Shown here one piece after another: positions 1-41,712 of a stretch of 41,712 nt of DNA. The position numbers and the translations under genes were made by a program. The notes beneath the pieces were generated by a model that was given only the letters and a program-made list of their open reading frames with translations, did no database searches and was not told the origin of the DNA. The stretch is taken from contig CAYUUK010000009.1 in assembly GCA_964447905.1 (NCBI GenBank), forward strand, positions 1-41,712, read 5' to 3'. Numbering within the stretch: the first letter of the stretch is position 1; each line of letters opens with the position of its first letter. This DNA is from an uncultured Pseudomonadales bacterium. GTDB taxonomy: Bacteria > Patescibacteriota > Microgenomatia > UBA1400 > UBA1396.

Positions 1-867
1 CACAGGCGGATGCGTCCGAAACAATCCTGCAAACCACCCAACAGCGTCCTTGTGATTTTTGAGCGGGTCACTGATGTACATATGGGCTGTCGCCTTGTTG
101 GCGGCTTCGAGGGGTTCGCGGTCGGCAGAAATTTTTTGCAACGCGCGCACGAGTCCTTCTGGATAGTGCGTTAGCTTAGCGGCTGAGGCATCGGCTAAAT
201 ACTCACGATTGCGTGAGATAGCCAATTGAATAAGTTGCGCCACTATTGGTGACAAAAGAGCTAACACAATACCAACGACGAACAGAATTGCTTGGAGTTG
301 TTTTCCATTGTCATTATTGGACTTTCCGCCCCAAAAGCTCCAACGCAGAAACACGTCAGCAATTAAGGCAATAAACCCAACCATAACGGAGACAACCGCC
401 ATTAAACGAATGTCATAGTTCTCAATGTGCGCCAGTTCGTGGGCCACTACTCCTTCAAGCTCGGTACGATCTAACCGGCGCAACAGGCCGGTAGTGGCAC
501 ACACTACGGCATGCTGGGGATTGCGACCGGTAGCAAAGGCATTCATCGCCGAGTCTTCAATAACGTAGAGATCCGGCATCGGCAAACGCGCCGCGAGACA
601 GAGATTTTCGGTAACCGTAAAGAACTCAAAATCGCGCTCGCGCGTGGCGGGACGTGCGCCGCTCATCGTTAAAACAATTCGATCGGAAAACCAATAAGTA
701 GCAAAGGAACCGATACCAGCCAGAATCATGGCGATGCCAACAGCACCGGGTCCGTACCCCATAACCTGCGCAAAGACCCAACTGACGGCCACCACAAAAG
801 CGGTGAACACTCCGACTATAAACCACGTCTTGCGCTTGTTACTAGCAATTTGTTGATAAACCGACAT
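1..867 (-). CDS. htpX: M48 zinc metalloprotease HtpX (3' end runs off window)
   Basis: Manual translation from ATG at 867: MSVYQQIASNKRKTWF...MNAFATGR...ELEGVVAHELAHI...LFRTHPPV. HExxH and THPP motifs; follows lemA; GGGAGGG SD upstream. Confidence 0.92.
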   Translation of the reverse strand, partial: MSVYQQIASNKRKTWFIVGVFTAFVVAVSWVFAQVMGYGPGAVGIAMILAGIGSFATYWFSDRIVLTMSGARPATRERDFEFFTVTENLCLAARLPMPDLYVIEDSAMNAFATGRNPQHAVVCATTGLLRRLDRTELEGVVAHELAHIENYDIRLMAVVSVMVGFIALIADVFLRWSFWGGKSNNDNGKQLQAILFVVGIVLALLSPIVAQLIQLAISRNREYLADASAAKLTHYPEGLVRALQKISADREPLEAANKATAHMYISDPLKNHKDAVGWFAGLFRTHPPV

Positions 868-900
868 CTTCCCTCCCTACTTTAGGAGATTTGGCCTTCG

Positions 901-1491
901 TTATAAAGAAACTTCTGGACTTTTGGTCTCGTCATCAGAAACGCTGAGGTGATCGCCATCAGTAGGCATCTGCAAACCAGCCTGCTTCTTGAAGCCAAAC
1001 ACGTTAGCGACAATATTGGATGGGAAAACCACCAATTGTTGGTTGTACTGCTGAGACAAGTCGATCACTGCGCGGCGGGCATAGGTGACTTTATCGGCGG
1101 TGTCCCGCAACTCAGCCATGAACTGTTGCACGGTTTCGTTGCTTTTCATCTCTGGATTGTCTTCCATGACTACTTGGAGTTTTGGCAAGATAGCCTGAAT
1201 GTGTCTTTCGGCTTGCTCGATGGCGCTGGCGGAACCAGTTTCCACGGCTTCGTTCACGCTCTTGCGAGCGGCGGTAAGCATCTCAAAGATAGACTTCTCT
1301 TGCTTCAAGATAGCTTTAGCCGACTTTTCCAAATTTGGAATCAAGTTGGCTTGGCGCTTGAGTTGGTTACCAATTTCTTGCGTGGCGGCTTCAATTTGCG
1401 TCAGCAAGGCTTGTAGGCCGTTGTAGACAGAAACCACGTAGAATGCGCCGGCCAGTAAGGCTACGGCAACAATTATCAGTAAAATATTCAT
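901..1491 (-). CDS. lemA: LemA family protein
   Basis: N-terminal TM then YNGL...QLKRQANLIPNL...FPSNIVANVFGF; classic lemA-htpX pair. Confidence 0.93.
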   Translation of the reverse strand: MNILLIIVAVALLAGAFYVVSVYNGLQALLTQIEAATQEIGNQLKRQANLIPNLEKSAKAILKQEKSIFEMLTAARKSVNEAVETGSASAIEQAERHIQAILPKLQVVMEDNPEMKSNETVQQFMAELRDTADKVTYARRAVIDLSQQYNQQLVVFPSNIVANVFGFKKQAGLQMPTDGDHLSVSDDETKSPEVSL

Positions 1492-1566
1492 CAGGAACTC
1501 CTTTTCTTCTATATAGATGTAGTATACAACGTGGAAAGAAAGGGAACAAAGAGTAACTCAAAAAAA

Positions 1567-1643
1567 TGGCGGTCGCGACCGGACTCGAACCGGCGGTCTC
1601 CTCTGTGACAGAGAGGTATGTTAACCAGCTACACCACGCGACC
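1567..1643 (-). tRNA. tRNA-Asp(GUC)
   Basis: Cloverleaf GGTCGCG...CCTCT-CT-GTC-AC-AGAGG...GGTTCGAGTCC...CGCGACC-G-CCA. Confidence 0.96.
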
Positions 1644-1934
1644 ATGCGAGATGAGAAAGTTATTGTATCACGGAGTGAGCAAAAGAGAAGATTATATTTT
1701 TGATCTTTGGCGGGTTCATTATAATACGACCAGAAATGTCACTTTCACGTCACTTGATGCGCTGGCCGATGCAGTCTTCCAAAAGTATTTACGATAAAAC
1801 TGGTGCGTTCCCTCTTGCCAGCTGACTAAAAATCATATACGGTAACTTATAATCTTTGTGAAAAAGATAGTAATGAGGAAAAAGGGTCTCAGGCTTAAAA
1901 GATTAAATTCCTGAAACCAAAAGTAGGGAGGAAA

Positions 1935-2498
1935 ATGGCCAATCAAGGCAATAGTAAACCTAAAGTAACGATTCCAAATGACAGTGAGTCTATTATCAGT
2001 ATGATTCTCGGAGCAATGGTGGTGCTCGTTATTGGCGCCTTGGCTTTCTCATACCTGCGCAACTGGCGACAAAACCAAGCCAGTAACGCTGAAAATGAGA
2101 ACAACGCTGAAAACACGGAAGAAAATGTCATTGAAGTCACAGAACTTCCTACCGAAGTCATGACTGAAATGGATGAAGCGGGACAAGAAATCCCCACCAA
2201 CTTACCAGCACGCTACACCGTGCAAGATGGCGACTCTACCTGGCAAATTGCCGAGGCTTTCTATGGTTCTGGTTTCAACTACGTGGACATTGAGGCTGAA
2301 AACAGCTTAACTCCTGATCAAGCACTGACACCAGGCATGCAACTTACTATTCCTCGTGTTTCCGTCCGAACCGCTGAACACGCCGGAGTTCCACGCGGAG
2401 CCATGACTGAAACTGTTCAAGAAATGCAAGAACAGTATGAAACTGCCGAGTCTCCCCCGACCAAAGGTGGTATGAACTCTGAGTACGATTCTGAGTAA
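1935..2498 (+). CDS. Membrane-anchored LysM peptidoglycan-binding protein
   Basis: One TM helix, acidic linker, LysM YTVQDGDSTWQIAEAFYG...LTPGMQLTIP; GGGAGG SD. Confidence 0.88.
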   Translation: MANQGNSKPKVTIPNDSESIISMILGAMVVLVIGALAFSYLRNWRQNQASNAENENNAENTEENVIEVTELPTEVMTEMDEAGQEIPTNLPARYTVQDGDSTWQIAEAFYGSGFNYVDIEAENSLTPDQALTPGMQLTIPRVSVRTAEHAGVPRGAMTETVQEMQEQYETAESPPTKGGMNSEYDSE

Positions 2499-2535
2499 TC
2501 CTGTTAGTATCAATATAATTTTGTTTTGATTTTGA

Positions 2536-2566
2536 GTTCGGCTTTCGCCTCTGGCGAAAGCCGAAC
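2536..2566. repeat. Perfect 14-bp inverted repeat (intergenic hairpin)
   Basis: GTTCGGCTTTCGCC-TCT-GGCGAAAGCCGAAC; no clear U-tract on either strand. Confidence 0.7.
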
Positions 2567-2602
2567 AAACGCAACTTCCGTTTTCCTCCACTCCGCGGTA
2601 AA

Positions 2603-4603
2603 ATGCGTTGCATGCACGCGGAAACGCTTATCATTGCCGTTCTCTTCAGTGGTCTCTTTTTGGCCATCACTGCTGTACTGCAAACTGTCGTACGCCGCAG
2701 TAATGTACCGTACACCGTTGCGCTGCTCGTCGTAGGTTTTATTGGGCAGTACGTCCTCAATTCTAGCGGCATTGAGAATCCCCTTTCACTCGAAACAGAC
2801 TTGATTTACTTTGTGCTGCTCCCACTCCTTCTCTATGAGTCGGCTTTTCACATTAATTTTCACCAGTTTCAACTCCAGTTCAAAACAATTACTTTCAATG
2901 CCACTTTTGGTGTTTTGCTTTCAACTGGAATCATAGCTGTACTTCTCAACCAATTCCTCGGAATGGAGTTACTCTACGGACTGCTCTTTGGCGCCCTTAT
3001 TTCTGCCACGGACCCTATCGCTGTGCTCGCCCTCTTTAAAGAACTGGGTGCCCCAAAGCGTCTTGGACTGCTTGCAGAAGGTGAAAGCATGTTCAACGAT
3101 GCCACTGCGGTTATCTTATTCCGCGTGATCAGCGGATTTGTAGTGGCCGATCAACTGTTTGCTACTGTTGACTTGGCATACAATGTACTCGACTTTACCT
3201 ATGTCTTCATTGGGAGCTTGCTCTTTGGATTTATAGCTGCCTTTGTTACTTCACTGTTCATCTCGAGCATTAAAAACGATCGCTTGGTAGAAACAACGCT
3301 GACCATTGCGCTCTCACTCATTACTTTTGTTGCTGCGGAGCATTTCTTCCATCTCTCTGGCGTCATTGCTACTGTGGCCGCTGGTCTCACCATGGGAAAT
3401 ATTGGTCGTACCAAGATATCCTCACCAGTTATCTCTTTCATGGAAGAACTATGGGAGTACATTGGTTTTATTGCTGTCTCACTGGTATTCTTCTTTGCTG
3501 GTCTGGACCTCGATATCGCCGGCATCATTGCGCAACCATACAATGTTCTCCTTGTGATTTTGGCGGTGCTCATCAGCCGCGCCATCTCCACCTATGCCAG
3601 TTACTTTTTCTCAAACACCCTCCCATTCTTCAAAAATGAACCAAATGTGTTTCTCAAGTGGCAACACGTTTTAAACTGGGGCGGTTTGCGTGGTGTCATT
3701 CCGCTGGTGTTGGTGTATTCATTGCCGTATGACTTCGTACTGCGCGACGAATTTATTGCCTACACTCTGGCCACGTTCTTGTTCACTATGCTGGTAAACG
3801 CCACAACTATTCGCAAACTGCTCATGAAACTTGGTTTACACCTGCCAAAACGAGAAGAAGAGATTATTAAAGAAGAAACGAGCATCTTTACTATCCAAGA
3901 AGCAAAAAAGCGACTAGAAGAGTTTTCCGAGCACGAGTTTTCTCGAGTGGTCATTAAAGATGTGCAACGAAACCTTTCAGAAAAGGAAAAGAAGCACCAA
4001 CGTCGCTTAGCAGAACTCGCCACTCCCCGCGAACTGGTGAAAAGTCTCCGACTGGAAGTAATTGAGATCGAGCGTCGCACGATTCAACGCCTTTATGACC
4101 AGGAGCACATTAGTGAAAATGTTCTCAACACATTTAAAACAGAACTTGACCTGCAACAAGATGCGCTCGAGTACCCAGAGCTTTATGCTGGTCGAGGGTA
4201 CCGGGCCGGTGGTCGAATAGATAGTCAAGAAAACTTCTTGTCTCGACTCGGTCGTATCAAAGACTGGATTCAACACTTCCCACTTCCCATTATTCAGAAT
4301 TGGTTGGTCCAGAATGAAACCCAGTTGGTGATGGGCCGCTTGTCGCTCCTACAAGCCCGTATTGTGGCCAGCAGCGAAGCCATTACCTACCTGGAGCACG
4401 TGGCTGGGTTACTGGACAACGACAAACAGGCTCTCCGAATTATCGACAATGTTCGCTGCGAACACGAACAGTTCCGCTTGAAGAACAACTTCCAGATGCA
4501 AATTATCGAACGCAATTACTCCCGTCTCTTCCAAGAGTTTGAACGCCATTTAGTGGAAACCCTGGCCTGGAAGAAAGACGGAACAGAAACAGCTACGCAC
4601 TAA
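2603..4603 (+). CDS. CPA1-family Na+/H+ antiporter with long cytoplasmic C-terminus (start may be 2612)
   Basis: Many TM helices; ISATDPIAV, GESMFNDA and WGGLRGVI motifs. Confidence 0.92.
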   Translation: MRCMHAETLIIAVLFSGLFLAITAVLQTVVRRSNVPYTVALLVVGFIGQYVLNSSGIENPLSLETDLIYFVLLPLLLYESAFHINFHQFQLQFKTITFNATFGVLLSTGIIAVLLNQFLGMELLYGLLFGALISATDPIAVLALFKELGAPKRLGLLAEGESMFNDATAVILFRVISGFVVADQLFATVDLAYNVLDFTYVFIGSLLFGFIAAFVTSLFISSIKNDRLVETTLTIALSLITFVAAEHFFHLSGVIATVAAGLTMGNIGRTKISSPVISFMEELWEYIGFIAVSLVFFFAGLDLDIAGIIAQPYNVLLVILAVLISRAISTYASYFFSNTLPFFKNEPNVFLKWQHVLNWGGLRGVIPLVLVYSLPYDFVLRDEFIAYTLATFLFTMLVNATTIRKLLMKLGLHLPKREEEIIKEETSIFTIQEAKKRLEEFSEHEFSRVVIKDVQRNLSEKEKKHQRRLAELATPRELVKSLRLEVIEIERRTIQRLYDQEHISENVLNTFKTELDLQQDALEYPELYAGRGYRAGGRIDSQENFLSRLGRIKDWIQHFPLPIIQNWLVQNETQLVMGRLSLLQARIVASSEAITYLEHVAGLLDNDKQALRIIDNVRCEHEQFRLKNNFQMQIIERNYSRLFQEFERHLVETLAWKKDGTETATH

Positions 4604-4616
4604 GAGAAAGGGAATC

Positions 4617-4886
4617 ATGACCGAAAGATACACTGCCTACGCTCAAAACTGGACACGAGCTAACACCGATGCCGCGGCTGGCTATTCCTTACACATGTCT
4701 AAAGATGACGCAGAAAAATTTAGCAGTGAAAAAGATTTTGAGCTCTCGGCTCCAGGTGGCGTCTTTGCTGTTATTATCACGAAAAATCTGTACCAAATTC
4801 TTCAACAAGCAAGACATACTGGAAAATCTGGTATTCACTACGCACATGCCGAGCATGTCGCTCCAGGCTCACAAATTCTTGCGTAA
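4617..4886 (+). CDS. Hypothetical protein (89 aa)
   Basis: ATG with AAAGGGA SD just after the antiporter; fills the gap. Confidence 0.55.
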   Translation: MTERYTAYAQNWTRANTDAAAGYSLHMSKDDAEKFSSEKDFELSAPGGVFAVIITKNLYQILQQARHTGKSGIHYAHAEHVAPGSQILA

Positions 4887-4956
4887 CGTTTGTTTGACAA
4901 AGCCGTAGCCTCTACTTCGTCCTGAAGCTGTAAAAAAAGCACGCATACGCGTACTT

Positions 4957-4982
4957 CTTTTTTTAGAGCCGACGGTGGGATT
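4957..4982 (-). repeat. 26-bp direct repeat of the tRNA-Thr 3' end (identical to 5123-5148)
   Basis: ctttttttagagccgacggtgggatt occurs at both positions. Confidence 0.85.
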
Positions 4983-5132
4983 TTACGACTCTGCTCGCTC
5001 CCACTCGCTTCGCATGCACTAGGGTTGTTTCGTATTCATTTATTTTCGGTATACTCACCCCGGCGGAACCCAATTGGCTTTGCATTGACCAACATAGGCT
5101 CCAAAAAAAGACGCTCAAGCGCCTTTTTTTAG

Positions 5133-5204
5133 AGCCGACGGTGGGATTCGAACCCACGACCTACGGTTTACGATACCGCCGCTCTACCACTGAGCTACGT
5201 CGGC
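5133..5204 (-). tRNA. tRNA-Thr(CGU), CCA not encoded
   Basis: GCCGACG...GCGGT-AT-CGT-AA-ACCGT...GGGTTCGAATCCC...CGTCGGC-T. Confidence 0.94.
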
Positions 5205-5294
5205 AATGAGAACTGTATTGTATCATTCATTCGAGAGTTAGCCGAGAGAGAGTGCTCAAATCAGAAAATGCTTCCTGTCGATCTTTCTTCTATC

Positions 5295-5303
5295 TGGTAT
5301 AAT
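5295..5303 (+). promoter_or_regulatory. Extended -10 promoter for tRNA-Gln
   Basis: TGGTATAAT about 30 nt upstream of the tRNA. Confidence 0.55.
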
Positions 5304-5334
5304 GATTTTTCGTTCCAGTAACGAACCCTATTTT

Positions 5335-5405
5335 TGCCGGATGGTGAAATGGCATCACAGCGGCCTTTGGAGCCGTTATTCTAGGTTCGAATCCTAGTCC
5401 GGCAG
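5335..5405 (+). tRNA. tRNA-Gln(UUG)
   Basis: TGCCGGA...GCGGC-CT-TTG-GA-GCCGT...GGTTCGAATCC...TCCGGCA-G; U1-A72 typical of Gln. Confidence 0.95.
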
Positions 5406-5406
5406 C

Positions 5407-5434
5407 AAAAAAAAACAGCGTATGCTGTTTTTTT
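5407..5434. terminator. Bidirectional intrinsic terminator
   Basis: A-run-CAGCG-TA-TGCTG-T-run between the convergent tRNA-Gln and oxidoreductase. Confidence 0.6.
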
Positions 5435-5478
5435 GTACTAGTGGAATGGCTGAGTTGTAGCTACGAGCCAGAAACTTT

Positions 5479-7017
5479 CTAAAAACCAGGAAAATAATCA
5501 GTCTGAATAGCTCTCTCAGGAACGCCACTCTCTTGCAGGACCGCTTTGTACGCATCCACCATCGCATTCGGACCAGAGAGATAATACGTCGGCACTTTGA
5601 GATCAACAATATATCGAGAAAGCATTTCTTTAGTAATGTACCCAGTTTCACCTGCCCACTTTTTCGGCAAGTGCTCTGTGTCGGTAAGCACGTATACGAG
5701 TGTGATACCAAGTGACTTCGCTGCAGCGTCAAATACCGCTCGATACGTAATGTCTTCTTCTCGACGATTCACATAGAAAAAAGTAATGTCGCGTTGTTGC
5801 TTAGTATCTACTGCGTACTGAATCATACTTCGAAATGGCGTTACCCCAATTCCACCGGCAATAAACACTACTGGCTGATTGTGATCCTCTGGCAAAGTAA
5901 AGTCACCAGCCACCTGGTCAGCAACAATGGTTTCACCCGGTTTCATTTCCAGCAACTGCCGTTTATAGGAACTTGGATTTTCTGGAATACGAATACCGAG
6001 CTGTACCAGCTCCTCGGTTGGAGAGGAAGCAAGCGTAAAGTACCGTCGCACCCCACGCGCGTCACTGTTCTCATGCGGAAAAGTCCACTCCATGTACTGA
6101 CCGGGCTCAAACTCAAGCTGACGAGAAGGAGAAAAATAAAACTGATACGTGTTTCGGGCAATTTCTTCTCTCTTTTTCAACTGTAAAAACACTCTATACC
6201 TTGGGTCCAGTACGAATGAAAAAGCATTCCCAAGTACGAGCGCCAACTCTGGCGAGGAAAACAAAGGTCCAATCTGAAACGGAATACCAAACAGAAAACC
6301 AACCAAGGATCCATACGCAAGGCGCATTTTTTTAGTAGCTGGAGTCGTCAGTGGTTCGGTCAACATAAAACCGGCAAAAAATGCAATCGGCCATGAGGCG
6401 TATAACTCATACGCAAACTGTGTCCACGAACTCCCGAGTTGCCATGCACTCCAACCTAGCCCAATACTGGCTGTGGCCAAAAAAGCCAGCACCATGCCAA
6501 AACGGCGAATTTTCCGCACAACTAACACTCCCAAAACCAGCGCAAACGGAGCCAGTGCGGGAGTAGCCACCCACCAGCTCGCAATAGGCACACCAAGCAG
6601 CATCGCCAAAACTAAAGCAATCGCTACAGGATTAAAGATATGCTTTTTATTCCAGATAAAAATGAACTTTGAGGCCATTGCCAATACACACACGGATGCA
6701 AGCCTACCAACGTCTTGAAGATTTGCGGGTGGAGTGAGCACAAAAAAGAGAATCGCGTTCGTTATCCACACTGACTCACGGTTGACCGGAACTTTGAGTT
6801 GCCAAGCATACAACTCATTCGCGCCGTACCCGACAGCAGCCAAAATAAGGCCACTTAACACAAGCTGCCACCAGGCATAGGAAAGCACCCCGAGCACACT
6901 CAACACAAATGCCACCACAGCAAGCAGCACTAGATTGCCGAGTACGACGGTATACATGGTGTATCCGTTCAAAAAAGAATCAATCGGGTGCCAGAGTTTT
7001 TGGAGTTTCTGTAGCAT
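5479..7017 (-). CDS. NqrB/RnfD-like membrane domain fused to FNR-type FAD/NAD(P)-binding oxidoreductase
   Basis: KHIFNPVA and FMLTEPLTTP (RnfD/NqrB); RYFTLASSP, FIAGGIGVTPFRSM and YYLSGP (FNR). Confidence 0.9.
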   Translation of the reverse strand: MLQKLQKLWHPIDSFLNGYTMYTVVLGNLVLLAVVAFVLSVLGVLSYAWWQLVLSGLILAAVGYGANELYAWQLKVPVNRESVWITNAILFFVLTPPANLQDVGRLASVCVLAMASKFIFIWNKKHIFNPVAIALVLAMLLGVPIASWWVATPALAPFALVLGVLVVRKIRRFGMVLAFLATASIGLGWSAWQLGSSWTQFAYELYASWPIAFFAGFMLTEPLTTPATKKMRLAYGSLVGFLFGIPFQIGPLFSSPELALVLGNAFSFVLDPRYRVFLQLKKREEIARNTYQFYFSPSRQLEFEPGQYMEWTFPHENSDARGVRRYFTLASSPTEELVQLGIRIPENPSSYKRQLLEMKPGETIVADQVAGDFTLPEDHNQPVVFIAGGIGVTPFRSMIQYAVDTKQQRDITFFYVNRREEDITYRAVFDAAAKSLGITLVYVLTDTEHLPKKWAGETGYITKEMLSRYIVDLKVPTYYLSGPNAMVDAYKAVLQESGVPERAIQTDYFPGF

Positions 7018-7049
7018 TCTGTGTTCCTTTCAGCGTTCAATCTGACGAT

Positions 7050-7961
7050 TCAGTCTTGTGTTTCTGTCGAGCTCTTTATAAACAGTTCTCCCGGAAAATT
7101 CGGTGAGTATCGCACTTTCATCGTATCGTATACAATCACGTACTCAAAAGATGCAAATGCGTCTAACCGACTTGGCTCCACCAAAAACAGCGCAGTTGCT
7201 AGCGCGTCGGCCAAAAGAGTGGTGTCGGCATGTACCCAGGTGGCTAAAACGTGCTCGGTCGGTCGAGCAGTGCGAGCATCAATAATGTGGTGATACTCTC
7301 CCCAAGTTCGCCGCGACGTGCCTGATGCAGCTAAACTCCCTTGGCTTATTTCCGCCACACCAATAACCAGCTGCGAATCGAGCGGATGCTCTAGTCCAAC
7401 CCGCAGTGGAGAATCGCTCAACCTCTTCACCGCAATATCACCGCTCCCATCTACACAATACTGCGAGACGCCTTCGGACGATAACATACCAACCAAGATA
7501 TCAACCAGATACCCTTTTCCTGCTGCACCGAAATCAAACAAGGCGGGCTGGTGTAAATGGATCTCACACTCACTCAACTGGGCAACCACATCACTCCATT
7601 GCGGAATCTTAGTAACCGTACCGTTTGGCCGCAAAGAGTACTGCGCATCATACCCAGCATCTTCCAAAGTCTCACCAATAAATGGAGTAAAACGACCTTG
7701 CGTGGAGTGGTACAACTCCTCATACAGCTGCAACAACGGCGAAGCATCTTGCGGCAAAGTATGCAAACCGCTCTCACGAGCCAGTTCCGCAATCCACCCA
7801 TCCGAGCGAAATCGCGAGTAATGCCGGTCAAACTCTTCCACACGAGAGTGCACAGTACTCAAGAAACGTTCCGGGCTCCAAGTTGGCGGGGCATCCCAGA
7901 CATCTAGCTGCCAAGTTGTACCAATAGCAGAAAAACTCTGCTGCCAGTACGTACTAGCCAT
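7050..7961 (-). CDS. apbE: FAD:protein FMN transferase
   Basis: AIGT, SRFRSD, DFGAAGKGYLVD, ASGT, HHIIDAR and ADALATA motifs. Confidence 0.92.
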   Translation of the reverse strand: MASTYWQQSFSAIGTTWQLDVWDAPPTWSPERFLSTVHSRVEEFDRHYSRFRSDGWIAELARESGLHTLPQDASPLLQLYEELYHSTQGRFTPFIGETLEDAGYDAQYSLRPNGTVTKIPQWSDVVAQLSECEIHLHQPALFDFGAAGKGYLVDILVGMLSSEGVSQYCVDGSGDIAVKRLSDSPLRVGLEHPLDSQLVIGVAEISQGSLAASGTSRRTWGEYHHIIDARTARPTEHVLATWVHADTTLLADALATALFLVEPSRLDAFASFEYVIVYDTMKVRYSPNFPGELFIKSSTETQD

Positions 7962-7976
7962 GGAGCGCTTTCCGCA

Positions 7977-8510
7977 TTACACGCGTGCTTGCGCTTTTAC
8001 TTGCTCGAGAGCGTCATTAAACCCTTTCGGCGTCAATGAGGCGCCAGCCAGCTTATCAAGCTGTACACTCTCGATTGACTTACCAACCACCACCGCTTCC
8101 TGCTCAGCGGCAAATGCCTCCTGCTTCTGCAGGGAAATTGGCCGAGAGGCAAGTGGAGTAACTTCAGAGGAAACAATGATGCCGTCTTGGAGTTCAATGG
8201 TCACTTCAATTTCTTCGGCACCGCCAGGAGAGGTGTAGGCACCAGTCACGCTGTAAGAACCATCTCTGTACTCGCCAGACATATCGGAACCGCTGGTGTC
8301 AGCGTCAGACGCGTTTGCGGAGTTAGTATCAGGTGACTGTTGCGTTGTTGAAGGAGAAGCGTCAGATGAGGAAGAGGGTTGCATTTGGGTATAGGCCAAG
8401 ACACCAACAGCACCAACGGCCAAAGCTCCTAAGACAATTGCCCCTACTGGGAAAGCTTGGCCTTCTCGAGGTGTGTTGCTTTTTTCAGCCTGATTCACGT
8501 TTTCTGCCAT
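7977..8510 (-). CDS. Membrane-anchored FMN-binding (flavinylated) protein
   Basis: Likely start ATG 8510 with AGGAGG SD; TM helix, Ser-rich linker, YRDGSY...LAGASLTPKGF flavinylation-type motif. Confidence 0.85.
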   Translation of the reverse strand: MAENVNQAEKSNTPREGQAFPVGAIVLGALAVGAVGVLAYTQMQPSSSSDASPSTTQQSPDTNSANASDADTSGSDMSGEYRDGSYSVTGAYTSPGGAEEIEVTIELQDGIIVSSEVTPLASRPISLQKQEAFAAEQEAVVVGKSIESVQLDKLAGASLTPKGFNDALEQVKAQARV

Positions 8511-8645
8511 GGGGCCTCCTTTTTTTTCGTGCGAAGATACCAGTATACGCAAAAAGTACGAACAGACAAAAGGTTACTTTTGAGTGACCACCTCAAAACA
8601 TCAGGCTTGCCAGAGAGAAGACACTCTCTTATAATCACACCAAGT

Positions 8646-10157
8646 ATGATGAATCGTATCCGTCCCTTTTTCACTGCCCTTACCCTTATTGCTCTCTGTT
8701 GTAGTGCCCTCGCACTTCCCGCCTCAGCTTCCGCTCGTATTTCTTACGGCAGTGGTGAGTACACGAACCTCTGCGGCTCCGGAACAGAAGCAACTCACAA
8801 CACCTGTGGTGGCTCTTGTAATACTTTTGAAGGACGCTGTTCCTACCCACAAGCCTCAGTGGTGCGCTATGTGTGTGACGGACGCCAAACAGAGTGTCGT
8901 CAAAATGAGTCCGACTTTAGCTTAATGCAGTCCGTACAGGGTGTAGGGTGTGGAAAAACAGTCCAGATCGATGTCTTCAGCAAACAGTGCCGCTCCGGCA
9001 ATGGCGACTGGACTTGTGGTGACGGAGATCTTAAAGACTACATGGTCTGGTACTCTGGCGACTGTTCGAGCAGTGAACGACCCAACCCATCTGATCCAGG
9101 CGAATCCTGCCGAGACTACGAGCCAATCAATACGCAATTCCGTAAAGCTAACGACTCCACCTGGATAAGTGGGAACGACATCACGGCCCAAAATCTGAGC
9201 CAAGGACAAAAAATCGATGTAAACTGTTTTGCCAAAAATGGAAACGATCTCTTACCTGGCGCAAAAATCGAGATTACCTTTACCAACAACCGTACCGAAA
9301 CAAAACACACTAGCGTACTGCGCAATTACCAACTAAATGACTATGGCTCCTATCGCTTCCGCTGCTACTCCACCACTCTCAACAACTGTTCAGACAGCGA
9401 TTCTTTACGTGTCCAACGAACGCAATCAGGAAGCACTCCAACCCCCACGCCCACAGCTACTCCAGATGACCACACCAGCCAATGTACCGACTTGGCCATT
9501 ACCAGTGGAGACAATGGTACTGTACCCGCTACCGTTCGCTTCCGAGTAACTGGAAACGACAACAAAGGAAACATCCAACAGTACCGCATCTATTTTGGTG
9601 ATGGCACCAAAGAAGAGGCTGCTGGTGATGAGTTCTCACACACCTATGAATCCTCTGGCACTTTTACAGCCAGAGCGGATGTGAAAGACAGCCGCGGACA
9701 ATGGGTCTCCAGCTCAGCCTGTGAAACAACCGTGCGCGTTCAAGCACGCAGTATCGAGTCACACAAATCAGAGTGTTCCAATGTATTCGTGACAGAAGGA
9801 AATCACCGACGCTCACCCTCAACCGTCAAGCTCAAAGTAACGGGCTATGATAACAAAGGTGGCCTCCAACGCTACAAACTTGACTTTGGAAATGGTGTCG
9901 TCAAAGAAAGCACCGGTCAAACGTTTGAGCAAGTCTACTCCGAACCCGGCACCTATACCGTGCGTGGATATGTACAAGACTCGCAAGGAGACTGGAAGGG
10001 CGGAACCAAAACCTGTGAAACAACCGTCTACATTGAAACAGCCCCGCTGACCAAACAGCCAGAAACCGGTATGCCAACTGCATTTGGAATCTTTGGCATT
10101 ACCTCCGGATTCATTGGAAGCGTAGCCTTCATGCGAGCACGAGCCTTGCGTGGCTGA
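8646..10157 (+). CDS. Secreted Cys-rich protein with two PKD-like domains and a sortase-type sorting signal
   Basis: Signal peptide from ATG 8646; Cys-rich N-domain; two repeats (IYFGDG...HTYESSGTF and LDFGNG...VYSEPGTY); QPETG + TM + basic tail. Confidence 0.8.
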   Translation: MMNRIRPFFTALTLIALCCSALALPASASARISYGSGEYTNLCGSGTEATHNTCGGSCNTFEGRCSYPQASVVRYVCDGRQTECRQNESDFSLMQSVQGVGCGKTVQIDVFSKQCRSGNGDWTCGDGDLKDYMVWYSGDCSSSERPNPSDPGESCRDYEPINTQFRKANDSTWISGNDITAQNLSQGQKIDVNCFAKNGNDLLPGAKIEITFTNNRTETKHTSVLRNYQLNDYGSYRFRCYSTTLNNCSDSDSLRVQRTQSGSTPTPTPTATPDDHTSQCTDLAITSGDNGTVPATVRFRVTGNDNKGNIQQYRIYFGDGTKEEAAGDEFSHTYESSGTFTARADVKDSRGQWVSSSACETTVRVQARSIESHKSECSNVFVTEGNHRRSPSTVKLKVTGYDNKGGLQRYKLDFGNGVVKESTGQTFEQVYSEPGTYTVRGYVQDSQGDWKGGTKTCETTVYIETAPLTKQPETGMPTAFGIFGITSGFIGSVAFMRARALRG

Positions 10158-10158
10158 T

Positions 10159-10857
10159 ATGAAAGAAAAGAATTGGTTTGATACTTCGGTTGGCGCGCTC
10201 GCTGCGCGAGCGCGCCACTCCCTCAACACCCCCACCTCCTGGCTCCTCATCACCGCACTGAGCCTCACTGTCTTCTTTGTATGGCTTTTTCTTTCCTTCG
10301 GTCCAATTCTCTGGATCGAAACACAGTACCAAGTTCGCCGTACTCTCAGTCCAATTTTCCACCACGACGGCTCCCTGCGCTCTCTCTTTATTCCTGATTT
10401 GAGCGTCGACCTCCGAGGGTATCAAGCCGAAAATACTGAAGACGGAATCGTCATTCCCAAAATCTTTATTGATGAGCCAATTGTCTACAACGTCGATCCA
10501 AACGATCCGGCCGTGTATCAGCCGGCCCTGCGCCAAGGTATTGCGCATGCCTCCAGCACCGCCTTTCCTGACTCAGGCGGACTCGGGTACTATTTTGCCC
10601 ACTCCGCTTCTCCAGAGTTTCGATCTCAGTACAACGCCATCTTCTATCTGTTGGGGAAACTCGAGCCGGGCGATGAAATTTTCATCTGGCACCAAGGCGA
10701 GCGATTTGAGTACCGCGTTTCTCACTCAGAAGTTACTACTCCAGAAGACACTTCATTTTTACATGCGGAGTATAAAACCGAGATGATTGTCTTGCAAACC
10801 TGCTGGCCACCCGGCTCTACGCTGCAACGAAGACTCGTTTTTGCGAAACGCGTGTAG
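10159..10857 (+). CDS. Sortase
   Basis: N-terminal TM; catalytic His (FAHS), Cys (LQTCWPPG) and Arg (QRRLV). Confidence 0.9.
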   Translation: MKEKNWFDTSVGALAARARHSLNTPTSWLLITALSLTVFFVWLFLSFGPILWIETQYQVRRTLSPIFHHDGSLRSLFIPDLSVDLRGYQAENTEDGIVIPKIFIDEPIVYNVDPNDPAVYQPALRQGIAHASSTAFPDSGGLGYYFAHSASPEFRSQYNAIFYLLGKLEPGDEIFIWHQGERFEYRVSHSEVTTPEDTSFLHAEYKTEMIVLQTCWPPGSTLQRRLVFAKRV

Positions 10858-10989
10858 TTTTTTCCGTAAAATAACCATACACCTCACAACTTTCTCGCCA
10901 GAAACAAGTGATAAAGTGTTAATAAACACTGATTATTCAATCTATTTTTACAACACCGAATATTAGCAGTTGATAAAATTAATTGCTAA

Positions 10990-11808
10990 TTATTTTAAAG
11001 AGAACGTCACGGTGACGGTTTTGCTTACTTCGGTACTTCCAGGCTCAACTGAAGCTTCCAGAGCACCACCTCGGCCATCCATGGCGTACATTGGGTAGAT
11101 TGGACCATAGCCACCGCTGCCTTCGACTACATTTTCAATAGCTCCCAGGCGGCGACCGCTGGATTCAGCAATTCTATTTGCCTTCTCACGCGCATTCTCG
11201 ATAGCTGCTTGCAAGAGAGTATCTTGGGCAATCTCTCTGTCATCGAGAGAAAATTGAGGTCCGTACACATTGGTAGCACCGGTACCAGCCAAAAGATCGG
11301 TCAATTCACCGGCTCGGTCTACATCACGAAGGATAATCTCGATGCTATTTGATGCTTGCCACACGGATTCAGATTCACTAGGGCCACCATCAACACTGGC
11401 TTCGGGCTGAACCGCAAGGCCTTGCGCCCGCATTGTCTCAAATACTGGTGGTTCCATTTCGTAGATACTCAAGTTTTGGGTTTGGATGTCTTCTTCAGCT
11501 ATACCGAAGTTCTTTACTTGCTCAATAATTGCGTTCATCTCAGAGTTGACAGCATCGACCGCTGTTTGCTTATCCGGATCAGTCTCGGAAACTCCCGCGG
11601 TAAAACGAGCAATTTGGTTTTGCTCTCGCAACTCAGCGTAGCCGGAAACGGTAATACTCGGAGCTTGTCGCACCGCTACTTCTCCCCAGCTAAAGCCACT
11701 GCGTACAAAAGTACCGAGTCCAAAGGCGGCAATAATCGCCATGCCGAGAATGGCCCAGACGAGCATTTGTTGGTTGAGGCGGGAAGTTTGGTTTTCCATA
11801 CTCTTCAT
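10990..11808 (-). CDS. SIMPL (DUF541) domain protein
   Basis: ITVSG...GIAEEDIQTQNLSI...AIENAREKA...V.PG...V.VTF; start uncertain (11808 or 11799). Confidence 0.88.
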   Translation of the reverse strand: MKSMENQTSRLNQQMLVWAILGMAIIAAFGLGTFVRSGFSWGEVAVRQAPSITVSGYAELREQNQIARFTAGVSETDPDKQTAVDAVNSEMNAIIEQVKNFGIAEEDIQTQNLSIYEMEPPVFETMRAQGLAVQPEASVDGGPSESESVWQASNSIEIILRDVDRAGELTDLLAGTGATNVYGPQFSLDDREIAQDTLLQAAIENAREKANRIAESSGRRLGAIENVVEGSGGYGPIYPMYAMDGRGGALEASVEPGSTEVSKTVTVTFSLK

Positions 11809-11898
11809 AGTAGCATTTTTGGGAATAATTCCCAAATACTTCTTCTGAGCGCCACATCACAAAGAAGACATGCGTACATGAAGAGTGGAGTTCGCTTT

Positions 11899-12528
11899 TT
11901 ACTTGTTAGGACCAGCGGCAATCTTTTCTAGCTCGGCTGTGAGAATGGACACGGCTACACTATTGAGACCACCTTCGGGAACAATAATATCGGCAAAGCG
12001 CTTTGACGGTTCAACGAACTGTTCGTGCATTGGCTTCGTAAAGGTCAAATACTGTTCAATGCCGAACTCAAAGGTACGACCACGCTCAGCTACATCCCGC
12101 AACAGGCGACGAGCGAAGCGGATATCGGCATCTGTGTCCACAAACACCTTCATATCGAGTTGATTTCTGAGCACCTCATTCTCAAATAATAGAATTCCTT
12201 CCACCACTATGATCGACTTGGGATAGACCATGACGGTCTCCTCCGCTCGAGTATGCTGCGAGAAGTCATACGTGGGACGAGCGATAGGCCGCTCTGCCCG
12301 CAACTCAGCCAAATGTTGAAGAAGCAGTGAGGTTTCGAGAGCGTTCGGATGATCGTAGTTCGTGCGCTGTCGATCGGCCATACTGAACGCTGACTGATCA
12401 CGATAGTAGGCATCATGAGAAATGTGTTCGACACTCTCTGGAGAAAGTGAGTGTAAGAGTTGTTGGGTTAAAGTTGACTTGCCTGATCCGCTCCCGCCGG
12501 CAATGCCTACAAAAAAAGGTTTTCCCAT
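11899..12528 (-). CDS. udk: Uridine kinase
   Basis: GIAGGSGSGKST, NYDHPNA, RRLLRDVAERGR and PSKRFADIIVP; likely start MGKPFF at 12528. Confidence 0.94.
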   Translation of the reverse strand: MGKPFFVGIAGGSGSGKSTLTQQLLHSLSPESVEHISHDAYYRDQSAFSMADRQRTNYDHPNALETSLLLQHLAELRAERPIARPTYDFSQHTRAEETVMVYPKSIIVVEGILLFENEVLRNQLDMKVFVDTDADIRFARRLLRDVAERGRTFEFGIEQYLTFTKPMHEQFVEPSKRFADIIVPEGGLNSVAVSILTAELEKIAAGPNK

Positions 12529-12575
12529 GTTGTACGGTAGTATATCGAAAAAAAATTCTGACTGCACCTAGTGGT

Positions 12576-13199
12576 TCAGGCAGCAGTAGATTGAGTGAAC
12601 TGTTGGTGTAGTCCGCGCAAAAGTGGTCGGTACTGCTGAGCATCTTCTTCAGTCTGGAGTTCGTGTAAAAGCGGAAGGAGTGAAAGAAACAGCTCGTCAC
12701 TTAGTGCAATAACCGTTGCGGTCACCTCGAACCAACCGCGAAACTTCCACTCGTAGACTTGCTCAGAGGTTTCAGTCATCTCACCGGTGCTGCTCCCTTC
12801 AGAAATAACAGGCTTGTAAACAAACTGCGAAACACTAAACTTTGCCGGTACGAATGCGATATCTTGGGCAAAGACAGCAGCGAGTAACGCCTGCACTCGT
12901 GGCCAGTGCGCGAGGGGCAAAAATACATCGATAATACTCTGAAGCTCTTCAGTTACCTCTCTCTGAAGGGCTGCTTCCAGAGTCTCACCTTCATCAACAG
13001 CTCCACCAAGTGAACCGTACTTGCAGGCATGCAGTTCACCCCAATCTTGCGGTGGGAAGTTCGGAGTACTTTCATGCAGTACCTCAAACTTTGCCACGTC
13101 CTCACAAGGAAGTGGCACAGCATAGAAACGACCATCGTACGAAAAAATTGCGGCTACACCTTGCTGAGTTGGCGCAAATTGCTCGACCCCATTTGACAT
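12576..13199 (-). CDS. Nudix hydrolase-like protein
   Basis: Nudix box GGAVDEGETLEAALQREVTEEL. Confidence 0.75.
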   Translation of the reverse strand: MSNGVEQFAPTQQGVAAIFSYDGRFYAVPLPCEDVAKFEVLHESTPNFPPQDWGELHACKYGSLGGAVDEGETLEAALQREVTEELQSIIDVFLPLAHWPRVQALLAAVFAQDIAFVPAKFSVSQFVYKPVISEGSSTGEMTETSEQVYEWKFRGWFEVTATVIALSDELFLSLLPLLHELQTEEDAQQYRPLLRGLHQQFTQSTAA

Positions 13200-13286
13200 A
13201 GATTGATAGTATACACCACCCTTGAAAATGGCCTACAAAACTGGAGTTCTGCTTGGGTGTTTTTTTAGAAAAACCTACGGTATCAT

Positions 13287-14408
13287 ATGCGAATGAGTAT
13301 TGTGATATCCCTGCTAGTTATTATTGTCATCTTCTACTTGATGAGTAAAGTCGTCGACGAACTTTTTGTCCCTTCGCTTGACATCTTTGCTGGCTGGCTC
13401 AAGCTGAGCCCGAGTGTCTCTGGAGCTACGCTCATGGCAGCTGGTACCAGTGCGCCAGAGCTCAGTACCACTATGTTTGCGCTCTTTCTCACTGGAGCCA
13501 ATCCAGCCACTGGTGTTGGTACAGTGGTAGGTTCGGCGATCTTCCAGATTTTGGTGGTGATTGGATTTGCCGCTGTAGTGAAAACCTCGTACCTCAACTG
13601 GAAACCGGTAATTCGTGACGGTGTTTTTTACGCAATCAGCGTCATGCTTCTACTCTGGATGGTCCGCGACAATACCATAACGCTCTTTGAATCTGCCACT
13701 TTGGTTGTGGGATACCTCGGGTATTTAGGCTTCTTATGGTGGTGGTCACGTACGGTTGATGAATCAAAAGAACCGGACCCGATCGAACTTATGGAAGAAG
13801 GTATCGAAAAAGCAGAAAAAATTGCGGAACAAAATAAGAAAAAGAAAATAGCTCAACCACTCTGGAAAAAAATCTTTACCACACTCACTTGGCCGATTGA
13901 CGCCATTATTGACAGAGTACCGAATCCGGAAAAAGTTCCTGCAGCCACACTACCCATCTTCTTTACTTCCCTGGCAGTTATTGCTGCTTCTAGCTACTTT
14001 TTGGTTATCCATGCCGAAAGCCTAGCGCTCGCTGCTGGTATCCCAACAGCGATTATTGCACTGACAATCTTAGCTGGTGGGAGCTCTATTCCGGAAATGG
14101 TGGGTTCGGCTATCGTTTCTAGACAGGGTCGTGGGGACATGGCAATTAGTAATGCCATCGGGAGCAATATTTTTGATATTCAAATCAGCTTGGGATTGCC
14201 TCTCCTGCTCTTTACTCTGCAACGAGGTACGCTGACCAATATTGGCGGTGAAAACATTACCAGTTCTGTATTCCTGCTGTTTGTAACGCTTATTGCCGTT
14301 ATGCTGCTTTTAGTAGGACAGAAATTTAAGGCCACTCGACCGTTTGGTTTGTTCCTGATTGCGCTGTACTGTATCTATGTAGCGGCGGCGTACCTTGGCC
14401 TGCTGTAG
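13287..14408 (+). CDS. Ca2+/Na+ antiporter (CaCA family)
   Basis: Alpha repeats GTSAPEL...VVGSAIF and GSSIPE...AIGSNIFD. Confidence 0.92.
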   Translation: MRMSIVISLLVIIVIFYLMSKVVDELFVPSLDIFAGWLKLSPSVSGATLMAAGTSAPELSTTMFALFLTGANPATGVGTVVGSAIFQILVVIGFAAVVKTSYLNWKPVIRDGVFYAISVMLLLWMVRDNTITLFESATLVVGYLGYLGFLWWWSRTVDESKEPDPIELMEEGIEKAEKIAEQNKKKKIAQPLWKKIFTTLTWPIDAIIDRVPNPEKVPAATLPIFFTSLAVIAASSYFLVIHAESLALAAGIPTAIIALTILAGGSSIPEMVGSAIVSRQGRGDMAISNAIGSNIFDIQISLGLPLLLFTLQRGTLTNIGGENITSSVFLLFVTLIAVMLLLVGQKFKATRPFGLFLIALYCIYVAAAYLGLL

Positions 14409-14451
14409 AGTACATACAGTAAAAAAGTTTTCTACTGCTTGATCTCTGAAA

Positions 14452-16185
14452 TTATTCGTCGAGCGTTTGCAACTGCCAGTAGTGGGCATACAGTCCGCCA
14501 AGCTTGAGGAGATCTCGGTGGGAACCTTGCTCAGCAATTTTTCCATTATCGAGAACAATAATACGATCGGCTCGAACCACCGTCGACAAACGATGGGCAA
14601 TAACAATCGTGGTTTTGTTTTCCGTAGCCGCCCAGAAAGCCTCTTGAATCTTCTGCTCAGACTCACTGTCCAGCTGGGAGGTAGCTTCATCAAAAATAAC
14701 TACTTCAGGATCGGAGAGCAGCATACGAGCAATGGCCAGACGCTGCTTTTGACCACCAGAAAGTTTCACTCCTCGCTCACCTACTTGTGTTTCGAGACCA
14801 TCAGGAAGATCAGCGATGACTTCTTCGAGTCGAGCCATTTTGATCACCTTTTGGAGTTCTTTCTCAGTGACGTTCTCGGCGGCGTAGGTTATGTTAAACC
14901 GCATGGTATTGTTAAAGAGAATCGGTTCTTGCGGCACGACACCGAAAAGTGAACGCAAATCACTTTTTTGAAAATCACGAATATCAATGTCATTGATACG
15001 AATACTTCCAGAATCGACGTCGAAAAAACGCAGTAACAGTTTCACAAAACTTGATTTCCCCGCGCCAGATTTTCCAACAAGCGCAATCGACTCACCCCGA
15101 GGGATGGAAAGATCAACTCCTTGCAGAGCAGCACTTCCCTGATGATAGGTAAAGTGGACGTCTTGGAAAGCAATACTCTCCACTTGCTGCGGCGCTGGTT
15201 GTGCTGTTTCTGGATCAATCACTTTGACAGGTTCGTGCAGGGCAGCGAAATACTTTTCTAGATCTACCTGGAACTTGGCCAAATCGCGCAACGCAAAAAT
15301 GATTTCAAAAAACTGCACATAAAACGAACTAATAAACCCAATAATCATGACAATATCTCCCAAACTGATACTGCCCTTTTGGAATAAAACAACGCTATAA
15401 ATAAGTACTAATCCAAACCCAATATTTCCGAGTGATCCCGCCACGAACTCTATCAGGCGGAAGGTGTTGGCATAGCGCCAGACTCGCTGCAGCCAGTCTA
15501 CAAAGTCTTCTTTGAGGCGAGTCATTTCTGCTTGCTCACGAGCAAAGAGCTTCACGGTTTCATAATTCAACATGTTGTCCACGATAATGCCAAAGTTACG
15601 ATCCTCGGCATCGTTAAACTTGCGTCGAGCAGAAATATTCATGCGAATAAGGAACACAGCACCAAAAGTATTTACCGCAAATGTCGTCACCATCATGAAC
15701 ATGAGAATTGGTTGTAGAGTAAAAAGAAATGCAGAAATAACAATCAGTTCAACCGTTATACGCAGTAAGCGGAACTGCAAAATCATAAAAAGATGGAACA
15801 ACGCCGTATCGCCACGCTTAAACGCACTAATGAGCGACCCGGTGCTCTTGGAAAGATGATACGCAAAATCCAGCTGTTGTACTTTTTCAAACACCGCTAC
15901 CCGCACGTCACGCGCGAGTGGCAAAAGCACTGTATCACCAAAGAAGCGAGCAGAGATATCCAGCACCATCGAAATAAGACGGAAACCTAGGTAAAACAAA
16001 ACAATCGGTATCAACACCGATAAAGACTGTTCACCACTCTTAATGGTGTCAACTAATAACTTGTAAAAGTACGGTAAAACACTTTCGCTCGCAAAAGCGC
16101 CAGTAAGCAAAAGTGCAAACACTGCAAAGTTCCATTTGTAGTGGCGAAAAATAAAGCCGTAGTACGTTTTAAGAATAGAAAACAT
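14452..16185 (-). CDS. ABC exporter, fused permease/ATPase (ABCB/Atm1-like)
   Basis: TMD; DNMLNYETVKLF; GKSGAGKS, LSGGQKQR, DEATSQLD and AHRLST. Confidence 0.93.
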   Translation of the reverse strand: MFSILKTYYGFIFRHYKWNFAVFALLLTGAFASESVLPYFYKLLVDTIKSGEQSLSVLIPIVLFYLGFRLISMVLDISARFFGDTVLLPLARDVRVAVFEKVQQLDFAYHLSKSTGSLISAFKRGDTALFHLFMILQFRLLRITVELIVISAFLFTLQPILMFMMVTTFAVNTFGAVFLIRMNISARRKFNDAEDRNFGIIVDNMLNYETVKLFAREQAEMTRLKEDFVDWLQRVWRYANTFRLIEFVAGSLGNIGFGLVLIYSVVLFQKGSISLGDIVMIIGFISSFYVQFFEIIFALRDLAKFQVDLEKYFAALHEPVKVIDPETAQPAPQQVESIAFQDVHFTYHQGSAALQGVDLSIPRGESIALVGKSGAGKSSFVKLLLRFFDVDSGSIRINDIDIRDFQKSDLRSLFGVVPQEPILFNNTMRFNITYAAENVTEKELQKVIKMARLEEVIADLPDGLETQVGERGVKLSGGQKQRLAIARMLLSDPEVVIFDEATSQLDSESEQKIQEAFWAATENKTTIVIAHRLSTVVRADRIIVLDNGKIAEQGSHRDLLKLGGLYAHYWQLQTLDE

Positions 16186-16241
16186 GAAGAAATTATTATA
16201 GGGATTTCCTCAGAGAAAAGCAATTTTAAAAAATCTTTGCT

Positions 16242-17252
16242 TTATACTTCGAAACCAGCTAAAAATGCCACGACGTTTCGCCCGAGCTGTAAAGTATTGT
16301 ACCCACCCTCTTGCAAGATAACTGTTGGAAGCTGAAGAGCTGCGATACTTTGCGCCATTTGCGTAAAGTACTCTGTGGTAAGTGCAAAACCACCGATGGG
16401 ATCACTCTCGTGCGTATCGGCGCCAAAACTCACTACCAACGCGTCAGCACCATGAGCCTGCACTCTCTCTAAGGCCTGCTCAAGAACGTGCTGGTACTGC
16501 GCGTTGGTAGTTCCTAAAGGAAGTGGGTAGTTCACATTGCTGGCATACAGATCGGTCTCAAACCCAGAGAAAAATGGAAACCGCACCGCAGGGTCAGCAT
16601 GGAGTGAAATTGTCAGAACGCTTTCCTCTTCGGCAAATATTTTTTCGGCACCGTTTCCATGGTGGAAATCTACGTCAAGGATAGCGACGCGAGCATTGCG
16701 GTTATTTTCTGTGAAGGTTTGGGCAGCCACAGCGGCATTATTGAAGTAGCAATACCCTCCCATGCGAGCTGGTTCAGCATGATGTCCTGGTGGACGACAG
16801 AGGGCATACTGAACCTGATTTGTACGAAGCGCTGTTTGTGTGGCGTGGCGGGCTAGCGCCGCGGACTCGAGTGCTGTTTGGTAGGTGGTGCGATTGAGCG
16901 GAGTATAGAGGTCAAAGCTGTAGAAGCCGCGGCGCGCATTGGCGTTTTCTGGCTCGGGTAGCTCCGAACGATAGGAAAACACGCTTGGGTAGACATACTC
17001 ATCACTCAAGCTTGCAGTAGACTGAAGGAAATCAACATATGCGCCTTCGTGCACACTTCTGAGAACATCAATTAAACCACTTTCTTCTGTAAAAGTGCCC
17101 TGCAAATCATGAATCGTATGCTCAGTTCCTTGGAGAGCCTCAAGTATTCGTTCAACACGAGCCGGGACCTCTTGATGTGGGGTCCTGTCACCATTGAATA
17201 TTTCATGCGGGGGTTGGTGTTGCTGTTGAGTAGTAGTATGAAAAATGTTCAT
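16242..17252 (-). CDS. HDAC-family deacetylase (acetylpolyamine amidohydrolase-like)
   Basis: RPPGHHA, GGYCYFNNAA, LDVDFHHGNG, GADTHESDP and QEGGY. Confidence 0.9.
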   Translation of the reverse strand: MNIFHTTTQQQHQPPHEIFNGDRTPHQEVPARVERILEALQGTEHTIHDLQGTFTEESGLIDVLRSVHEGAYVDFLQSTASLSDEYVYPSVFSYRSELPEPENANARRGFYSFDLYTPLNRTTYQTALESAALARHATQTALRTNQVQYALCRPPGHHAEPARMGGYCYFNNAAVAAQTFTENNRNARVAILDVDFHHGNGAEKIFAEEESVLTISLHADPAVRFPFFSGFETDLYASNVNYPLPLGTTNAQYQHVLEQALERVQAHGADALVVSFGADTHESDPIGGFALTTEYFTQMAQSIAALQLPTVILQEGGYNTLQLGRNVVAFLAGFEV

Positions 17253-17273
17253 AGATTCCTTTTTCTTGTAGTG

Positions 17274-18170
17274 TTATCGAACACTCCGTCCGCCTTCATA
17301 CATAACGAGGAAGTTGTGCAACCAACGGGTATTCCAAGTTAATGCGTTCTCATTTCCAGGTCCGGTTTCGATCTCCACATGATCTCGTAATACACCATGT
17401 ACTTGAGCTGTTTGCGCTGGTAGCTGATGAGCACGAGCGGCAGCACGGAAAGACTGTGTGGTGAGGTTATACTCTCCAGACCGCAAAGCATCATACCCAT
17501 AGAACTGAGCACTCAATTGAGAAAGTTCTCGAATGAGAATACTCGCTAAACCATGACCACGATAAGTAGGATCAACTGCCAACTCGGTTAACTCCACAAG
17601 AACTTGACTCCCAAAAGTCTGTGCCTCAGAGATCATGGCTCCAACTGCGCGCTCCTCTACATTTCGAATCACAACAATTGGATGTACATTTTGTGACACA
17701 AAAGCTTGTACTCCTTCACGGGTCCAGCCAAATTGACTCCAGAGACGTAACAAATCCTCAGTGTCCTGAAGTCTGGCACCAGTATCTACACTGAGTCCAC
17801 TTGGTAGACTCGTCGGCTCGGGTCTTGGCAAGTTGCGTACTTCTCTCCAGCCAGCTACTTGTTGATGCCGGTTTTCTCCAAGCCAAATTAAAGCTTGTTG
17901 GCCCAGTGGAATAGCTGCTTCTATGGGCAGGTCACGTAAAGCGTTATTGTCCAGAAGCGCTGTGTCGATATAGCAGCGCAGTGCTGCGCGCCGTCTACCG
18001 GCGGCGCGCGACTCCGCCACAAATCCATGCCAAGCCAAGCGTAAATCATTTCCGTTGGAGTAGACTTCTTGGTCACTCCAATAGCTCCGCTCGGCTGAAG
18101 CAGCGTGGTTTACTACTACGCCTTGGAGACTGGTGACTATTCCATTTTCTGGTGATGAACTGTTCTGCAT
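17274..18170 (-). CDS. GNAT-family acetyltransferase
   Basis: ELTELAVDPTYRGHGLA acetyl-CoA-binding motif A in the C-terminal half. Confidence 0.75.
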   Translation of the reverse strand: MQNSSSPENGIVTSLQGVVVNHAASAERSYWSDQEVYSNGNDLRLAWHGFVAESRAAGRRRAALRCYIDTALLDNNALRDLPIEAAIPLGQQALIWLGENRHQQVAGWREVRNLPRPEPTSLPSGLSVDTGARLQDTEDLLRLWSQFGWTREGVQAFVSQNVHPIVVIRNVEERAVGAMISEAQTFGSQVLVELTELAVDPTYRGHGLASILIRELSQLSAQFYGYDALRSGEYNLTTQSFRAAARAHQLPAQTAQVHGVLRDHVEIETGPGNENALTWNTRWLHNFLVMYEGGRSVR

Positions 18171-18240
18171 AGTGAAAAGGATTATTGTCGAACCAGCCGC
18201 TTTTGTACAATTTTCCTGCTAATGTTACAATTGAGTATAA

Positions 18241-18260
18241 TTTGTTATATATATAACAAA
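18241..18260. promoter_or_regulatory. Perfect 20-bp palindrome in a divergent promoter region (candidate operator)
   Basis: TTTGTTATATATATAACAAA, next to overlapping -10-like hexamers (TATAAT on +, TATACT on -). Confidence 0.5.
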
Positions 18261-18290
18261 CAGCAAACATCAAACAAACGGTAAAAAAGA

Positions 18291-18935
18291 ATGAGAACAA
18301 TCATCGACACCACTCGCCAAATTGTATTGGCTGATGACGTAGCGCAACAAGCGCTTGCAGAAAATATACTTAACCTCAGTGCCTATGCTGAAAAAATTCA
18401 ACCAAAAATTGAAGCGATAACCTACAAAAGTGTTAAAAAAGGCAGTATTGTGGTCGCGCTTACGCGATTAGCAGAAGAAGTACGCCACCTCGAAAATCTT
18501 CGTCCAAACGTAATAATCGAAAGTCTGCATATACAATCAACGCTTTGTAGCATCACCTTTGAAAAAACAACGAGCACACGCCAACAACTCTCAACACTTC
18601 ATAACACACTGAAACTGAGTGAGAGCGCTTTCTTCACCTCAACACAGAGTACCAGCGAGATCACACTCATTGCACCTCAATCAGCACTACCAACAATACT
18701 AGAGCATTTCTCACCACCACCCAAGGCCCTTTACCAAAACCAGGTTGGCCTCTCGGTCACATTTGCGCAAAAATACCTTGAGATACCGAATGTGCTTTAT
18801 GCCCTGCAAGCTGCTCTTGCTGTACAGCGAGTAAATTTTACTGAAGTAGTATCGACATATACGGAGTTTTGCTTTGTGGTTGATGAAGGTTCACTGGATG
18901 TGGCAACACGAGTTCTTCGCCAATTTATGCAGTAG
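18291..18935 (+). CDS. ACT-like domain protein, possible amino-acid-sensing regulator
   Basis: Helical N-terminus (LNLSAYA...SIVVALTRL); ACT-like repeats (QSTSEITLI; VNFTEVVSTYTEFCFVV); no kinase motifs seen. Confidence 0.65.
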   Translation: MRTIIDTTRQIVLADDVAQQALAENILNLSAYAEKIQPKIEAITYKSVKKGSIVVALTRLAEEVRHLENLRPNVIIESLHIQSTLCSITFEKTTSTRQQLSTLHNTLKLSESAFFTSTQSTSEITLIAPQSALPTILEHFSPPPKALYQNQVGLSVTFAQKYLEIPNVLYALQAALAVQRVNFTEVVSTYTEFCFVVDEGSLDVATRVLRQFMQ

Positions 18936-19553
18936 CTTTTCCATATCTTCATCACTCGTGATGTGCAGCACCTGATACCCCAACTCCTGAGCTGGAACAA
19001 TGTCTGTCTCCAACTGATCTCCTACGGAAATCATCGTATTTGGTATTCTCTTATGCGCTAACTTCTCAAAAATCTCCCGTTTACTTCCAGTTGGGAATGA
19101 CTCTGCTGTAAACACCTGAGAAAAGTACGAATCAAGTTCCAAAAAAGTAAATACGACCCTTTGCCAAGCTTTTGGTGCGGAAGTGACCAGGACAAGTTCA
19201 CAGCCACTTTCATGAACTTGACTGACTATTTGAAGGGCTCTTTCATATTTTTGCACTATATTTGTGGGGTCAATATTCCAAACGCGCTCAAAATAATTGG
19301 CACGAGTGATGTTATAGCGATCTGCTAAGAACTGACTCGTAGTGCGATAGCCGTTTTTTTCTGACTTCGTAGCAAGCTGGAAAACTCGCTCAACCTCTTT
19401 TGCATCGCAAGATTCACTTTCTTGAATGAAGGCATACGCATTCTGTTTTACCTGTGCTTCCAGCGTCGAACCAACATAGCCATTTCTACTGCCATCGATT
19501 TGGTAGAGTGTGCCATCCATATCAAAAACGACCGTAGAAATATCACCGCTCAT
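18891..19553 (-). CDS. HAD-family hydrolase
   Basis: FDMDGTLY, VTSA, K and SVGDQLETD motifs I-IV. Confidence 0.9.
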   Translation of the reverse strand: MSGDISTVVFDMDGTLYQIDGSRNGYVGSTLEAQVKQNAYAFIQESESCDAKEVERVFQLATKSEKNGYRTTSQFLADRYNITRANYFERVWNIDPTNIVQKYERALQIVSQVHESGCELVLVTSAPKAWQRVVFTFLELDSYFSQVFTAESFPTGSKREIFEKLAHKRIPNTMISVGDQLETDIVPAQELGYQVLHITSDEDMEKLLHKLAKNSCCHIQ

Positions 19554-20470
19554 TCTTGCTCCTCTTGTGAATTCATCACTGAGAGAAAAAGCGTTTCTAA
19601 TTCTTTTGCTTGCACAGCAGTAAGTACAGTACAGTTTAGTTTTCCCTCTACCACCTTCGTTTCACCGTATCTTTCCTTATCGCTGTACTCAACAACAACG
19701 CGCGCTGCTTCACTCTTAAAAAGATCCGGCTCTACCTCTAGGGCAACAGCTAACAGGTCATACATAACACCGCCATTAAAACCACCATACTCTGCGTCCT
19801 TAGAGTAGTAGTCGACATACATTTTGGTAATCTTGGTGAAACCTTCCGCTAAAGTACTGTTCGTGACACTTTGGAAAAATGATTCATCAAAGGTAACTTT
19901 GCGACAAACATTGGCTGGAACAATCGTAATATTTTCGTGTCCAAGTGACAAAACGGTGTGAAGAGCAAACGGATCATTGTATATATTAAACTCCGCATAT
20001 GCAGATACATTCCCTTTTTCACCAAATACTCCACCCATAAGAATAATTTTTGCCGCTTTTTTCAGTAAATCTGGTCTAGAGAGGGCTACTTTTGCGAGGT
20101 TCGTTACCGGGCCAATAGCGATTATAGTTATTGGTTCATCATCAGCTTTTTGTAGCATTTCGATCAAAAACGACTCGGCTGACTGTCCTTCCGCCCGCAA
20201 TTGTGTCTCTAAAAAATACCCACCAAAACCACCTGTACCGTGAGAATGTGCTAAACGCTTTTCTCCTTGAAGAGGATCAGCAGCACCAGGAAACACGGGA
20301 ATAGATCGTTGCACAAGTTCTAACAACATTAATGCATTCCGTGTTGTGTCCTCCAGATGAGAATTTCCATAGACGGTACAAATTCCAGCAATATCCATAC
20401 CAGCCTTGCAGGCAAATGCCAAAGCAATGGCGTCATCTACTCCGGGGTCGGTATCGAGGATGTATTTCAT
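19550..20470 (-). CDS. Nucleoside hydrolase (IU-NH family)
   Basis: DTDPGVDDA, IGPVTN, MGG and AEFNIYNDP; 4-nt overlaps with both neighbours. Confidence 0.92.
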   Translation of the reverse strand: MKYILDTDPGVDDAIALAFACKAGMDIAGICTVYGNSHLEDTTRNALMLLELVQRSIPVFPGAADPLQGEKRLAHSHGTGGFGGYFLETQLRAEGQSAESFLIEMLQKADDEPITIIAIGPVTNLAKVALSRPDLLKKAAKIILMGGVFGEKGNVSAYAEFNIYNDPFALHTVLSLGHENITIVPANVCRKVTFDESFFQSVTNSTLAEGFTKITKMYVDYYSKDAEYGGFNGGVMYDLLAVALEVEPDLFKSEAARVVVEYSDKERYGETKVVEGKLNCTVLTAVQAKELETLFLSVMNSQEEQE

Positions 20471-21633
20471 AGTTCAGAGTCTTTCAGTATTTTTGTAAAG
20501 ACCTCTACTCCAGAATAAAAATCTTTTAAGCGTATACGCTCATCTGGCTGGTGATTTGAAGCACCAACACCACTTCCAAATGAGAAAGCGGCCGGTTTAT
20601 CAAAAGCTTCCCAGGCCATTTGTATATCAAGATACCCTGTGTCCTTAGGGCTAGATAGAGCACTAGAACCATTAATTTCTTGGATAATTTTTATGAAGGG
20701 GGCAATCTCCTGTGGGTCGGTGTACCAAGAGCCGAAGTCATGAGTGAAAGAAACAATTTCTAAATCTAGCTTTTGTTGCATCAAACTTCTTTGCAACACT
20801 GAAGTTACCGTTTCTGCTCTCAGTGTTGGAACTGAAGGCCGAATATCGATTGTACACTCACAGATGTCTGGCACCACGTTTCCTTGCCGACTCACTCTCT
20901 GAAGCTGGCCTTCAGCATATGAATCTGGCTTCTCAGCACCACCGAGAATATAAGCAACATTGAGTGGATAGTTCCCGAGTACGGGATGTGTGCTATCAGC
21001 GAGGTATGCTTCTAGCATTGCTAGTGCTTTCATCGCGCCCTTAATAGCACTCTTGCCACCGTTTCGAGCAGGGTGACCGGTTTCACCCTTCACCCGAAAC
21101 GTTATTTCAATCAGACCTCGGCACCCCACCCCCATCTTTAAATCAGATCCATCTGCTGAAATTAAAAAGCGAGGACGAATATCAGCATATTTCTTAATAA
21201 ACTCTTTCATACCAAGAAAATTGTATTCCTCATCTGCGTACAAAAGAATCCAAAAATTCTTCTCTTTGGCTTCAGGTGTGAGTAACATCATGAGCAGAGA
21301 TGCCAACCCAGACTTCATATCGGCCGCTCCTCTCCCCCAAATCTCACCGTTCACTTCGGTAGCTTCTAGTTGATTGTATGGAGAACTTTGAGATGGAGCG
21401 ACTGTATCGCTGTGACCTAAAAACAGTACTTCTGGCTCACCGGATTTAATAATCAGGTTATACCGCCCTCCTGGAATCAACTGTCTTTCAACCACAAACT
21501 CAGTATTCTCAAGAATCCATCTTTCCAGATACTCAACTAACGCATTTTCATTTTGTTCTGGAACGGACTCATCGAGATAGGACGGAATAGCAATAAGTTC
21601 TTTCAAAAGCTGCTTTGATTGTTCATTTTTCAT
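20467..21633 (-). CDS. M20 (ArgE/DapE-family) metallo-amidohydrolase
   Basis: GHSDTV, GRGAADMKSG, ADEE, GHPA and HQPDE; start ATG 21633 (MKNEQ). Confidence 0.9.
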   Translation of the reverse strand: MKNEQSKQLLKELIAIPSYLDESVPEQNENALVEYLERWILENTEFVVERQLIPGGRYNLIIKSGEPEVLFLGHSDTVAPSQSSPYNQLEATEVNGEIWGRGAADMKSGLASLLMMLLTPEAKEKNFWILLYADEEYNFLGMKEFIKKYADIRPRFLISADGSDLKMGVGCRGLIEITFRVKGETGHPARNGGKSAIKGAMKALAMLEAYLADSTHPVLGNYPLNVAYILGGAEKPDSYAEGQLQRVSRQGNVVPDICECTIDIRPSVPTLRAETVTSVLQRSLMQQKLDLEIVSFTHDFGSWYTDPQEIAPFIKIIQEINGSSALSSPKDTGYLDIQMAWEAFDKPAAFSFGSGVGASNHQPDERIRLKDFYSGVEVFTKILKDSEL

Positions 21634-21667
21634 ATTTCTCTTTCTAAACACTTCATTTTTGGGGTAC

Positions 21668-21743
21668 AAAAAAAACCCGCTTCGGGGTTGTGTGAAGTGT
21701 TTCTGTTTTTTGGTATTTTATGAGAAATGAATCACAACCCCGA
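21668..21743 (-). terminator. Attenuator: terminator with alternative antiterminator
   Basis: mRNA AACCCCG-AAG-CGGGUUUUUUUU terminator; its 5' arm (21682-21692) is an 11-bp perfect complement of 21733-21743 inside the leader ORF. Confidence 0.75.
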
Positions 21744-21795
21744 CGGTATGGAGTACATGATGAACTTGATGACGAAGTGTGATGCAATACAGCAT
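21718..21795 (-). CDS. His-rich leader peptide MLYCITLRHQVHHVLHTVGVVIHFS
   Basis: 25 codons including 5 His (all CAT); extended -10 TGATACAAT 7 nt before the ATG (leaderless); overlaps the antiterminator arm. Confidence 0.72.
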   Translation of the reverse strand: MLYCITLRHQVHHVLHTVGVVIHFS

Positions 21796-21891
21796 TGCAA
21801 GAATTGTATCATATAAAAAATATGATTTGCACACACGAGCATTAAAAACTACAATATACCCATAAATAAACACAATTTACGCAAGGTGCAC

Positions 21892-22150
21892 ATGTCCACA
21901 CTTTCAAAAAATGAAGCTCCCTCTCAACACTGTCGTTTTTTTAGGAGAGAGATCACGGTGCACATCATGCAGGGCCCTTCGACCAAATACTGCAGAAATG
22001 ATCATCCAAGAGAATGGCGAAATTTACCTTTACTGCATCGTAACGCGCAACCTGCGTGCCCAAATGATGTGTAGTTCCTATGAAAAAGTTCCGAAACCTC
22101 AACCTCAACAACTCAATCCGAGCACAACACCAGCGCCTCACAACAGGTGA
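21892..22150 (+). pseudogene. Small Cys-rich protein interrupted by a +1 insertion in a T7 run (paralog of 30429..30659)
   Basis: Frame A MSTLSKNEAPSQHCRF joins frame B LGERSRCTSCRALRPNTAEM...IYLYC...AQMMCSSY if T7 (21936-21942) is T6; TTGCAC-N17-TACAAT promoter upstream. Confidence 0.7.
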
Positions 22151-22728
22151 TCAATGCTGTTACTGCGCAGTAACTGAAACTCTATATCCACACTCACCTG
22201 CGTAATGGAGCACTCTTTAATTTCATAGTCCAGTTCATTCGGAAATTTTTTCAGCATGGGCTGGAGTTGCTCTTCGGTAAAAATATTCCGCAAAAAATCG
22301 CTAATAATTCCCCCGTGCGAGACCAGAAGAATGTGCTCCTCGGGAGCACTCACGTGCTCAGTAATAACGGCTAAAAAGCTGTTTCCTGCCTGGCGAGAGG
22401 ACTGCCCTCCCAGCGGAACAAAGTCGCGGTCTTTGCTCGTTTGAATCCAGGTTTGGATAAAGTCATCTCGGGTTTGTCCCGGACGATCACCCCAGTTAAT
22501 GCGCTCGCGCAGTCGCGAATCCGTGTGAATGGGAAGATTCAGCGCCTCAGCGATGTACCCAGCGGTTTCTTGTGTGCGCCGCAGCGGACTAGCGATGATT
22601 TTTTGAATCGGCTGACTCACTAAGTGCTGCGCCGTCCGGCGCGCCTGCTCATGCCCCAGCTCATTCAAGCCAGGATCCATGGGCGAAAAGTGCTTGTCGC
22701 CGTGGCGAATGAGCGTAAAGGTGGTCAT
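22138..22728 (-). CDS. Histidine phosphatase family protein
   Basis: LIRHG, ASPLRRTQETA, LRE and LVSHGG; start ATG 22728. Confidence 0.9.
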   Translation of the reverse strand: MTTFTLIRHGDKHFSPMDPGLNELGHEQARRTAQHLVSQPIQKIIASPLRRTQETAGYIAEALNLPIHTDSRLRERINWGDRPGQTRDDFIQTWIQTSKDRDFVPLGGQSSRQAGNSFLAVITEHVSAPEEHILLVSHGGIISDFLRNIFTEEQLQPMLKKFPNELDYEIKECSITQVSVDIEFQLLRSNSIDHLL

Positions 22729-22792
22729 GAATGCCTCTTTTCTTTGTGAATTGCCGAAAAAGTCTTTTTTTTGCGATACAATCAGTATACAT

Positions 22793-23461
22793 ATGAATAT
22801 TGAAATCATTCCAGGTATTCAAGGCGCCCAACAGGCTACAGATATCGCTGTGATTATCGACGTGCTCCGTGCTGCATCCGTAGCGGCGTATCTGCTTGAC
22901 GCCGGTGTCACTTCAATTGTACCGGTATCCACCGCAGAAGAAGCCTTCCAACAGAATAAAGATGAAAATACGCTGCTCGTCGGTGAAAACAAAGGCATTA
23001 TGATTCCTGGTTTTGACCTGCGAAACTCTCCCAGTGAAATTCAAAAGAGAAATGACTTAGCCAACAAAAAAGTCATTCATCGTAGTTCCACCGGGACACA
23101 AGGCCTCGTGCATGCCCGCCACGCATCAGAAATTATTTTTGGCAGTTTTGTGACCGCGGAACCGATCATCAAGTATTTACGAAATCTCTCCAACAGAACT
23201 ATTACCCTCGTTCCCATGGATGCGTATGACGATCATATGTTTGCCGAGTATCTCTTGGCGAAACTCACTGACGGCAACCCGCTCTCTGTATCGACCATCA
23301 AAGAAAAAATTTCCGCACACGAGTGGATCCAGACACATTTCCTTAATCCAAAAAACCACCAATTCCCAGAAGAAGACTTCCACCTCTGTATTCGCGAAAG
23401 TGTTTTTGGCTTCTATCCGGTGGTACAAAATGGAAAAATTGTGAAAAGTACTCAGTTATGA
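22793..23461 (+). CDS. 2-phosphosulfolactate phosphatase (ComB) family protein
   Basis: VIIDVLRAAS, LLVGE, GFDLRNSPSE and SSTGTQG; start ATG 22793. Confidence 0.85.
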   Translation: MNIEIIPGIQGAQQATDIAVIIDVLRAASVAAYLLDAGVTSIVPVSTAEEAFQQNKDENTLLVGENKGIMIPGFDLRNSPSEIQKRNDLANKKVIHRSSTGTQGLVHARHASEIIFGSFVTAEPIIKYLRNLSNRTITLVPMDAYDDHMFAEYLLAKLTDGNPLSVSTIKEKISAHEWIQTHFLNPKNHQFPEEDFHLCIRESVFGFYPVVQNGKIVKSTQL

Positions 23462-23937
23462 ATACCAGAGCTCCAAAAGATTACATCTGCCCCATCTGCA
23501 TCGGAAATCAAGGAATAGAAAATGATGACACTTTACTCAAGCAAGCGGATCTAATATTTCGTGATGACTTGGTGAGTGTGTGGATGAACTCATTTTGGAT
23601 CAGAGGAAATGAAGGGCACGTGATTATTGTTCCCAATGAGCACTTTGAAAATGTGTATTCTGTCCCTGATGTGGTGGGACACCGAATATTTGAGATATCA
23701 AAAGTTATGAGTAAAACGCTGAAAGCTGCGTACTCTTGTGATGGCATCACGCTCCGGCAGAACAACGAACCAGCCGGCGACCAACACGCTCTGCACTATC
23801 ACCTCCACGTCTTCCCGCGATACGACAACGACACTTTCAATCAAGAGCTTACTAGAAAAAGCTACGTATCCGATCCTGAGAAAAGACGAGCCTTTGTCGA
23901 CAAAATAAAACAACATCCAGAAAGCCCTTATGAGTAA
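23458..23937 (+). CDS. HIT family hydrolase
   Basis: CPIC, GHVIIVPNEH and HYHLHVFPR. Confidence 0.9.
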   Translation: MNTRAPKDYICPICIGNQGIENDDTLLKQADLIFRDDLVSVWMNSFWIRGNEGHVIIVPNEHFENVYSVPDVVGHRIFEISKVMSKTLKAAYSCDGITLRQNNEPAGDQHALHYHLHVFPRYDNDTFNQELTRKSYVSDPEKRRAFVDKIKQHPESPYE

Positions 23938-24151
23938 CTTACCCTCCGGCCATTACCAACACTACAAAGGCAAAAAATACCTGGTGCTGGGAGTCGCCAA
24001 ACACAGTGAAACCCTCGAAGACCTCGTGGTCTATATCTCCCTCTATGAGAACGAAACAGCCAGCATGTGGGTGCGACCACTGAGCATGTTTATAGAAACT
24101 GTAGAGATTGAAGGGAAAACAATCCCGCGGTTTCGAAAATTGGATGAATGA
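23930..24151 (+). CDS. DUF1653 family protein
   Basis: YQHYKG..Y.V...AKHSETLE..VVY..LY.....WVRPLSMF. Confidence 0.9.
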   Translation: MSNLPSGHYQHYKGKKYLVLGVAKHSETLEDLVVYISLYENETASMWVRPLSMFIETVEIEGKTIPRFRKLDE

Positions 24152-24228
24152 AAAGCATATAAAGTGGGATGCTGTCTTTCAGAGAAATGCACAAATAAGC
24201 CTTAAAAAACATGCTATACTCCCTTCAC

Positions 24229-24294
24229 ATGCACACAAACAACAGCTGCTACCTAATCTGGTTTATGGCCGCCCGCGGAGGTGCTTGTTTGTAG
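24229..24294 (+). CDS. Leader peptide MHTNNSCYLIWFMAARGGACL
   Basis: 21 codons; extended -10 TGCTATACT 8 nt before the ATG; contains the antiterminator arm GGAGGTG. Confidence 0.62.
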   Translation: MHTNNSCYLIWFMAARGGACL

Positions 24295-24349
24295 TGCAAT
24301 TGCAGTAAAAAGAAACAAGAATTCACCTCCCAACCGGGAGGTTTTTTTT
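24277..24349 (+). terminator. Attenuator: terminator with alternative antiterminator
   Basis: Terminator ACCTCCC-AACC-GGGAGGT-T7 (24325-24349); alternative pairings GGAGGTG (24277-83)/CACCTCC (24324-30) and CTTGTTT/AAACAAG. Confidence 0.75.
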
Positions 24350-24362
24350 GGAGAAAGGAAGT

Positions 24363-25481
24363 ATGTTACACAAAAAAGATTTTCTCGATCAGCTAGCACA
24401 ACTTGTTGCTATTCCCACAATTACAGCGGATATTGATGCAAATCAAAAGGCGATTGAGTACATTACTTCGCTGATATCGCCAAGTGCACACATTGAAGTA
24501 CACGAAAACAACCAGACAAAAATTCTTATTGCTAGCAATACAACATCTCTGAACCCGAAAATCGGCTATCTAGTACACGTCGATGTGGTTGCCGCATCGG
24601 AAGCCATGTTCACCATGCAGCAAAAAGAGAACAGAGTCTTTGGCCGTGGCGTGAGCGATATGAAGTTCTCTATTCCGTTGGGTATCGCACTGCTCAATGA
24701 ACTGATCGACACAAAAAGTACTCTTCCATTCTCGCTGGCCATCACCACTGACGAAGAGGTTGGCGGATTAAATGGTGCGGCCCACTTAGCCCACCACATT
24801 GGCTGGAGGCCTGATGTCCTCATTGTTCCAGATGGCGGCGATAACGCGCAGTTTGTTCATGCATCAAAGGGTGTCGCCCAATTTGAGGTGGTAGCAACTG
24901 GCATATCTGCGCATGCTTCGCGGCTCTGGGAGGGGAAAAATGCCATTACACCACTGGCGCATATAGTCACTGAACTCGAAAAACGATACAAAAGGAATAA
25001 TGCTACCGAAGGATGGAAAACAACAGTAAACTTTGGAAAAATTTCTGGTGGCATCTCCACCAACCAAGTCTGTGACCAAGCCACGCTGCAACTTGATTTT
25101 CGCTACCCCGAAACTGACAACTTCGAACGCATCGTTGCTGAACTCCAAGAAATCGCTGCACCGTTCAAAGATCAGGTGGGCATTTCGCCTTTGGCAACTG
25201 GCCTCCCTACGGCTACGAGTATCGAGTTACCAGTAGTGAAAAAGTTTTTACGGATACTAGAAGAAACCTACTCACAAAAAGTTGCCAGTAAACCCACGCA
25301 CGGCGGCTCGGACGCTCGGCATTTCGCCGCCTACGGCACGCCTATTCTGATGATCAAACCGCATGGCGGAGATATTCATATGGAAAGTGAGTGGCTGGAT
25401 GTTGACTCAACCATGCTCTTTTACCAGGCTTTGAGAAATTTTTTACGAGAAATGGAACATGAGGACAATAATGTTTCCTAG
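24363..25481 (+). CDS. M20-family amidohydrolase (desuccinylase/deacylase-like)
   Basis: HVDVV, GRGVSDMK, TDEEVGG, SAHAS, GGSDAR and IHMESE; start ATG 24363 with AAAGGAAG SD. Confidence 0.9.
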   Translation: MLHKKDFLDQLAQLVAIPTITADIDANQKAIEYITSLISPSAHIEVHENNQTKILIASNTTSLNPKIGYLVHVDVVAASEAMFTMQQKENRVFGRGVSDMKFSIPLGIALLNELIDTKSTLPFSLAITTDEEVGGLNGAAHLAHHIGWRPDVLIVPDGGDNAQFVHASKGVAQFEVVATGISAHASRLWEGKNAITPLAHIVTELEKRYKRNNATEGWKTTVNFGKISGGISTNQVCDQATLQLDFRYPETDNFERIVAELQEIAAPFKDQVGISPLATGLPTATSIELPVVKKFLRILEETYSQKVASKPTHGGSDARHFAAYGTPILMIKPHGGDIHMESEWLDVDSTMLFYQALRNFLREMEHEDNNVS

Positions 25482-26589
25482 AATTCACAAAGCGGAACTG
25501 ATTGAAGTTGCCCTGCCGCTCATTACTCCATACACAACAGGCTTTGGCACACTTTTTGATCGCCACACTCTTCTTGTACGGCTGGAAACAGAAGATGGAG
25601 TAATTGGCTGGGGAGAAGCGGCACAACTGCAAGACCCTATCTATCTCGAAGAATGGCTTAATGGAAGCTGGCACTTTATTGTAGAGTATTTGCTCCCACT
25701 CGTTACTGGTTCTGGAATCACTGCAAAACAATTTGCTCATGAGGTAAAAAAGTATCGAAGACACAATATTTCCAAGTTTGCTGTGGAGACTGCTTTATGG
25801 ATGATAGAAGCCAAAAGAGCTGGCACTTCGTATGCCACCTTAGTCGGAGGCGTGCGCAAAACAATAGAATCTGGAGCAAGTGTTGGCATCCAAGAAAGTA
25901 GAGAAAAAACTATTCTCTCTGTACGAAATAAGCTCGATGCTGGTTATAAACGTATCAAGCTTAAAATCAGACCTGGGTGGGATTATGAAATAGTGAAAGC
26001 TATCCAAAACAAATTCCCAGATTGTCAATTAATGGTTGATGCCAACTCTTCGTATACGCTCGACGACATCGAGCAGCTAAAAAAACTCGATAAATTTGAT
26101 TTACTCATGATCGAACAACCGCTTGCCTATGACGACATTGTCGACCATGCTGAACTGGCAAAGCATATAAAAACTCCAATTTGTCTTGATGAAAGCATCT
26201 GCTCAGCAGCCGATGCCAGAAAGGCGATTCAGCTCGGTGCCTGCCAAATCATTAATGTCAAACCAGCTCGCGTGGGAAGTCTCTATGCAGTTCAAGAAAT
26301 GAATCAGTTGGCTCATGAAAAGAATATACAACTCTGGTGTGGAGGTATGTTAGAGGGCGATATTGGAAAAATTGCTAATTTAGCCGCAGCTAGCTTATCT
26401 GAATTTTCGCTCCCTGCAGATATTTCCAATTGGAAAACGTATTTTTCGAGTACTTTCACTGATATCGACAAAATGTACTCCCCACCAACTTTTACCTTGT
26501 CAGATACTTTCGGAAGTGATGTATCTGTCGACGAATCATGGATCAAACGATACACAGTTCGAAAGAAACGCTACGTCTCCAATTTCTGA
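25459..26589 (+). CDS. o-succinylbenzoate synthase / N-acylamino acid racemase (enolase superfamily)
   Basis: KRIKLKI, MVDANSSY, MIEQPL, ICLDESI, NVKPARVG and WCGGMLE, typical of the NSAR/OSBS subfamily. Confidence 0.88.
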   Translation: MRTIMFPRIHKAELIEVALPLITPYTTGFGTLFDRHTLLVRLETEDGVIGWGEAAQLQDPIYLEEWLNGSWHFIVEYLLPLVTGSGITAKQFAHEVKKYRRHNISKFAVETALWMIEAKRAGTSYATLVGGVRKTIESGASVGIQESREKTILSVRNKLDAGYKRIKLKIRPGWDYEIVKAIQNKFPDCQLMVDANSSYTLDDIEQLKKLDKFDLLMIEQPLAYDDIVDHAELAKHIKTPICLDESICSAADARKAIQLGACQIINVKPARVGSLYAVQEMNQLAHEKNIQLWCGGMLEGDIGKIANLAAASLSEFSLPADISNWKTYFSSTFTDIDKMYSPPTFTLSDTFGSDVSVDESWIKRYTVRKKRYVSNF

Positions 26590-27215
26590 GCCACTACTAC
26601 ACCCATATTGGCTGTGTAAGGCAGCGTATACCCAAGCGGGGCATGCACCTTTTCCACTGAGGCTCTGCGTACACTTAGTCCTGCAGATGTGAGCTGCTGA
26701 GCACTGACATCTGGTGAAAATTCTGACTTCTGGTACTGCCAGTGGTTTTTCAAGATATCTATGAGCAGAACAGTTCCATATGGCACAAGTACTCTGTATA
26801 ATTCTTGAATAACAGCCGCATGCTCCTGTGAACTCAAGTATCTCCAAGCTAGAAAAGAAGTGACAAGTCCAATAGACTCACTGGCCAACGGAAGAGTCTC
26901 GGTCATCTCGGCCACTGTTTTTTGACGAAGCGTATTGTGGCGCAGCATCTCAATGGAAAAATCCAGGCCGACAATTCTATTGTGCGCCGCGGCCGGAAAA
27001 TATACCCGCGTATTGGCCCCAGTGCCAAGATCTACAATACGCGAGTTCCCAGGCGTATACGCTAACACTTCCTCAGAATAACCACGCACAAACGCTTCCA
27101 GTACAGGAGCAATACGTCCTAGGTGTTGGTGCTCAACCCAGTTTGGAGCATCCGCATTCCACATTTGTCGAGCTGATTCGTGAGACATGGTTTTTGATTG
27201 TACAGTGGTTTTCAT
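26571..27215 (-). CDS. Class I SAM-dependent methyltransferase
   Basis: IVDLGTG, GLDFSIEML, LPLASESI and ELYRVLVPYG; start ATG 27215. Confidence 0.85.
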   Translation of the reverse strand: MKTTVQSKTMSHESARQMWNADAPNWVEHQHLGRIAPVLEAFVRGYSEEVLAYTPGNSRIVDLGTGANTRVYFPAAAHNRIVGLDFSIEMLRHNTLRQKTVAEMTETLPLASESIGLVTSFLAWRYLSSQEHAAVIQELYRVLVPYGTVLLIDILKNHWQYQKSEFSPDVSAQQLTSAGLSVRRASVEKVHAPLGYTLPYTANMGVVVAQKLET

Positions 27216-27246
27216 TGTTGCAAATACCCAAAAGAAGCTAAAATTC

Positions 27247-27275
27247 TTGACAGTCTCCATTTTTAGCAATATAAT
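27247..27275 (+). promoter_or_regulatory. Consensus sigma70 promoter driving T-box 1
   Basis: TTGACA-N17-TATAAT, perfect match. Confidence 0.88.
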
Positions 27276-27282
27276 TTCGAAC

Positions 27283-27526
27283 AATCCGCAATAACGAGTG
27301 TCGCGCCTCGTGATCTTGCAAGCACACAAAGCAAGAGCGGAATCTCGCAAAATCGAGATCGGCTGGCATCCGTAACTTCCAGACTTGTGTCACTCGTTTA
27401 GAGAAACGGAGCAAGTTACAAAGTGTGTATTGGCAACAATACACTAAATAAGGGTGGTACCGCGTTTTTAAATTTTAGAAGACGCCCCTTTGTCTACAAA
27501 ATACTTGTAGGTGAAGGGGCGTTTTT
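27283..27526 (+). ncRNA. T-box riboswitch 1 (transcriptional; probable Arg CGC specifier)
   Basis: AAGGGTGGTACCGCG at 27450-27464; CGCCCCT antiterminator partner; terminator 27481-27526; hairpin ACGAG-TGTCGCGC-CTCGT. Confidence 0.9.
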
Positions 27527-27554
27527 GCGTTTCATGACCTACGGAAAGGGAAAG

Positions 27555-28418
27555 ATGCCACAAACACATGAGCATCATCAATACACAGAAATAATGCCAA
27601 ATAAAAACATTCGTTTTGGCCTCTGGAAAGATATAGATCCTGGTATTCTCTACGAAACACTGGAACATCCAAACTGGGCTCCGTGGCTAGAAGCTGACAT
27701 TGCTTCCATTCATGGCAGGGCACAGTTTTTTCCCAAAGGGCAATTGCTGCTCCTAGACGGTACAAAACCCATTGCCAACCTCTCTACAAATCAGATTATG
27801 TGGAATGGTAATCCAAATTCATTACCAACTTGGGATGATATTGCTGGAAATCCAAGTGACTACAGTCAAACCTATACACCTACTGGAAATACGTTGGTTT
27901 TAATGTCTATGAATGTCGCTCCTGAATACCATGGTCAACAGCTCCCTGCAAAACTCGTCGGGCAAGTGCAACAGATGGCGTTTCAACTTGGTATCCAACA
28001 TATAGTGGGATCATTTCGACCCAATACATATGGAGCTCTGAAACAACAATACCAACAAGACATTCCTTTTTGGCACTACGCTACAAAAATGAAAACACCC
28101 AGAATAGATACCAATGGTGCTTTTGGTAAACCAGGAAAAACAGTTCACATGCCTGTAGATAGTTGGCTGAGAAGCTTAACATGGTTAGGAATGCAACCTA
28201 TAAAAGAAGATACAACCGCCATGACGGTTACCGTTCCAGTAGCGGAATTTGAGTACTATCAACAAACCTATCATCCTGAATCTTGGTGGCAGGCACCAAA
28301 CGGGAAATGGCACTGTAGTGAAGTTGGTAGTTGGACAATTAACCGAGAGCAACAAACAGCCACATACCAGGAATCCAACCTGTACGGATCATTGCCACTT
28401 TTACAAGGAGCACGATGA
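27555..28418 (+). CDS. GNAT-family acyltransferase (YkwB-like)
   Basis: FPKGQL...TWDDI...GNTLVLMSMNVAPEYHGQQL; start ATG 27555 after the T-box terminator with GGAAAGGG SD. Confidence 0.7.
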   Translation: MPQTHEHHQYTEIMPNKNIRFGLWKDIDPGILYETLEHPNWAPWLEADIASIHGRAQFFPKGQLLLLDGTKPIANLSTNQIMWNGNPNSLPTWDDIAGNPSDYSQTYTPTGNTLVLMSMNVAPEYHGQQLPAKLVGQVQQMAFQLGIQHIVGSFRPNTYGALKQQYQQDIPFWHYATKMKTPRIDTNGAFGKPGKTVHMPVDSWLRSLTWLGMQPIKEDTTAMTVTVPVAEFEYYQQTYHPESWWQAPNGKWHCSEVGSWTINREQQTATYQESNLYGSLPLLQGAR

Positions 28419-29218
28419 ACGCCCAATCTGAATGGTTCTCTCTTCAACAAGTCACTCCACATATTTTTGCTGTTGCAGAACCACATCACTGGGAAGAAGT
28501 GATTTCATATGTTTTTGTAACACCAGATCAACTTTTTCTATTTGATACTGGCATGGGATATGAGTCTCTCTCTCAATTCCTGCAGGAACAATTCTATTCA
28601 AGACCGGTTACTGTCTTACTCAGCCATGCCCACTGGGATCATATTGGCAGTGTGCATGAATTTACAGATATTTGGATTCATGCACACACCTGGGAAACAG
28701 AGAGACTCGCTCGAGGATTTCACTCTTTAGAAGTTGAAGAACTCTCGTCACCCTACTTTTCTGCTCCATTTGTAACAAAAGAGTTTATCGCTCCAGGGTC
28801 ATCTCAGTTTCAAACTTTCCAAGACGGGTATACTTTTGAGACATCATGTGGTGTTATTGCTGTCATTCACACACCTGGGCATACACCCGGATCAGTCTGT
28901 TTTTGGTTACCAGAAGAAAATGTACTTATTACTGGCGACACTCTCTATCCAGCTGCGGAGTTTTTGTATTTGCCGGAGTCAAATGTTGTTGCCTACACAA
29001 AGAGCATAAAAAAACTCCTGCACCAGTTTCGGGACAGTACCATTACGATTCTTCCGGGGCATAATGCCATTCAAACCAATATACAGTTGCTACAAGATCA
29101 CCATGACGCGCTTCTTGGCAAGACCAAAGCACACAAAAGAGAATTAAAAGAAGACCATTATGGGAAATTCGAAGAATGTTTCTTCCAGGGATTTTCACTC
29201 CGACTACCGCAGTGTTAG
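28415..29218 (+). CDS. MBL-fold metallohydrolase
   Basis: FDTG, SHAHWDHIG, HTPGHTPGS, ITGD and LPGH; ATGA coupling with the GNAT. Confidence 0.92.
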   Translation: MNAQSEWFSLQQVTPHIFAVAEPHHWEEVISYVFVTPDQLFLFDTGMGYESLSQFLQEQFYSRPVTVLLSHAHWDHIGSVHEFTDIWIHAHTWETERLARGFHSLEVEELSSPYFSAPFVTKEFIAPGSSQFQTFQDGYTFETSCGVIAVIHTPGHTPGSVCFWLPEENVLITGDTLYPAAEFLYLPESNVVAYTKSIKKLLHQFRDSTITILPGHNAIQTNIQLLQDHHDALLGKTKAHKRELKEDHYGKFEECFFQGFSLRLPQC

Positions 29219-29694
29219 ACTGTTTGCACCTGAATACTCACATCCTGCAAAACTCGGAACATATCTATCGGAGATAAACGAATTGTTCTATTATGCACTC
29301 CAGCGTTAATGAACACCTGTTTTTGTTCTAGCAGTTGCTGGTCAAAAATCACGGGATACTGCCGTTCATACCCCAATGGGGCCAAGGCGCCAATCTCAAT
29401 ACTCAACTCTGCTAGCACTTCTTCCGGTTGCACGAGTTTCCACTTTTTATATGAGAGTTGCTTTGTGATGACATTGAGCGGAATCATCTCATCACCCTGC
29501 CACACCACCAACCAATACTCGAACTGACGTTTTGTTTGGTACAACTTTATGAGCAAGGTTTTGACACCCTGTTCTGGAGAATGCTCACAAACTTCAGCAG
29601 CTTGTTGCATGGTAAAGACAGGCTCATGTTCTAATACTTCATGAGAAATGCTCTTCTCTTTAAGAAGATTTTGCACGTTTTTAAAAATACTCAT
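29215..29694 (-). CDS. YbaK/ProX (aminoacyl-tRNA editing) domain protein
   Basis: HEPVFT...VKTLL...IGALAPLG...FINAGVHNRTI. Confidence 0.88.
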   Translation of the reverse strand: MSIFKNVQNLLKEKSISHEVLEHEPVFTMQQAAEVCEHSPEQGVKTLLIKLYQTKRQFEYWLVVWQGDEMIPLNVITKQLSYKKWKLVQPEEVLAELSIEIGALAPLGYERQYPVIFDQQLLEQKQVFINAGVHNRTIRLSPIDMFRVLQDVSIQVQTV

Positions 29695-29703
29695 GGAAAA
29701 TAT

Positions 29704-29994
29704 TTATCTTTTAGGATCGACGATACCATCAGTATCAGAGTGAGGTTCTGCTGTTTCTTCTCGCCCACGAACAGTTCCACCGAAAAGGTTTGGCTCTGCA
29801 GTAGAAAAAGAAGTCTTCTCTGAAGAAAAAAGTAAAGCCTTTATTTTTTGCAATAAACGCCGAGCTCGCTCGCGAAAATTTGGATCTTGGTTTTGGAGCA
29901 ATTCGGTACGTAGCTCCTGTATTTGCTGAAAAAGTTGATCGTCTGTTTTTTTCGTTTCGGGAGAAATACCTGGTTGAGGTTGTTGAATTTCCAT
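29704..29994 (-). CDS. Hypothetical protein (96 aa)
   Basis: ATG-start ORF ending 9 nt before the YbaK gene; helical, charged composition. Confidence 0.5.
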   Translation of the reverse strand: MEIQQPQPGISPETKKTDDQLFQQIQELRTELLQNQDPNFRERARRLLQKIKALLFSSEKTSFSTAEPNLFGGTVRGREETAEPHSDTDGIVDPKR

Positions 29995-30220
29995 ACTTGA
30001 TTAAGTATACCGCACCAAAAAGAGCGGAAGAAACAGGATTCACAATTGCGCTCGTTCCCATTTATACCCTTTAGGGTGCTCGATCCCGGCGCGAACTGAG
30101 GCTCCACTAAAACGTCACCTCCAGGATTCCACCCTCCGGGTACTAGGGTTGCTCGCTGTGCTCGCCCCGTCGGAACCTAGGCTCACTTAGTTCGCCGATT
30201 CGCCTTCGACGCCACTTGCA

Positions 30221-30259
30221 CCACTAAAAAAGCAGCCAAAATGGCTGCTTTTTTAGTGG
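30221..30259. terminator. 18-bp perfect hairpin, bidirectional terminator-like
   Basis: CCACTAAAAAAGCAGCCA-AAA-TGGCTGCTTTTTTAGTGG. Confidence 0.8.
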
Positions 30260-30281
30260 CGGAGCATGTGGGTCTGGAACC
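30257..30281 (-). other. tRNA 3'-end remnant (Ser-like), att-like site
   Basis: GGTTCCAGACCCACATGCTCCGCCA resembles a degenerate T-arm + acceptor 3' strand + GCCA; no matching 5' half upstream. Confidence 0.55.
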
Positions 30282-30428
30282 AGTGTGTCCCATATGCAAA
30301 TACACCTTCCAGGCTAATTTATCGAAAATGAGACAAATGGGACAGTATAAAAAAGGAAGTGTCTCACCTTGCAAAACACGAATAAAATACGTAACATATC
30401 GGAAATATTTAAAAAATAGATTGAATCA

Positions 30429-30659
30429 GTGGTACGTTCCATAAATAGAGAAATTCCTAGTCCAAATCAATGCCGTTTCTTAAAAGAAGGCTCTAGATGT
30501 CATTCGCGTGGGGCTCTTGCACCTACAAATGCGGAAATGGTAGTAAATGATGATTATGAAATACTGCTCTACTGCGTCGCAAGTTTATCTACCTTGGCAC
30601 AACAATCATGTAGTAATTATGATCAAGCTAGCCCCGACTCTGAAAAAACTAGCGATTAG
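30429..30659 (+). CDS. Small Cys-rich hypothetical protein
   Basis: Four Cys conserved with the frameshifted paralog at 21892 (CRFL...SRC...AEM...LYC...AQ..CS.Y). Confidence 0.7.
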   Translation: MVRSINREIPSPNQCRFLKEGSRCHSRGALAPTNAEMVVNDDYEILLYCVASLSTLAQQSCSNYDQASPDSEKTSD

Positions 30660-31392
30660 GTACCTGCCCAATTCCAATCATGTGCCGAGCAAATTCCGCA
30701 GGCACCTGCTGTCGAAGGGTTGACTCATTCATTAAAAATTCTACAAATTGATCAATTGTCTGATCAACATCATAGTTCATTGCTTGAAGAAAACGAGTAT
30801 AGGTATTCAGGAAGTAATTAATTCCAAATACCTCGACGTTTTCTAGTTCTCCACTAAACAATTCCTTTAGCTGCTCTTCTGTATAGAAAACTTTATCAAT
30901 TCCTTTTTCGGTTGCTGTGCTGTAACCACCCATTTCGAGACCATGACCCACACGAAGTGTGTAAGGCATAAGAGCAACAAAACCACCCGGTTTAACGACT
31001 CTTACAATCTCTCTCAATAACTCTTCAGGGAAAAGTGAGTAAGACATTGGTCCATAAAGGCTCACGGCTGAATCAAAACTTTCATCTGCAAATGGGAGGT
31101 GATGCATATCTGCCACAATGAAAGGTTGCTCGGGATGTTTCACTTTTGCTTGATGGGTCATTTTGGGTGATAATTCAATACCAACATAATCCTCATGATC
31201 CATGATTTCATAAAGCAATCCGCTACCGGCCCCTACATCTAAAACCCGTCCTTTCAGATATCTGCTCAGGATGTCTGCTACTACAGCATCCTCTGCGCGG
31301 CAAGTAATCGAAGAATAACCATTATCATAGTCATCTGTCTCTGTATCGTAAAATTGGGCAATTTGTTGAAGGCGTTCGGTTTCTGAGCTCAT
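30649..31392 (-). CDS. Class I SAM-dependent methyltransferase
   Basis: VLDVGAGSG, GIELSPKM, ADMHHLPFADESFD and EIVRVVKPGG. Confidence 0.9.
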   Translation of the reverse strand: MSSETERLQQIAQFYDTETDDYDNGYSSITCRAEDAVVADILSRYLKGRVLDVGAGSGLLYEIMDHEDYVGIELSPKMTHQAKVKHPEQPFIVADMHHLPFADESFDSAVSLYGPMSYSLFPEELLREIVRVVKPGGFVALMPYTLRVGHGLEMGGYSTATEKGIDKVFYTEEQLKELFSGELENVEVFGINYFLNTYTRFLQAMNYDVDQTIDQFVEFLMNESTLRQQVPAEFARHMIGIGQVPNR

Positions 31393-31466
31393 GATATCTT
31401 TCTATGTCTAAATTGATAGAAATATATCACATGTAGTGGATATTTCAAGTATATCCACTTTATTGA

Positions 31467-31994
31467 TTACAAAATATGTACAACTGATGCAGTGGATTCT
31501 ATTCCTGAGCGTAAAGCATCAGGCTTCATTTTGATTGTTTTATTGTGAACACCCGGATTAATATATACCTCATTTTGATTCAGAAGGTCGCTATCAAGGA
31601 CAACTGGGTAGGATCCTGAGTAGCCAAAAGGTGAAAGTGCTCCAATCTCTACTCCGAGTTGCTCATTTACTTCCTCTGGGTTAGCCAATTTAACTCTTTT
31701 CACACCAAGATGTTGAGCAATTTGCTCAAAATCAACCTGTTTGTTTCCTGTCCACACTATCAAAACATGGCTATAGGCTTTTTTCGATGTATATGCACGA
31801 GCAAATAGAACTTTGACACCTTCTTCTGGTAAGTTCCCGCACACTTCTTGAGCTTCTTGCATTGTGTAGACGGGTTCATGCTCCATGACAGAATGCGCGA
31901 TGCTTTGGGCGATTAAACTATCAATTACAGTCTGAAAAACAGATTTACTCATATTTTCATCTCGTGGAGTATCATTTTCATGCTCAGTAGACAT
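31467..31994 (-). CDS. YbaK/ProX (aminoacyl-tRNA editing) domain protein
   Basis: HEPVYT...VKVLF...IGALSPFG...YINPGVHNKTI; starts 2 nt after the argS stop. Confidence 0.88.
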   Translation of the reverse strand: MSTEHENDTPRDENMSKSVFQTVIDSLIAQSIAHSVMEHEPVYTMQEAQEVCGNLPEEGVKVLFARAYTSKKAYSHVLIVWTGNKQVDFEQIAQHLGVKRVKLANPEEVNEQLGVEIGALSPFGYSGSYPVVLDSDLLNQNEVYINPGVHNKTIKMKPDALRSGIESTASVVHIL

Positions 31995-31996
31995 TA

Positions 31997-33871
31997 TTAC
32001 ATCCTCATAGGAGCTTCAATCCCGAGAAGTTCAAGTCCTGTTTGAATAGTTTGTGCTACAGTTACTGTAATAGCTAAACGACTCATTCGCTTGTCGTAAT
32101 CTTCTTCTCTTAAAACAGATACTTGATGATAAAAGGCATTGAATGCTTTTGCTAGCTCGTAAATATGAGAAGCGATTTTTGAAGGATTGTATGATTGGCC
32201 AGCATCTTTAACCACCTCTGGAAATTCTGCAACACGCTGAATGACTGCCTTCTCTGTTGCATGTTCAGGGTTAACTTGAACTGAGCTTAGTGCACGGACG
32301 TCAATCCCTTCAAGCAAAGATGCCGCTCGAGCATGAGTATATTGAACATACGGAGCACTATTTCCTTCCATGGTGAGCATCGAATCCCAGTCGAACACAA
32401 TTGATCGACGAGGGTCAGCCATTAAGTCATTCCATTTCAAAGCACCCACCGCTACTTGTCTTACTAATTCTTCTTTTTCGCGTTCAGAAGTCACGTGGGA
32501 TCTTTCACTGACTAATTCTCGTGTGCGGGCAAATGCTTCATTTACTACATCTTCCAAAAGAATAACCCGCCCTTTACGTGTGGACATCTTACCCTCTGGA
32601 AGACTAATCATTCCAAAATAGACATGTTTGCTTTTTTCAGCTAATGGGTATCCCATTCTTCGTAATATTTCAAAGAATTGTTCAAAATAAAATTTTTGAT
32701 CTTCGCCAACAACATAGATCATGCCGTCTGTGCTCTCAACATCGCTTCTGTGAATACCTGTAGCTATTTCTCGGGTTAGGTAGAGTGTTGCACCATCTGA
32801 TTTTTGGATAATAGCTGTCCCTAAATTATCATCTTCCATGTCTACTACGAGAGCTCCATCACTCTCAGTAGCAATGCCACTTTCCCTTACTTTTTGAATT
32901 GCTTCCGGTAGCATTCCTTCATAATAGCTTTCACCTCTTGTCCAATCAAAATCTACACCAAGAACGTCATACATACGTTGGAACTCTTGCAGAGACCAAT
33001 CAACAATTTGTTGCCAACGAGCTCTGGCCTCAGGATCACCCTGTTCTAGGCGTCTAAACCATTCTCGACCCTCATTTTTTATCTGTTCAGCTTTTTGAGC
33101 AGCTTCTTCATCCTTTAAACCCTTATAGAGATCACTATCTGCCTCACCAGCATCACTAATGCGAACATATAATTTTTGCAACTCTGCTATAGGGTCTTGT
33201 GCTATTTGTTCCTCATCACCCCAAAGTTCAATTGCTCGTAGAAGATGCCCAAATTGAGTTCCCCAGTCTCCTAGGTGGTTATCTTTTATGACCTCAAAAT
33301 CTAAATGTTCAAAAATTCTTGCTAACGAGTCTCCAATGATGGTGGAACGGAGATGTCCAACACTCATACGTTTCGCAATATTGGGAGATGACATGTCAAT
33401 GACAATTCTTTGACCAGTCCCAATCAGCTCTTTTCCATAGTCAGCACCCATTTCAAAGACACTGTCACGAACCATTTCAGCATAACGTGCATAATTGATT
33501 CTTGCGTTTATGTATGGACCAACTGCAACATACTCAGCGATTACTCCATTGGGTTCAACCTGAATTTGCGTTGCAATTTCTTGAGCAATTTGTGCTGGGT
33601 TCTTTTTTAAGATTTTTGCCAAAGGAGCACAATGAATACCAAAATCACCATCCACATTATCAGGAGATTCTTTTACCATCATTTGTTCGAGGATTTCATC
33701 TTCGAGACCAATTGAACGCAATGCTTCCTTGAATTCGTTATTTATTTGACTGATTGGATAGGTTGTTTTTGTCATAGCAATTAAAAATTCAATCGGCAAG
33801 CCTGGATTAAGTTCTCCTCTTGATTCCTGTTCTTCATGACTTGAATATCGTTCTTTTCTTCGACGTGGCAT
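31997..33871 (-). CDS. argS: Arginine--tRNA ligase
   Basis: GPYIN, SSPNIAKRMSVGHLRS, NHLGDWGTQFG, KMSTRKG, PYVQYTHAR and a C-terminal DALR domain ending APMRM. Confidence 0.97.
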   Translation of the reverse strand: MPRRRKERYSSHEEQESRGELNPGLPIEFLIAMTKTTYPISQINNEFKEALRSIGLEDEILEQMMVKESPDNVDGDFGIHCAPLAKILKKNPAQIAQEIATQIQVEPNGVIAEYVAVGPYINARINYARYAEMVRDSVFEMGADYGKELIGTGQRIVIDMSSPNIAKRMSVGHLRSTIIGDSLARIFEHLDFEVIKDNHLGDWGTQFGHLLRAIELWGDEEQIAQDPIAELQKLYVRISDAGEADSDLYKGLKDEEAAQKAEQIKNEGREWFRRLEQGDPEARARWQQIVDWSLQEFQRMYDVLGVDFDWTRGESYYEGMLPEAIQKVRESGIATESDGALVVDMEDDNLGTAIIQKSDGATLYLTREIATGIHRSDVESTDGMIYVVGEDQKFYFEQFFEILRRMGYPLAEKSKHVYFGMISLPEGKMSTRKGRVILLEDVVNEAFARTRELVSERSHVTSEREKEELVRQVAVGALKWNDLMADPRRSIVFDWDSMLTMEGNSAPYVQYTHARAASLLEGIDVRALSSVQVNPEHATEKAVIQRVAEFPEVVKDAGQSYNPSKIASHIYELAKAFNAFYHQVSVLREEDYDKRMSRLAITVTVAQTIQTGLELLGIEAPMRM

Positions 33872-33889
33872 ATGAAATCCTCCTAAGGT

Positions 33890-35134
33890 TTAGCGCATTT
33901 CTGATGTTGCACAATGGGCACCACCATAAAACTTTGTTAATTCATTCATTCTCAAGAGGACAGCGTTCACAGCGTGCTCACGAATAAACCGCGTAACATT
34001 CGGTGTCCCGTCTCTAGTAACAAAAACCGTAGTATCTCCAGTCTGGCTACCATGTACTAGCACATTTGGAGCGTAATCTAACTGTTCTTGTCTGGTCATA
34101 TCATACACGTGATCCGCGTTTTGCTCAATCCATTCGGCAAAAGTCCCTTCACGCATATTTTCAGGTTTCACTTTCACAATTCGCCCCATTTTTCTCATAA
34201 GGATAGATACATCACGATGGCGTGTTATTTCACCACAATGAACAATTGCTCCAGGAGCAATTTGTTGAGCAAAAGTGTCGATATGCATCTGATCTTGTGT
34301 CCCAGATTTAGGTCCTTCCACTACTACAGGAATAATCCCATCTCCACTGGCACTGAATAGTTTCTCGTGCATTGCGAACCACGCTTTTACTGCACTATAT
34401 GAAGTACGCTCTGCAGTTCCAATAACTGAAAAAAGCTGTCCGTTCAGTTCCATTGGTAAAATGTCACCACCTTCTATTGATCCACGATTCAACCCAGTAA
34501 CAACTGGTTTATATTCGAGACCAAGTGCATCAAAGCCGATTTGCGCAAGCGCCACTTCTTGGTCACGAATTGAGTAGAACATCCTATGTGTTCCCATTTG
34601 ATTTCCAGTTACGTGATTTGTGTCTCTCCAAAAAAGAAAATTACCAGCTGGAGGAAGATTTGGATTGAATGGTTTAATACTTCCTTTTCGATCAAGCACG
34701 TTTGTGAGAACACCATTAATTGCTATTGCCGGATCAAGTCCCATTGATTGCACATCTTTATCAAAAAGTTGAACAACTTCATCCACTAAGTGATCGAAGT
34801 CATCAACGAGTCCGTATCTTTGTTGAAGTAACTCTGCTCGACGAATAAGCTCGTTTAAAAATTGTTCTCTCGATGTAATAGCCAAATCGTAGCGCTGTGC
34901 CAATTCAGTACCAATAATCTCTCTCATGTTAAAGGACTGAATACCATGCTGTTCGAAGGTTTCTCTCATTCGGTCATGATCTCGTCGTGCTTCAACAACA
35001 CTCGCATCAGCAGAATTAGGTTCAAATAAGGATTTTTCGGGAGGAAGTGTTAAACAAACTGCTGCTTCTGTACCTGGAGGACCCGAAAGAACTGATTTAA
35101 TTGGGTCTAAAGGTGAGTAATTCTCGGCTCGCAT
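33890..35134 (-). CDS. Arginine deiminase-like (amidinotransferase superfamily) protein
   Basis: NFLFWRD, SIEGGD, MHIDT and GGAHCAT catalytic Asp/Glu/His/Cys motifs. Confidence 0.82.
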   Translation of the reverse strand: MRAENYSPLDPIKSVLSGPPGTEAAVCLTLPPEKSLFEPNSADASVVEARRDHDRMRETFEQHGIQSFNMREIIGTELAQRYDLAITSREQFLNELIRRAELLQQRYGLVDDFDHLVDEVVQLFDKDVQSMGLDPAIAINGVLTNVLDRKGSIKPFNPNLPPAGNFLFWRDTNHVTGNQMGTHRMFYSIRDQEVALAQIGFDALGLEYKPVVTGLNRGSIEGGDILPMELNGQLFSVIGTAERTSYSAVKAWFAMHEKLFSASGDGIIPVVVEGPKSGTQDQMHIDTFAQQIAPGAIVHCGEITRHRDVSILMRKMGRIVKVKPENMREGTFAEWIEQNADHVYDMTRQEQLDYAPNVLVHGSQTGDTTVFVTRDGTPNVTRFIREHAVNAVLLRMNELTKFYGGAHCATSEMR

Positions 35135-35261
35135 GTTTGTTTCCTATCTAGGCAAGCAGTTAATATTTCTCCGAAAATACCACAAAATACATCAATTGTA
35201 AACATCTATTGATGTTAGAAACGCAAAGCTAATTAATTAGATAGATATCAATCGTATATAA

Positions 35262-36536
35262 CTATATACTCTCCCTAAAATGATTTTTTACTTTCGAAGA
35301 CGTCTTCATCGCTAATGAATACAACTCAATAAATCCAGCACTCGAGTTTTGATTAAACTTGCCATTTTTGTTGAATGTGGCTAAGTCAGCATCGAATAGT
35401 GAATGTGGTGAAGTGACGCTAACAACATCAGCTCGACCTTTATACAATTTGAGTTTTACGATCCCACTCACTTTTTGATTCATAGAATCAATATAAGCAT
35501 TCAGATGTCGCATGCTTGGCTCTTGCCATTTCGCACTGTAGCAAAGGTATGCCCATTTTGAATCAACAAACTCCTTAAGCTCGTTTTCGGTCTGAGTGCT
35601 GACGAGTTTTTCCAAATTGTAGTGTGCCAGAGTAATTGCATGTGCCGCTGGGGCTTCGTAGACTCCTCTAACTTTCAAACCAACCAAACGGTCCTCAATC
35701 AAGATGGTGTAACCAACTCCATGTTTGCCAACAATACTATTCGCTTCGTGAATCAGTTCAACTAGAGACATCTGCTTGCCATTCAAAGCAACAGGCAAAC
35801 CTTTCAAAAACTCAATCTCCAAGTATTCTGGCTTGTCTGGAGCTTGTTCTGGCAAAGTAGTAACTTGTAGAATTTGTTCTAGCTTGGGTTCTTGTTTAGG
35901 ATCTTCAATCTCTCCACCTTCTCCAGTCACCCCCCACATATTGTCATCCCAGGAGTAGGGAACATTTTTTTTGGCTTGCTTGGTTTCGATACCATGCTTG
36001 GCGGCGTACTTGAGCTGTTCATCTCTGCCCATGCTCCATTCACGCACTGGTGCAATCGCTTTCATGTAAGGATCTTCACAAAGAATTGAGCTTTCAATAC
36101 GTACTTGATCATTGCCCTTGCCAGTAGCTCCATGGGCGATAACCGTTGCTCCCTCTGCATGAGCGATTTCTACCGCTTTTTTAGCGAGCAGTGGACGTCC
36201 AATCGGAGTGCTCAGATGGTACTCACCCTGGTAACTCCCATTCGCCTTGATTGCTTGAGCGATATACTTATTGGCAAACTCTTCTTTGCAATCTAGGACA
36301 ATTGCCTTCTTTGCTCCAAGCTTGATCGCTTTTTGCTTAATTGCTTCGAGATCATCAGCTTGTTGACCAATATCTATCGTTAAAGCGATAACTTCAGCTC
36401 CGTAAGAATCCTGAATCCACTTGAGCATGACCGAAGTATCAAGTCCGCCTGAGTAGAGTAGAACTACTTTGTTTATTTGATCGCCTTCGTGAACTTCATG
36501 AGAGGCTATCTTTTTGTAATTTGTTTGTGTTTGCAT
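35262..36536 (-). CDS. argG: Argininosuccinate synthase
   Basis: LLYSGGLDTS, HGATGKGNDQVR and EDRLVGLKVRGVYEAP; start ATG 36536 with AAGGA SD. Confidence 0.96.
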   Translation of the reverse strand: MQTQTNYKKIASHEVHEGDQINKVVLLYSGGLDTSVMLKWIQDSYGAEVIALTIDIGQQADDLEAIKQKAIKLGAKKAIVLDCKEEFANKYIAQAIKANGSYQGEYHLSTPIGRPLLAKKAVEIAHAEGATVIAHGATGKGNDQVRIESSILCEDPYMKAIAPVREWSMGRDEQLKYAAKHGIETKQAKKNVPYSWDDNMWGVTGEGGEIEDPKQEPKLEQILQVTTLPEQAPDKPEYLEIEFLKGLPVALNGKQMSLVELIHEANSIVGKHGVGYTILIEDRLVGLKVRGVYEAPAAHAITLAHYNLEKLVSTQTENELKEFVDSKWAYLCYSAKWQEPSMRHLNAYIDSMNQKVSGIVKLKLYKGRADVVSVTSPHSLFDADLATFNKNGKFNQNSSAGFIELYSLAMKTSSKVKNHFRESI

Positions 36537-36543
36537 GTTTTCC

Positions 36544-37908
36544 TTATTTGAGTAAATCTTGTAATTTTTGTTGAAAGTGTTTGTTTTGTTTTTTCCAGTA
36601 TGTACGCTCAAGGCGAGACCTTTTTTGTGTAATTCCTAGTTGTAAGTTGCCAGTGGATCCCTGTGAGATTGCTTTCATTAACAACTCTGCTATGTCGAAA
36701 TCTGGAATCTCATGTAGATGATCCTTAACGTATCGATACGCTTCTCGAAACGGCATGTCTTTTTCTTCTACTAACACATATGCCCAATGAGCAGCAAAAA
36801 GTTCTTTAGGAATATGGTGTTCTACTTTTTCTTGATTGATTGTGAGCGTCTCTACATGCAGTTGGGCTACTTGAAGTGATTCAAGCGTTGTTTGAAAAGC
36901 TGAGATAAGACTTCCCTTGGCTTGTTGCAAATCTCTGTTATATCCAGAGGGGATGCTCGCCAAACTGGTGCTTAATTGAAGTTGAGTGGAGACTATTTGA
37001 TGATACTTTGATCGCATTAACTCTAAAGCGTCCCAGTTTTGTTTCTGAGGCATGATACTACTGCCCGTACCAAGTTCTTTGGCAAAAGAAATGTAGCCAA
37101 ATGGTTCAGTTGTAAAAATAAGACAGTCAGTCGCAAATTTATTAAGCGTTGCCATGATCTGGCACAGTGCATGGATAGTTACCGCTTCAATTTTCCCTCG
37201 TGAGTTTTGACAATACAGGGCATTGTTTTGAACTTTCTCAAAGCCAAGTAAATGAGCTGTGAATTCTCGGTCAAGTGGTAGAGTTACACCATACGCCGCT
37301 CCAGAACCAAGCGGCGACTGATTATTGAGTTGATAGGCAGTTTTTAATACTTCTAGATCGTCGAGCAAGCTTTCTGCATAGGCTCCAAGCCACAACCCAA
37401 ATGATGACAACATAGCAGGTTGCATGTGGGTCATGCCAGCTAGGGGAACATTTTGGTAGTTTTCAGCTTGTTTGAGAAAACTTTCAATAAGTGCAATAGA
37501 GCTCTCAGCAATTTTTGAAATTTGTGTTTTTGAGTAGAGTCGAATATCAACAAGTACTTGATCATTTCTTGATCGTCCGGTGTGCAGTTTTCCACCCGAT
37601 TCTGGATGCAAATTCGTGAGTTCGGTTTCAACCTTGGTGTGAATATCTTCATCACCCAGTGAGAGATTCATTTCTCCACTGGAAAACTGTTTTAAGATTG
37701 CTTTCAATCCAGCATGTATCTGTTTAAAGTCTTTCTCTTCAATCAGGTTCTGCTTCTGAAGCATCTTGGCATGTGCCAGAGATCCGTAGATATCAAACTC
37801 GGCTAGATGGGTATCCAACAAAACGTCCTCTCCAGAAGTGTACTTTTCTATCAAAGCGTTAATTGTATGAGTGGTTTGCCACAGTTTTTTTGTCATAGTT
37901 TTTTTCAT
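36544..37908 (-). CDS. argH: Argininosuccinate lyase (start may be 37896)
   Basis: EDIH, LHTGRSRNDQ, THMQPA, SPLGSGA, GSSIMPQK and SGYNRDLQ. Confidence 0.95.
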   Translation of the reverse strand: MKKTMTKKLWQTTHTINALIEKYTSGEDVLLDTHLAEFDIYGSLAHAKMLQKQNLIEEKDFKQIHAGLKAILKQFSSGEMNLSLGDEDIHTKVETELTNLHPESGGKLHTGRSRNDQVLVDIRLYSKTQISKIAESSIALIESFLKQAENYQNVPLAGMTHMQPAMLSSFGLWLGAYAESLLDDLEVLKTAYQLNNQSPLGSGAAYGVTLPLDREFTAHLLGFEKVQNNALYCQNSRGKIEAVTIHALCQIMATLNKFATDCLIFTTEPFGYISFAKELGTGSSIMPQKQNWDALELMRSKYHQIVSTQLQLSTSLASIPSGYNRDLQQAKGSLISAFQTTLESLQVAQLHVETLTINQEKVEHHIPKELFAAHWAYVLVEEKDMPFREAYRYVKDHLHEIPDFDIAELLMKAISQGSTGNLQLGITQKRSRLERTYWKKQNKHFQQKLQDLLK

Positions 37909-37920
37909 TTATTTTTTCTT

Positions 37921-37997
37921 TGGTGAGCCCGGCAGGATTCGAACCTGCGACCTTCAGTTCCGCAAACTGACGCTCTATCCAACTGAGCTACGAGCGC
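37921..37997 (-). tRNA. tRNA-Arg(GCG)
   Basis: TCAGT-TT-GCG-GA-ACTGA anticodon arm; A73 and CCA encoded; C2-U71 mismatch. Confidence 0.93.
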
Positions 37998-37998
37998 A

Positions 37999-38076
37999 TG
38001 GTGCCCTAGGAGGGATTCGAACCCCCGCAAAACCCGGTTCCGAAGACCGGTGCTCTATCCACTGAGCTACTAAGGC
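37999..38076 (-). tRNA. tRNA-Arg(UCG)
   Basis: CCGGT-CT-TCG-GA-ACCGG; GCCTTAG/CTAGGGC acceptor stem; ACCA end. Confidence 0.93.
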
Positions 38077-38085
38077 ATTCTCACG

Positions 38086-38158
38086 TGCGTTTGGTGGGAC
38101 TCGAACCCACAACCTACTGCTTAGAAGGCAGTTGCTCTATCCCTTGAGCTACAAACGC
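38086..38158 (-). tRNA. tRNA-Arg(UCU), CCA not encoded
   Basis: ACTGC-CT-TCT-AA-GCAGT; GCGTTTG/CAAACGC acceptor stem; A73. Confidence 0.95.
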
Positions 38159-38390
38159 AAAAACGCCCCTTCACCTACCTCTTATCAGTAGACAAAGGGG
38201 CGTTTTCTGTAAACGCGGTACCACCCTTATTCTCTAAGTAATTACTCACTTAGACTTTACACCTGCTCTGTTACTCGATTTGAGTGACACAGATTTGAGT
38301 TATAACGGACTCGAATCGATCTCGATTTTGCGAGACTCCGCACTAGATTATATCTAGATTCATTGAGCGCGACTTCAATTCAAACGGATT
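38159..38390 (-). ncRNA. T-box riboswitch 2 (transcriptional; probable Arg CGC specifier)
   Basis: AAGGGTGGTACCGCG at 38228-38214; terminator AAACGCCCCTTTGTCTAC...GTAGGTGAAGGGGCGTTTTT; CCGTTA box; hairpin ATTGA-AGTCGCGC-TCAAT. Confidence 0.9.
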
Positions 38391-38413
38391 TATTTGTTTT
38401 TAACAACAAAGAA

Positions 38414-38441
38414 ATTATAACAAACATCTTATTGCGTTCAA
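38414..38441 (-). promoter_or_regulatory. Promoter for T-box 2
   Basis: TTGAAC-N16-TATAAT with extended -10 TG. Confidence 0.7.
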
Positions 38442-39520
38442 GATTTAAATTGAGATTTAGAAATTAACATATCTAAAATAATCATCTGTAATTTTTGTAG
38501 ATCATCAACTGATATTCGTTCATTAGTTGTATGAGGATCAATAACCCCGTCACTCACTGTTACAACTTCTAATCCTAGTTCAGCAAATGAGTTTGCGTCA
38601 CTTATTCCAAACACTTTTTTCTTTTTTAGAGGTAAATTATACTTATTAAGAATTTTTTCTATAAAATGAACCTGTTGTGAGTTATCTTTATGTGTATATC
38701 CACTACAATAACCACTAGTGCTAAATTTGAATATCGCATTTCCAAATTGTTTTTGGGTTTGATTTAGTCTTAACTCCAGCTTTTCAAGCATGTTCTTGAA
38801 TTTTGTTGCCGAAAAACTACGAATTTCTCCTTCTACAACAACCTTCTCAGGAATAGCATTTATTGCTGATCCTCCGCATATTTTTCCAATATTGAGAAAA
38901 ACATCTTTCTCGTCATTTGCACCCAGTCTCAAAGTCTCAATGTACTTGGTGGCGAATCGTAAAGCATTCACACCTTTTTCGGGAAAACAAGCATGTGCCC
39001 CTCTCCCGATAAATTCTATGTAAAAATTCACTATAAATGGGGCTGAAGTCACGATAGTTCCTAGTGGTTCAGCATAATCAAAAATATAGCCTTGCTTATT
39101 TTCAATAAGTTTGGTGTCAAAAAATTCAGCACCACCACCGGTTTCTTCTTTCACTGTAAATACGAGTTCAATTCCATTAATTGGCTTTATCAACATCCAT
39201 TCATCAACTGCTGTAAGAATCGCAGCCATGGATGCTTTGTTATCTGCTCCTAAAATAGTATTGCCTTGGCTTTGAATTACTCCATCTTGAATAATTGGAT
39301 GAATAGACCTTCCTGGTTCGACAGTGTCCATATGGGCACATAAAAAGAAGGGGATGAGAGTATCTCCCTCTTTTTTTAAAACAAGATTACCGACACTATC
39401 AGTGAAGTGAGACAGATTTCTTGATTTTCCCCATTGAATAAGCCATTTTCTAACATTTTCCTCACTACCTGATGGACTATCGATTTTTACTAACTCAAAA
39501 AATGTATCAATTAATGTCAT
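38438..39520 (-). CDS. M20B peptidase T-like metallohydrolase
   Basis: IDSPSGSE, AHMDTVEPG, LGADNKA, KEETG, AHA..PEKGVNA and HTTNE. Confidence 0.9.
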   Translation of the reverse strand: MTLIDTFFELVKIDSPSGSEENVRKWLIQWGKSRNLSHFTDSVGNLVLKKEGDTLIPFFLCAHMDTVEPGRSIHPIIQDGVIQSQGNTILGADNKASMAAILTAVDEWMLIKPINGIELVFTVKEETGGGAEFFDTKLIENKQGYIFDYAEPLGTIVTSAPFIVNFYIEFIGRGAHACFPEKGVNALRFATKYIETLRLGANDEKDVFLNIGKICGGSAINAIPEKVVVEGEIRSFSATKFKNMLEKLELRLNQTQKQFGNAIFKFSTSGYCSGYTHKDNSQQVHFIEKILNKYNLPLKKKKVFGISDANSFAELGLEVVTVSDGVIDPHTTNERISVDDLQKLQMIILDMLISKSQFKS

Positions 39521-39522
39521 GA

Positions 39523-40056
39523 TTACTTAACTTTAACAGGTTTCAGATCGTAAATGGTATCAACACAACTTTTTCCTTCAGGAAGATCTTCCTTGTGCTT
39601 ACATCCACAGGTCTGACACATCACAAAAGCATCAGGATGCATCTGACGTTGATCGATTTCTGTTGCACCGTATTTTTCAAATATTGGGGCTGAATTATCG
39701 TTACCAAATGCAACTAATCTTTTACCATTAGTTCGAGATAAAATTGCTTGCAGTAACCCTTTTCCAACACCTTTAGCTTGAGTATTAGGTGACACAGCCC
39801 ATCCACCAAATTCTAATGTTCCATCTGGGTACTCAAATGTTACTGCAGCTGTTCCAATAAGTGCTTCCTTCTCATCCACGGCTAATGCCAACATGCCTTG
39901 AGATGCAATCTTAGCTAGCTGATCTGCTGTAACAGCAAGCATTATGCCTTGTTCTGCAAAGTAGTTAATTAAAGTCGCGGCAAGGTTTAGCAAAGCCTCA
40001 TCATTTTCTGAAGGAAAAACGATCTCATACGATCTTGACTCATGGGGACTAATCAT
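39523..40056 (-). CDS. GNAT acetyltransferase resembling short ArgA (N-acetylglutamate synthase-like)
   Basis: LI..FAEQGIML, AVSPNTQAKGVGK, FEKYG and a C-terminal Cys cluster (CQTCGC...C) as in short ArgA-type GNATs. Confidence 0.65.
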   Translation of the reverse strand: MISPHESRSYEIVFPSENDEALLNLAATLINYFAEQGIMLAVTADQLAKIASQGMLALAVDEKEALIGTAAVTFEYPDGTLEFGGWAVSPNTQAKGVGKGLLQAILSRTNGKRLVAFGNDNSAPIFEKYGATEIDQRQMHPDAFVMCQTCGCKHKEDLPEGKSCVDTIYDLKPVKVK

Positions 40057-40745
40057 AGTACTACTCCTTTTTCTAACAATGCATCTCTACGATCTACAAC
40101 TGATTTCAATGCAACTTCGGGGTTATAGAGTAATGCTGATAATTGTTTTAATGATCTAGGATTAAGGGAGCTCATCCGTGTCAATAAATAAGATGGCAAT
40201 GCCTCGCCTTGCATCGCTTTTCGAACAACACTAATTTGGGTGGGAAAAGTTATACCTTCTACAAAGCTTAGGCCATTATCGGTAGCGACTACCTGTCCAT
40301 TAGGGAGAAACAAAATGTCATTTGATGTTCGATCGATGAGTCCAGCTAAGTAATCCAAAGCAGCTAATTCTACCCATGCTGGACTTGGTTCCAAAGACTC
40401 AAAGAAATAATGGGGCTTTACCTCCGCACTATCATAAAAAGGACTTAAAGATCCACAATCATCATCTTTGAGACTGTAGGAAATTGCAGGGATTGCAGAA
40501 CTAACCCCGATCATTTGTGCTAATTGAAAAAATGCAACGTGATGGTGCACTTCATATGGTTTTGGAATTCTCTGATCTGTTTGAAATCGAACTCCTTTTT
40601 CTGGGTAGTACAAAGCTTTCGATTTCCGTCCTTGCTGAGTTACTTCAACCAATAAGCTAATATTCTTTGTGTGGCCTCTTACCTCAATTGGTTTCACTTC
40701 TTCAAATTGCTCAGAAAACTGACGTTGTTCTTTACCTCTACGCAT
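40053..40745 (-). CDS. PI3/PI4-kinase-like (HipA-like fold) protein
   Basis: LDYLAGLIDRTSNDIL...ATDNGLSF resembles D..I.N.DR...N...IDxG.SF; start ATG 40745 with AAAGGT SD and TATAAT upstream. Confidence 0.6.
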   Translation of the reverse strand: MRRGKEQRQFSEQFEEVKPIEVRGHTKNISLLVEVTQQGRKSKALYYPEKGVRFQTDQRIPKPYEVHHHVAFFQLAQMIGVSSAIPAISYSLKDDDCGSLSPFYDSAEVKPHYFFESLEPSPAWVELAALDYLAGLIDRTSNDILFLPNGQVVATDNGLSFVEGITFPTQISVVRKAMQGEALPSYLLTRMSSLNPRSLKQLSALLYNPEVALKSVVDRRDALLEKGVVL

Positions 40746-40826
40746 AATTACCTTTTCGTGTAAATTATGGGTATTATAGCTCAAAATGGGTGGTTGTCAT
40801 GAGGAAACAGTGCAATTATCAATTCA

Positions 40827-41712
40827 CTATTCTCGAATCAGATCTAATGAGAAGCCATGCTCACGAGCAGAAGAAAATAACTTGAATCCTGCCGCATGCT
40901 GTTTATCAGTCAATTTTTTGTGTTTGGAGACATAAATACCTAGAGAAAAAGCAAATCTATTTTGGTATGAAGAAAACTTCCCAGATTTCTTTCCCCAGTG
41001 AGCTAGGCTAAACCAAAAGTTCTCATTTAGAGCAATTTGTTTATATTCATTCTTCAATTCTTCATCGCTAACAAAGATAGTATTGATATTTTCAACAATC
41101 TCACTTTGTACCGGCTGTTCGTTGAGACCAACCTCAGCTGAAGGTTCTTTTGACATTTCAACTTCATCTTCATCTAGATCAAAGGCTGGTTGGTAATCTA
41201 TTTTAGATGGTACATTTTCAGAAAGAATTTTTTTCGAAAACTTACTATTCCCATCTAAATCAGCATCGTACTCTTTTAGTACCTTCCTTAGTGCATCCAA
41301 CTCCTCGTCATACTCTTTTTCATCAAACCAGTTTCCAGACCAAATTCGATATACTTCATATCCGTTATCCCGTAGTTGCTGCATTCTAAAGTAATCGTAA
41401 GCATATGCTTCAGATGTGCCATGGTATGAGGCACCATCACACTCGATTACCAATGGTTTCCTAGTATCGTCTATTGGGTCAATGAGAAAATCGACTCGAA
41501 AAGAACCAATCCAAACTTGAGATCTTATTCGACTATTATCAGGAACAATACGAGTTAATTCGTCATATACTTCTTCTTCAAACGGAGATTCTGTTTCAAT
41601 AAAATGCGGTACGGAAATCGCTTCTTCAGTTGAACCTTGCTTTACCACCCCCCAAAACATGCTCTATCTGTTTTTGATTCCCTTCACTCACAGCCTTTGC
41701 GTAGGCAAGGTA
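40827..41712 (-). CDS. C-terminal part of a large SF1 helicase fused to a Vsr-like PD-(D/E)xK nuclease; frameshift at G6 run
   Basis: ESPFEEEV...GSFRVDF...IECDGASYH...D..R...L...G..VYRIWS; the upstream frame YLAYAKAVSEG... joins if 41648-41653 has 5 rather than 6 bases. Confidence 0.75.

Follow-up and report, generated by a model that had tools for sequence, protein, structure and literature searches.

The window, a stretch of 41,712 nucleotides from an uncultured bacterium whose genome is referred to here as G000, carries on its minus strand a series of three genes with overlapping ends. The first structural gene, M20a (20467..21633), encodes an ArgE/DapE-type M20 metallohydrolase (Pfam PF01546 and PF07687) that has only subfamily-level matches under the cut-off in NCBIfam, and whose metal and catalytic residues (H74, D76, D105, E135, E136 and H361) are invariant in six orthologs. 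It is followed by a nucleoside hydrolase of the inosine-uridine type (19550..20470; Pfam PF01156, E 1.3e-72), with a 4-nt overlap between its start and the M20a stop, and by a HAD-IA family hydrolase (18891..19553), whose start in turn overlaps the preceding stop. The nucleoside hydrolase (in a different gene order) and the HAD hydrolase are also linked to M20a in the related genomes G001 and G165. These identities bear out the initial annotation in its statement that the controlled genes are other than those of histidine biosynthesis. On the plus strand, a paralogous leader and terminator of the same build, lacking a His cluster (24229..24349), lies upstream of a second M20 gene (24363-25481) and, after it, a gene of the OSBS/NSAR-type enolase superfamily (25459-26589). 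Leaders orthologous to this paralog contain HHH in G002 and G006, and the copy in G001, which belongs to the same genus as the window, has no His cluster. A search of assembled genome and metagenome contigs with the M20 protein returned no close relative. A search with a six-sequence M20a alignment returned a G165 contig (a Paceibacterota MAG), one more ortholog (L044) and approximately 78 distant M20 paralogs, which were left out of the comparisons. The possibility of a pseudogene remnant in the 500-nt spacer upstream of M20a was rejected, as tblastn queries taken from the genes upstream of M20a in five relatives had no match in 21634-22137.

Within this spacer lies a leader ORF of 25 sense codons plus stop on the minus strand (21795-21718; ATG at 21795, stop codon at 21720-21718), with His at codons 9, 12, 13, 16 and 23, as originally described. 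His12 and His13 (21757..21762, minus strand) are the likely regulatory codons, being the site of the modelled energy peak discussed below and the position at which homologous leaders have HH or HHH. An extended -10 element of the form TGnTAnnnT (21803..21811, minus strand) ends 7 nt upstream of the leader ATG; the same type of element is found 5-8 nt 5' of the ATG in 11 of 15 members of the family, and the same nonamer recurs without change upstream of the hisS leader of G000. This spacing places the predicted transcript start at or beside the ATG, and the sequence therefore fits a leaderless mRNA, in agreement with the earlier proposal. Two alternative frames, a 36-codon ORF (21842-21732) and a 51-codon GTG extension from 21873, were set aside because their starts lie 5' of the conserved -10 box. 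An archaeal reading of the region, with a TATA box and a leaderless mRNA, was likewise rejected, since sigma-70 is present and TBP was not found.

The RNA encoded by this region contains several segments with more than one pairing partner, all on the minus strand. Segment 1, a candidate anti-antiterminator, extends from His12/13 to His16 (21750..21761) and has segment 2 as its partner when the RNA is free of ribosomes. When the leader ORF is folded alone, nt 35-40 pair with 60-65 and nt 42-46 with 55-59, corresponding to pairing of 21761-21750 with 21741-21731. Segment 2, which supplies the antiterminator's 5' strand, occupies codons 18-21 (21733..21742; ORF nt 54-63) and is complementary to segment 3 (21683..21692), a stretch that takes in the terminator's 5' arm. 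The duplex of segments 2 and 3 consists of 10 perfect Watson-Crick pairs with an energy of -16.7 kcal/mol (z -6.5), and none of 300 shuffles was as good. The initial annotation had placed an arm complementary to the terminator in codons 18-21 and given its length as 11 bp; the pairing is present, and the length should be corrected to 10.

The predicted intrinsic terminator (21668..21689, minus strand) is a weak 5-bp hairpin (21689-21674; -4.9 kcal/mol) leading into a U8 tract (21675-21668), and it ends 35 nt upstream of the M20 ATG. On its own this hairpin is not convincing. Of 786 hairpin plus T6 sites in G000 at -4 kcal/mol or better, 627 lie inside coding sequence, and the window terminator by itself is therefore not above chance. 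G000 does use canonical hairpin and U-tract terminators, with 46 of the 101 sites that reach at least -12 kcal/mol in stability falling within the approximately 10% of the genome that is non-coding. The case is decided by comparison with relatives.

The compared set comprises 15 elements, namely the two in the window and 13 in 12 other genomes, drawn from four families of the order. Every element has a short ORF, a terminator (-4.9 to -13.7 kcal/mol), a U-run 41-49 nt past the stop codon and an arm inside the ORF that is complementary to the 5' arm of its own terminator. The arm sequences vary between lineages and the two arms covary, with cognate duplexes averaging -15.4 kcal/mol versus -10.7 kcal/mol (sd 2.9, n=166) for arms combined between lineages. 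It should be noted that the initial collection of homologs required at least three His codons per ORF, so that the presence of a His cluster in 14 of the 15 elements is true by construction and only a residue-blind scan provides a fair test. Its criteria were a hexamer resembling a -10 box, a reading frame 10-30 codons long and a run of U 38-58 nt past the stop codon. Among 23 candidates at M20-centred loci, 10 had His as the clustered residue, as did 9 of 15 candidates at hisS-centred loci, and in a scan of the whole of G000 a His cluster was present in two of 43 candidates, which are exactly the window leader and the hisS leader. The initial annotation had named a lack of conserved His codons in homologs as grounds for refutation, and the outcome favours its reading: His clusters, terminators and competing, covarying arms recur upstream of M20-containing operons in the 12 other genomes, and such elements recur upstream of hisS as well.

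No M20-proximal leader was found in 11 of the 21 genomes that have an M20a-like match; in G006 and G061 the M20a ortholog is embedded in a larger operon or located where the contig ends. DNA searches with the leader across 41 related genomes returned only the self-match and one chance match of 57 nt, with no same-genus match at the nucleotide level, and a search of E. coli genomes returned nothing. A pattern search of 286 genomes for a -10 element, an ATG and two His codons was noisy, its matches being mostly ordinary leaderless genes; the 30 loci returned included three convincing leaders (G011, G012 and G025) and one doubtful one. Ten candidates from the residue-blind scan of G000 were inspected as possible leaders for other amino acids, and none was convincing. 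In a MAFFT alignment of the leaders the helices were not kept in register.

In G000 itself, hisS is preceded by a terminator and by a leader of 15 codons, in which codons 10-12 read HHH. HisRS genes also occur within His-leader operons in G088 and G266, where their identity is confirmed by Pfam, and in G258, G264, G267 and G271, where it was assigned by clustering; a convincing leader is present at 10 of the 30 closest hisS loci. In addition, the HisG, HisD, HisA/F and IGPD families were not found in G000, although they have matches in 14 of 14 control genomes. As the genome (1.06 Mb) is 95.6% complete, the failure to find four families of the pathway supports histidine auxotrophy, which the initial annotation had considered likely, and the organism appears unable to make histidine.

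The behaviour of the leader RNA was modelled by folding it with a ribosome masking successive positions. The energy difference between the terminated and antiterminated folds is maximal with the ribosome at His12/13, where it favours the antiterminator by +6.6 to +7.1 kcal/mol. For the non-terminated fold, the optimal stall position falls on His codons in the window leader (H12/H13), in G003, in G266, in the hisS leader of G000 and, weakly, in G001. In nine of the 15 elements, the minimum free energy fold includes the terminator when the RNA is free and when the ribosome is at the stop codon, and the terminator is lost when the ribosome is at the first His of the cluster. With a ribosome stalled at His16 or His23, the model favours termination and not readthrough. 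The geometry is the classical attenuation geometry suggested earlier, in which stalling at His12/13 would lead to readthrough, and segment 1 makes it more complete than first described; the modelled shift toward the antiterminator is largest with the ribosome at His12/13.

Leader-peptide attenuation is a textbook mechanism for the amino-acid biosynthetic operons of Proteobacteria. The leader of the enterobacterial his operon (hisL; Rfam His_leader) is a short ORF with seven clustered His codons, alternative 1:2, 2:3 and 3:4 pairings and an intrinsic terminator, and is induced by a shortage of His-tRNA. The window element likewise combines a short ORF containing His codons, alternative 1:2, 2:3 and 3:4 pairings and an intrinsic terminator, and we propose a similar induction. 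It differs from hisL in that the present leaders have two to four adjacent His codons instead of seven, in that the ORF is apparently leaderless, and in that the leaders precede hisS and hydrolase genes, in a genome without detected his biosynthesis genes, rather than a his biosynthetic operon. Neither the His_leader nor the T-box covariance model matched 21000-22600, and a search of this interval against all 4227 Rfam families with E values up to 10 gave eight chance-level matches, none of them to a leader family. A T-box-like match was obtained only at the related cluster of G006, and it is sub-threshold (45 bits versus a gathering score of 93; E 3e-7).

Closer parallels are found outside the Proteobacteria. 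In bacilli, His leader peptides have been predicted before a hisS paralog and hisZ, and switching between T-box and leader peptide occurs at hisS, according to Naville and Gautheret (2010, PMC2965389). As in that study, a short ORF with His codons and a premature terminator precede genes of the HisRS family, and syntenic genes carry different sensors, here a T-box-like element in G006 versus leaders in its relatives; the present leaders differ in belonging to the candidate phyla radiation, in having apparently leaderless ORFs and in a regulon that reaches M20-containing hydrolase operons. In mycobacteria, leaderless polycysteine short ORFs form the first cistron at several loci that respond to one amino-acid signal, a "ribulon" in the terms of Canestrari et al. 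(10.1101/834739). The elements described here resemble these in having a sensory short ORF, predicted to be leaderless, as first cistron and in placing several loci under one putative amino-acid signal. They differ from the mycobacterial ORFs in that each one combines a hairpin and U-run with a competing arm, a build that points to transcription termination. In Streptomyces, Seliverstov et al. (2005, PMC1262725) describe classical attenuators upstream of trpS and leuS, and they report no conserved RNA structure for the histidine operons of Actinobacteria. Leader-peptide attenuation at aminoacyl-tRNA synthetase genes is common to both systems, with a different amino acid and a different phylum in the present case.

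Taken together, we consider it highly probable that the window element functions as a ribosome-mediated transcription attenuator of the leader-peptide type, with charged tRNA-His as the sensed signal, and that, as predicted from its promoter, it acts from a leaderless transcript. In the proposed mechanism, transcription would begin from the extended -10 promoter at or beside the leader ATG, and a ribosome would translate the 25-codon ORF behind the advancing RNA polymerase. When His-tRNA is plentiful, the ribosome would clear His12/13 and segment 2 would be covered by the ribosome or paired again with segment 1; with segment 2 unavailable, the hairpin and U8 tract could form and transcription would end short of M20a. 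Under a shortage of His-tRNA, the ribosome would halt at His12/13 (and His9) and mask segment 1; segment 2 could then pair with the terminator's 5' arm, and the polymerase would continue into the three hydrolase genes (M20, nucleoside hydrolase and HAD). In G000 and its relatives, hisS would be under the same kind of control, giving a joint regulon for histidine starvation. The earlier suggestion of an operon induced by histidine starvation is thus supported by the recurrence of the element at M20 and hisS loci and by the modelled switch.

Of the competing explanations, the strongest is that the window copy has decayed or is constitutively open, its 5-bp hairpin terminating poorly and the operon being expressed regardless of histidine. 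The window terminator is the weakest of the 15 (-4.9 kcal/mol, versus -7.8 to -13.7 kcal/mol in the other 14), and thermodynamic modelling favours the antiterminated fold by +4.0 kcal/mol in the free RNA and does not disfavour it with a ribosome at the stop codon, where the two folds are about equal (+0.2 kcal/mol). These two properties suggest that the window copy may be leaky or may depend on kinetics. The paralogous leader close by in G000 has lost its His cluster. However, the U8 tract belongs to the longest class of U-runs among the 15 elements, the pairing of segments 1 and 2 is intact, and the energy profile still swings by approximately 11 kcal/mol from His13 to His16; moreover, a weak hairpin with a long U-tract can terminate, depending on kinetics that lie outside the thermodynamic model. 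We therefore regard decay of the window copy as unlikely.

A further explanation is that regulation acts mainly on the translation of the first gene or on mRNA stability, with termination secondary, as in the mycobacterial polycysteine ORFs (10.1101/834739). This would operate through an outer helix around the terminator, formed on the minus strand by X (21693..21702) and Y (21646..21655). The X:Y duplex is significant (-12.4 kcal/mol; none of 200 shuffles as good), an equivalent helix of different sequence recurs in G003 and G165, and Y adjoins a purine-rich stretch (21645-21638) upstream of the M20 start codon. Yet Y leaves both this stretch and the start codon uncovered, and the helix is present in three of the 15 elements, whereas terminator and antiterminator are present in all 15, which makes this explanation very improbable. 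Still less credible is the view that the short ORF and the weak hairpin lie side by side by chance, or that the ORF is a separate small-protein gene, equipped with a terminator of its own and without a sensing role. Weak hairpin and T-run sites are common in G000 and no Rfam family matches, but conservation across families extends to the entire architecture, with covariation of the arms and a link to hisS, and within the peptide it is confined to the His codons and to those codons that specify the RNA arm.

The proposed attenuator is best regarded as an apparently leaderless variant of the known leader-peptide type. Literature searches returned nothing joining Patescibacteria with leader-peptide attenuation, although the supplements of the papers cited above may list further predicted His leaders, and nothing joining Patescibacteria with T-box riboswitches; for leader peptides or attenuators together with the candidate phyla radiation, none of the best-ranked matches listed named that group. 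The logic of attenuation is found here in an uncultured, Paceibacteria-related genome of about 1 Mb, with apparently leaderless ORFs and at hisS and hydrolase operons instead of biosynthetic ones. The element also marks a poorly annotated gene set (M20, M15, GNAT, nucleoside hydrolase and HAD) as putative responders to a histidine shortage, which suggests an assayable scavenging route. The window's M20, nucleoside hydrolase and HAD enzymes may serve in the salvage or supply of histidine. We tentatively suggest that the small-genome, candidate-phyla-radiation bacteria of this order might possess a histidine "ribulon" that induces hisS together with a conserved hydrolase module able to free histidine from host or community conjugates. 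The module would consist of M20 deacylases or peptidases, often accompanied by a GNAT protein, an M15 dipeptidase, a nucleoside hydrolase and a HAD phosphatase, and the conjugates could be N-acyl-His, D-His and His-containing peptides. A less likely role for the module would be the dismantling of aminoacyl-nucleoside inhibitors of HisRS. The element offers a testable regulatory handle in organisms in which gene regulation is almost unknown, and, if the ribulon is real, the leaders would provide the first functional label for the unannotated enzymes of the module and a way into amino-acid sensing and acquisition in these auxotrophs.

The initial annotation, read from the sequence alone, had proposed a His-rich leader-peptide attenuator before an M20-nucleoside hydrolase-HAD operon, and its elements (leader ORF, His codons, competing arm and U8 terminator) are all present in the window. 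A 25-codon leader ORF on the minus strand (ATG at 21795, stop at 21718) carries His at codons 9, 12, 13, 16 and 23, and an extended -10 element, TGnTAnnnT (21811-21803), ends 7 nt upstream of its ATG. An antiterminator arm inside the ORF (21742-21733; ORF nt 54-63, codons 18-21) forms 10 Watson-Crick pairs with 21692-21683, a stretch overlapping the 5' arm of the terminator, which consists of a 5-bp hairpin (21689-21674) followed by eight U (21675-21668), with the M20 start codon downstream at 21633. The arm duplex reaches -16.7 kcal/mol, equalled by none of 300 shuffles. The hairpin by itself has merely -4.9 kcal/mol, and 786 sites of this quality occur in the host genome, 627 of them within coding sequence. 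Because the hairpin is weak and such sites are common genome-wide, the window alone would not establish an attenuator. The leader region matches no Rfam family.

A 10-bp outer helix (21702-21693 with 21655-21646) also encloses the terminator and U-tract, its end adjoining the ribosome-binding region, and a near-copy of its 5' strand lies within leader codons 6-8. None of 200 shuffles gave as good a helix; equivalents of different sequence occur in two related genomes (G003 and the Candidatus Paceibacterota genome G165) and are absent from the other 12 elements of the comparison set described below. Upstream of the leader promoter, neither a gene remnant nor an RNA family nor a terminator could be recognised in a spacer of about 325 nt (21812-22137), which is bordered by a histidine-phosphatase-superfamily gene (22138-22809).

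Nucleotide-level searches recovered no homologs of the leader, and its first structural gene, the M20 hydrolase M20a, was followed instead. Orthologs of this protein at 44-50% identity (genomes G001, of the same genus, G006, G061, G088 and G165) are linked to HAD and nucleoside hydrolase genes whose order is shuffled, so that different genes come first in the operons of different genomes. The leader device stands upstream of whichever gene is first in G001, G165 and G088 (two in tandem), and also before more distant M20 genes (G002, G003, G006, G258, G260, G264, G266, G267 and G271); among the 21 genomes with an M20a-like match, 11 gave no leader close to the M20 gene. In a comparison set of 15 elements, the window's two included, every element has a terminator (-4.9 to -13.7 kcal/mol) with its U-run 41-49 nt past the leader stop, as well as an arm inside its ORF that is complementary to the arm of its own terminator, and in 11 the extended -10 element lies 5-8 nt upstream of the ATG. 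Arm sequences are lineage-specific, with a mean pairing of -15.4 kcal/mol for cognate arms versus -10.7 kcal/mol across lineages.

As the first homolog trawl had selected on His, the scan was redone blind to residue, with three requirements: a -10-like hexamer, an ORF 10-30 codons long and, 38-58 nt past its stop, a U-run. M20-centred loci gave 23 candidates, with histidine as the clustered residue in 10, and hisS-centred loci gave 15, with histidine clustered in 9. The entire host genome yielded 43 candidates, and His clusters were confined to two of them, namely the window leader and a 15-codon leader (contig 22, 8288-8335; HHH at codons 10-12) with a terminator and a -10 nonamer identical to the window's, which precedes the genome's sole HisRS gene. 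A convincing leader is present at 10 of the 30 closest hisS loci, and two of three leaders from a pattern search likewise precede hisS. In G088 (locus L040, oriented positions) one of the tandem leaders, at 1938-2000, precedes hisS, and the other, at 3293-3349, precedes a GNAT-like gene and M20a (genes by Pfam); the ATG of the second leader overlaps the hisS stop codon, so that it looks translationally coupled, not leaderless. The order in G266 is leader, small ORF, M20 and hisS (Pfam), and by clustering hisS also falls within leader-controlled operons in G258, G264, G267 and G271.

Folding of the ORF alone predicts pairing of the antiterminator strand with 21761-21750, a stretch that runs from His12/13 into the first base of His16; in this model that stretch is the classical segment 1, missed in the initial annotation. 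When 28 nt around the ribosomal A site were masked codon by codon and the best terminator and terminator-free folds compared, the predicted shift toward readthrough was greatest at V11-V14, including His12/13 (+6.6 to +7.1 kcal/mol), fell to -4.5 at His16 and stayed negative to the ORF end. Modelled profiles likewise peak on the leaders' own His codons in the host hisS leader, G003 and G266, and weakly in G001. By MFE folding, nine of the 15 elements would behave classically, forming the terminator when the RNA is free or the ribosome is at the stop and losing it with the ribosome at the first clustered His. The window copy is an outlier, with the weakest terminator of the 15 and a predicted preference for the antiterminated fold even in free RNA (+4.0), and may be leaky or dependent on kinetics.

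Recurrence in relatives, covarying arms, the residue-blind His signal and hisS linkage together support the proposed interpretation, and we consider it likely that the element is a histidine leader-peptide attenuator. A paralogous leader and terminator (24229-24349, plus strand) precedes a second M20 gene and an OSBS/NSAR-type enolase-superfamily gene (24363-26589). Its orthologs in G002 and G006 have HHH at codons 7-9; the window copy and that of G001, which are conserved mutually, have Cys-Tyr at this place and no His cluster, so that they could sense another amino acid or have ceased to sense one. An M20 gene next to an NSAR-type gene is reminiscent of the N-succinyl-amino-acid racemase route from D- to L-amino acids. 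In G006 (locus L039), a cluster of M15, unknown, GNAT, unknown, M20a and second M20 genes has a T-box-like element upstream (3337-3521, minus strand) where relatives use the His leader. This element scores 45 bits (E 3e-7), below the Rfam cut-off of 93; it has a very short stem I and a 7-nt loop with central CAC, and could represent a reduced T-box specific for His.

The host is a candidate-phyla-radiation bacterium, as indicated by the small genomes throughout its order (about 0.5-1.6 Mb in all relatives) and by the Candidatus Paceibacterota label of the public MAG G165, and its bacterial nature is indicated by the sigma-70 found and by a search for TBP that found none. Its genome (1.06 Mb, 47.7% GC, 95.6% complete), of which the window is contig 9, has ordinary stop-codon use and employs canonical hairpin-plus-U terminators. 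Extended -10 boxes often lie 5-8 nt upstream of the ATG across the order, so leaderless mRNAs seem common there. A pattern of -10 box plus two His codons found matches in 234 of 286 genomes, outnumbering its reversed control in most of the genomes listed, and most matches are ordinary genes. Searches for HisD, HisA/F, IGPD and HisG found none in the host genome, each matching 14 of 14 control genomes. Given the small genome, arginine metabolism is unusually extensive: the region 33890-39520 holds genes for arginine deiminase, argininosuccinate synthase and argininosuccinate lyase, adjoined by three tRNA-Arg genes (37921-38158) and by a third M20 gene (38438-39520).

The logic of the window element is that of the classical hisL attenuator, but hisL has an Rfam family and the window element matches none. 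A study on bacilli predicts His leaders before HisRS-family genes and T-box/leader-peptide exchange at syntenic genes (PMC2965389), and two further reports describe attenuators at trpS and leuS in Streptomyces (PMC1262725) and leaderless sensory short ORFs acting on translation in mycobacteria (10.1101/834739). A literature search on leader-peptide attenuators or T-box elements in Patescibacteria or the candidate phyla radiation returned nothing relevant. New here are the phylum, the coupling of an intrinsic terminator to an ORF that appears leaderless, and a regulon made up of hisS and hydrolase genes instead of biosynthetic ones. In the window operon, an ArgE/DapE-type M20 hydrolase, a nucleoside hydrolase and a HAD-IA hydrolase have overlapping stop and start codons. 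In the His-controlled clusters, M20 hydrolases repeatedly occur together with GNAT acyltransferases, an M15 dipeptidase of the VanX type, the nucleoside hydrolase and the HAD protein. The catalytic and metal residues of M20a are invariant, and its nearest solved relatives are the ArgE and DapE deacylases. Given the predicted joint induction with hisS in a probable histidine auxotroph, histidine release would be the simplest reading of the operon's role, and we put forward such a salvage function tentatively, at somewhat less than even chances.

What the first reader, a model, noticed from the sequence alone, without database searches (positions are those of the whole stretch)
27283..27526. Atypical T-box architecture shared by two copies: short stem I with apical CGC loop in a three-way junction
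Seen: both T-boxes share the order TCCG(C/T), a 5-bp hairpin with loop xGTCGCGC, GA, an extra hairpin, GCGGA, TCTCGCAAAATCGAGA, CCGT(T/A)A, TGTGTCACTC...GAG.AAC.GAGCA, stem III, then the T-box. The loop is conserved while its stem covaries (ACGAG/CTCGT vs ATTGA/TCAAT), as does the extra hairpin (TCTTGC/GCAAGA vs CTAGAT/ATCTAG). I see no long stem I with AG bulge or distal T-loops. Known: apical-loop specifiers occur in ultrashort translational ileS T-boxes of Actinobacteria. Inference: this is a transcriptional, Arg-specific, ultrashort T-box variant with insertions, possibly a new structural class.
Basis: partly seen in the sequence, partly recalled or inferred. Interest (0 to 1): 0.85.

Follow-up and report, generated by a model that had tools for sequence, protein, structure and literature searches.

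The report
Short-stem arginine T-box riboswitches in CPR
Two arginine-sensing T-box RNA switches in a tiny-genome (CPR) bacterium read their tRNA with a codon in the tip of a very short first stem yet act by stopping transcription, a combination described so far only for translation-controlling T-boxes, and one of them controls extra tRNA-Arg genes.

Summary
Both leaders (27285-27526 +; 38388-38159 -) share the listed motif order. Each has a sigma-70 promoter just upstream, a T-box/antiterminator and a strong overlapping terminator. Rfam's T-box model scores only 34.9 and 44.8 bits (cut-off 93) because the long Stem I is missing.

A covariance model of the two copies hit 33 of 101 related ~1-Mb genomes. 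On 21 Arg-type leaders every helix covaries (95.9% paired vs 70.5% shuffled).

CGC is the specifier:
- It sits in the apical loop of all CGC-type leaders, which precede argS, argH, argG or tRNA-Arg.
- The same scaffold with CAC precedes tRNA-His+hisG, UGG precedes trpS, and UAC precedes tRNA-Tyr.
- The UGGN base changes to match each tRNA's discriminator.

- The three-way junction is a lineage-specific hairpin inserted into a K-turn-type ultrashort Stem I.
- Stem II is a mini-hairpin with a conserved CAAAAU loop and no S-turn.
- An extra conserved stem precedes Stem III.

Copy 2 is followed directly by three extra tRNA-Arg paralogs and then argH-argG.

I found no paper describing this. Verdict: a new variant of a known kind, interest 0.7.

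The parts
27247..27275 (+). Promoter of copy 1 (TTGACA, 17 nt, TATAAT)
   Evidence: 12 of 12 consensus match. The -10 box ends 9 nt before P1, which leaves no room for a long Stem I.
27285..27341 (+). Copy 1 Stem I as a three-way junction: P1 (27285-27289 with 27337-27341), specifier hairpin A (27294-27311) and inserted hairpin B (27314-27336)
   Evidence: Minimum-free-energy fold; covariation on 21 leaders (helices 1-3); coordinates.
27302..27304 (+). Proposed specifier codon CGC in the apical loop, followed by purine G27305
   Evidence: CGC is in the apical loop of all 29 Arg-type leaders aligned. The gene contexts are argS, argH, argG and tRNA-Arg. It matches the anticodon of tRNA-Arg(GCG).
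27343..27358 (+). Mini Stem II: 5-6 bp helix with the conserved loop CAAAAU and no S-turn
   Evidence: Helix 4 has 6 of 6 pairs with compensatory changes while the loop is conserved. Rfam's alignment deletes 9 of the 13 Stem II loop positions.
27360..27382 (+). Stem IIA hairpin, F-box CCGUAA and the Stem IIB pseudoknot 3' strand (loop CUGG pairs with CCAG 27379-27382)
   Evidence: Rfam alignment. The loop-to-downstream helix is kept with different sequences in 21 leaders: mean 4.6 bp against 3.3 in shuffles.
27384..27415 (+). Extra conserved stem ('stem X'): CUUG-UGUC-[hairpin]-AAC.GAG-CAAG
   Evidence: Helices 6 and 7 have 8 of 10 pairs with compensatory changes. It is also present in the long-Stem-I Leu-type leader L020.
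27423..27444 (+). Stem III
   Evidence: Helix 8 has 8 of 8 pairs with compensatory changes.
27451..27489 (+). T-box sequence and antiterminator; the bulge UGGU is complementary to A73-CCA
   Evidence: All 7 tRNA-Arg genes of the genome have A73.
27480..27526 (+). Intrinsic terminator of copy 1, overlapping the antiterminator 3' strand
   Evidence: 20-pair stem plus a T-run; -29.8 kcal/mol, z -7.2.
27534..28418 (+). First gene under copy 1: a 294-aa protein with a GNAT-like fold. It is followed by a metallo-beta-lactamase-fold gene at 28415-29218.
   Evidence: No Pfam or NCBIfam hit. The AlphaFold2 model has pLDDT 91.5. Best PDB matches are GNAT-like domains, E 4.5e-10. Some homologs carry PF00583.
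38414..38441 (-). Promoter of copy 2 (TTGAAC, 16 nt, TG-TATAAT)
   Evidence: 10 of 12 consensus match. It is the only promoter-like site on the minus strand in 37850-38500.
38337..38388 (-). Copy 2 Stem I three-way junction: P1 (38388-38384 with 38341-38337), hairpin A (38379-38362, loop AGUCGCGC 38374-38367, CGC 38371-38369) and hairpin B (38357-38343)
38193..38335 (-). Copy 2 Stem II (38335-38320), IIA/B (38318-38297), stem X (38293-38262), Stem III (38254-38233) and T-box/antiterminator (38227-38193)
   Evidence: coordinates, corrected by hand.
38159..38206 (-). Intrinsic terminator of copy 2. Its U-run abuts the first base of tRNA-Arg(UCU).
   Evidence: -27 kcal/mol, z -6.6; sequence.
37921..38158 (-). 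Three tRNA-Arg genes directly downstream of copy 2: UCU 38158-38085, UCG 38076-37999, GCG 37997-37921
   Evidence: ARAGORN and Rfam. They are second copies of stand-alone genes elsewhere in the genome.
35262..37908 (-). argH (37908-36544) and argG (36611-35262), downstream of the tRNA cluster
   Evidence: Pfam Lyase_1 and argininosuccinate synthase domains.

Best explanation
Both elements are working T-box riboswitches specific for tRNA-Arg that act by transcription attenuation. They belong to a Patescibacteria (CPR) lineage-wide architectural variant.

Proposed mechanism:
- Transcription starts a few bases before a very short Stem I.
- The apical 7-8-nt loop of that stem (N-G-U-CGC-G-N, shaped like an anticodon loop) presents CGC to the GCG anticodon of tRNA-Arg.
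- A mini Stem II with a conserved A-rich CAAAAU loop, together with the Stem IIA/B pseudoknot and F-box, forms the decoding module. There is no elbow-docking platform and no Stem II S-turn.
- If the bound tRNA is uncharged, its A73-CCA end pairs with UGGU in the T-box bulge. This stabilises the antiterminator and RNA polymerase reads through. Otherwise the terminator (-27 to -30 kcal/mol) forms.

The extra hairpin B is an insertion on the non-bulged strand of the ancestral K-turn. It turns the base of Stem I into a three-way junction in this family.

Targets: copy 1 controls a GNAT-fold gene and a metallo-beta-lactamase-fold gene. Copy 2 controls three extra tRNA-Arg paralogs plus argH-argG.

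Shown: anatomy, conservation, covariation, and codon/discriminator/gene concordance. Inferred: tRNA binding, read-through, and the roles of the CAAAAU loop, hairpin B and stem X.
For: T-box core:
- The T-box sequence, antiterminator and overlapping terminator are present in both copies.
- Every one of the 24 leaders printed has a terminator hairpin followed by a U-run.
- The promoter -10 box lies just upstream of P1.

Distribution:
- Model R1 hit 33 of 101 related genomes, against 8 of 151 genomes sampled across the phylum.

Covariation on 21 Arg-type leaders:
- 95.9% of cells are paired, against 70.5% in shuffles (0 of 500 shuffles reach the observed value).
- 44 of 51 pairs show changes on both sides.
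- Slid-partner controls give 34-47% paired.

The specifier is CGC:
- 12 of 18 CGC-loop leaders among the hits have argH, argG, argS or tRNA-Arg first downstream.
- 14 of 16 model hits upstream of argH in an independent gene-defined set have the CGC apical hairpin. L034 in that set is the same record as L005.
- The loop variants GUCGCG(A/C/U), UUCGCAC, UCGCAA and CCGCAG share only CGC followed by a purine.

The same scaffold serves other specificities:
- GUCACGA with UGGG is followed by tRNA-His (C73) and hisG.
- GAAUGG is followed by trpS in two loci and by a TrpD-like gene.
- A loop ending in UACA, with UGGU, is followed by tRNA-Tyr (A73).

tRNA match:
- All 7 tRNA-Arg genes have A73, which matches UGGU.
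- Only the GCG anticodon is fully complementary to CGC.

Database control:
- Rfam's T-box cut-off is reached by 0 of 19 short-stem leaders tested. It is reached by the long-Stem-I leader L020 of the same order, at 96.4 bits.
Against: - No experiment and no RNA data. The run search found no RNA run holding more than 5% of the sampled words.
- The alignment used for the pair counts was fitted to the model's structure, which favours that structure. The sequences are also related to each other.
- The CGC-hairpin criterion is loose: 725 of 2900 shuffles pass it. The 29 sequences were also partly chosen by eye.
- Six of the 18 CGC leaders precede genes with no evident link to arginine: GNAT-type genes in W1, L007 and L008, and small ORFs in L006, L017 and L032.
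- GCG (Ala) overlaps CGC in the GUCGCGN loops, so the reading register rests on comparison only.
- In the window's own two copies the K-turn G-A consensus is degenerate. Calling the junction a 'k-junction' is therefore inference.
- The published view is that transcriptional T-boxes need the elbow-binding platform for fast tRNA capture. The kinetics of these leaders are unexplained.
Confidence: 0.85

Rival explanations
1. The real specifier is another triplet: the overlapping GCG (Ala), or a codon hidden in hairpin B or stem X. On this view the apical CGC is a structural motif only.
For: GCG overlaps CGC in the GUCGCGN loops. In the Tyr- and Trp-type loops the codon plus one purine directly abuts the helix. 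That register would read GCG-A in GUCGCGA.
Against: - The leaders of argS (L015, loop UUCGCAC) and of the argH-type genes (UCGCAA, CCGCAG) lose GCG but keep CGC.
- The gene contexts are Arg, never Ala.
- Hairpin B is absent in most relatives, and no Arg codon is conserved in stem X.
- The CAC variant goes with tRNA-His, hisG and a matching UGGG.
Confidence: 0.03
2. The leaders are decayed or non-regulatory remnants of canonical T-boxes that lost Stem I. Alternatively they act on translation, as the actinobacterial ultrashort class does.
For: Rfam scores are far below the cut-off. The known ultrashort T-boxes are translational.
Against: - Every helix covaries across 21 leaders from several families.
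- Terminator plus U-run is kept in all 24 leaders printed.
- Copy 2 and four other leaders precede tRNA genes, which have no ribosome-binding site.
- Codon, discriminator-pairing base and downstream gene change together.
Confidence: 0.04
3. The leaders are not truly platform-less. Hairpin B or stem X replaces the distal Stem I platform and contacts the tRNA elbow, so the mechanism is canonical with relocated parts.
For: Stem X has conserved unpaired nucleotides (UGUC...AAC.GAG) framed by covarying helices. Hairpin B arose in at least three families: f1, f8 (L030) and f14 (L013, L015).
Against: - Hairpin B is absent from most Arg leaders, and its loop varies in length and sequence.
- Stem X also occurs in L020, which has a full long Stem I and passes Rfam's cut-off. 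It is therefore not a substitute specific to the short-stem leaders.
Confidence: 0.1

Closest known systems
Canonical transcriptional T-box leader (Rfam RF00230; for example Bacillus tyrS and glyQS)
   Same: - T-box sequence in an antiterminator bulge with UGGN.
- Mutually exclusive intrinsic terminator.
- Stem IIA/B pseudoknot with F-box, and Stem III.
- Specifier codon followed by a purine.
- Control of aaRS and amino-acid biosynthesis genes.
   Different: - No long Stem I, no internal specifier loop, and no AG bulge or distal loop platform.
- Stem II is reduced to a 5-6-bp hairpin with a CAAAAU loop and no S-turn.
- There is an extra stem before Stem III.
- Scores are 34.9 and 44.8 bits against a cut-off of 93, and 0 of 19 relatives pass the cut-off.
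Translational ileS T-boxes of Actinobacteria with ultrashort Stem I (Sherwood et al. 2015, not held, recalled; described in reviews and papers read)
   Same: A short K-turn Stem I with the specifier in its apical loop, no elbow platform, and a Stem IIA/B pseudoknot (for the known class; here).
   Different: - The expression platform here is a transcription terminator, not a sequestered ribosome-binding site.
- The specificities are Arg, His, Trp and Tyr rather than Ile.
- The phylum is Patescibacteria.
- Stem II in the window's group lacks the S-turn that is essential in ileS. A second CPR subgroup (L031, L050, L058 and others) keeps a long Stem II that I read, by eye only, as possibly S-turn-like.
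- Some lineages add a third helix at the K-turn.
k-junction (a K-turn elaborated into a three-way junction, as in TPP riboswitches; recalled, no paper read)
   Same: In relatives without hairpin B, the base of Stem I reads as a K-turn (UCC-GNU-GA ... GA-GGA). Hairpin B is inserted on the non-bulged 3' strand, between the GA and the closing helix.
   Different: In the window's own copies the tandem G-A consensus is degenerate (AAUAA / UGA). Whether a kink is kept is unknown and was not tested.

Membership tests
T-box leader (RF00230) | Conserved T-box sequence in an antiterminator bulge, with UGGN complementary to the tRNA N73-CCA end | tested here: met
   AGGGUGGUACCGCG is present in both copies. 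UGGU matches A73 in all 7 tRNA-Arg genes. UGGG goes with C73 of tRNA-His in L089.
T-box leader (RF00230) | Terminator that competes with the antiterminator | tested here: met
   Terminators of -29.8 and -27 kcal/mol share the ACGCCCCU strand with the antiterminator.
T-box leader (RF00230) | Specifier codon that matches the amino acid of the regulated genes | tested here: met
   CGC goes with argS, argH, argG and tRNA-Arg. CAC goes with hisG and tRNA-His. UGG goes with trpS. UAC goes with tRNA-Tyr.
T-box leader (RF00230) | Long Stem I with an internal specifier loop and a distal elbow-binding platform (AG bulge plus distal loop) | tested here: not met
   68 model positions are deleted in Rfam's alignment. 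The promoter lies 9 nt upstream of P1.
T-box leader (RF00230) | Stem IIA/B pseudoknot and F-box | tested here: met
   CCGUAA/CCGUUA aligns to the model. The loop-to-downstream helix is kept with different sequences.
T-box leader (RF00230) | Score at or above Rfam's gathering cut-off (93 bits) | tested here: not met
   34.9 and 44.8 bits. There was no T-box hit in the gathering-threshold scan of the window.
Ultrashort-Stem-I translational T-box (Actinobacteria ileS) | Short K-turn Stem I with the specifier in the terminal loop | tested here: met
   The K-turn consensus is clear in relatives and degenerate in the window's copies.
Ultrashort-Stem-I translational T-box (Actinobacteria ileS) | Long Stem II with an S-turn that docks on the codon-anticodon helix | tested here: not met
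   Stem II here is UCUCG-CAAAAU-CGAGA. The S-turn requirement comes from the paper read.
Ultrashort-Stem-I translational T-box (Actinobacteria ileS) | Regulation by sequestering the ribosome-binding site (no terminator) | tested here: not met
   Intrinsic terminators with U-runs. tRNA genes lie downstream of copy 2.
Functional riboswitch (any class) | tRNA-dependent, charge-dependent switching | not testable with these tools
   This needs in vitro transcription or in vivo reporters. No usable RNA-seq run was found.

The most novel reading that the evidence does not exclude
Patescibacteria carry their own class of T-box riboswitch. It captures tRNA co-transcriptionally without any elbow contact, through an anticodon-loop-like apical specifier, an A-rich mini Stem II and the IIA/B pseudoknot. 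It has also been recruited to control extra tRNA genes (Arg, His, Tyr). A tRNA-sensing RNA would then set the supply of tRNA itself and, where the operon encodes the sensed isoacceptor (tRNA-Arg GCG here), form a self-amplifying loop.
Probability: 0.45. Interest if true: 0.85.

Novelty: new variant of a known kind. Interest (0 to 1): 0.7.

Why it matters
- The current view, as stated in the 2020 review read, is that transcriptional T-boxes need the long Stem I platform to catch tRNA fast enough, and that only translational T-boxes can do without it. A conserved, covarying family of terminator-type T-boxes without the platform is a natural counter-example. It gives a minimal co-transcriptional tRNA sensor to study or engineer.
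- Standard Rfam annotation misses these leaders (0 of 19). Amino-acid regulation in CPR genomes is therefore under-annotated.
- Arg and His leaders differ by one loop base plus the discriminator-pairing base. That is a ready-made test of specificity switching.
- T-box control of extra tRNA genes did not turn up in my literature searches and may be unreported.

Tried and rejected
- Rfam at its gathering threshold finds no T-box in the window. Only sub-threshold hits appear.
- My first reading of the loop AGAAUGGG as Asn or Met was wrong. trpS and TrpD-like contexts show UGG, Trp.
- I considered a separate promoter for the tRNA cluster. No promoter-like site lies on the minus strand between 38414 and 37850, and the tRNA starts directly at the terminator's U-run.
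- Expression evidence: the run search listed 22 runs. Only one DNA run holds most of the stretch, and it may be the source. The RNA runs hold 5% of the sampled words or less. I did not use read laying, because contigs cannot show RNA ends.
- The GNAT-like protein P0001 shows no significant similarity to the N-acetyltransferase downstream of L007 (E 0.6).
- The hairpin-with-CGC criterion is too loose to count as a statistic on its own (25% of shuffles pass).
- The per-sequence pseudoknot test is not significant for the 3-4-bp cases. Only the pattern across sequences is informative.
- Most MAG record titles are unreliable ('uncultured Gammaproteobacteria' and similar). I rely only on the CPR-named records and the ~1-Mb genome sizes for the taxon.
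- Papers not held: Sherwood 2015 and 2018, and an id I recalled for Vitreschak 2008. What I say about them is recalled, or taken from the review and the paper read.
- TBDB's supplement on class-I hits with a truncated Stem I (mentioned) is closed. It may bear on the novelty claim.
Full report
**What is there.**

Copy 1 lies on the + strand.
- A perfect sigma-70 promoter (TTGACA, 17 nt, TATAAT; 27247-27275) sits just upstream.
- The leader then runs: P1 (27285-27289 with 27337-27341), hairpin A (27294-27311, loop UGUCGCGC), GA, hairpin B (27314-27336), a small hairpin UCUCG-CAAAAU-CGAGA (27343-27358), Stem IIA with CCGUAA and a downstream CCAG that pairs with the IIA loop, a further conserved stem (27384-27415), Stem III (27423-27444), and the T-box AGGGUGGUACCGCG (27451-27464).
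- It ends in a 20-pair terminator (27480-27526) of -29.8 kcal/mol, which shares its 5' strand with the antiterminator.

Copy 2 is the same arrangement on the minus strand (38388-38159), behind a 10-of-12 promoter, with a terminator of -27 kcal/mol. The two copies are 81% identical by column. Hairpin A changes 4 of its 5 pairs on both sides while keeping GUCGCGC. Both copies fold as the same three-way junction.

**Standard models.**
- Rfam finds no T-box at its gathering cut-off.
- With relaxed thresholds, RF00230 matches at 34.9 bits (copy 1) and 44.8 bits (copy 2), against a cut-off of 93.
- The 3' half (F-box, Stem III, T-box) aligns well. In copy 1, 68 positions of distal Stem I and 9 of the 13 Stem II loop positions are deleted. 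In copy 2 the model runs into the promoter with many non-pairs.
- No conventional Stem I, and no alternative specifier, is placed.

**Relatives.**
- The genome is 1.06 Mb in 37 contigs.
- Reliably named relatives of its ArgH and of the gene downstream of copy 1 are Patescibacteria/CPR: Woesebacteria, Roizmanbacteria, Gottesmanbacteria, 'Patescibacteria group'. Many other record titles are evidently mislabelled.
- I built a covariance model of the two copies (R1). It hit 33 of 101 related genomes, including 6 of 8 in the same family. It hit only 8 of 151 genomes sampled across the phylum, a count that includes the window's genome and G026.
- On 21 Arg-type leaders aligned to the model, 95.9% of cells pair, against 70.5% in shuffles (0 of 500 reach the observed value) and 34-47% when partners are slid.
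- 44 of 51 pairs show changes on both sides. This includes 5 of 5 in hairpin A, 6 of 6 in hairpin B, 6 of 6 in Stem II, 8 of 10 in the extra stem and 8 of 8 in Stem III.
- Caveat: that alignment was fitted to the model's structure.
- The Stem IIB pseudoknot is kept with unrelated sequences (CUGG/CCAG, GAGU/ACUC, CAGGC/GCUUG, UUCAAGC/GCUUGAA and others). The mean helix is 4.6 bp against 3.3 in shuffles.

**The specifier.**
- Among the hits I read 18 leaders with CGC in the apical loop.
- The first downstream gene is argH in 6 (one of them a fragment below the model's cut-off, and one supported by Pfam only), argG in 1, argS in 2, and tRNA-Arg in 3. It is a GNAT-type gene in 3 and a small or unknown ORF in 3.
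- As a set defined by the gene and not by the RNA, I fetched 43 argH loci. R1 matched upstream of argH in 16 of them; one, L034, is the same record as L005.
- Of those 16, 14 carry the apical CGC hairpin. L060 has an internal specifier loop that I read as GAA-CGA-G. L046 has a long Stem I.
- The loops vary (GUCGCGA/C/U, UUCGCAC, UCGCAA, CCGCAG). The only constant is CGC followed by a purine. This excludes the overlapping GCG.

The same scaffold carries other codons, each with a matching gene:

| Loop | T-box bulge | What follows |
|---|---|---|
| GUCACGA | UGGG | tRNA-His(GUG), discriminator C73, then hisG (187.8 bits; cut-off 75.75) |
| (A)GAAUGG(G/U) | UGGC in L088, L021 and L024; UGGU in L085 | trpS in two loci (303 and 298 bits); a TrpD-like gene in L024 |
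| AAUUUUUACA | UGGU | tRNA-Tyr(GUA), discriminator A73 |

- In the window's genome all seven tRNA-Arg genes have A73, which matches UGGU. Only the GCG anticodon is fully complementary to CGC.
- Read directly from the sequences, the loop U-CGC-G could extend the helix with G37 and U33 of that tRNA by wobble pairs. This is inference.

**What the three-way junction is.**
- Most relatives lack hairpin B. They show a plain short Stem I whose base reads like a K-turn (for example UCC-GCU-GA-AGGGA [GUCGCGA] UCCCU-GA-GGA in L011). The K-turn consensus is recalled, not tested.
- Hairpin B is present in the window's family (window, L005-L010, L035-L037) and separately in L013, L015 and L030. Its length and loop differ between them.
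- L056 and L061 instead carry an insertion on the 5' side.
- The junction is therefore a recurrent, tolerated elaboration at the kink. It is not the defining feature.

**Other differences from known classes.**
- Stem II of the window's group is a 5-6-bp helix that covaries around a conserved CAAAAU loop. It has no S-turn, a motif reported as essential in the ileS class.
- A second CPR subgroup (L031, L032, L050, L051, L058, L059) keeps a longer Stem II, which I read by eye only as possibly S-turn-like.
- The extra stem (UGUC ... AAC.GAG) also occurs in L020, a leader from the same order with a full long Stem I (I read its specifier as UUA, Leu). L020 alone reaches Rfam's cut-off (96.4 bits), whereas 0 of 19 short-stem leaders do.
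- Every one of the 24 leaders printed ends in a terminator hairpin with a U-run.

**What the two copies control.**
- Copy 1 precedes a 294-aa protein with no Pfam or NCBIfam match. A confident model (pLDDT 91.5) resembles GNAT-like domains (E 4.5e-10). A metallo-beta-lactamase-fold gene follows.
- Copy 2's terminator U-run abuts tRNA-Arg(UCU). tRNA-Arg(UCG), tRNA-Arg(GCG), argH and argG follow.
- The genome has 45 tRNA genes. Apart from the two CAU (Met-type) genes, only these three Arg isoacceptors are duplicated.
- The other copies stand alone, each with its own promoter-like and terminator-like sequences (read by eye).
- The operon copies are paralogs. GCG differs from its stand-alone copy by one base, which creates a C2-U71 mismatch. 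UCG matches in 64 of 78 aligned columns and UCU in 61 of 75.
- A T-box directly followed by tRNA-Arg(UCU) recurs in two other families (L011 and L012). Each of those genomes also has a second UCU-type site inside a tRNA elsewhere.
- In all, 5 of the 41 leaders I examined's 43 hits are followed by a cognate tRNA gene: Arg three times, Tyr once, His once.
- None of the 43 argH loci has a tRNA gene within the fetched flanks.

**Literature.**
- The TBDB paper (passages read) built its translational model on Actinobacteria. It mentions class-I hits with a truncated Stem I only in a supplement that I could not open.
- Full-text searches found no paper linking T-boxes with CPR taxa, with tRNA genes as targets, or with a short-stem terminator type. 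This holds for the held library only.

**Verdict.**
- These are members of the T-box family by mechanism-defining features: T-box/antiterminator, competing terminator, specifier, UGGN and the IIA/B pseudoknot.
- They fail the Stem I platform, S-turn and Rfam-score features of the canonical class. They fail the expression-platform and S-turn features of the actinobacterial ultrashort class.
- I rate this a new variant of a known kind.
- Function is inferred and not shown.

Noticed in passing
window 37921-38158 (-), with G000:C13:7826-7901, C13:10626-10700 and C14:13528-13604: The T-box leader is followed directly by three tRNA-Arg genes (UCU, UCG, GCG). These are extra paralogs of stand-alone tRNA-Arg genes elsewhere. 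A T-box followed by a cognate tRNA also occurs in L011 and L012 (Arg UCU), L029 (Tyr) and L089 (His). My searches found no paper on T-box-controlled tRNA genes.
   Followed up: partly
window 37921-37997 (-): The operon copy of tRNA-Arg(GCG) differs from the stand-alone copy by a single base, which creates a C2-U71 mismatch in the acceptor stem.
   Followed up: no
window 27520-27532 and 38165-38152: Both copies continue identically past the terminator (GGGGCGTTTTTGCGTTT). In copy 2 the GCGTTT is the 5' end of tRNA-Arg(UCU). L005 and L006 share copy 1's post-terminator sequence. This hints at how the leaders were duplicated.
   Followed up: no
G000:C1:44817-44955 (-) = L003: The genome's third T-box-like leader (25.5 bits). 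It lies upstream of a prolyl-tRNA-synthetase-like ORF, which I read by eye.
   Followed up: no
window 27534-28418 (+): A conserved CPR protein with no family match but a confident GNAT-like fold. Its closest solved folds are GNAT-like decarboxylase/loading domains. It is under Arg T-box control here.
   Followed up: partly
L013, L029, L031, L032, L041, L044, L050, L058, L059, L061 (Stem III region): Many relatives carry a G+C-rich hairpin followed by a U-run (for example CCACCGNAAGGUGG-UUUUUU) inside the Stem III region, upstream of the T-box sequence. This looks like a second terminator within the leader.
   Followed up: no
L025 and L092: His-type leaders (loop GUCACGA, bulge UGGG) precede a VanX-like D-Ala-D-Ala dipeptidase homolog rather than a his gene. 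It may be a dipeptidase that releases histidine.
   Followed up: no
L034-L076 record titles: Many ~1-Mb MAG contigs that encode close relatives of this ArgH are titled 'uncultured Gammaproteobacteria/Pseudomonadales' or 'Micrarchaeota'. These are probably automatic mislabels of CPR bins.
   Followed up: no

What the first reader, a model, noticed from the sequence alone, without database searches (positions are those of the whole stretch)
30649..38441. T-box-gated arginine translation cassette: three tRNA-Arg, argH, argG, deiminase-like gene, argS, YbaK editor, methyltransferase
Seen: a promoter and complete T-box whose terminator U-tract directly abuts the 5' G of tRNA-Arg(UCU), followed by tRNA-Arg(UCG), tRNA-Arg(GCG), argH and argG, then a deiminase-like gene, argS, a YbaK/ProX gene and a methyltransferase, all on one strand. 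Known: T-boxes read uncharged tRNA and typically control aaRS, biosynthesis and transport genes, mostly in Firmicutes and Actinobacteria. The three anticodons cover all six Arg codons. Inference: this is a self-contained module supplying Arg, all tRNA-Arg isoacceptors, the ligase and a proofreader. The riboswitch would control synthesis of its own ligand, since tRNA-Arg(GCG) matches the CGC specifier and A73 matches the UGGU bulge, giving a feedback loop. I do not know of such a cassette being described, especially in a CPR-like genome.
Basis: partly seen in the sequence, partly recalled or inferred. Interest (0 to 1): 0.92.

Follow-up and report, generated by a model that had tools for sequence, protein, structure and literature searches.

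The report
Arginine T-box switch gating extra tRNA-Arg genes
A tRNA-sensing RNA switch in a tiny Patescibacteria-type genome sits directly in front of three spare arginine tRNA genes and an arginine salvage and charging operon, so the switch appears to control production of its own ligand, an arrangement that also turns up in a few other bacteria.

Summary
The leader is a real but non-canonical arginine T-box. Rfam scores it 44.8 bits (gathering 93), yet it has the exact T-box sequence, a UGGU bulge matching A73, a terminator whose U-tract touches tRNA-Arg(UCU), and strong covariation (96% paired; 28 compensatory pairs). Stem I is a 5-bp hairpin with an invariant GUCGCG loop; CGC is the specifier.

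"Self-contained module" is overstated. The genome has a second ArgRS (36-38% identical) and four more tRNA-Arg genes. T-box-argH-(argG)-ADI-like-ArgRS(-YbaK) recurs in two other lineages without tRNAs, so the array is a lineage-specific insertion. In a sister contig the UCG tRNA is decaying, while the leader and the UCU and GCG tRNAs are conserved far beyond four-fold sites.

T-box directly followed by a cognate, extra-copy tRNA recurs: two other Patescibacteria operon contexts plus a truncated remnant, and canonical Phe T-boxes before 1-6 tRNA-Phe genes in four Paenibacillus species. My literature searches found no description.

The deiminase-like gene is a divergent arginine deiminase with conserved catalytic residues. 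An arginine-proofreading role for YbaK is unsupported. Expression was untestable; co-transcription past argG is unproven.

The parts
38414..38441 (-). Sigma-70-like promoter: -35 TTGAAC (38441-38436), 16-nt spacer with TG extension, -10 TATAAT (38419-38414). The -35 overlaps the TGA stop (38440-38438) of the upstream M20 peptidase gene.
   Evidence: Consensus scan. Sequence. Conserved in sister contig L058 with one spacer change. Equivalent TTGACA/TATAAT promoters precede the paralogous leaders.
38159..38392 (-). Arg-specific T-box leader, from the invariant AAUCCG to the terminator U-tract. It contains a basal helix, a short Stem I, Stem II, Stem IIA with an F-box-like CCGUUA, Stem III, and the antiterminator/terminator.
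   Evidence: RF00230 at 44.8 bits, E = 1.8e-8, below the gathering score of 93. A 10-sequence alignment has 96.1% of cells paired, 28 compensatory pairs, 0/500 shuffles as high, and slid controls at 43-51%. It differs by 3.4% from L058, against 9-44% at four-fold sites.
38362..38379 (-). Short Stem I hairpin: 5 bp (AUUGA/UCAAU) with the 8-nt terminal loop AGUCGCGC. The proposed specifier CGC is at 38371-38369, followed by the purine G.
   Evidence: All 5 pairs show compensatory changes and 100% of cells are paired (helix 2). GUCGCG is invariant in all 10 leaders. The same loop geometry gives CCU in the ProRS leader of this genome and CGC in the UBA924-type leaders.
38214..38228 (-). T-box sequence AAGGGUGGUACCGCG. 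The UGGU bulge at 38223-38220 would pair with the ACCA 3' end of tRNA-Arg.
   Evidence: Aligned with posterior probability '*' to the RF00230 consensus. Invariant in the alignment except ACC to AUC in 2 of 10 leaders. All seven tRNA-Arg genes of the genome have A73.
38195..38228 (-). Antiterminator: helix A1 AAGGG/CCCUU, 7-nt bulge UGGUACC, helix A2 GCG/CGC. It is mutually exclusive with the terminator.
   Evidence: Read from the sequence and the RF00230 alignment. These pairs do not vary, so covariation is uninformative.
38159..38206 (-). Intrinsic terminator: hairpin of about 21 bp plus U5 (38163-38159), directly abutting G1 of tRNA-Arg(UCU).
   Evidence: MFE fold, (z = -4.8 for the whole leader). 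Helix 9 is 94.5% paired. The same zero-nt spacing occurs in G029, L048 and L052.
38085..38158 (-). tRNA-Arg(UCU), an extra copy diverged from the housekeeping gene on contig C13 (82% identical).
   Evidence: (75.3 bits). One difference in 74 nt against L058.
37999..38076 (-). tRNA-Arg(UCG), an extra copy with an enlarged variable region. It is decaying in sister contig L058.
   Evidence: (63.7 bits). In L058 there is a D-arm deletion, the anticodon reads UAG, and there is a T-loop G-to-U change; 9.0% different overall.
37921..37997 (-). tRNA-Arg(GCG), the cognate of the CGC specifier. It is identical to the housekeeping gene on C14 except for one base, which creates a C2-U71 mismatch.
   Evidence: 65.8 bits, mismatch flagged; 99% identical to C14:13528-13605.
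36544..37908 (-). argH (argininosuccinate lyase). The likely true start is the second ATG at 37896.
   Evidence: TIGR00838 at 319 bits, above its cut-off. In L058 a 1-nt deletion puts the first ATG out of frame. 88% identical to the T-box-linked argH of G006.
35262..36611 (-). argG (argininosuccinate synthase). The family match starts near residue 45, so the true start is probably downstream of the listed TTG (not determined).
   Evidence: NF001770 at 507 bits, above its cut-off. 95% identical to G006 argG.
33890..35134 (-). Divergent arginine-deiminase-family hydrolase with a conserved catalytic set.
   Evidence: PF02274 at 66 bits; arcA models far below cut-off. D171, R190, E221, D224, R243, H284, D286 and C408 are invariant in 29 sequences. 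The motifs align to P. aeruginosa ADI. AF2 pLDDT is 94 and the best folds are ADIs at TM 0.65-0.70.
31997..33871 (-). Second arginyl-tRNA synthetase (cassette-type ArgRS).
   Evidence: TIGR00456 at 486 bits, above its cut-off. 36-38% identical to the genome's other ArgRS on C13. Close relatives occur in 9 of 286 genomes of the order.
31467..31994 (-). YbaK/ProX-family (tRNA_edit) free-standing deacylase of unknown specificity.
   Evidence: PF04073 at 104 bits; TIGR00011 at only 56.9 bits against a cut-off of 153. Linked to the cassette ArgRS in L058 and L062. A paralog lies at 29215-29694 (46% identical).
30649..31392 (-). Class I SAM-dependent methyltransferase of unknown substrate. It may be a separate transcription unit.
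   Evidence: PF08241 and related families. A promoter-like site lies at 31448-31421 in the 74-nt gap. Present in L058.
27281..27526 (+). Second Arg T-box of the same subtype (Stem I ACGAG/CUCGU, loop UGUCGCGC), controlling a 287-aa protein of no known family (27555-28418) and a metallo-beta-lactamase-fold protein (28415-29218).
   Evidence: RF00230 at 34.9 bits. Sequence. A member of alignments A1 and A3. Pfam.

Best explanation
This is a functional transcription-attenuating T-box riboswitch specific for tRNA-Arg(GCG), of a Patescibacteria subtype with an ultrashort Stem I whose terminal loop presents the specifier CGC.

Proposed mechanism. When uncharged tRNA-Arg(GCG) accumulates, its anticodon pairs with CGC and its ACCA end pairs with the UGGU bulge. 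This stabilises the antiterminator, and RNA polymerase reads through the terminator. Readthrough first transcribes three supplementary tRNA-Arg genes, which would be released by RNase P and 3' processing. It then transcribes argH and argG (citrulline to arginine salvage). It probably continues into a divergent arginine deiminase, a second ArgRS and a YbaK-family deacylase.

Because a copy of the ligand tRNA is itself a product, the unit carries a positive feedback on the signal, which the co-induced ArgRS and arginine supply would then shut off. The tRNA array is a lineage-specific addition to an older T-box-argH-(argG)-ADI-ArgRS operon. The gated tRNAs are extra copies beside constitutively expressed housekeeping genes.

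Shown: the anatomy, the covariation, the conservation and the recurrence elsewhere. Inferred: tRNA-dependent readthrough, processing, co-transcription beyond argG, and the physiological benefit.
For: T-box identity:
- The exact T-box sequence and antiterminator aligned to RF00230, E = 1.8e-8.
- A terminator hairpin plus U5.
- 10 homologous leaders with 96.1% of cells paired, 28 compensatory pairs, 0/500 shuffles as high, and slid controls at 43-51%.
- Stem I has compensatory changes in 5 of 5 pairs, with an invariant GUCGCG loop.

Specifier:
- All 10 leaders precede arginine-linked or recurring Arg-regulon genes.
- The ProRS leader of the same genome has the same hairpin geometry with CCU at loop positions 3-5.
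- A second leader subtype has a UUCGCAA-type loop and precedes tRNA-Arg(GCG).
- A73 is present in all tRNA-Arg genes.
- CGC is the commonest Arg codon (35% of Arg codons in ATG-ORFs of at least 250 aa).

Constraint against sister contig L058:
- Leader 3.4% different, tRNA(UCU) 1.4%, tRNA(GCG) 3.9%.
- Four-fold sites of the neighbouring genes 9-44% different.

No independent tRNA promoter:
- There is zero spacing between the U-tract and the tRNA, and no promoter-like site is listed between 38414 and 38158 on the minus strand.
- By contrast, 0 of 27 ordinary tRNA-Arg(UCU) genes in the order have a T-box motif within 110 nt upstream. About 21 of 27, by my reading of the 70 nt printed, have a TATAAT-like box.

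Recurrence of T-box followed by a cognate tRNA:
- G029 and L036 (UCU; then an unknown protein, an aminotransferase and ArgRS).
- L048 (probably G225's contig) and L052 (GCG; then unk287 and MBL).
- A remnant in L054 and L055.
- Four Paenibacillus species with canonical Phe T-boxes (109-111 bits; UUC specifier read in L051) before 1-6 tRNA-Phe genes.
- The gated tRNAs are extra copies in G029 and P. nitricinens as well.

Operon: in G164 the T-box is followed by argH, ADI and ArgRS with gaps of about 100 and 15 nt. The genome lacks OTC and carbamate kinase (95.6% complete), so argG and argH can only work on imported citrulline.
Against: - Rfam's curated threshold is not met (44.8 against 93 bits), and the Stem I distal platform is absent. 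A review passage I read (PMC7583486) calls that platform essential in transcriptional T-boxes.
- There are no expression data of any kind. No RNA run holds the locus.
- One cassette tRNA (UCG) is visibly decaying in the sister contig. The window's GCG copy has a C2-U71 mismatch, and L054/L055 keep only half a tRNA. Selection for gated tRNAs is therefore not uniform.
- Making more tRNA-Arg during arginine starvation has no obvious direct benefit.
- The 127-nt argG/ADI gap has a promoter-like site and a weak AU hairpin, so the distal genes may be separately expressed here.
- An arginine deiminase co-induced with argG and argH would form a futile cycle.
- argH lost the Shine-Dalgarno-like tail that the paralogous leaders carry.
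Confidence: 0.6

Rival explanations
1. The tRNA array is a selectively neutral, recently inserted set of duplicate tRNA genes that happens to lie behind the T-box. The T-box-argHG operon works as usual, and the tRNAs are on their way to decay with no regulatory meaning.
For: The array is absent from the homologous operons in G006, L062 and G164. The housekeeping set is complete. tRNA(UCG) is 9% diverged and structurally damaged in L058. The two GCG copies carry different acceptor-stem changes. L054 and L055 hold a truncated tRNA remnant.
Against: tRNA(UCU) (1.4%) and tRNA(GCG) (3.9%) are far more conserved than four-fold sites (9-44%) between the window and L058. The same juxtaposition, always with zero spacer, arose in three different operon contexts in Patescibacteria, and with a 35-45 nt spacer in Paenibacillus, always with the cognate amino acid.
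Confidence: 0.2
2. ADI-like + ArgRS + YbaK is a specialised arginine-fidelity or antimetabolite module, for example against canavanine-like analogues. The deiminase would destroy the analogue, the second ArgRS would discriminate against it, and the deacylase would clear mischarged tRNA-Arg. The extra tRNAs would serve this module and not starvation.
For: ADI-like and cassette-type ArgRS are adjacent in L058, L059, L062, L064 and G164. They also share longest-contig lengths in at least 10 database entries (inferred from equal lengths, not checked). YbaK1 follows ArgRS in L058 and L062. The ADI-like family has only 50 members, and every named hit is from Patescibacteria.
Against: No evidence bears on substrate. 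The arginine-binding and catalytic residues of true ADIs are all conserved, which fits plain arginine. The cassette-type ArgRS gave the only first-look candidate in G102 and G217, so it may be the sole ArgRS there and an ordinary synthetase. A T-box senses uncharged tRNA, not mischarging. The only canavanyl-tRNA deacylase I recall belongs to another protein family (recalled, no call).
Confidence: 0.1
3. The tRNAs are transcribed from their own promoter, or by constitutive leak, so the T-box does not gate them.
For: Intrinsic terminators are never fully efficient. The U-tract is only 5 nt and part of it pairs with an upstream A-run.
Against: No promoter-like site is listed inside the leader's 3' half on the minus strand. 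There is no spacer in which to place one. Ordinary tRNA-Arg(UCU) genes in the order mostly carry clear -10 boxes.
Confidence: 0.07
4. The leader is not a working T-box, only a degenerate relic with a conserved 3' motif.
For: The Rfam score is sub-threshold, and there is no K-turn, AG bulge or distal loop.
Against: Strong covariation in five helices. The leader differs by 3.4% against a neutral yardstick of about 20%. Ten paralogous or orthologous copies share an invariant specifier loop. The same genome uses T-box-like leaders before ProRS and another class II synthetase.
Confidence: 0.03

Closest known systems
Canonical transcriptional T-box riboswitches (Rfam RF00230; e.g. Bacillus tyrS and glyQS leaders, names recalled)
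   Same: The conserved T-box sequence, a 7-nt antiterminator bulge UGGN pairing with the tRNA NCCA end, a mutually exclusive intrinsic terminator, a specifier codon matched to the regulated pathway, an F-box-like CCGUUA, and Stems II, IIA and III.
   Different: Stem I is a 5-bp hairpin with the specifier in its terminal loop. There is no K-turn, specifier internal loop, AG bulge or distal loop. The score is half of Rfam's gathering score. The first regulated genes are tRNA genes and not a protein gene.
Actinobacterial ileS-type translational T-boxes with 'ultrashort' Stem I (Sherwood et al. 2015, recalled; mentioned in a passage of review PMC7583486 read)
   Same: A truncated Stem I lacking the distal tRNA-elbow platform, with Stem II and the IIA/B region retained.
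   Different: Those regulate translation by sequestering the ribosome-binding site. This one has a strong intrinsic terminator. The review passage contrasts the dispensability of the platform in translational T-boxes with its essentiality in transcriptional ones, so this combination is unusual.
[quoted passage not shown]
   Same: A duplicate synthetase placed behind a cognate T-box beside a housekeeping copy.
   Different: Here the synthetase is a distal gene, behind tRNA genes, argH, argG and a deiminase. It belongs to a different ArgRS lineage (36-38% identical) from the housekeeping enzyme.
Paenibacillus Phe T-box followed by tRNA-Phe arrays
   Same: A T-box whose specifier (UUC in L051) matches the tRNA genes immediately downstream. 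The gated tRNAs are extra isodecoders beside other copies.
   Different: These are canonical long-Stem-I T-boxes above Rfam's threshold (109-111 bits). A 35-45 nt spacer separates the terminator from the first tRNA. The unit holds 1-6 identical or near-identical tRNAs and no obvious protein gene.
Arginine deiminase ArcA (P. aeruginosa 1RXX, Mycoplasma 1LXY and 4E4J)
   Same: The fold including the helical insertion (TM 0.65-0.70). The conserved equivalents of D166, H278, D280 and C406, and the EGGD and FxRDT motifs.
   Different: 16-20% identity, far below the arcA model cut-offs (50-58 bits against 414-489). No OTC or carbamate kinase partner in the genome. Conserved linkage to an ArgRS gene instead.

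Membership tests
T-box leader (RF00230) | Conserved T-box sequence (AGGGUGGNACCGCG-type) forming the 5' side of the antiterminator | tested here: met
   Aligned at highest posterior probability to model positions about 186-200. Invariant across 10 leaders apart from ACC to AUC in 2.
T-box leader (RF00230) | Antiterminator with a 7-nt bulge, mutually exclusive with an intrinsic terminator | tested here: met
   AAGGG/CCCUU and GCG/CGC flank UGGUACC. The 3' strand is also the 5' arm of a terminator of about 21 bp followed by U5. Terminator helix 94.5% paired.
T-box leader (RF00230) | Specifier codon in Stem I matching the amino acid of the regulated genes and a tRNA of the genome | tested here: met
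   An invariant GUCGCG loop on a covarying stem. Only CGC fits both leader subtypes and the arginine contexts. The Pro leader gives CCU in the same loop positions. tRNA-Arg(GCG) is present twice.
T-box leader (RF00230) | UGGN bulge complementary to the discriminator base + CCA of the cognate tRNA | tested here: met
   UGGU against A73 in all seven tRNA-Arg genes.
T-box leader (RF00230) | Long Stem I with K-turn, specifier internal loop, AG bulge and distal loop (tRNA elbow platform) | tested here: not met
   Rfam's Stem I alignment has low posterior probabilities and falls on the promoter. The comparative structure shows only a 5-bp hairpin inside a short basal helix.
T-box leader (RF00230) | Score at or above Rfam's gathering threshold | tested here: not met
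   44.8 bits against 93. Relatives score 34.9-52.3 bits.
T-box leader (RF00230) | Uncharged-tRNA-dependent antitermination | not testable with these tools
   Needs in vitro transcription or in vivo reporters. No RNA run holds the locus.
Arginine deiminase (ArcA, PF02274 / TIGR01078) | Catalytic Cys-His-Asp/Glu set and arginine-binding Asp/Arg residues | tested here: met
   Invariant D171, R190, E221, D224, R243, H284, D286 and C408, aligned to the ADI motifs of 1rxx.
Arginine deiminase (ArcA, PF02274 / TIGR01078) | Equivalog-level sequence score | tested here: not met
   TIGR01078 at 50.4 bits (cut-off 489.1) and NF002381 at 58.5 bits (cut-off 414). The Pfam domain cut-off is met (66.3 against 22.8).
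Arginine deiminase (ArcA, PF02274 / TIGR01078) | ADI fold with helical insertion domain | tested here: met
   AF2 pLDDT 94.1. The top 10 Foldseek hits are all ADIs, TM 0.65-0.70, against about 0.5 (query-normalised) for DDAH.
Arginyl-tRNA synthetase (TIGR00456) | Equivalog score and three-domain architecture (N-terminal, catalytic, DALR) | tested here: met
   486.3 bits against 261.65. PF03485, PF00750 and PF05746 all present.
YbaK Cys-tRNA(Pro) deacylase (TIGR00011) | Equivalog-level score | tested here: not met
   56.9 bits against 153.25. Only the general tRNA_edit domain PF04073 is met. Substrate unknown.

The most novel reading that the evidence does not exclude
T-box riboswitches that gate extra copies of their own cognate tRNA are a distinct, recurrent and so far undescribed class of T-box target. 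They are seen here for Arg in at least three Patescibacteria operon contexts and for Phe in Paenibacillus. They would act as a positive-feedback amplifier: the first uncharged tRNAs trigger a burst of new, initially uncharged ligand tRNA, which switches on every T-box of that specificity in the cell. In addition, the Patescibacteria version would show that a transcription-terminating T-box can work with an ultrashort Stem I, without the tRNA-elbow platform thought essential for co-transcriptional tRNA capture.
Probability: 0.3. Interest if true: 0.8.

Novelty: new variant of a known kind. Interest (0 to 1): 0.66.

Why it matters
T-boxes are the textbook case of an RNA that reads another RNA. 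The regulon surveys I could read list their targets as synthetases, biosynthesis and transport genes. A T-box whose first product is its own ligand adds feedback to a circuit usually drawn as a simple negative loop, and it gives a natural example of conditionally expressed tRNA isodecoders in bacteria.

The Patescibacteria leaders pair a very short Stem I with an intrinsic terminator. If they work, the kinetic argument that transcriptional T-boxes need the elbow-binding platform would need revision. At about 230 nt, these leaders would also be compact natural parts for gene control in organisms where genetic tools are scarce.

The conserved pairing of a divergent arginine deiminase with an ArgRS, in genomes lacking the rest of the deiminase pathway, is an open question about arginine handling in ultra-small episymbionts.

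Tried and rejected
- **Rfam at gathering threshold:** it found no T-box in the window. The match appears only with looser filters, and I rejected its Stem I alignment because it covers the promoter.
- **Cassette ArgRS inherited vertically within the order:** not found. No relative among 40 exceeds 41% identity, and only 9 of 286 genomes have a close homolog. I do not claim a donor or a direction of transfer. The nearest named relatives of both ArgRS types are Woesebacteria/Pacebacteria-like, and no tree was built.
- **T-box-tRNA(UCU) junction inherited from a common ancestor with G029:** the contiguous 76% match is expected anyway when two conserved elements abut, so I leave this open.
- **DDAH or amidinotransferase identity for the deiminase-like protein:** rejected in favour of ADI, from the fold ranking and the motifs.
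- **The other 14 of 23 global pattern hits:** I judged them non-T-box by eye only (no terminator hairpin or U-tract) and did not run Rfam on them. My rough estimate of chance hits for that pattern is about 20. Eight of the 14 precede a tRNA-Arg, which I did not explain.
- **Sequencing runs:** no RNA holder is listed. Read laying was not used, because only DNA contigs were on offer.
- **Literature:** searches for T-box with Candidate Phyla Radiation, T-box with 'upstream of tRNA genes', T-box, tRNA operon and antitermination, T-box, Paenibacillus and tRNA-Phe, and T-box with tRNA gene regulation terms found no description of T-box-gated tRNA genes. Searches listed T-box papers, none of which deals with this judging by title or abstract. 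I read only passages of PMC7778990, PMC7583486, PMC5670726, PMC2494555 and PMC11665869. Vitreschak et al. 2008 (PMC2271356) is not held. Supplements are closed, so the TBDB tables and the gene lists of Wels et al. could contain such cases unseen.
- **Unpublished genome:** the order-wide tallies include G167. No specific claim rests on it.

Full report
**1. What is there**

The window is contig C9 of a 1.06-Mb, 37-contig genome (95.6% complete). On the minus strand, ARAGORN and Rfam agree on three tRNA-Arg genes: UCU 38158-38085, UCG 38076-37999 and GCG 37997-37921.

Six ORFs follow on the same strand:
- argH (TIGR00838, 319 bits, cut-off 279.5)
- argG (NF001770, 507 bits, cut-off 334)
- an arginine-deiminase-family protein (PF02274, 66 bits)
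- ArgRS (TIGR00456, 486 bits, cut-off 261.65)
- a tRNA_edit/YbaK-family protein
- a SAM-dependent methyltransferase

Upstream of the tRNAs lies a TTGAAC-16-TATAAT promoter at 38441-38414. After it comes a leader that Rfam's T-box model matches only with loose filters: 44.8 bits against a gathering score of 93, E = 1.8e-8. The 3' half of that match is excellent: the T-box sequence at 38228-38214, a UGGUACC bulge and an antiterminator. The leader ends in a hairpin of about 21 bp plus five U. The last U (38159) is followed directly by G1 of tRNA-Arg(UCU). An independent metagenome contig, L058 (94-98% amino-acid identity), has the same order and the same junctions.

**2. The leader is a real T-box of an unusual build**

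The part Rfam aligned as Stem I overlaps the promoter, so I re-derived the 5' domain by comparison. DNA searches in relatives and metagenomes gave nine further homologous leaders:
- the window's own second copy at 27281-27526 (+)
- one each in G001, G003, G004, G006, G029 and G164
- L058 and L062

The 10-sequence alignment was scored on the RNAalifold consensus. It shows 96.1% of cells paired, 28 pairs with compensatory changes, and 0 of 500 column shuffles reaching any of the five measures. Sliding the partners by 1-3 columns leaves only 43-51% paired.

Stem I is a 5-bp hairpin in which all five pairs covary. By eye there are eight different stems, for example AUUGA/UCAAU, ACGAG/CUCGU and GUCGG/CCGGC. 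The loop core GUCGCG is invariant. A basal helix (UCCGY/RCGGA), Stem II, Stem IIA with an F-box-like CCGUUA, and Stem III follow.

Only CGC fits as the specifier, for four reasons:
- The leaders precede argH, ArgRS, tRNA-Arg or genes that recur behind Arg leaders.
- A second leader subtype (L048, L052, L054) carries a UUCGCAA-type loop and precedes tRNA-Arg(GCG).
- The ProRS leader of this same genome has the same hairpin geometry, with the loop UUCCUAC. That places CCU at loop positions 3-5, followed by a purine.
- The bulge UGGU matches A73, which all seven tRNA-Arg genes have.

CGC is also the commonest Arg codon (35% of Arg codons; CGC plus CGU make 58%), from a crude set of ATG-ORFs of at least 250 aa.

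Two family features are not met: the long Stem I platform and Rfam's threshold. A review passage (PMC7583486) says ultrashort Stem I is typical of translational T-boxes, and that the platform is essential in transcriptional ones. A short Stem I combined with a strong terminator is therefore unusual.

**3. The cassette is neither self-contained nor of one age**

The genome has a second ArgRS on C13, 36-38% identical. It also has separate tRNA-Arg genes: UCG and UCU on C13, GCG on C14 and CCU on C1. The cassette GCG tRNA equals the C14 gene except for one base, which creates a C2-U71 mismatch. The cassette UCU and UCG tRNAs are diverged (82% and 85% identical to the housekeeping genes).

Homologous operons exist without tRNAs:
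- G006: T-box-argH-argG, 88% and 95% amino-acid identity
- L062: T-box-argH-argG-ADI-ArgRS-YbaK
- G164: T-box-argH-ADI-ArgRS

The tRNA array is thus an insertion specific to the window/L058 lineage. The cassette-type ArgRS is patchy. No relative among 40 exceeds 41% identity, and 9 of 286 genomes of the order have a close homolog. In G102 and G217 the first look found only one ArgRS candidate, so there it may be the sole ArgRS. The nearest named relatives of both ArgRS types are Woesebacteria, Pacebacteria, Daviesbacteria or Levybacteria MAGs. The organism is therefore most likely a Microgenomates-type Patescibacterium. This is inferred from those names only.

**4. Are the gated tRNAs kept by selection?**

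Against L058, four-fold degenerate sites of seven neighbouring genes differ by 9-44%. The other segments differ as follows:

| Segment | Difference from L058 |
|---|---|
| Leader | 3.4% |
| tRNA(UCU) | 1.4% |
| tRNA(GCG) | 3.9% |
| tRNA(UCG) | 9.0% |

In L058 the UCG tRNA has a D-arm deletion, an anticodon that reads UAG, and a T-loop G-to-U change. The leader and two of the tRNAs are therefore constrained, and the third is being lost in one lineage. L054 and L055 keep only the 5' half of a tRNA behind their T-box.

The cassette genes use AGA and CGA for 54% of their Arg codons, against 27% genome-wide. These are the codons read by the two diverged cassette tRNAs. This could be a benefit or simply a reflection of the lower G+C of this region.

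**5. The arrangement recurs**

I ran an exact-pattern scan of one genome for each of 185,579 species, looking for the T-box core, 45-75 nt, then a tRNA 5' end. It gave 23 hits. Nine are T-boxes, and all nine were confirmed by Rfam:
- Four Paenibacillus species have canonical T-boxes (109-111 bits) followed by tRNA-Phe genes.
- Five Patescibacteria-type contigs score 37.5-41.6 bits.

In Patescibacteria the tRNA starts immediately after the U-tract in three different operon contexts:
- the window
- G029/L036: tRNA-Arg(UCU), then an unknown protein, an aminotransferase and ArgRS
- L048/L052: tRNA-Arg(GCG), then unk287 and a metallo-beta-lactamase-fold protein

G225's contig has the same length as L048's (21,619 bp), so it is probably the same record, which would place that case in the window's order.

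G029 has other UCU, UCG and GCG tRNA-Arg genes. In P. nitricinens a Phe T-box with specifier UUC precedes six tRNA-Phe genes, and two further copies (92% identical) lie elsewhere. Gated tRNAs are therefore cognate and supplementary in every case I checked.

By contrast, 0 of 27 ordinary tRNA-Arg(UCU) genes in the order have a T-box motif within 110 nt upstream. About 21 of 27, by my reading, show a TATAAT-like box in the 70 nt printed. Within the order, junction-spanning DNA matches were seen in 3 of 286 genomes among the listed matches; 168 further matches were not listed. The arrangement is rare but recurrent.

**6. The other genes**

The deiminase-like protein belongs to a family of only 50 database proteins, and every named hit is from Patescibacteria. 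It keeps invariant D171, R190, E221, D224, R243, H284, D286 and C408. These align with the FxRDT, EGGD, MHLDT and GG-HC motifs of P. aeruginosa ADI. The model is confident (pLDDT 94) and is closest to true ADIs (TM 0.65-0.70), ahead of DDAH and amidinotransferases. It is adjacent to the cassette-type ArgRS in L058, L059, L062, L064 and G164.

The genome shows no OTC and no carbamate kinase. The ATP-yielding deiminase pathway and de novo citrulline synthesis are therefore both missing, and argG and argH can only salvage imported citrulline. Why a deiminase travels with an ArgRS is unexplained.

YbaK1 is below the YbaK equivalog cut-off. The genome's ProRS has no editing domain, which is an ordinary reason to carry free-standing YbaK-family proteins. 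There are two of them, 46% identical. An arginine-proofreading role has no support.

**7. Mechanism, and how sure**

The most likely account is this. Uncharged tRNA-Arg(GCG) stabilises the antiterminator. Readthrough then yields three supplementary tRNA-Arg genes, followed by argH and argG, and probably ADI, ArgRS and YbaK. Because the ligand tRNA is itself a product, the circuit has a positive feedback, which the co-induced ArgRS and arginine supply would end.

The anatomy, covariation, conservation and recurrence are shown. tRNA-dependent readthrough, RNase P processing, co-transcription past the 127-nt argG/ADI gap (which holds a promoter-like site), and any benefit are all inferred. No RNA data exist for this locus. 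I put 0.6 on this account, 0.2 on the tRNAs being neutral passengers, and less on the other rivals.

**8. Novelty**

T-box logic and T-box-controlled duplicate synthetases are known. For example, 1 of 3 argS genes in B. cereus is T-box regulated (passage of PMC2494555). That survey lists synthetases (62%), biosynthesis (18%), transport (12%) and other protein genes (8%) as targets, and no tRNA genes. Five targeted searches found no description of T-box-gated tRNA genes, or of T-boxes in Patescibacteria.

Subscription papers, one key paper and all supplements were out of reach, so prior description cannot be excluded. I rate this a new variant of a known kind.

The tallies include the unpublished genome G167, but no specific claim rests on it.

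Noticed in passing
window 27237-29218 (+): A second Arg T-box of the same subtype has its own TTGACA/TATAAT promoter. It controls a 287-aa protein with no Pfam family and a metallo-beta-lactamase-fold protein. The same gene pair follows T-box + tRNA-Arg(GCG) in L048 and L052 (45-48% and 41-42% identity). It is therefore a conserved, uncharacterised member of the arginine T-box regulon.
   Followed up: partly
L043, L047, L050, L051 (Paenibacillus filicis, Paenibacillus sp. MAG, P. pseudetheri, P. nitricinens): Canonical Phe T-boxes (109-111 bits; UUC specifier read in L051) lie directly upstream of 1, 3, 3 and 6 tandem tRNA-Phe(GAA) genes, with no obvious protein gene in the unit. P. nitricinens has two further tRNA-Phe-like copies (92% identical) elsewhere.
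   Followed up: partly
L032 (G004) 1953-2184 and L033 (G003) 514-742; window 38438-40056: In G003 and G004 an Arg T-box precedes a GNAT acetyltransferase, followed in G004 by an M20 (PepT/ArgE-like) peptidase. Homologs of these two genes sit immediately upstream of the cassette promoter in the window, without a T-box of their own.
   Followed up: no
own genome C1:44817-44955 (-) and C7:30951-31156 (+): There are two more T-box-like leaders. One precedes an archaeal-type ProRS without an editing domain (Stem I loop UUCCUAC). The other is a very short leader with a UGGA bulge before a class II synthetase of the G/H/P/S/T group. UGGA would fit the U73 I recall for bacterial tRNA-Gly.
   Followed up: partly
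L035, L038, L040, L042, L044, L045, L049, L057: The near-palindromic 12-mer GGTGGNACCGCG lies 50-75 nt upstream of tRNA-Arg genes in Verrucomicrobia, Acidobacteria, Planctomycetes, Actinobacteria and one unclassified bacterium, without a terminator. Eight of the 14 non-T-box hits of the global scan precede tRNA-Arg. This may be chance plus the tRNA-Arg-like D-arm in the pattern, or it may be an operator.
   Followed up: no
L054 580-884 (-) and L055 1677-1981 (+): Contigs binned as Gammaproteobacteria/Pseudomonadales MAGs carry a Patescibacteria-type Arg T-box followed by only the 5' half of a tRNA-Arg. L036, binned as a Thermoplasmatales archaeon, carries the G029-type T-box-tRNA-ArgRS unit. 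These contigs are probably mis-binned.
   Followed up: no
L062 6372-9413: In this metagenome contig the ADI-like and ArgRS genes match in several reading frames. This indicates frameshifts, from either sequencing errors or pseudogenisation.
   Followed up: no
window 30600-41712: This part of the contig has 36-46% G+C, against about 48% for most of the genome's larger contigs. Its Arg codon usage is strongly shifted towards AGA and CGA. argG differs at 44% of four-fold sites from L058 although the proteins are 95% identical.
   Followed up: partly
window 40827-41660 (-): A 277-aa protein shows weak similarity (49 and 39 bits, far below the cut-offs) to a C-terminal region of the anti-phage proteins ProA and Hhe.
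   Followed up: no
window 38153-38158, 27527-27532: The first six bases of tRNA-Arg(UCU), GCGUUU, are identical to the six bases that follow the terminator in the window's second Arg T-box. G001 and G006 have similar tails. This could be microhomology at the insertion point, or coincidence.
   Followed up: no
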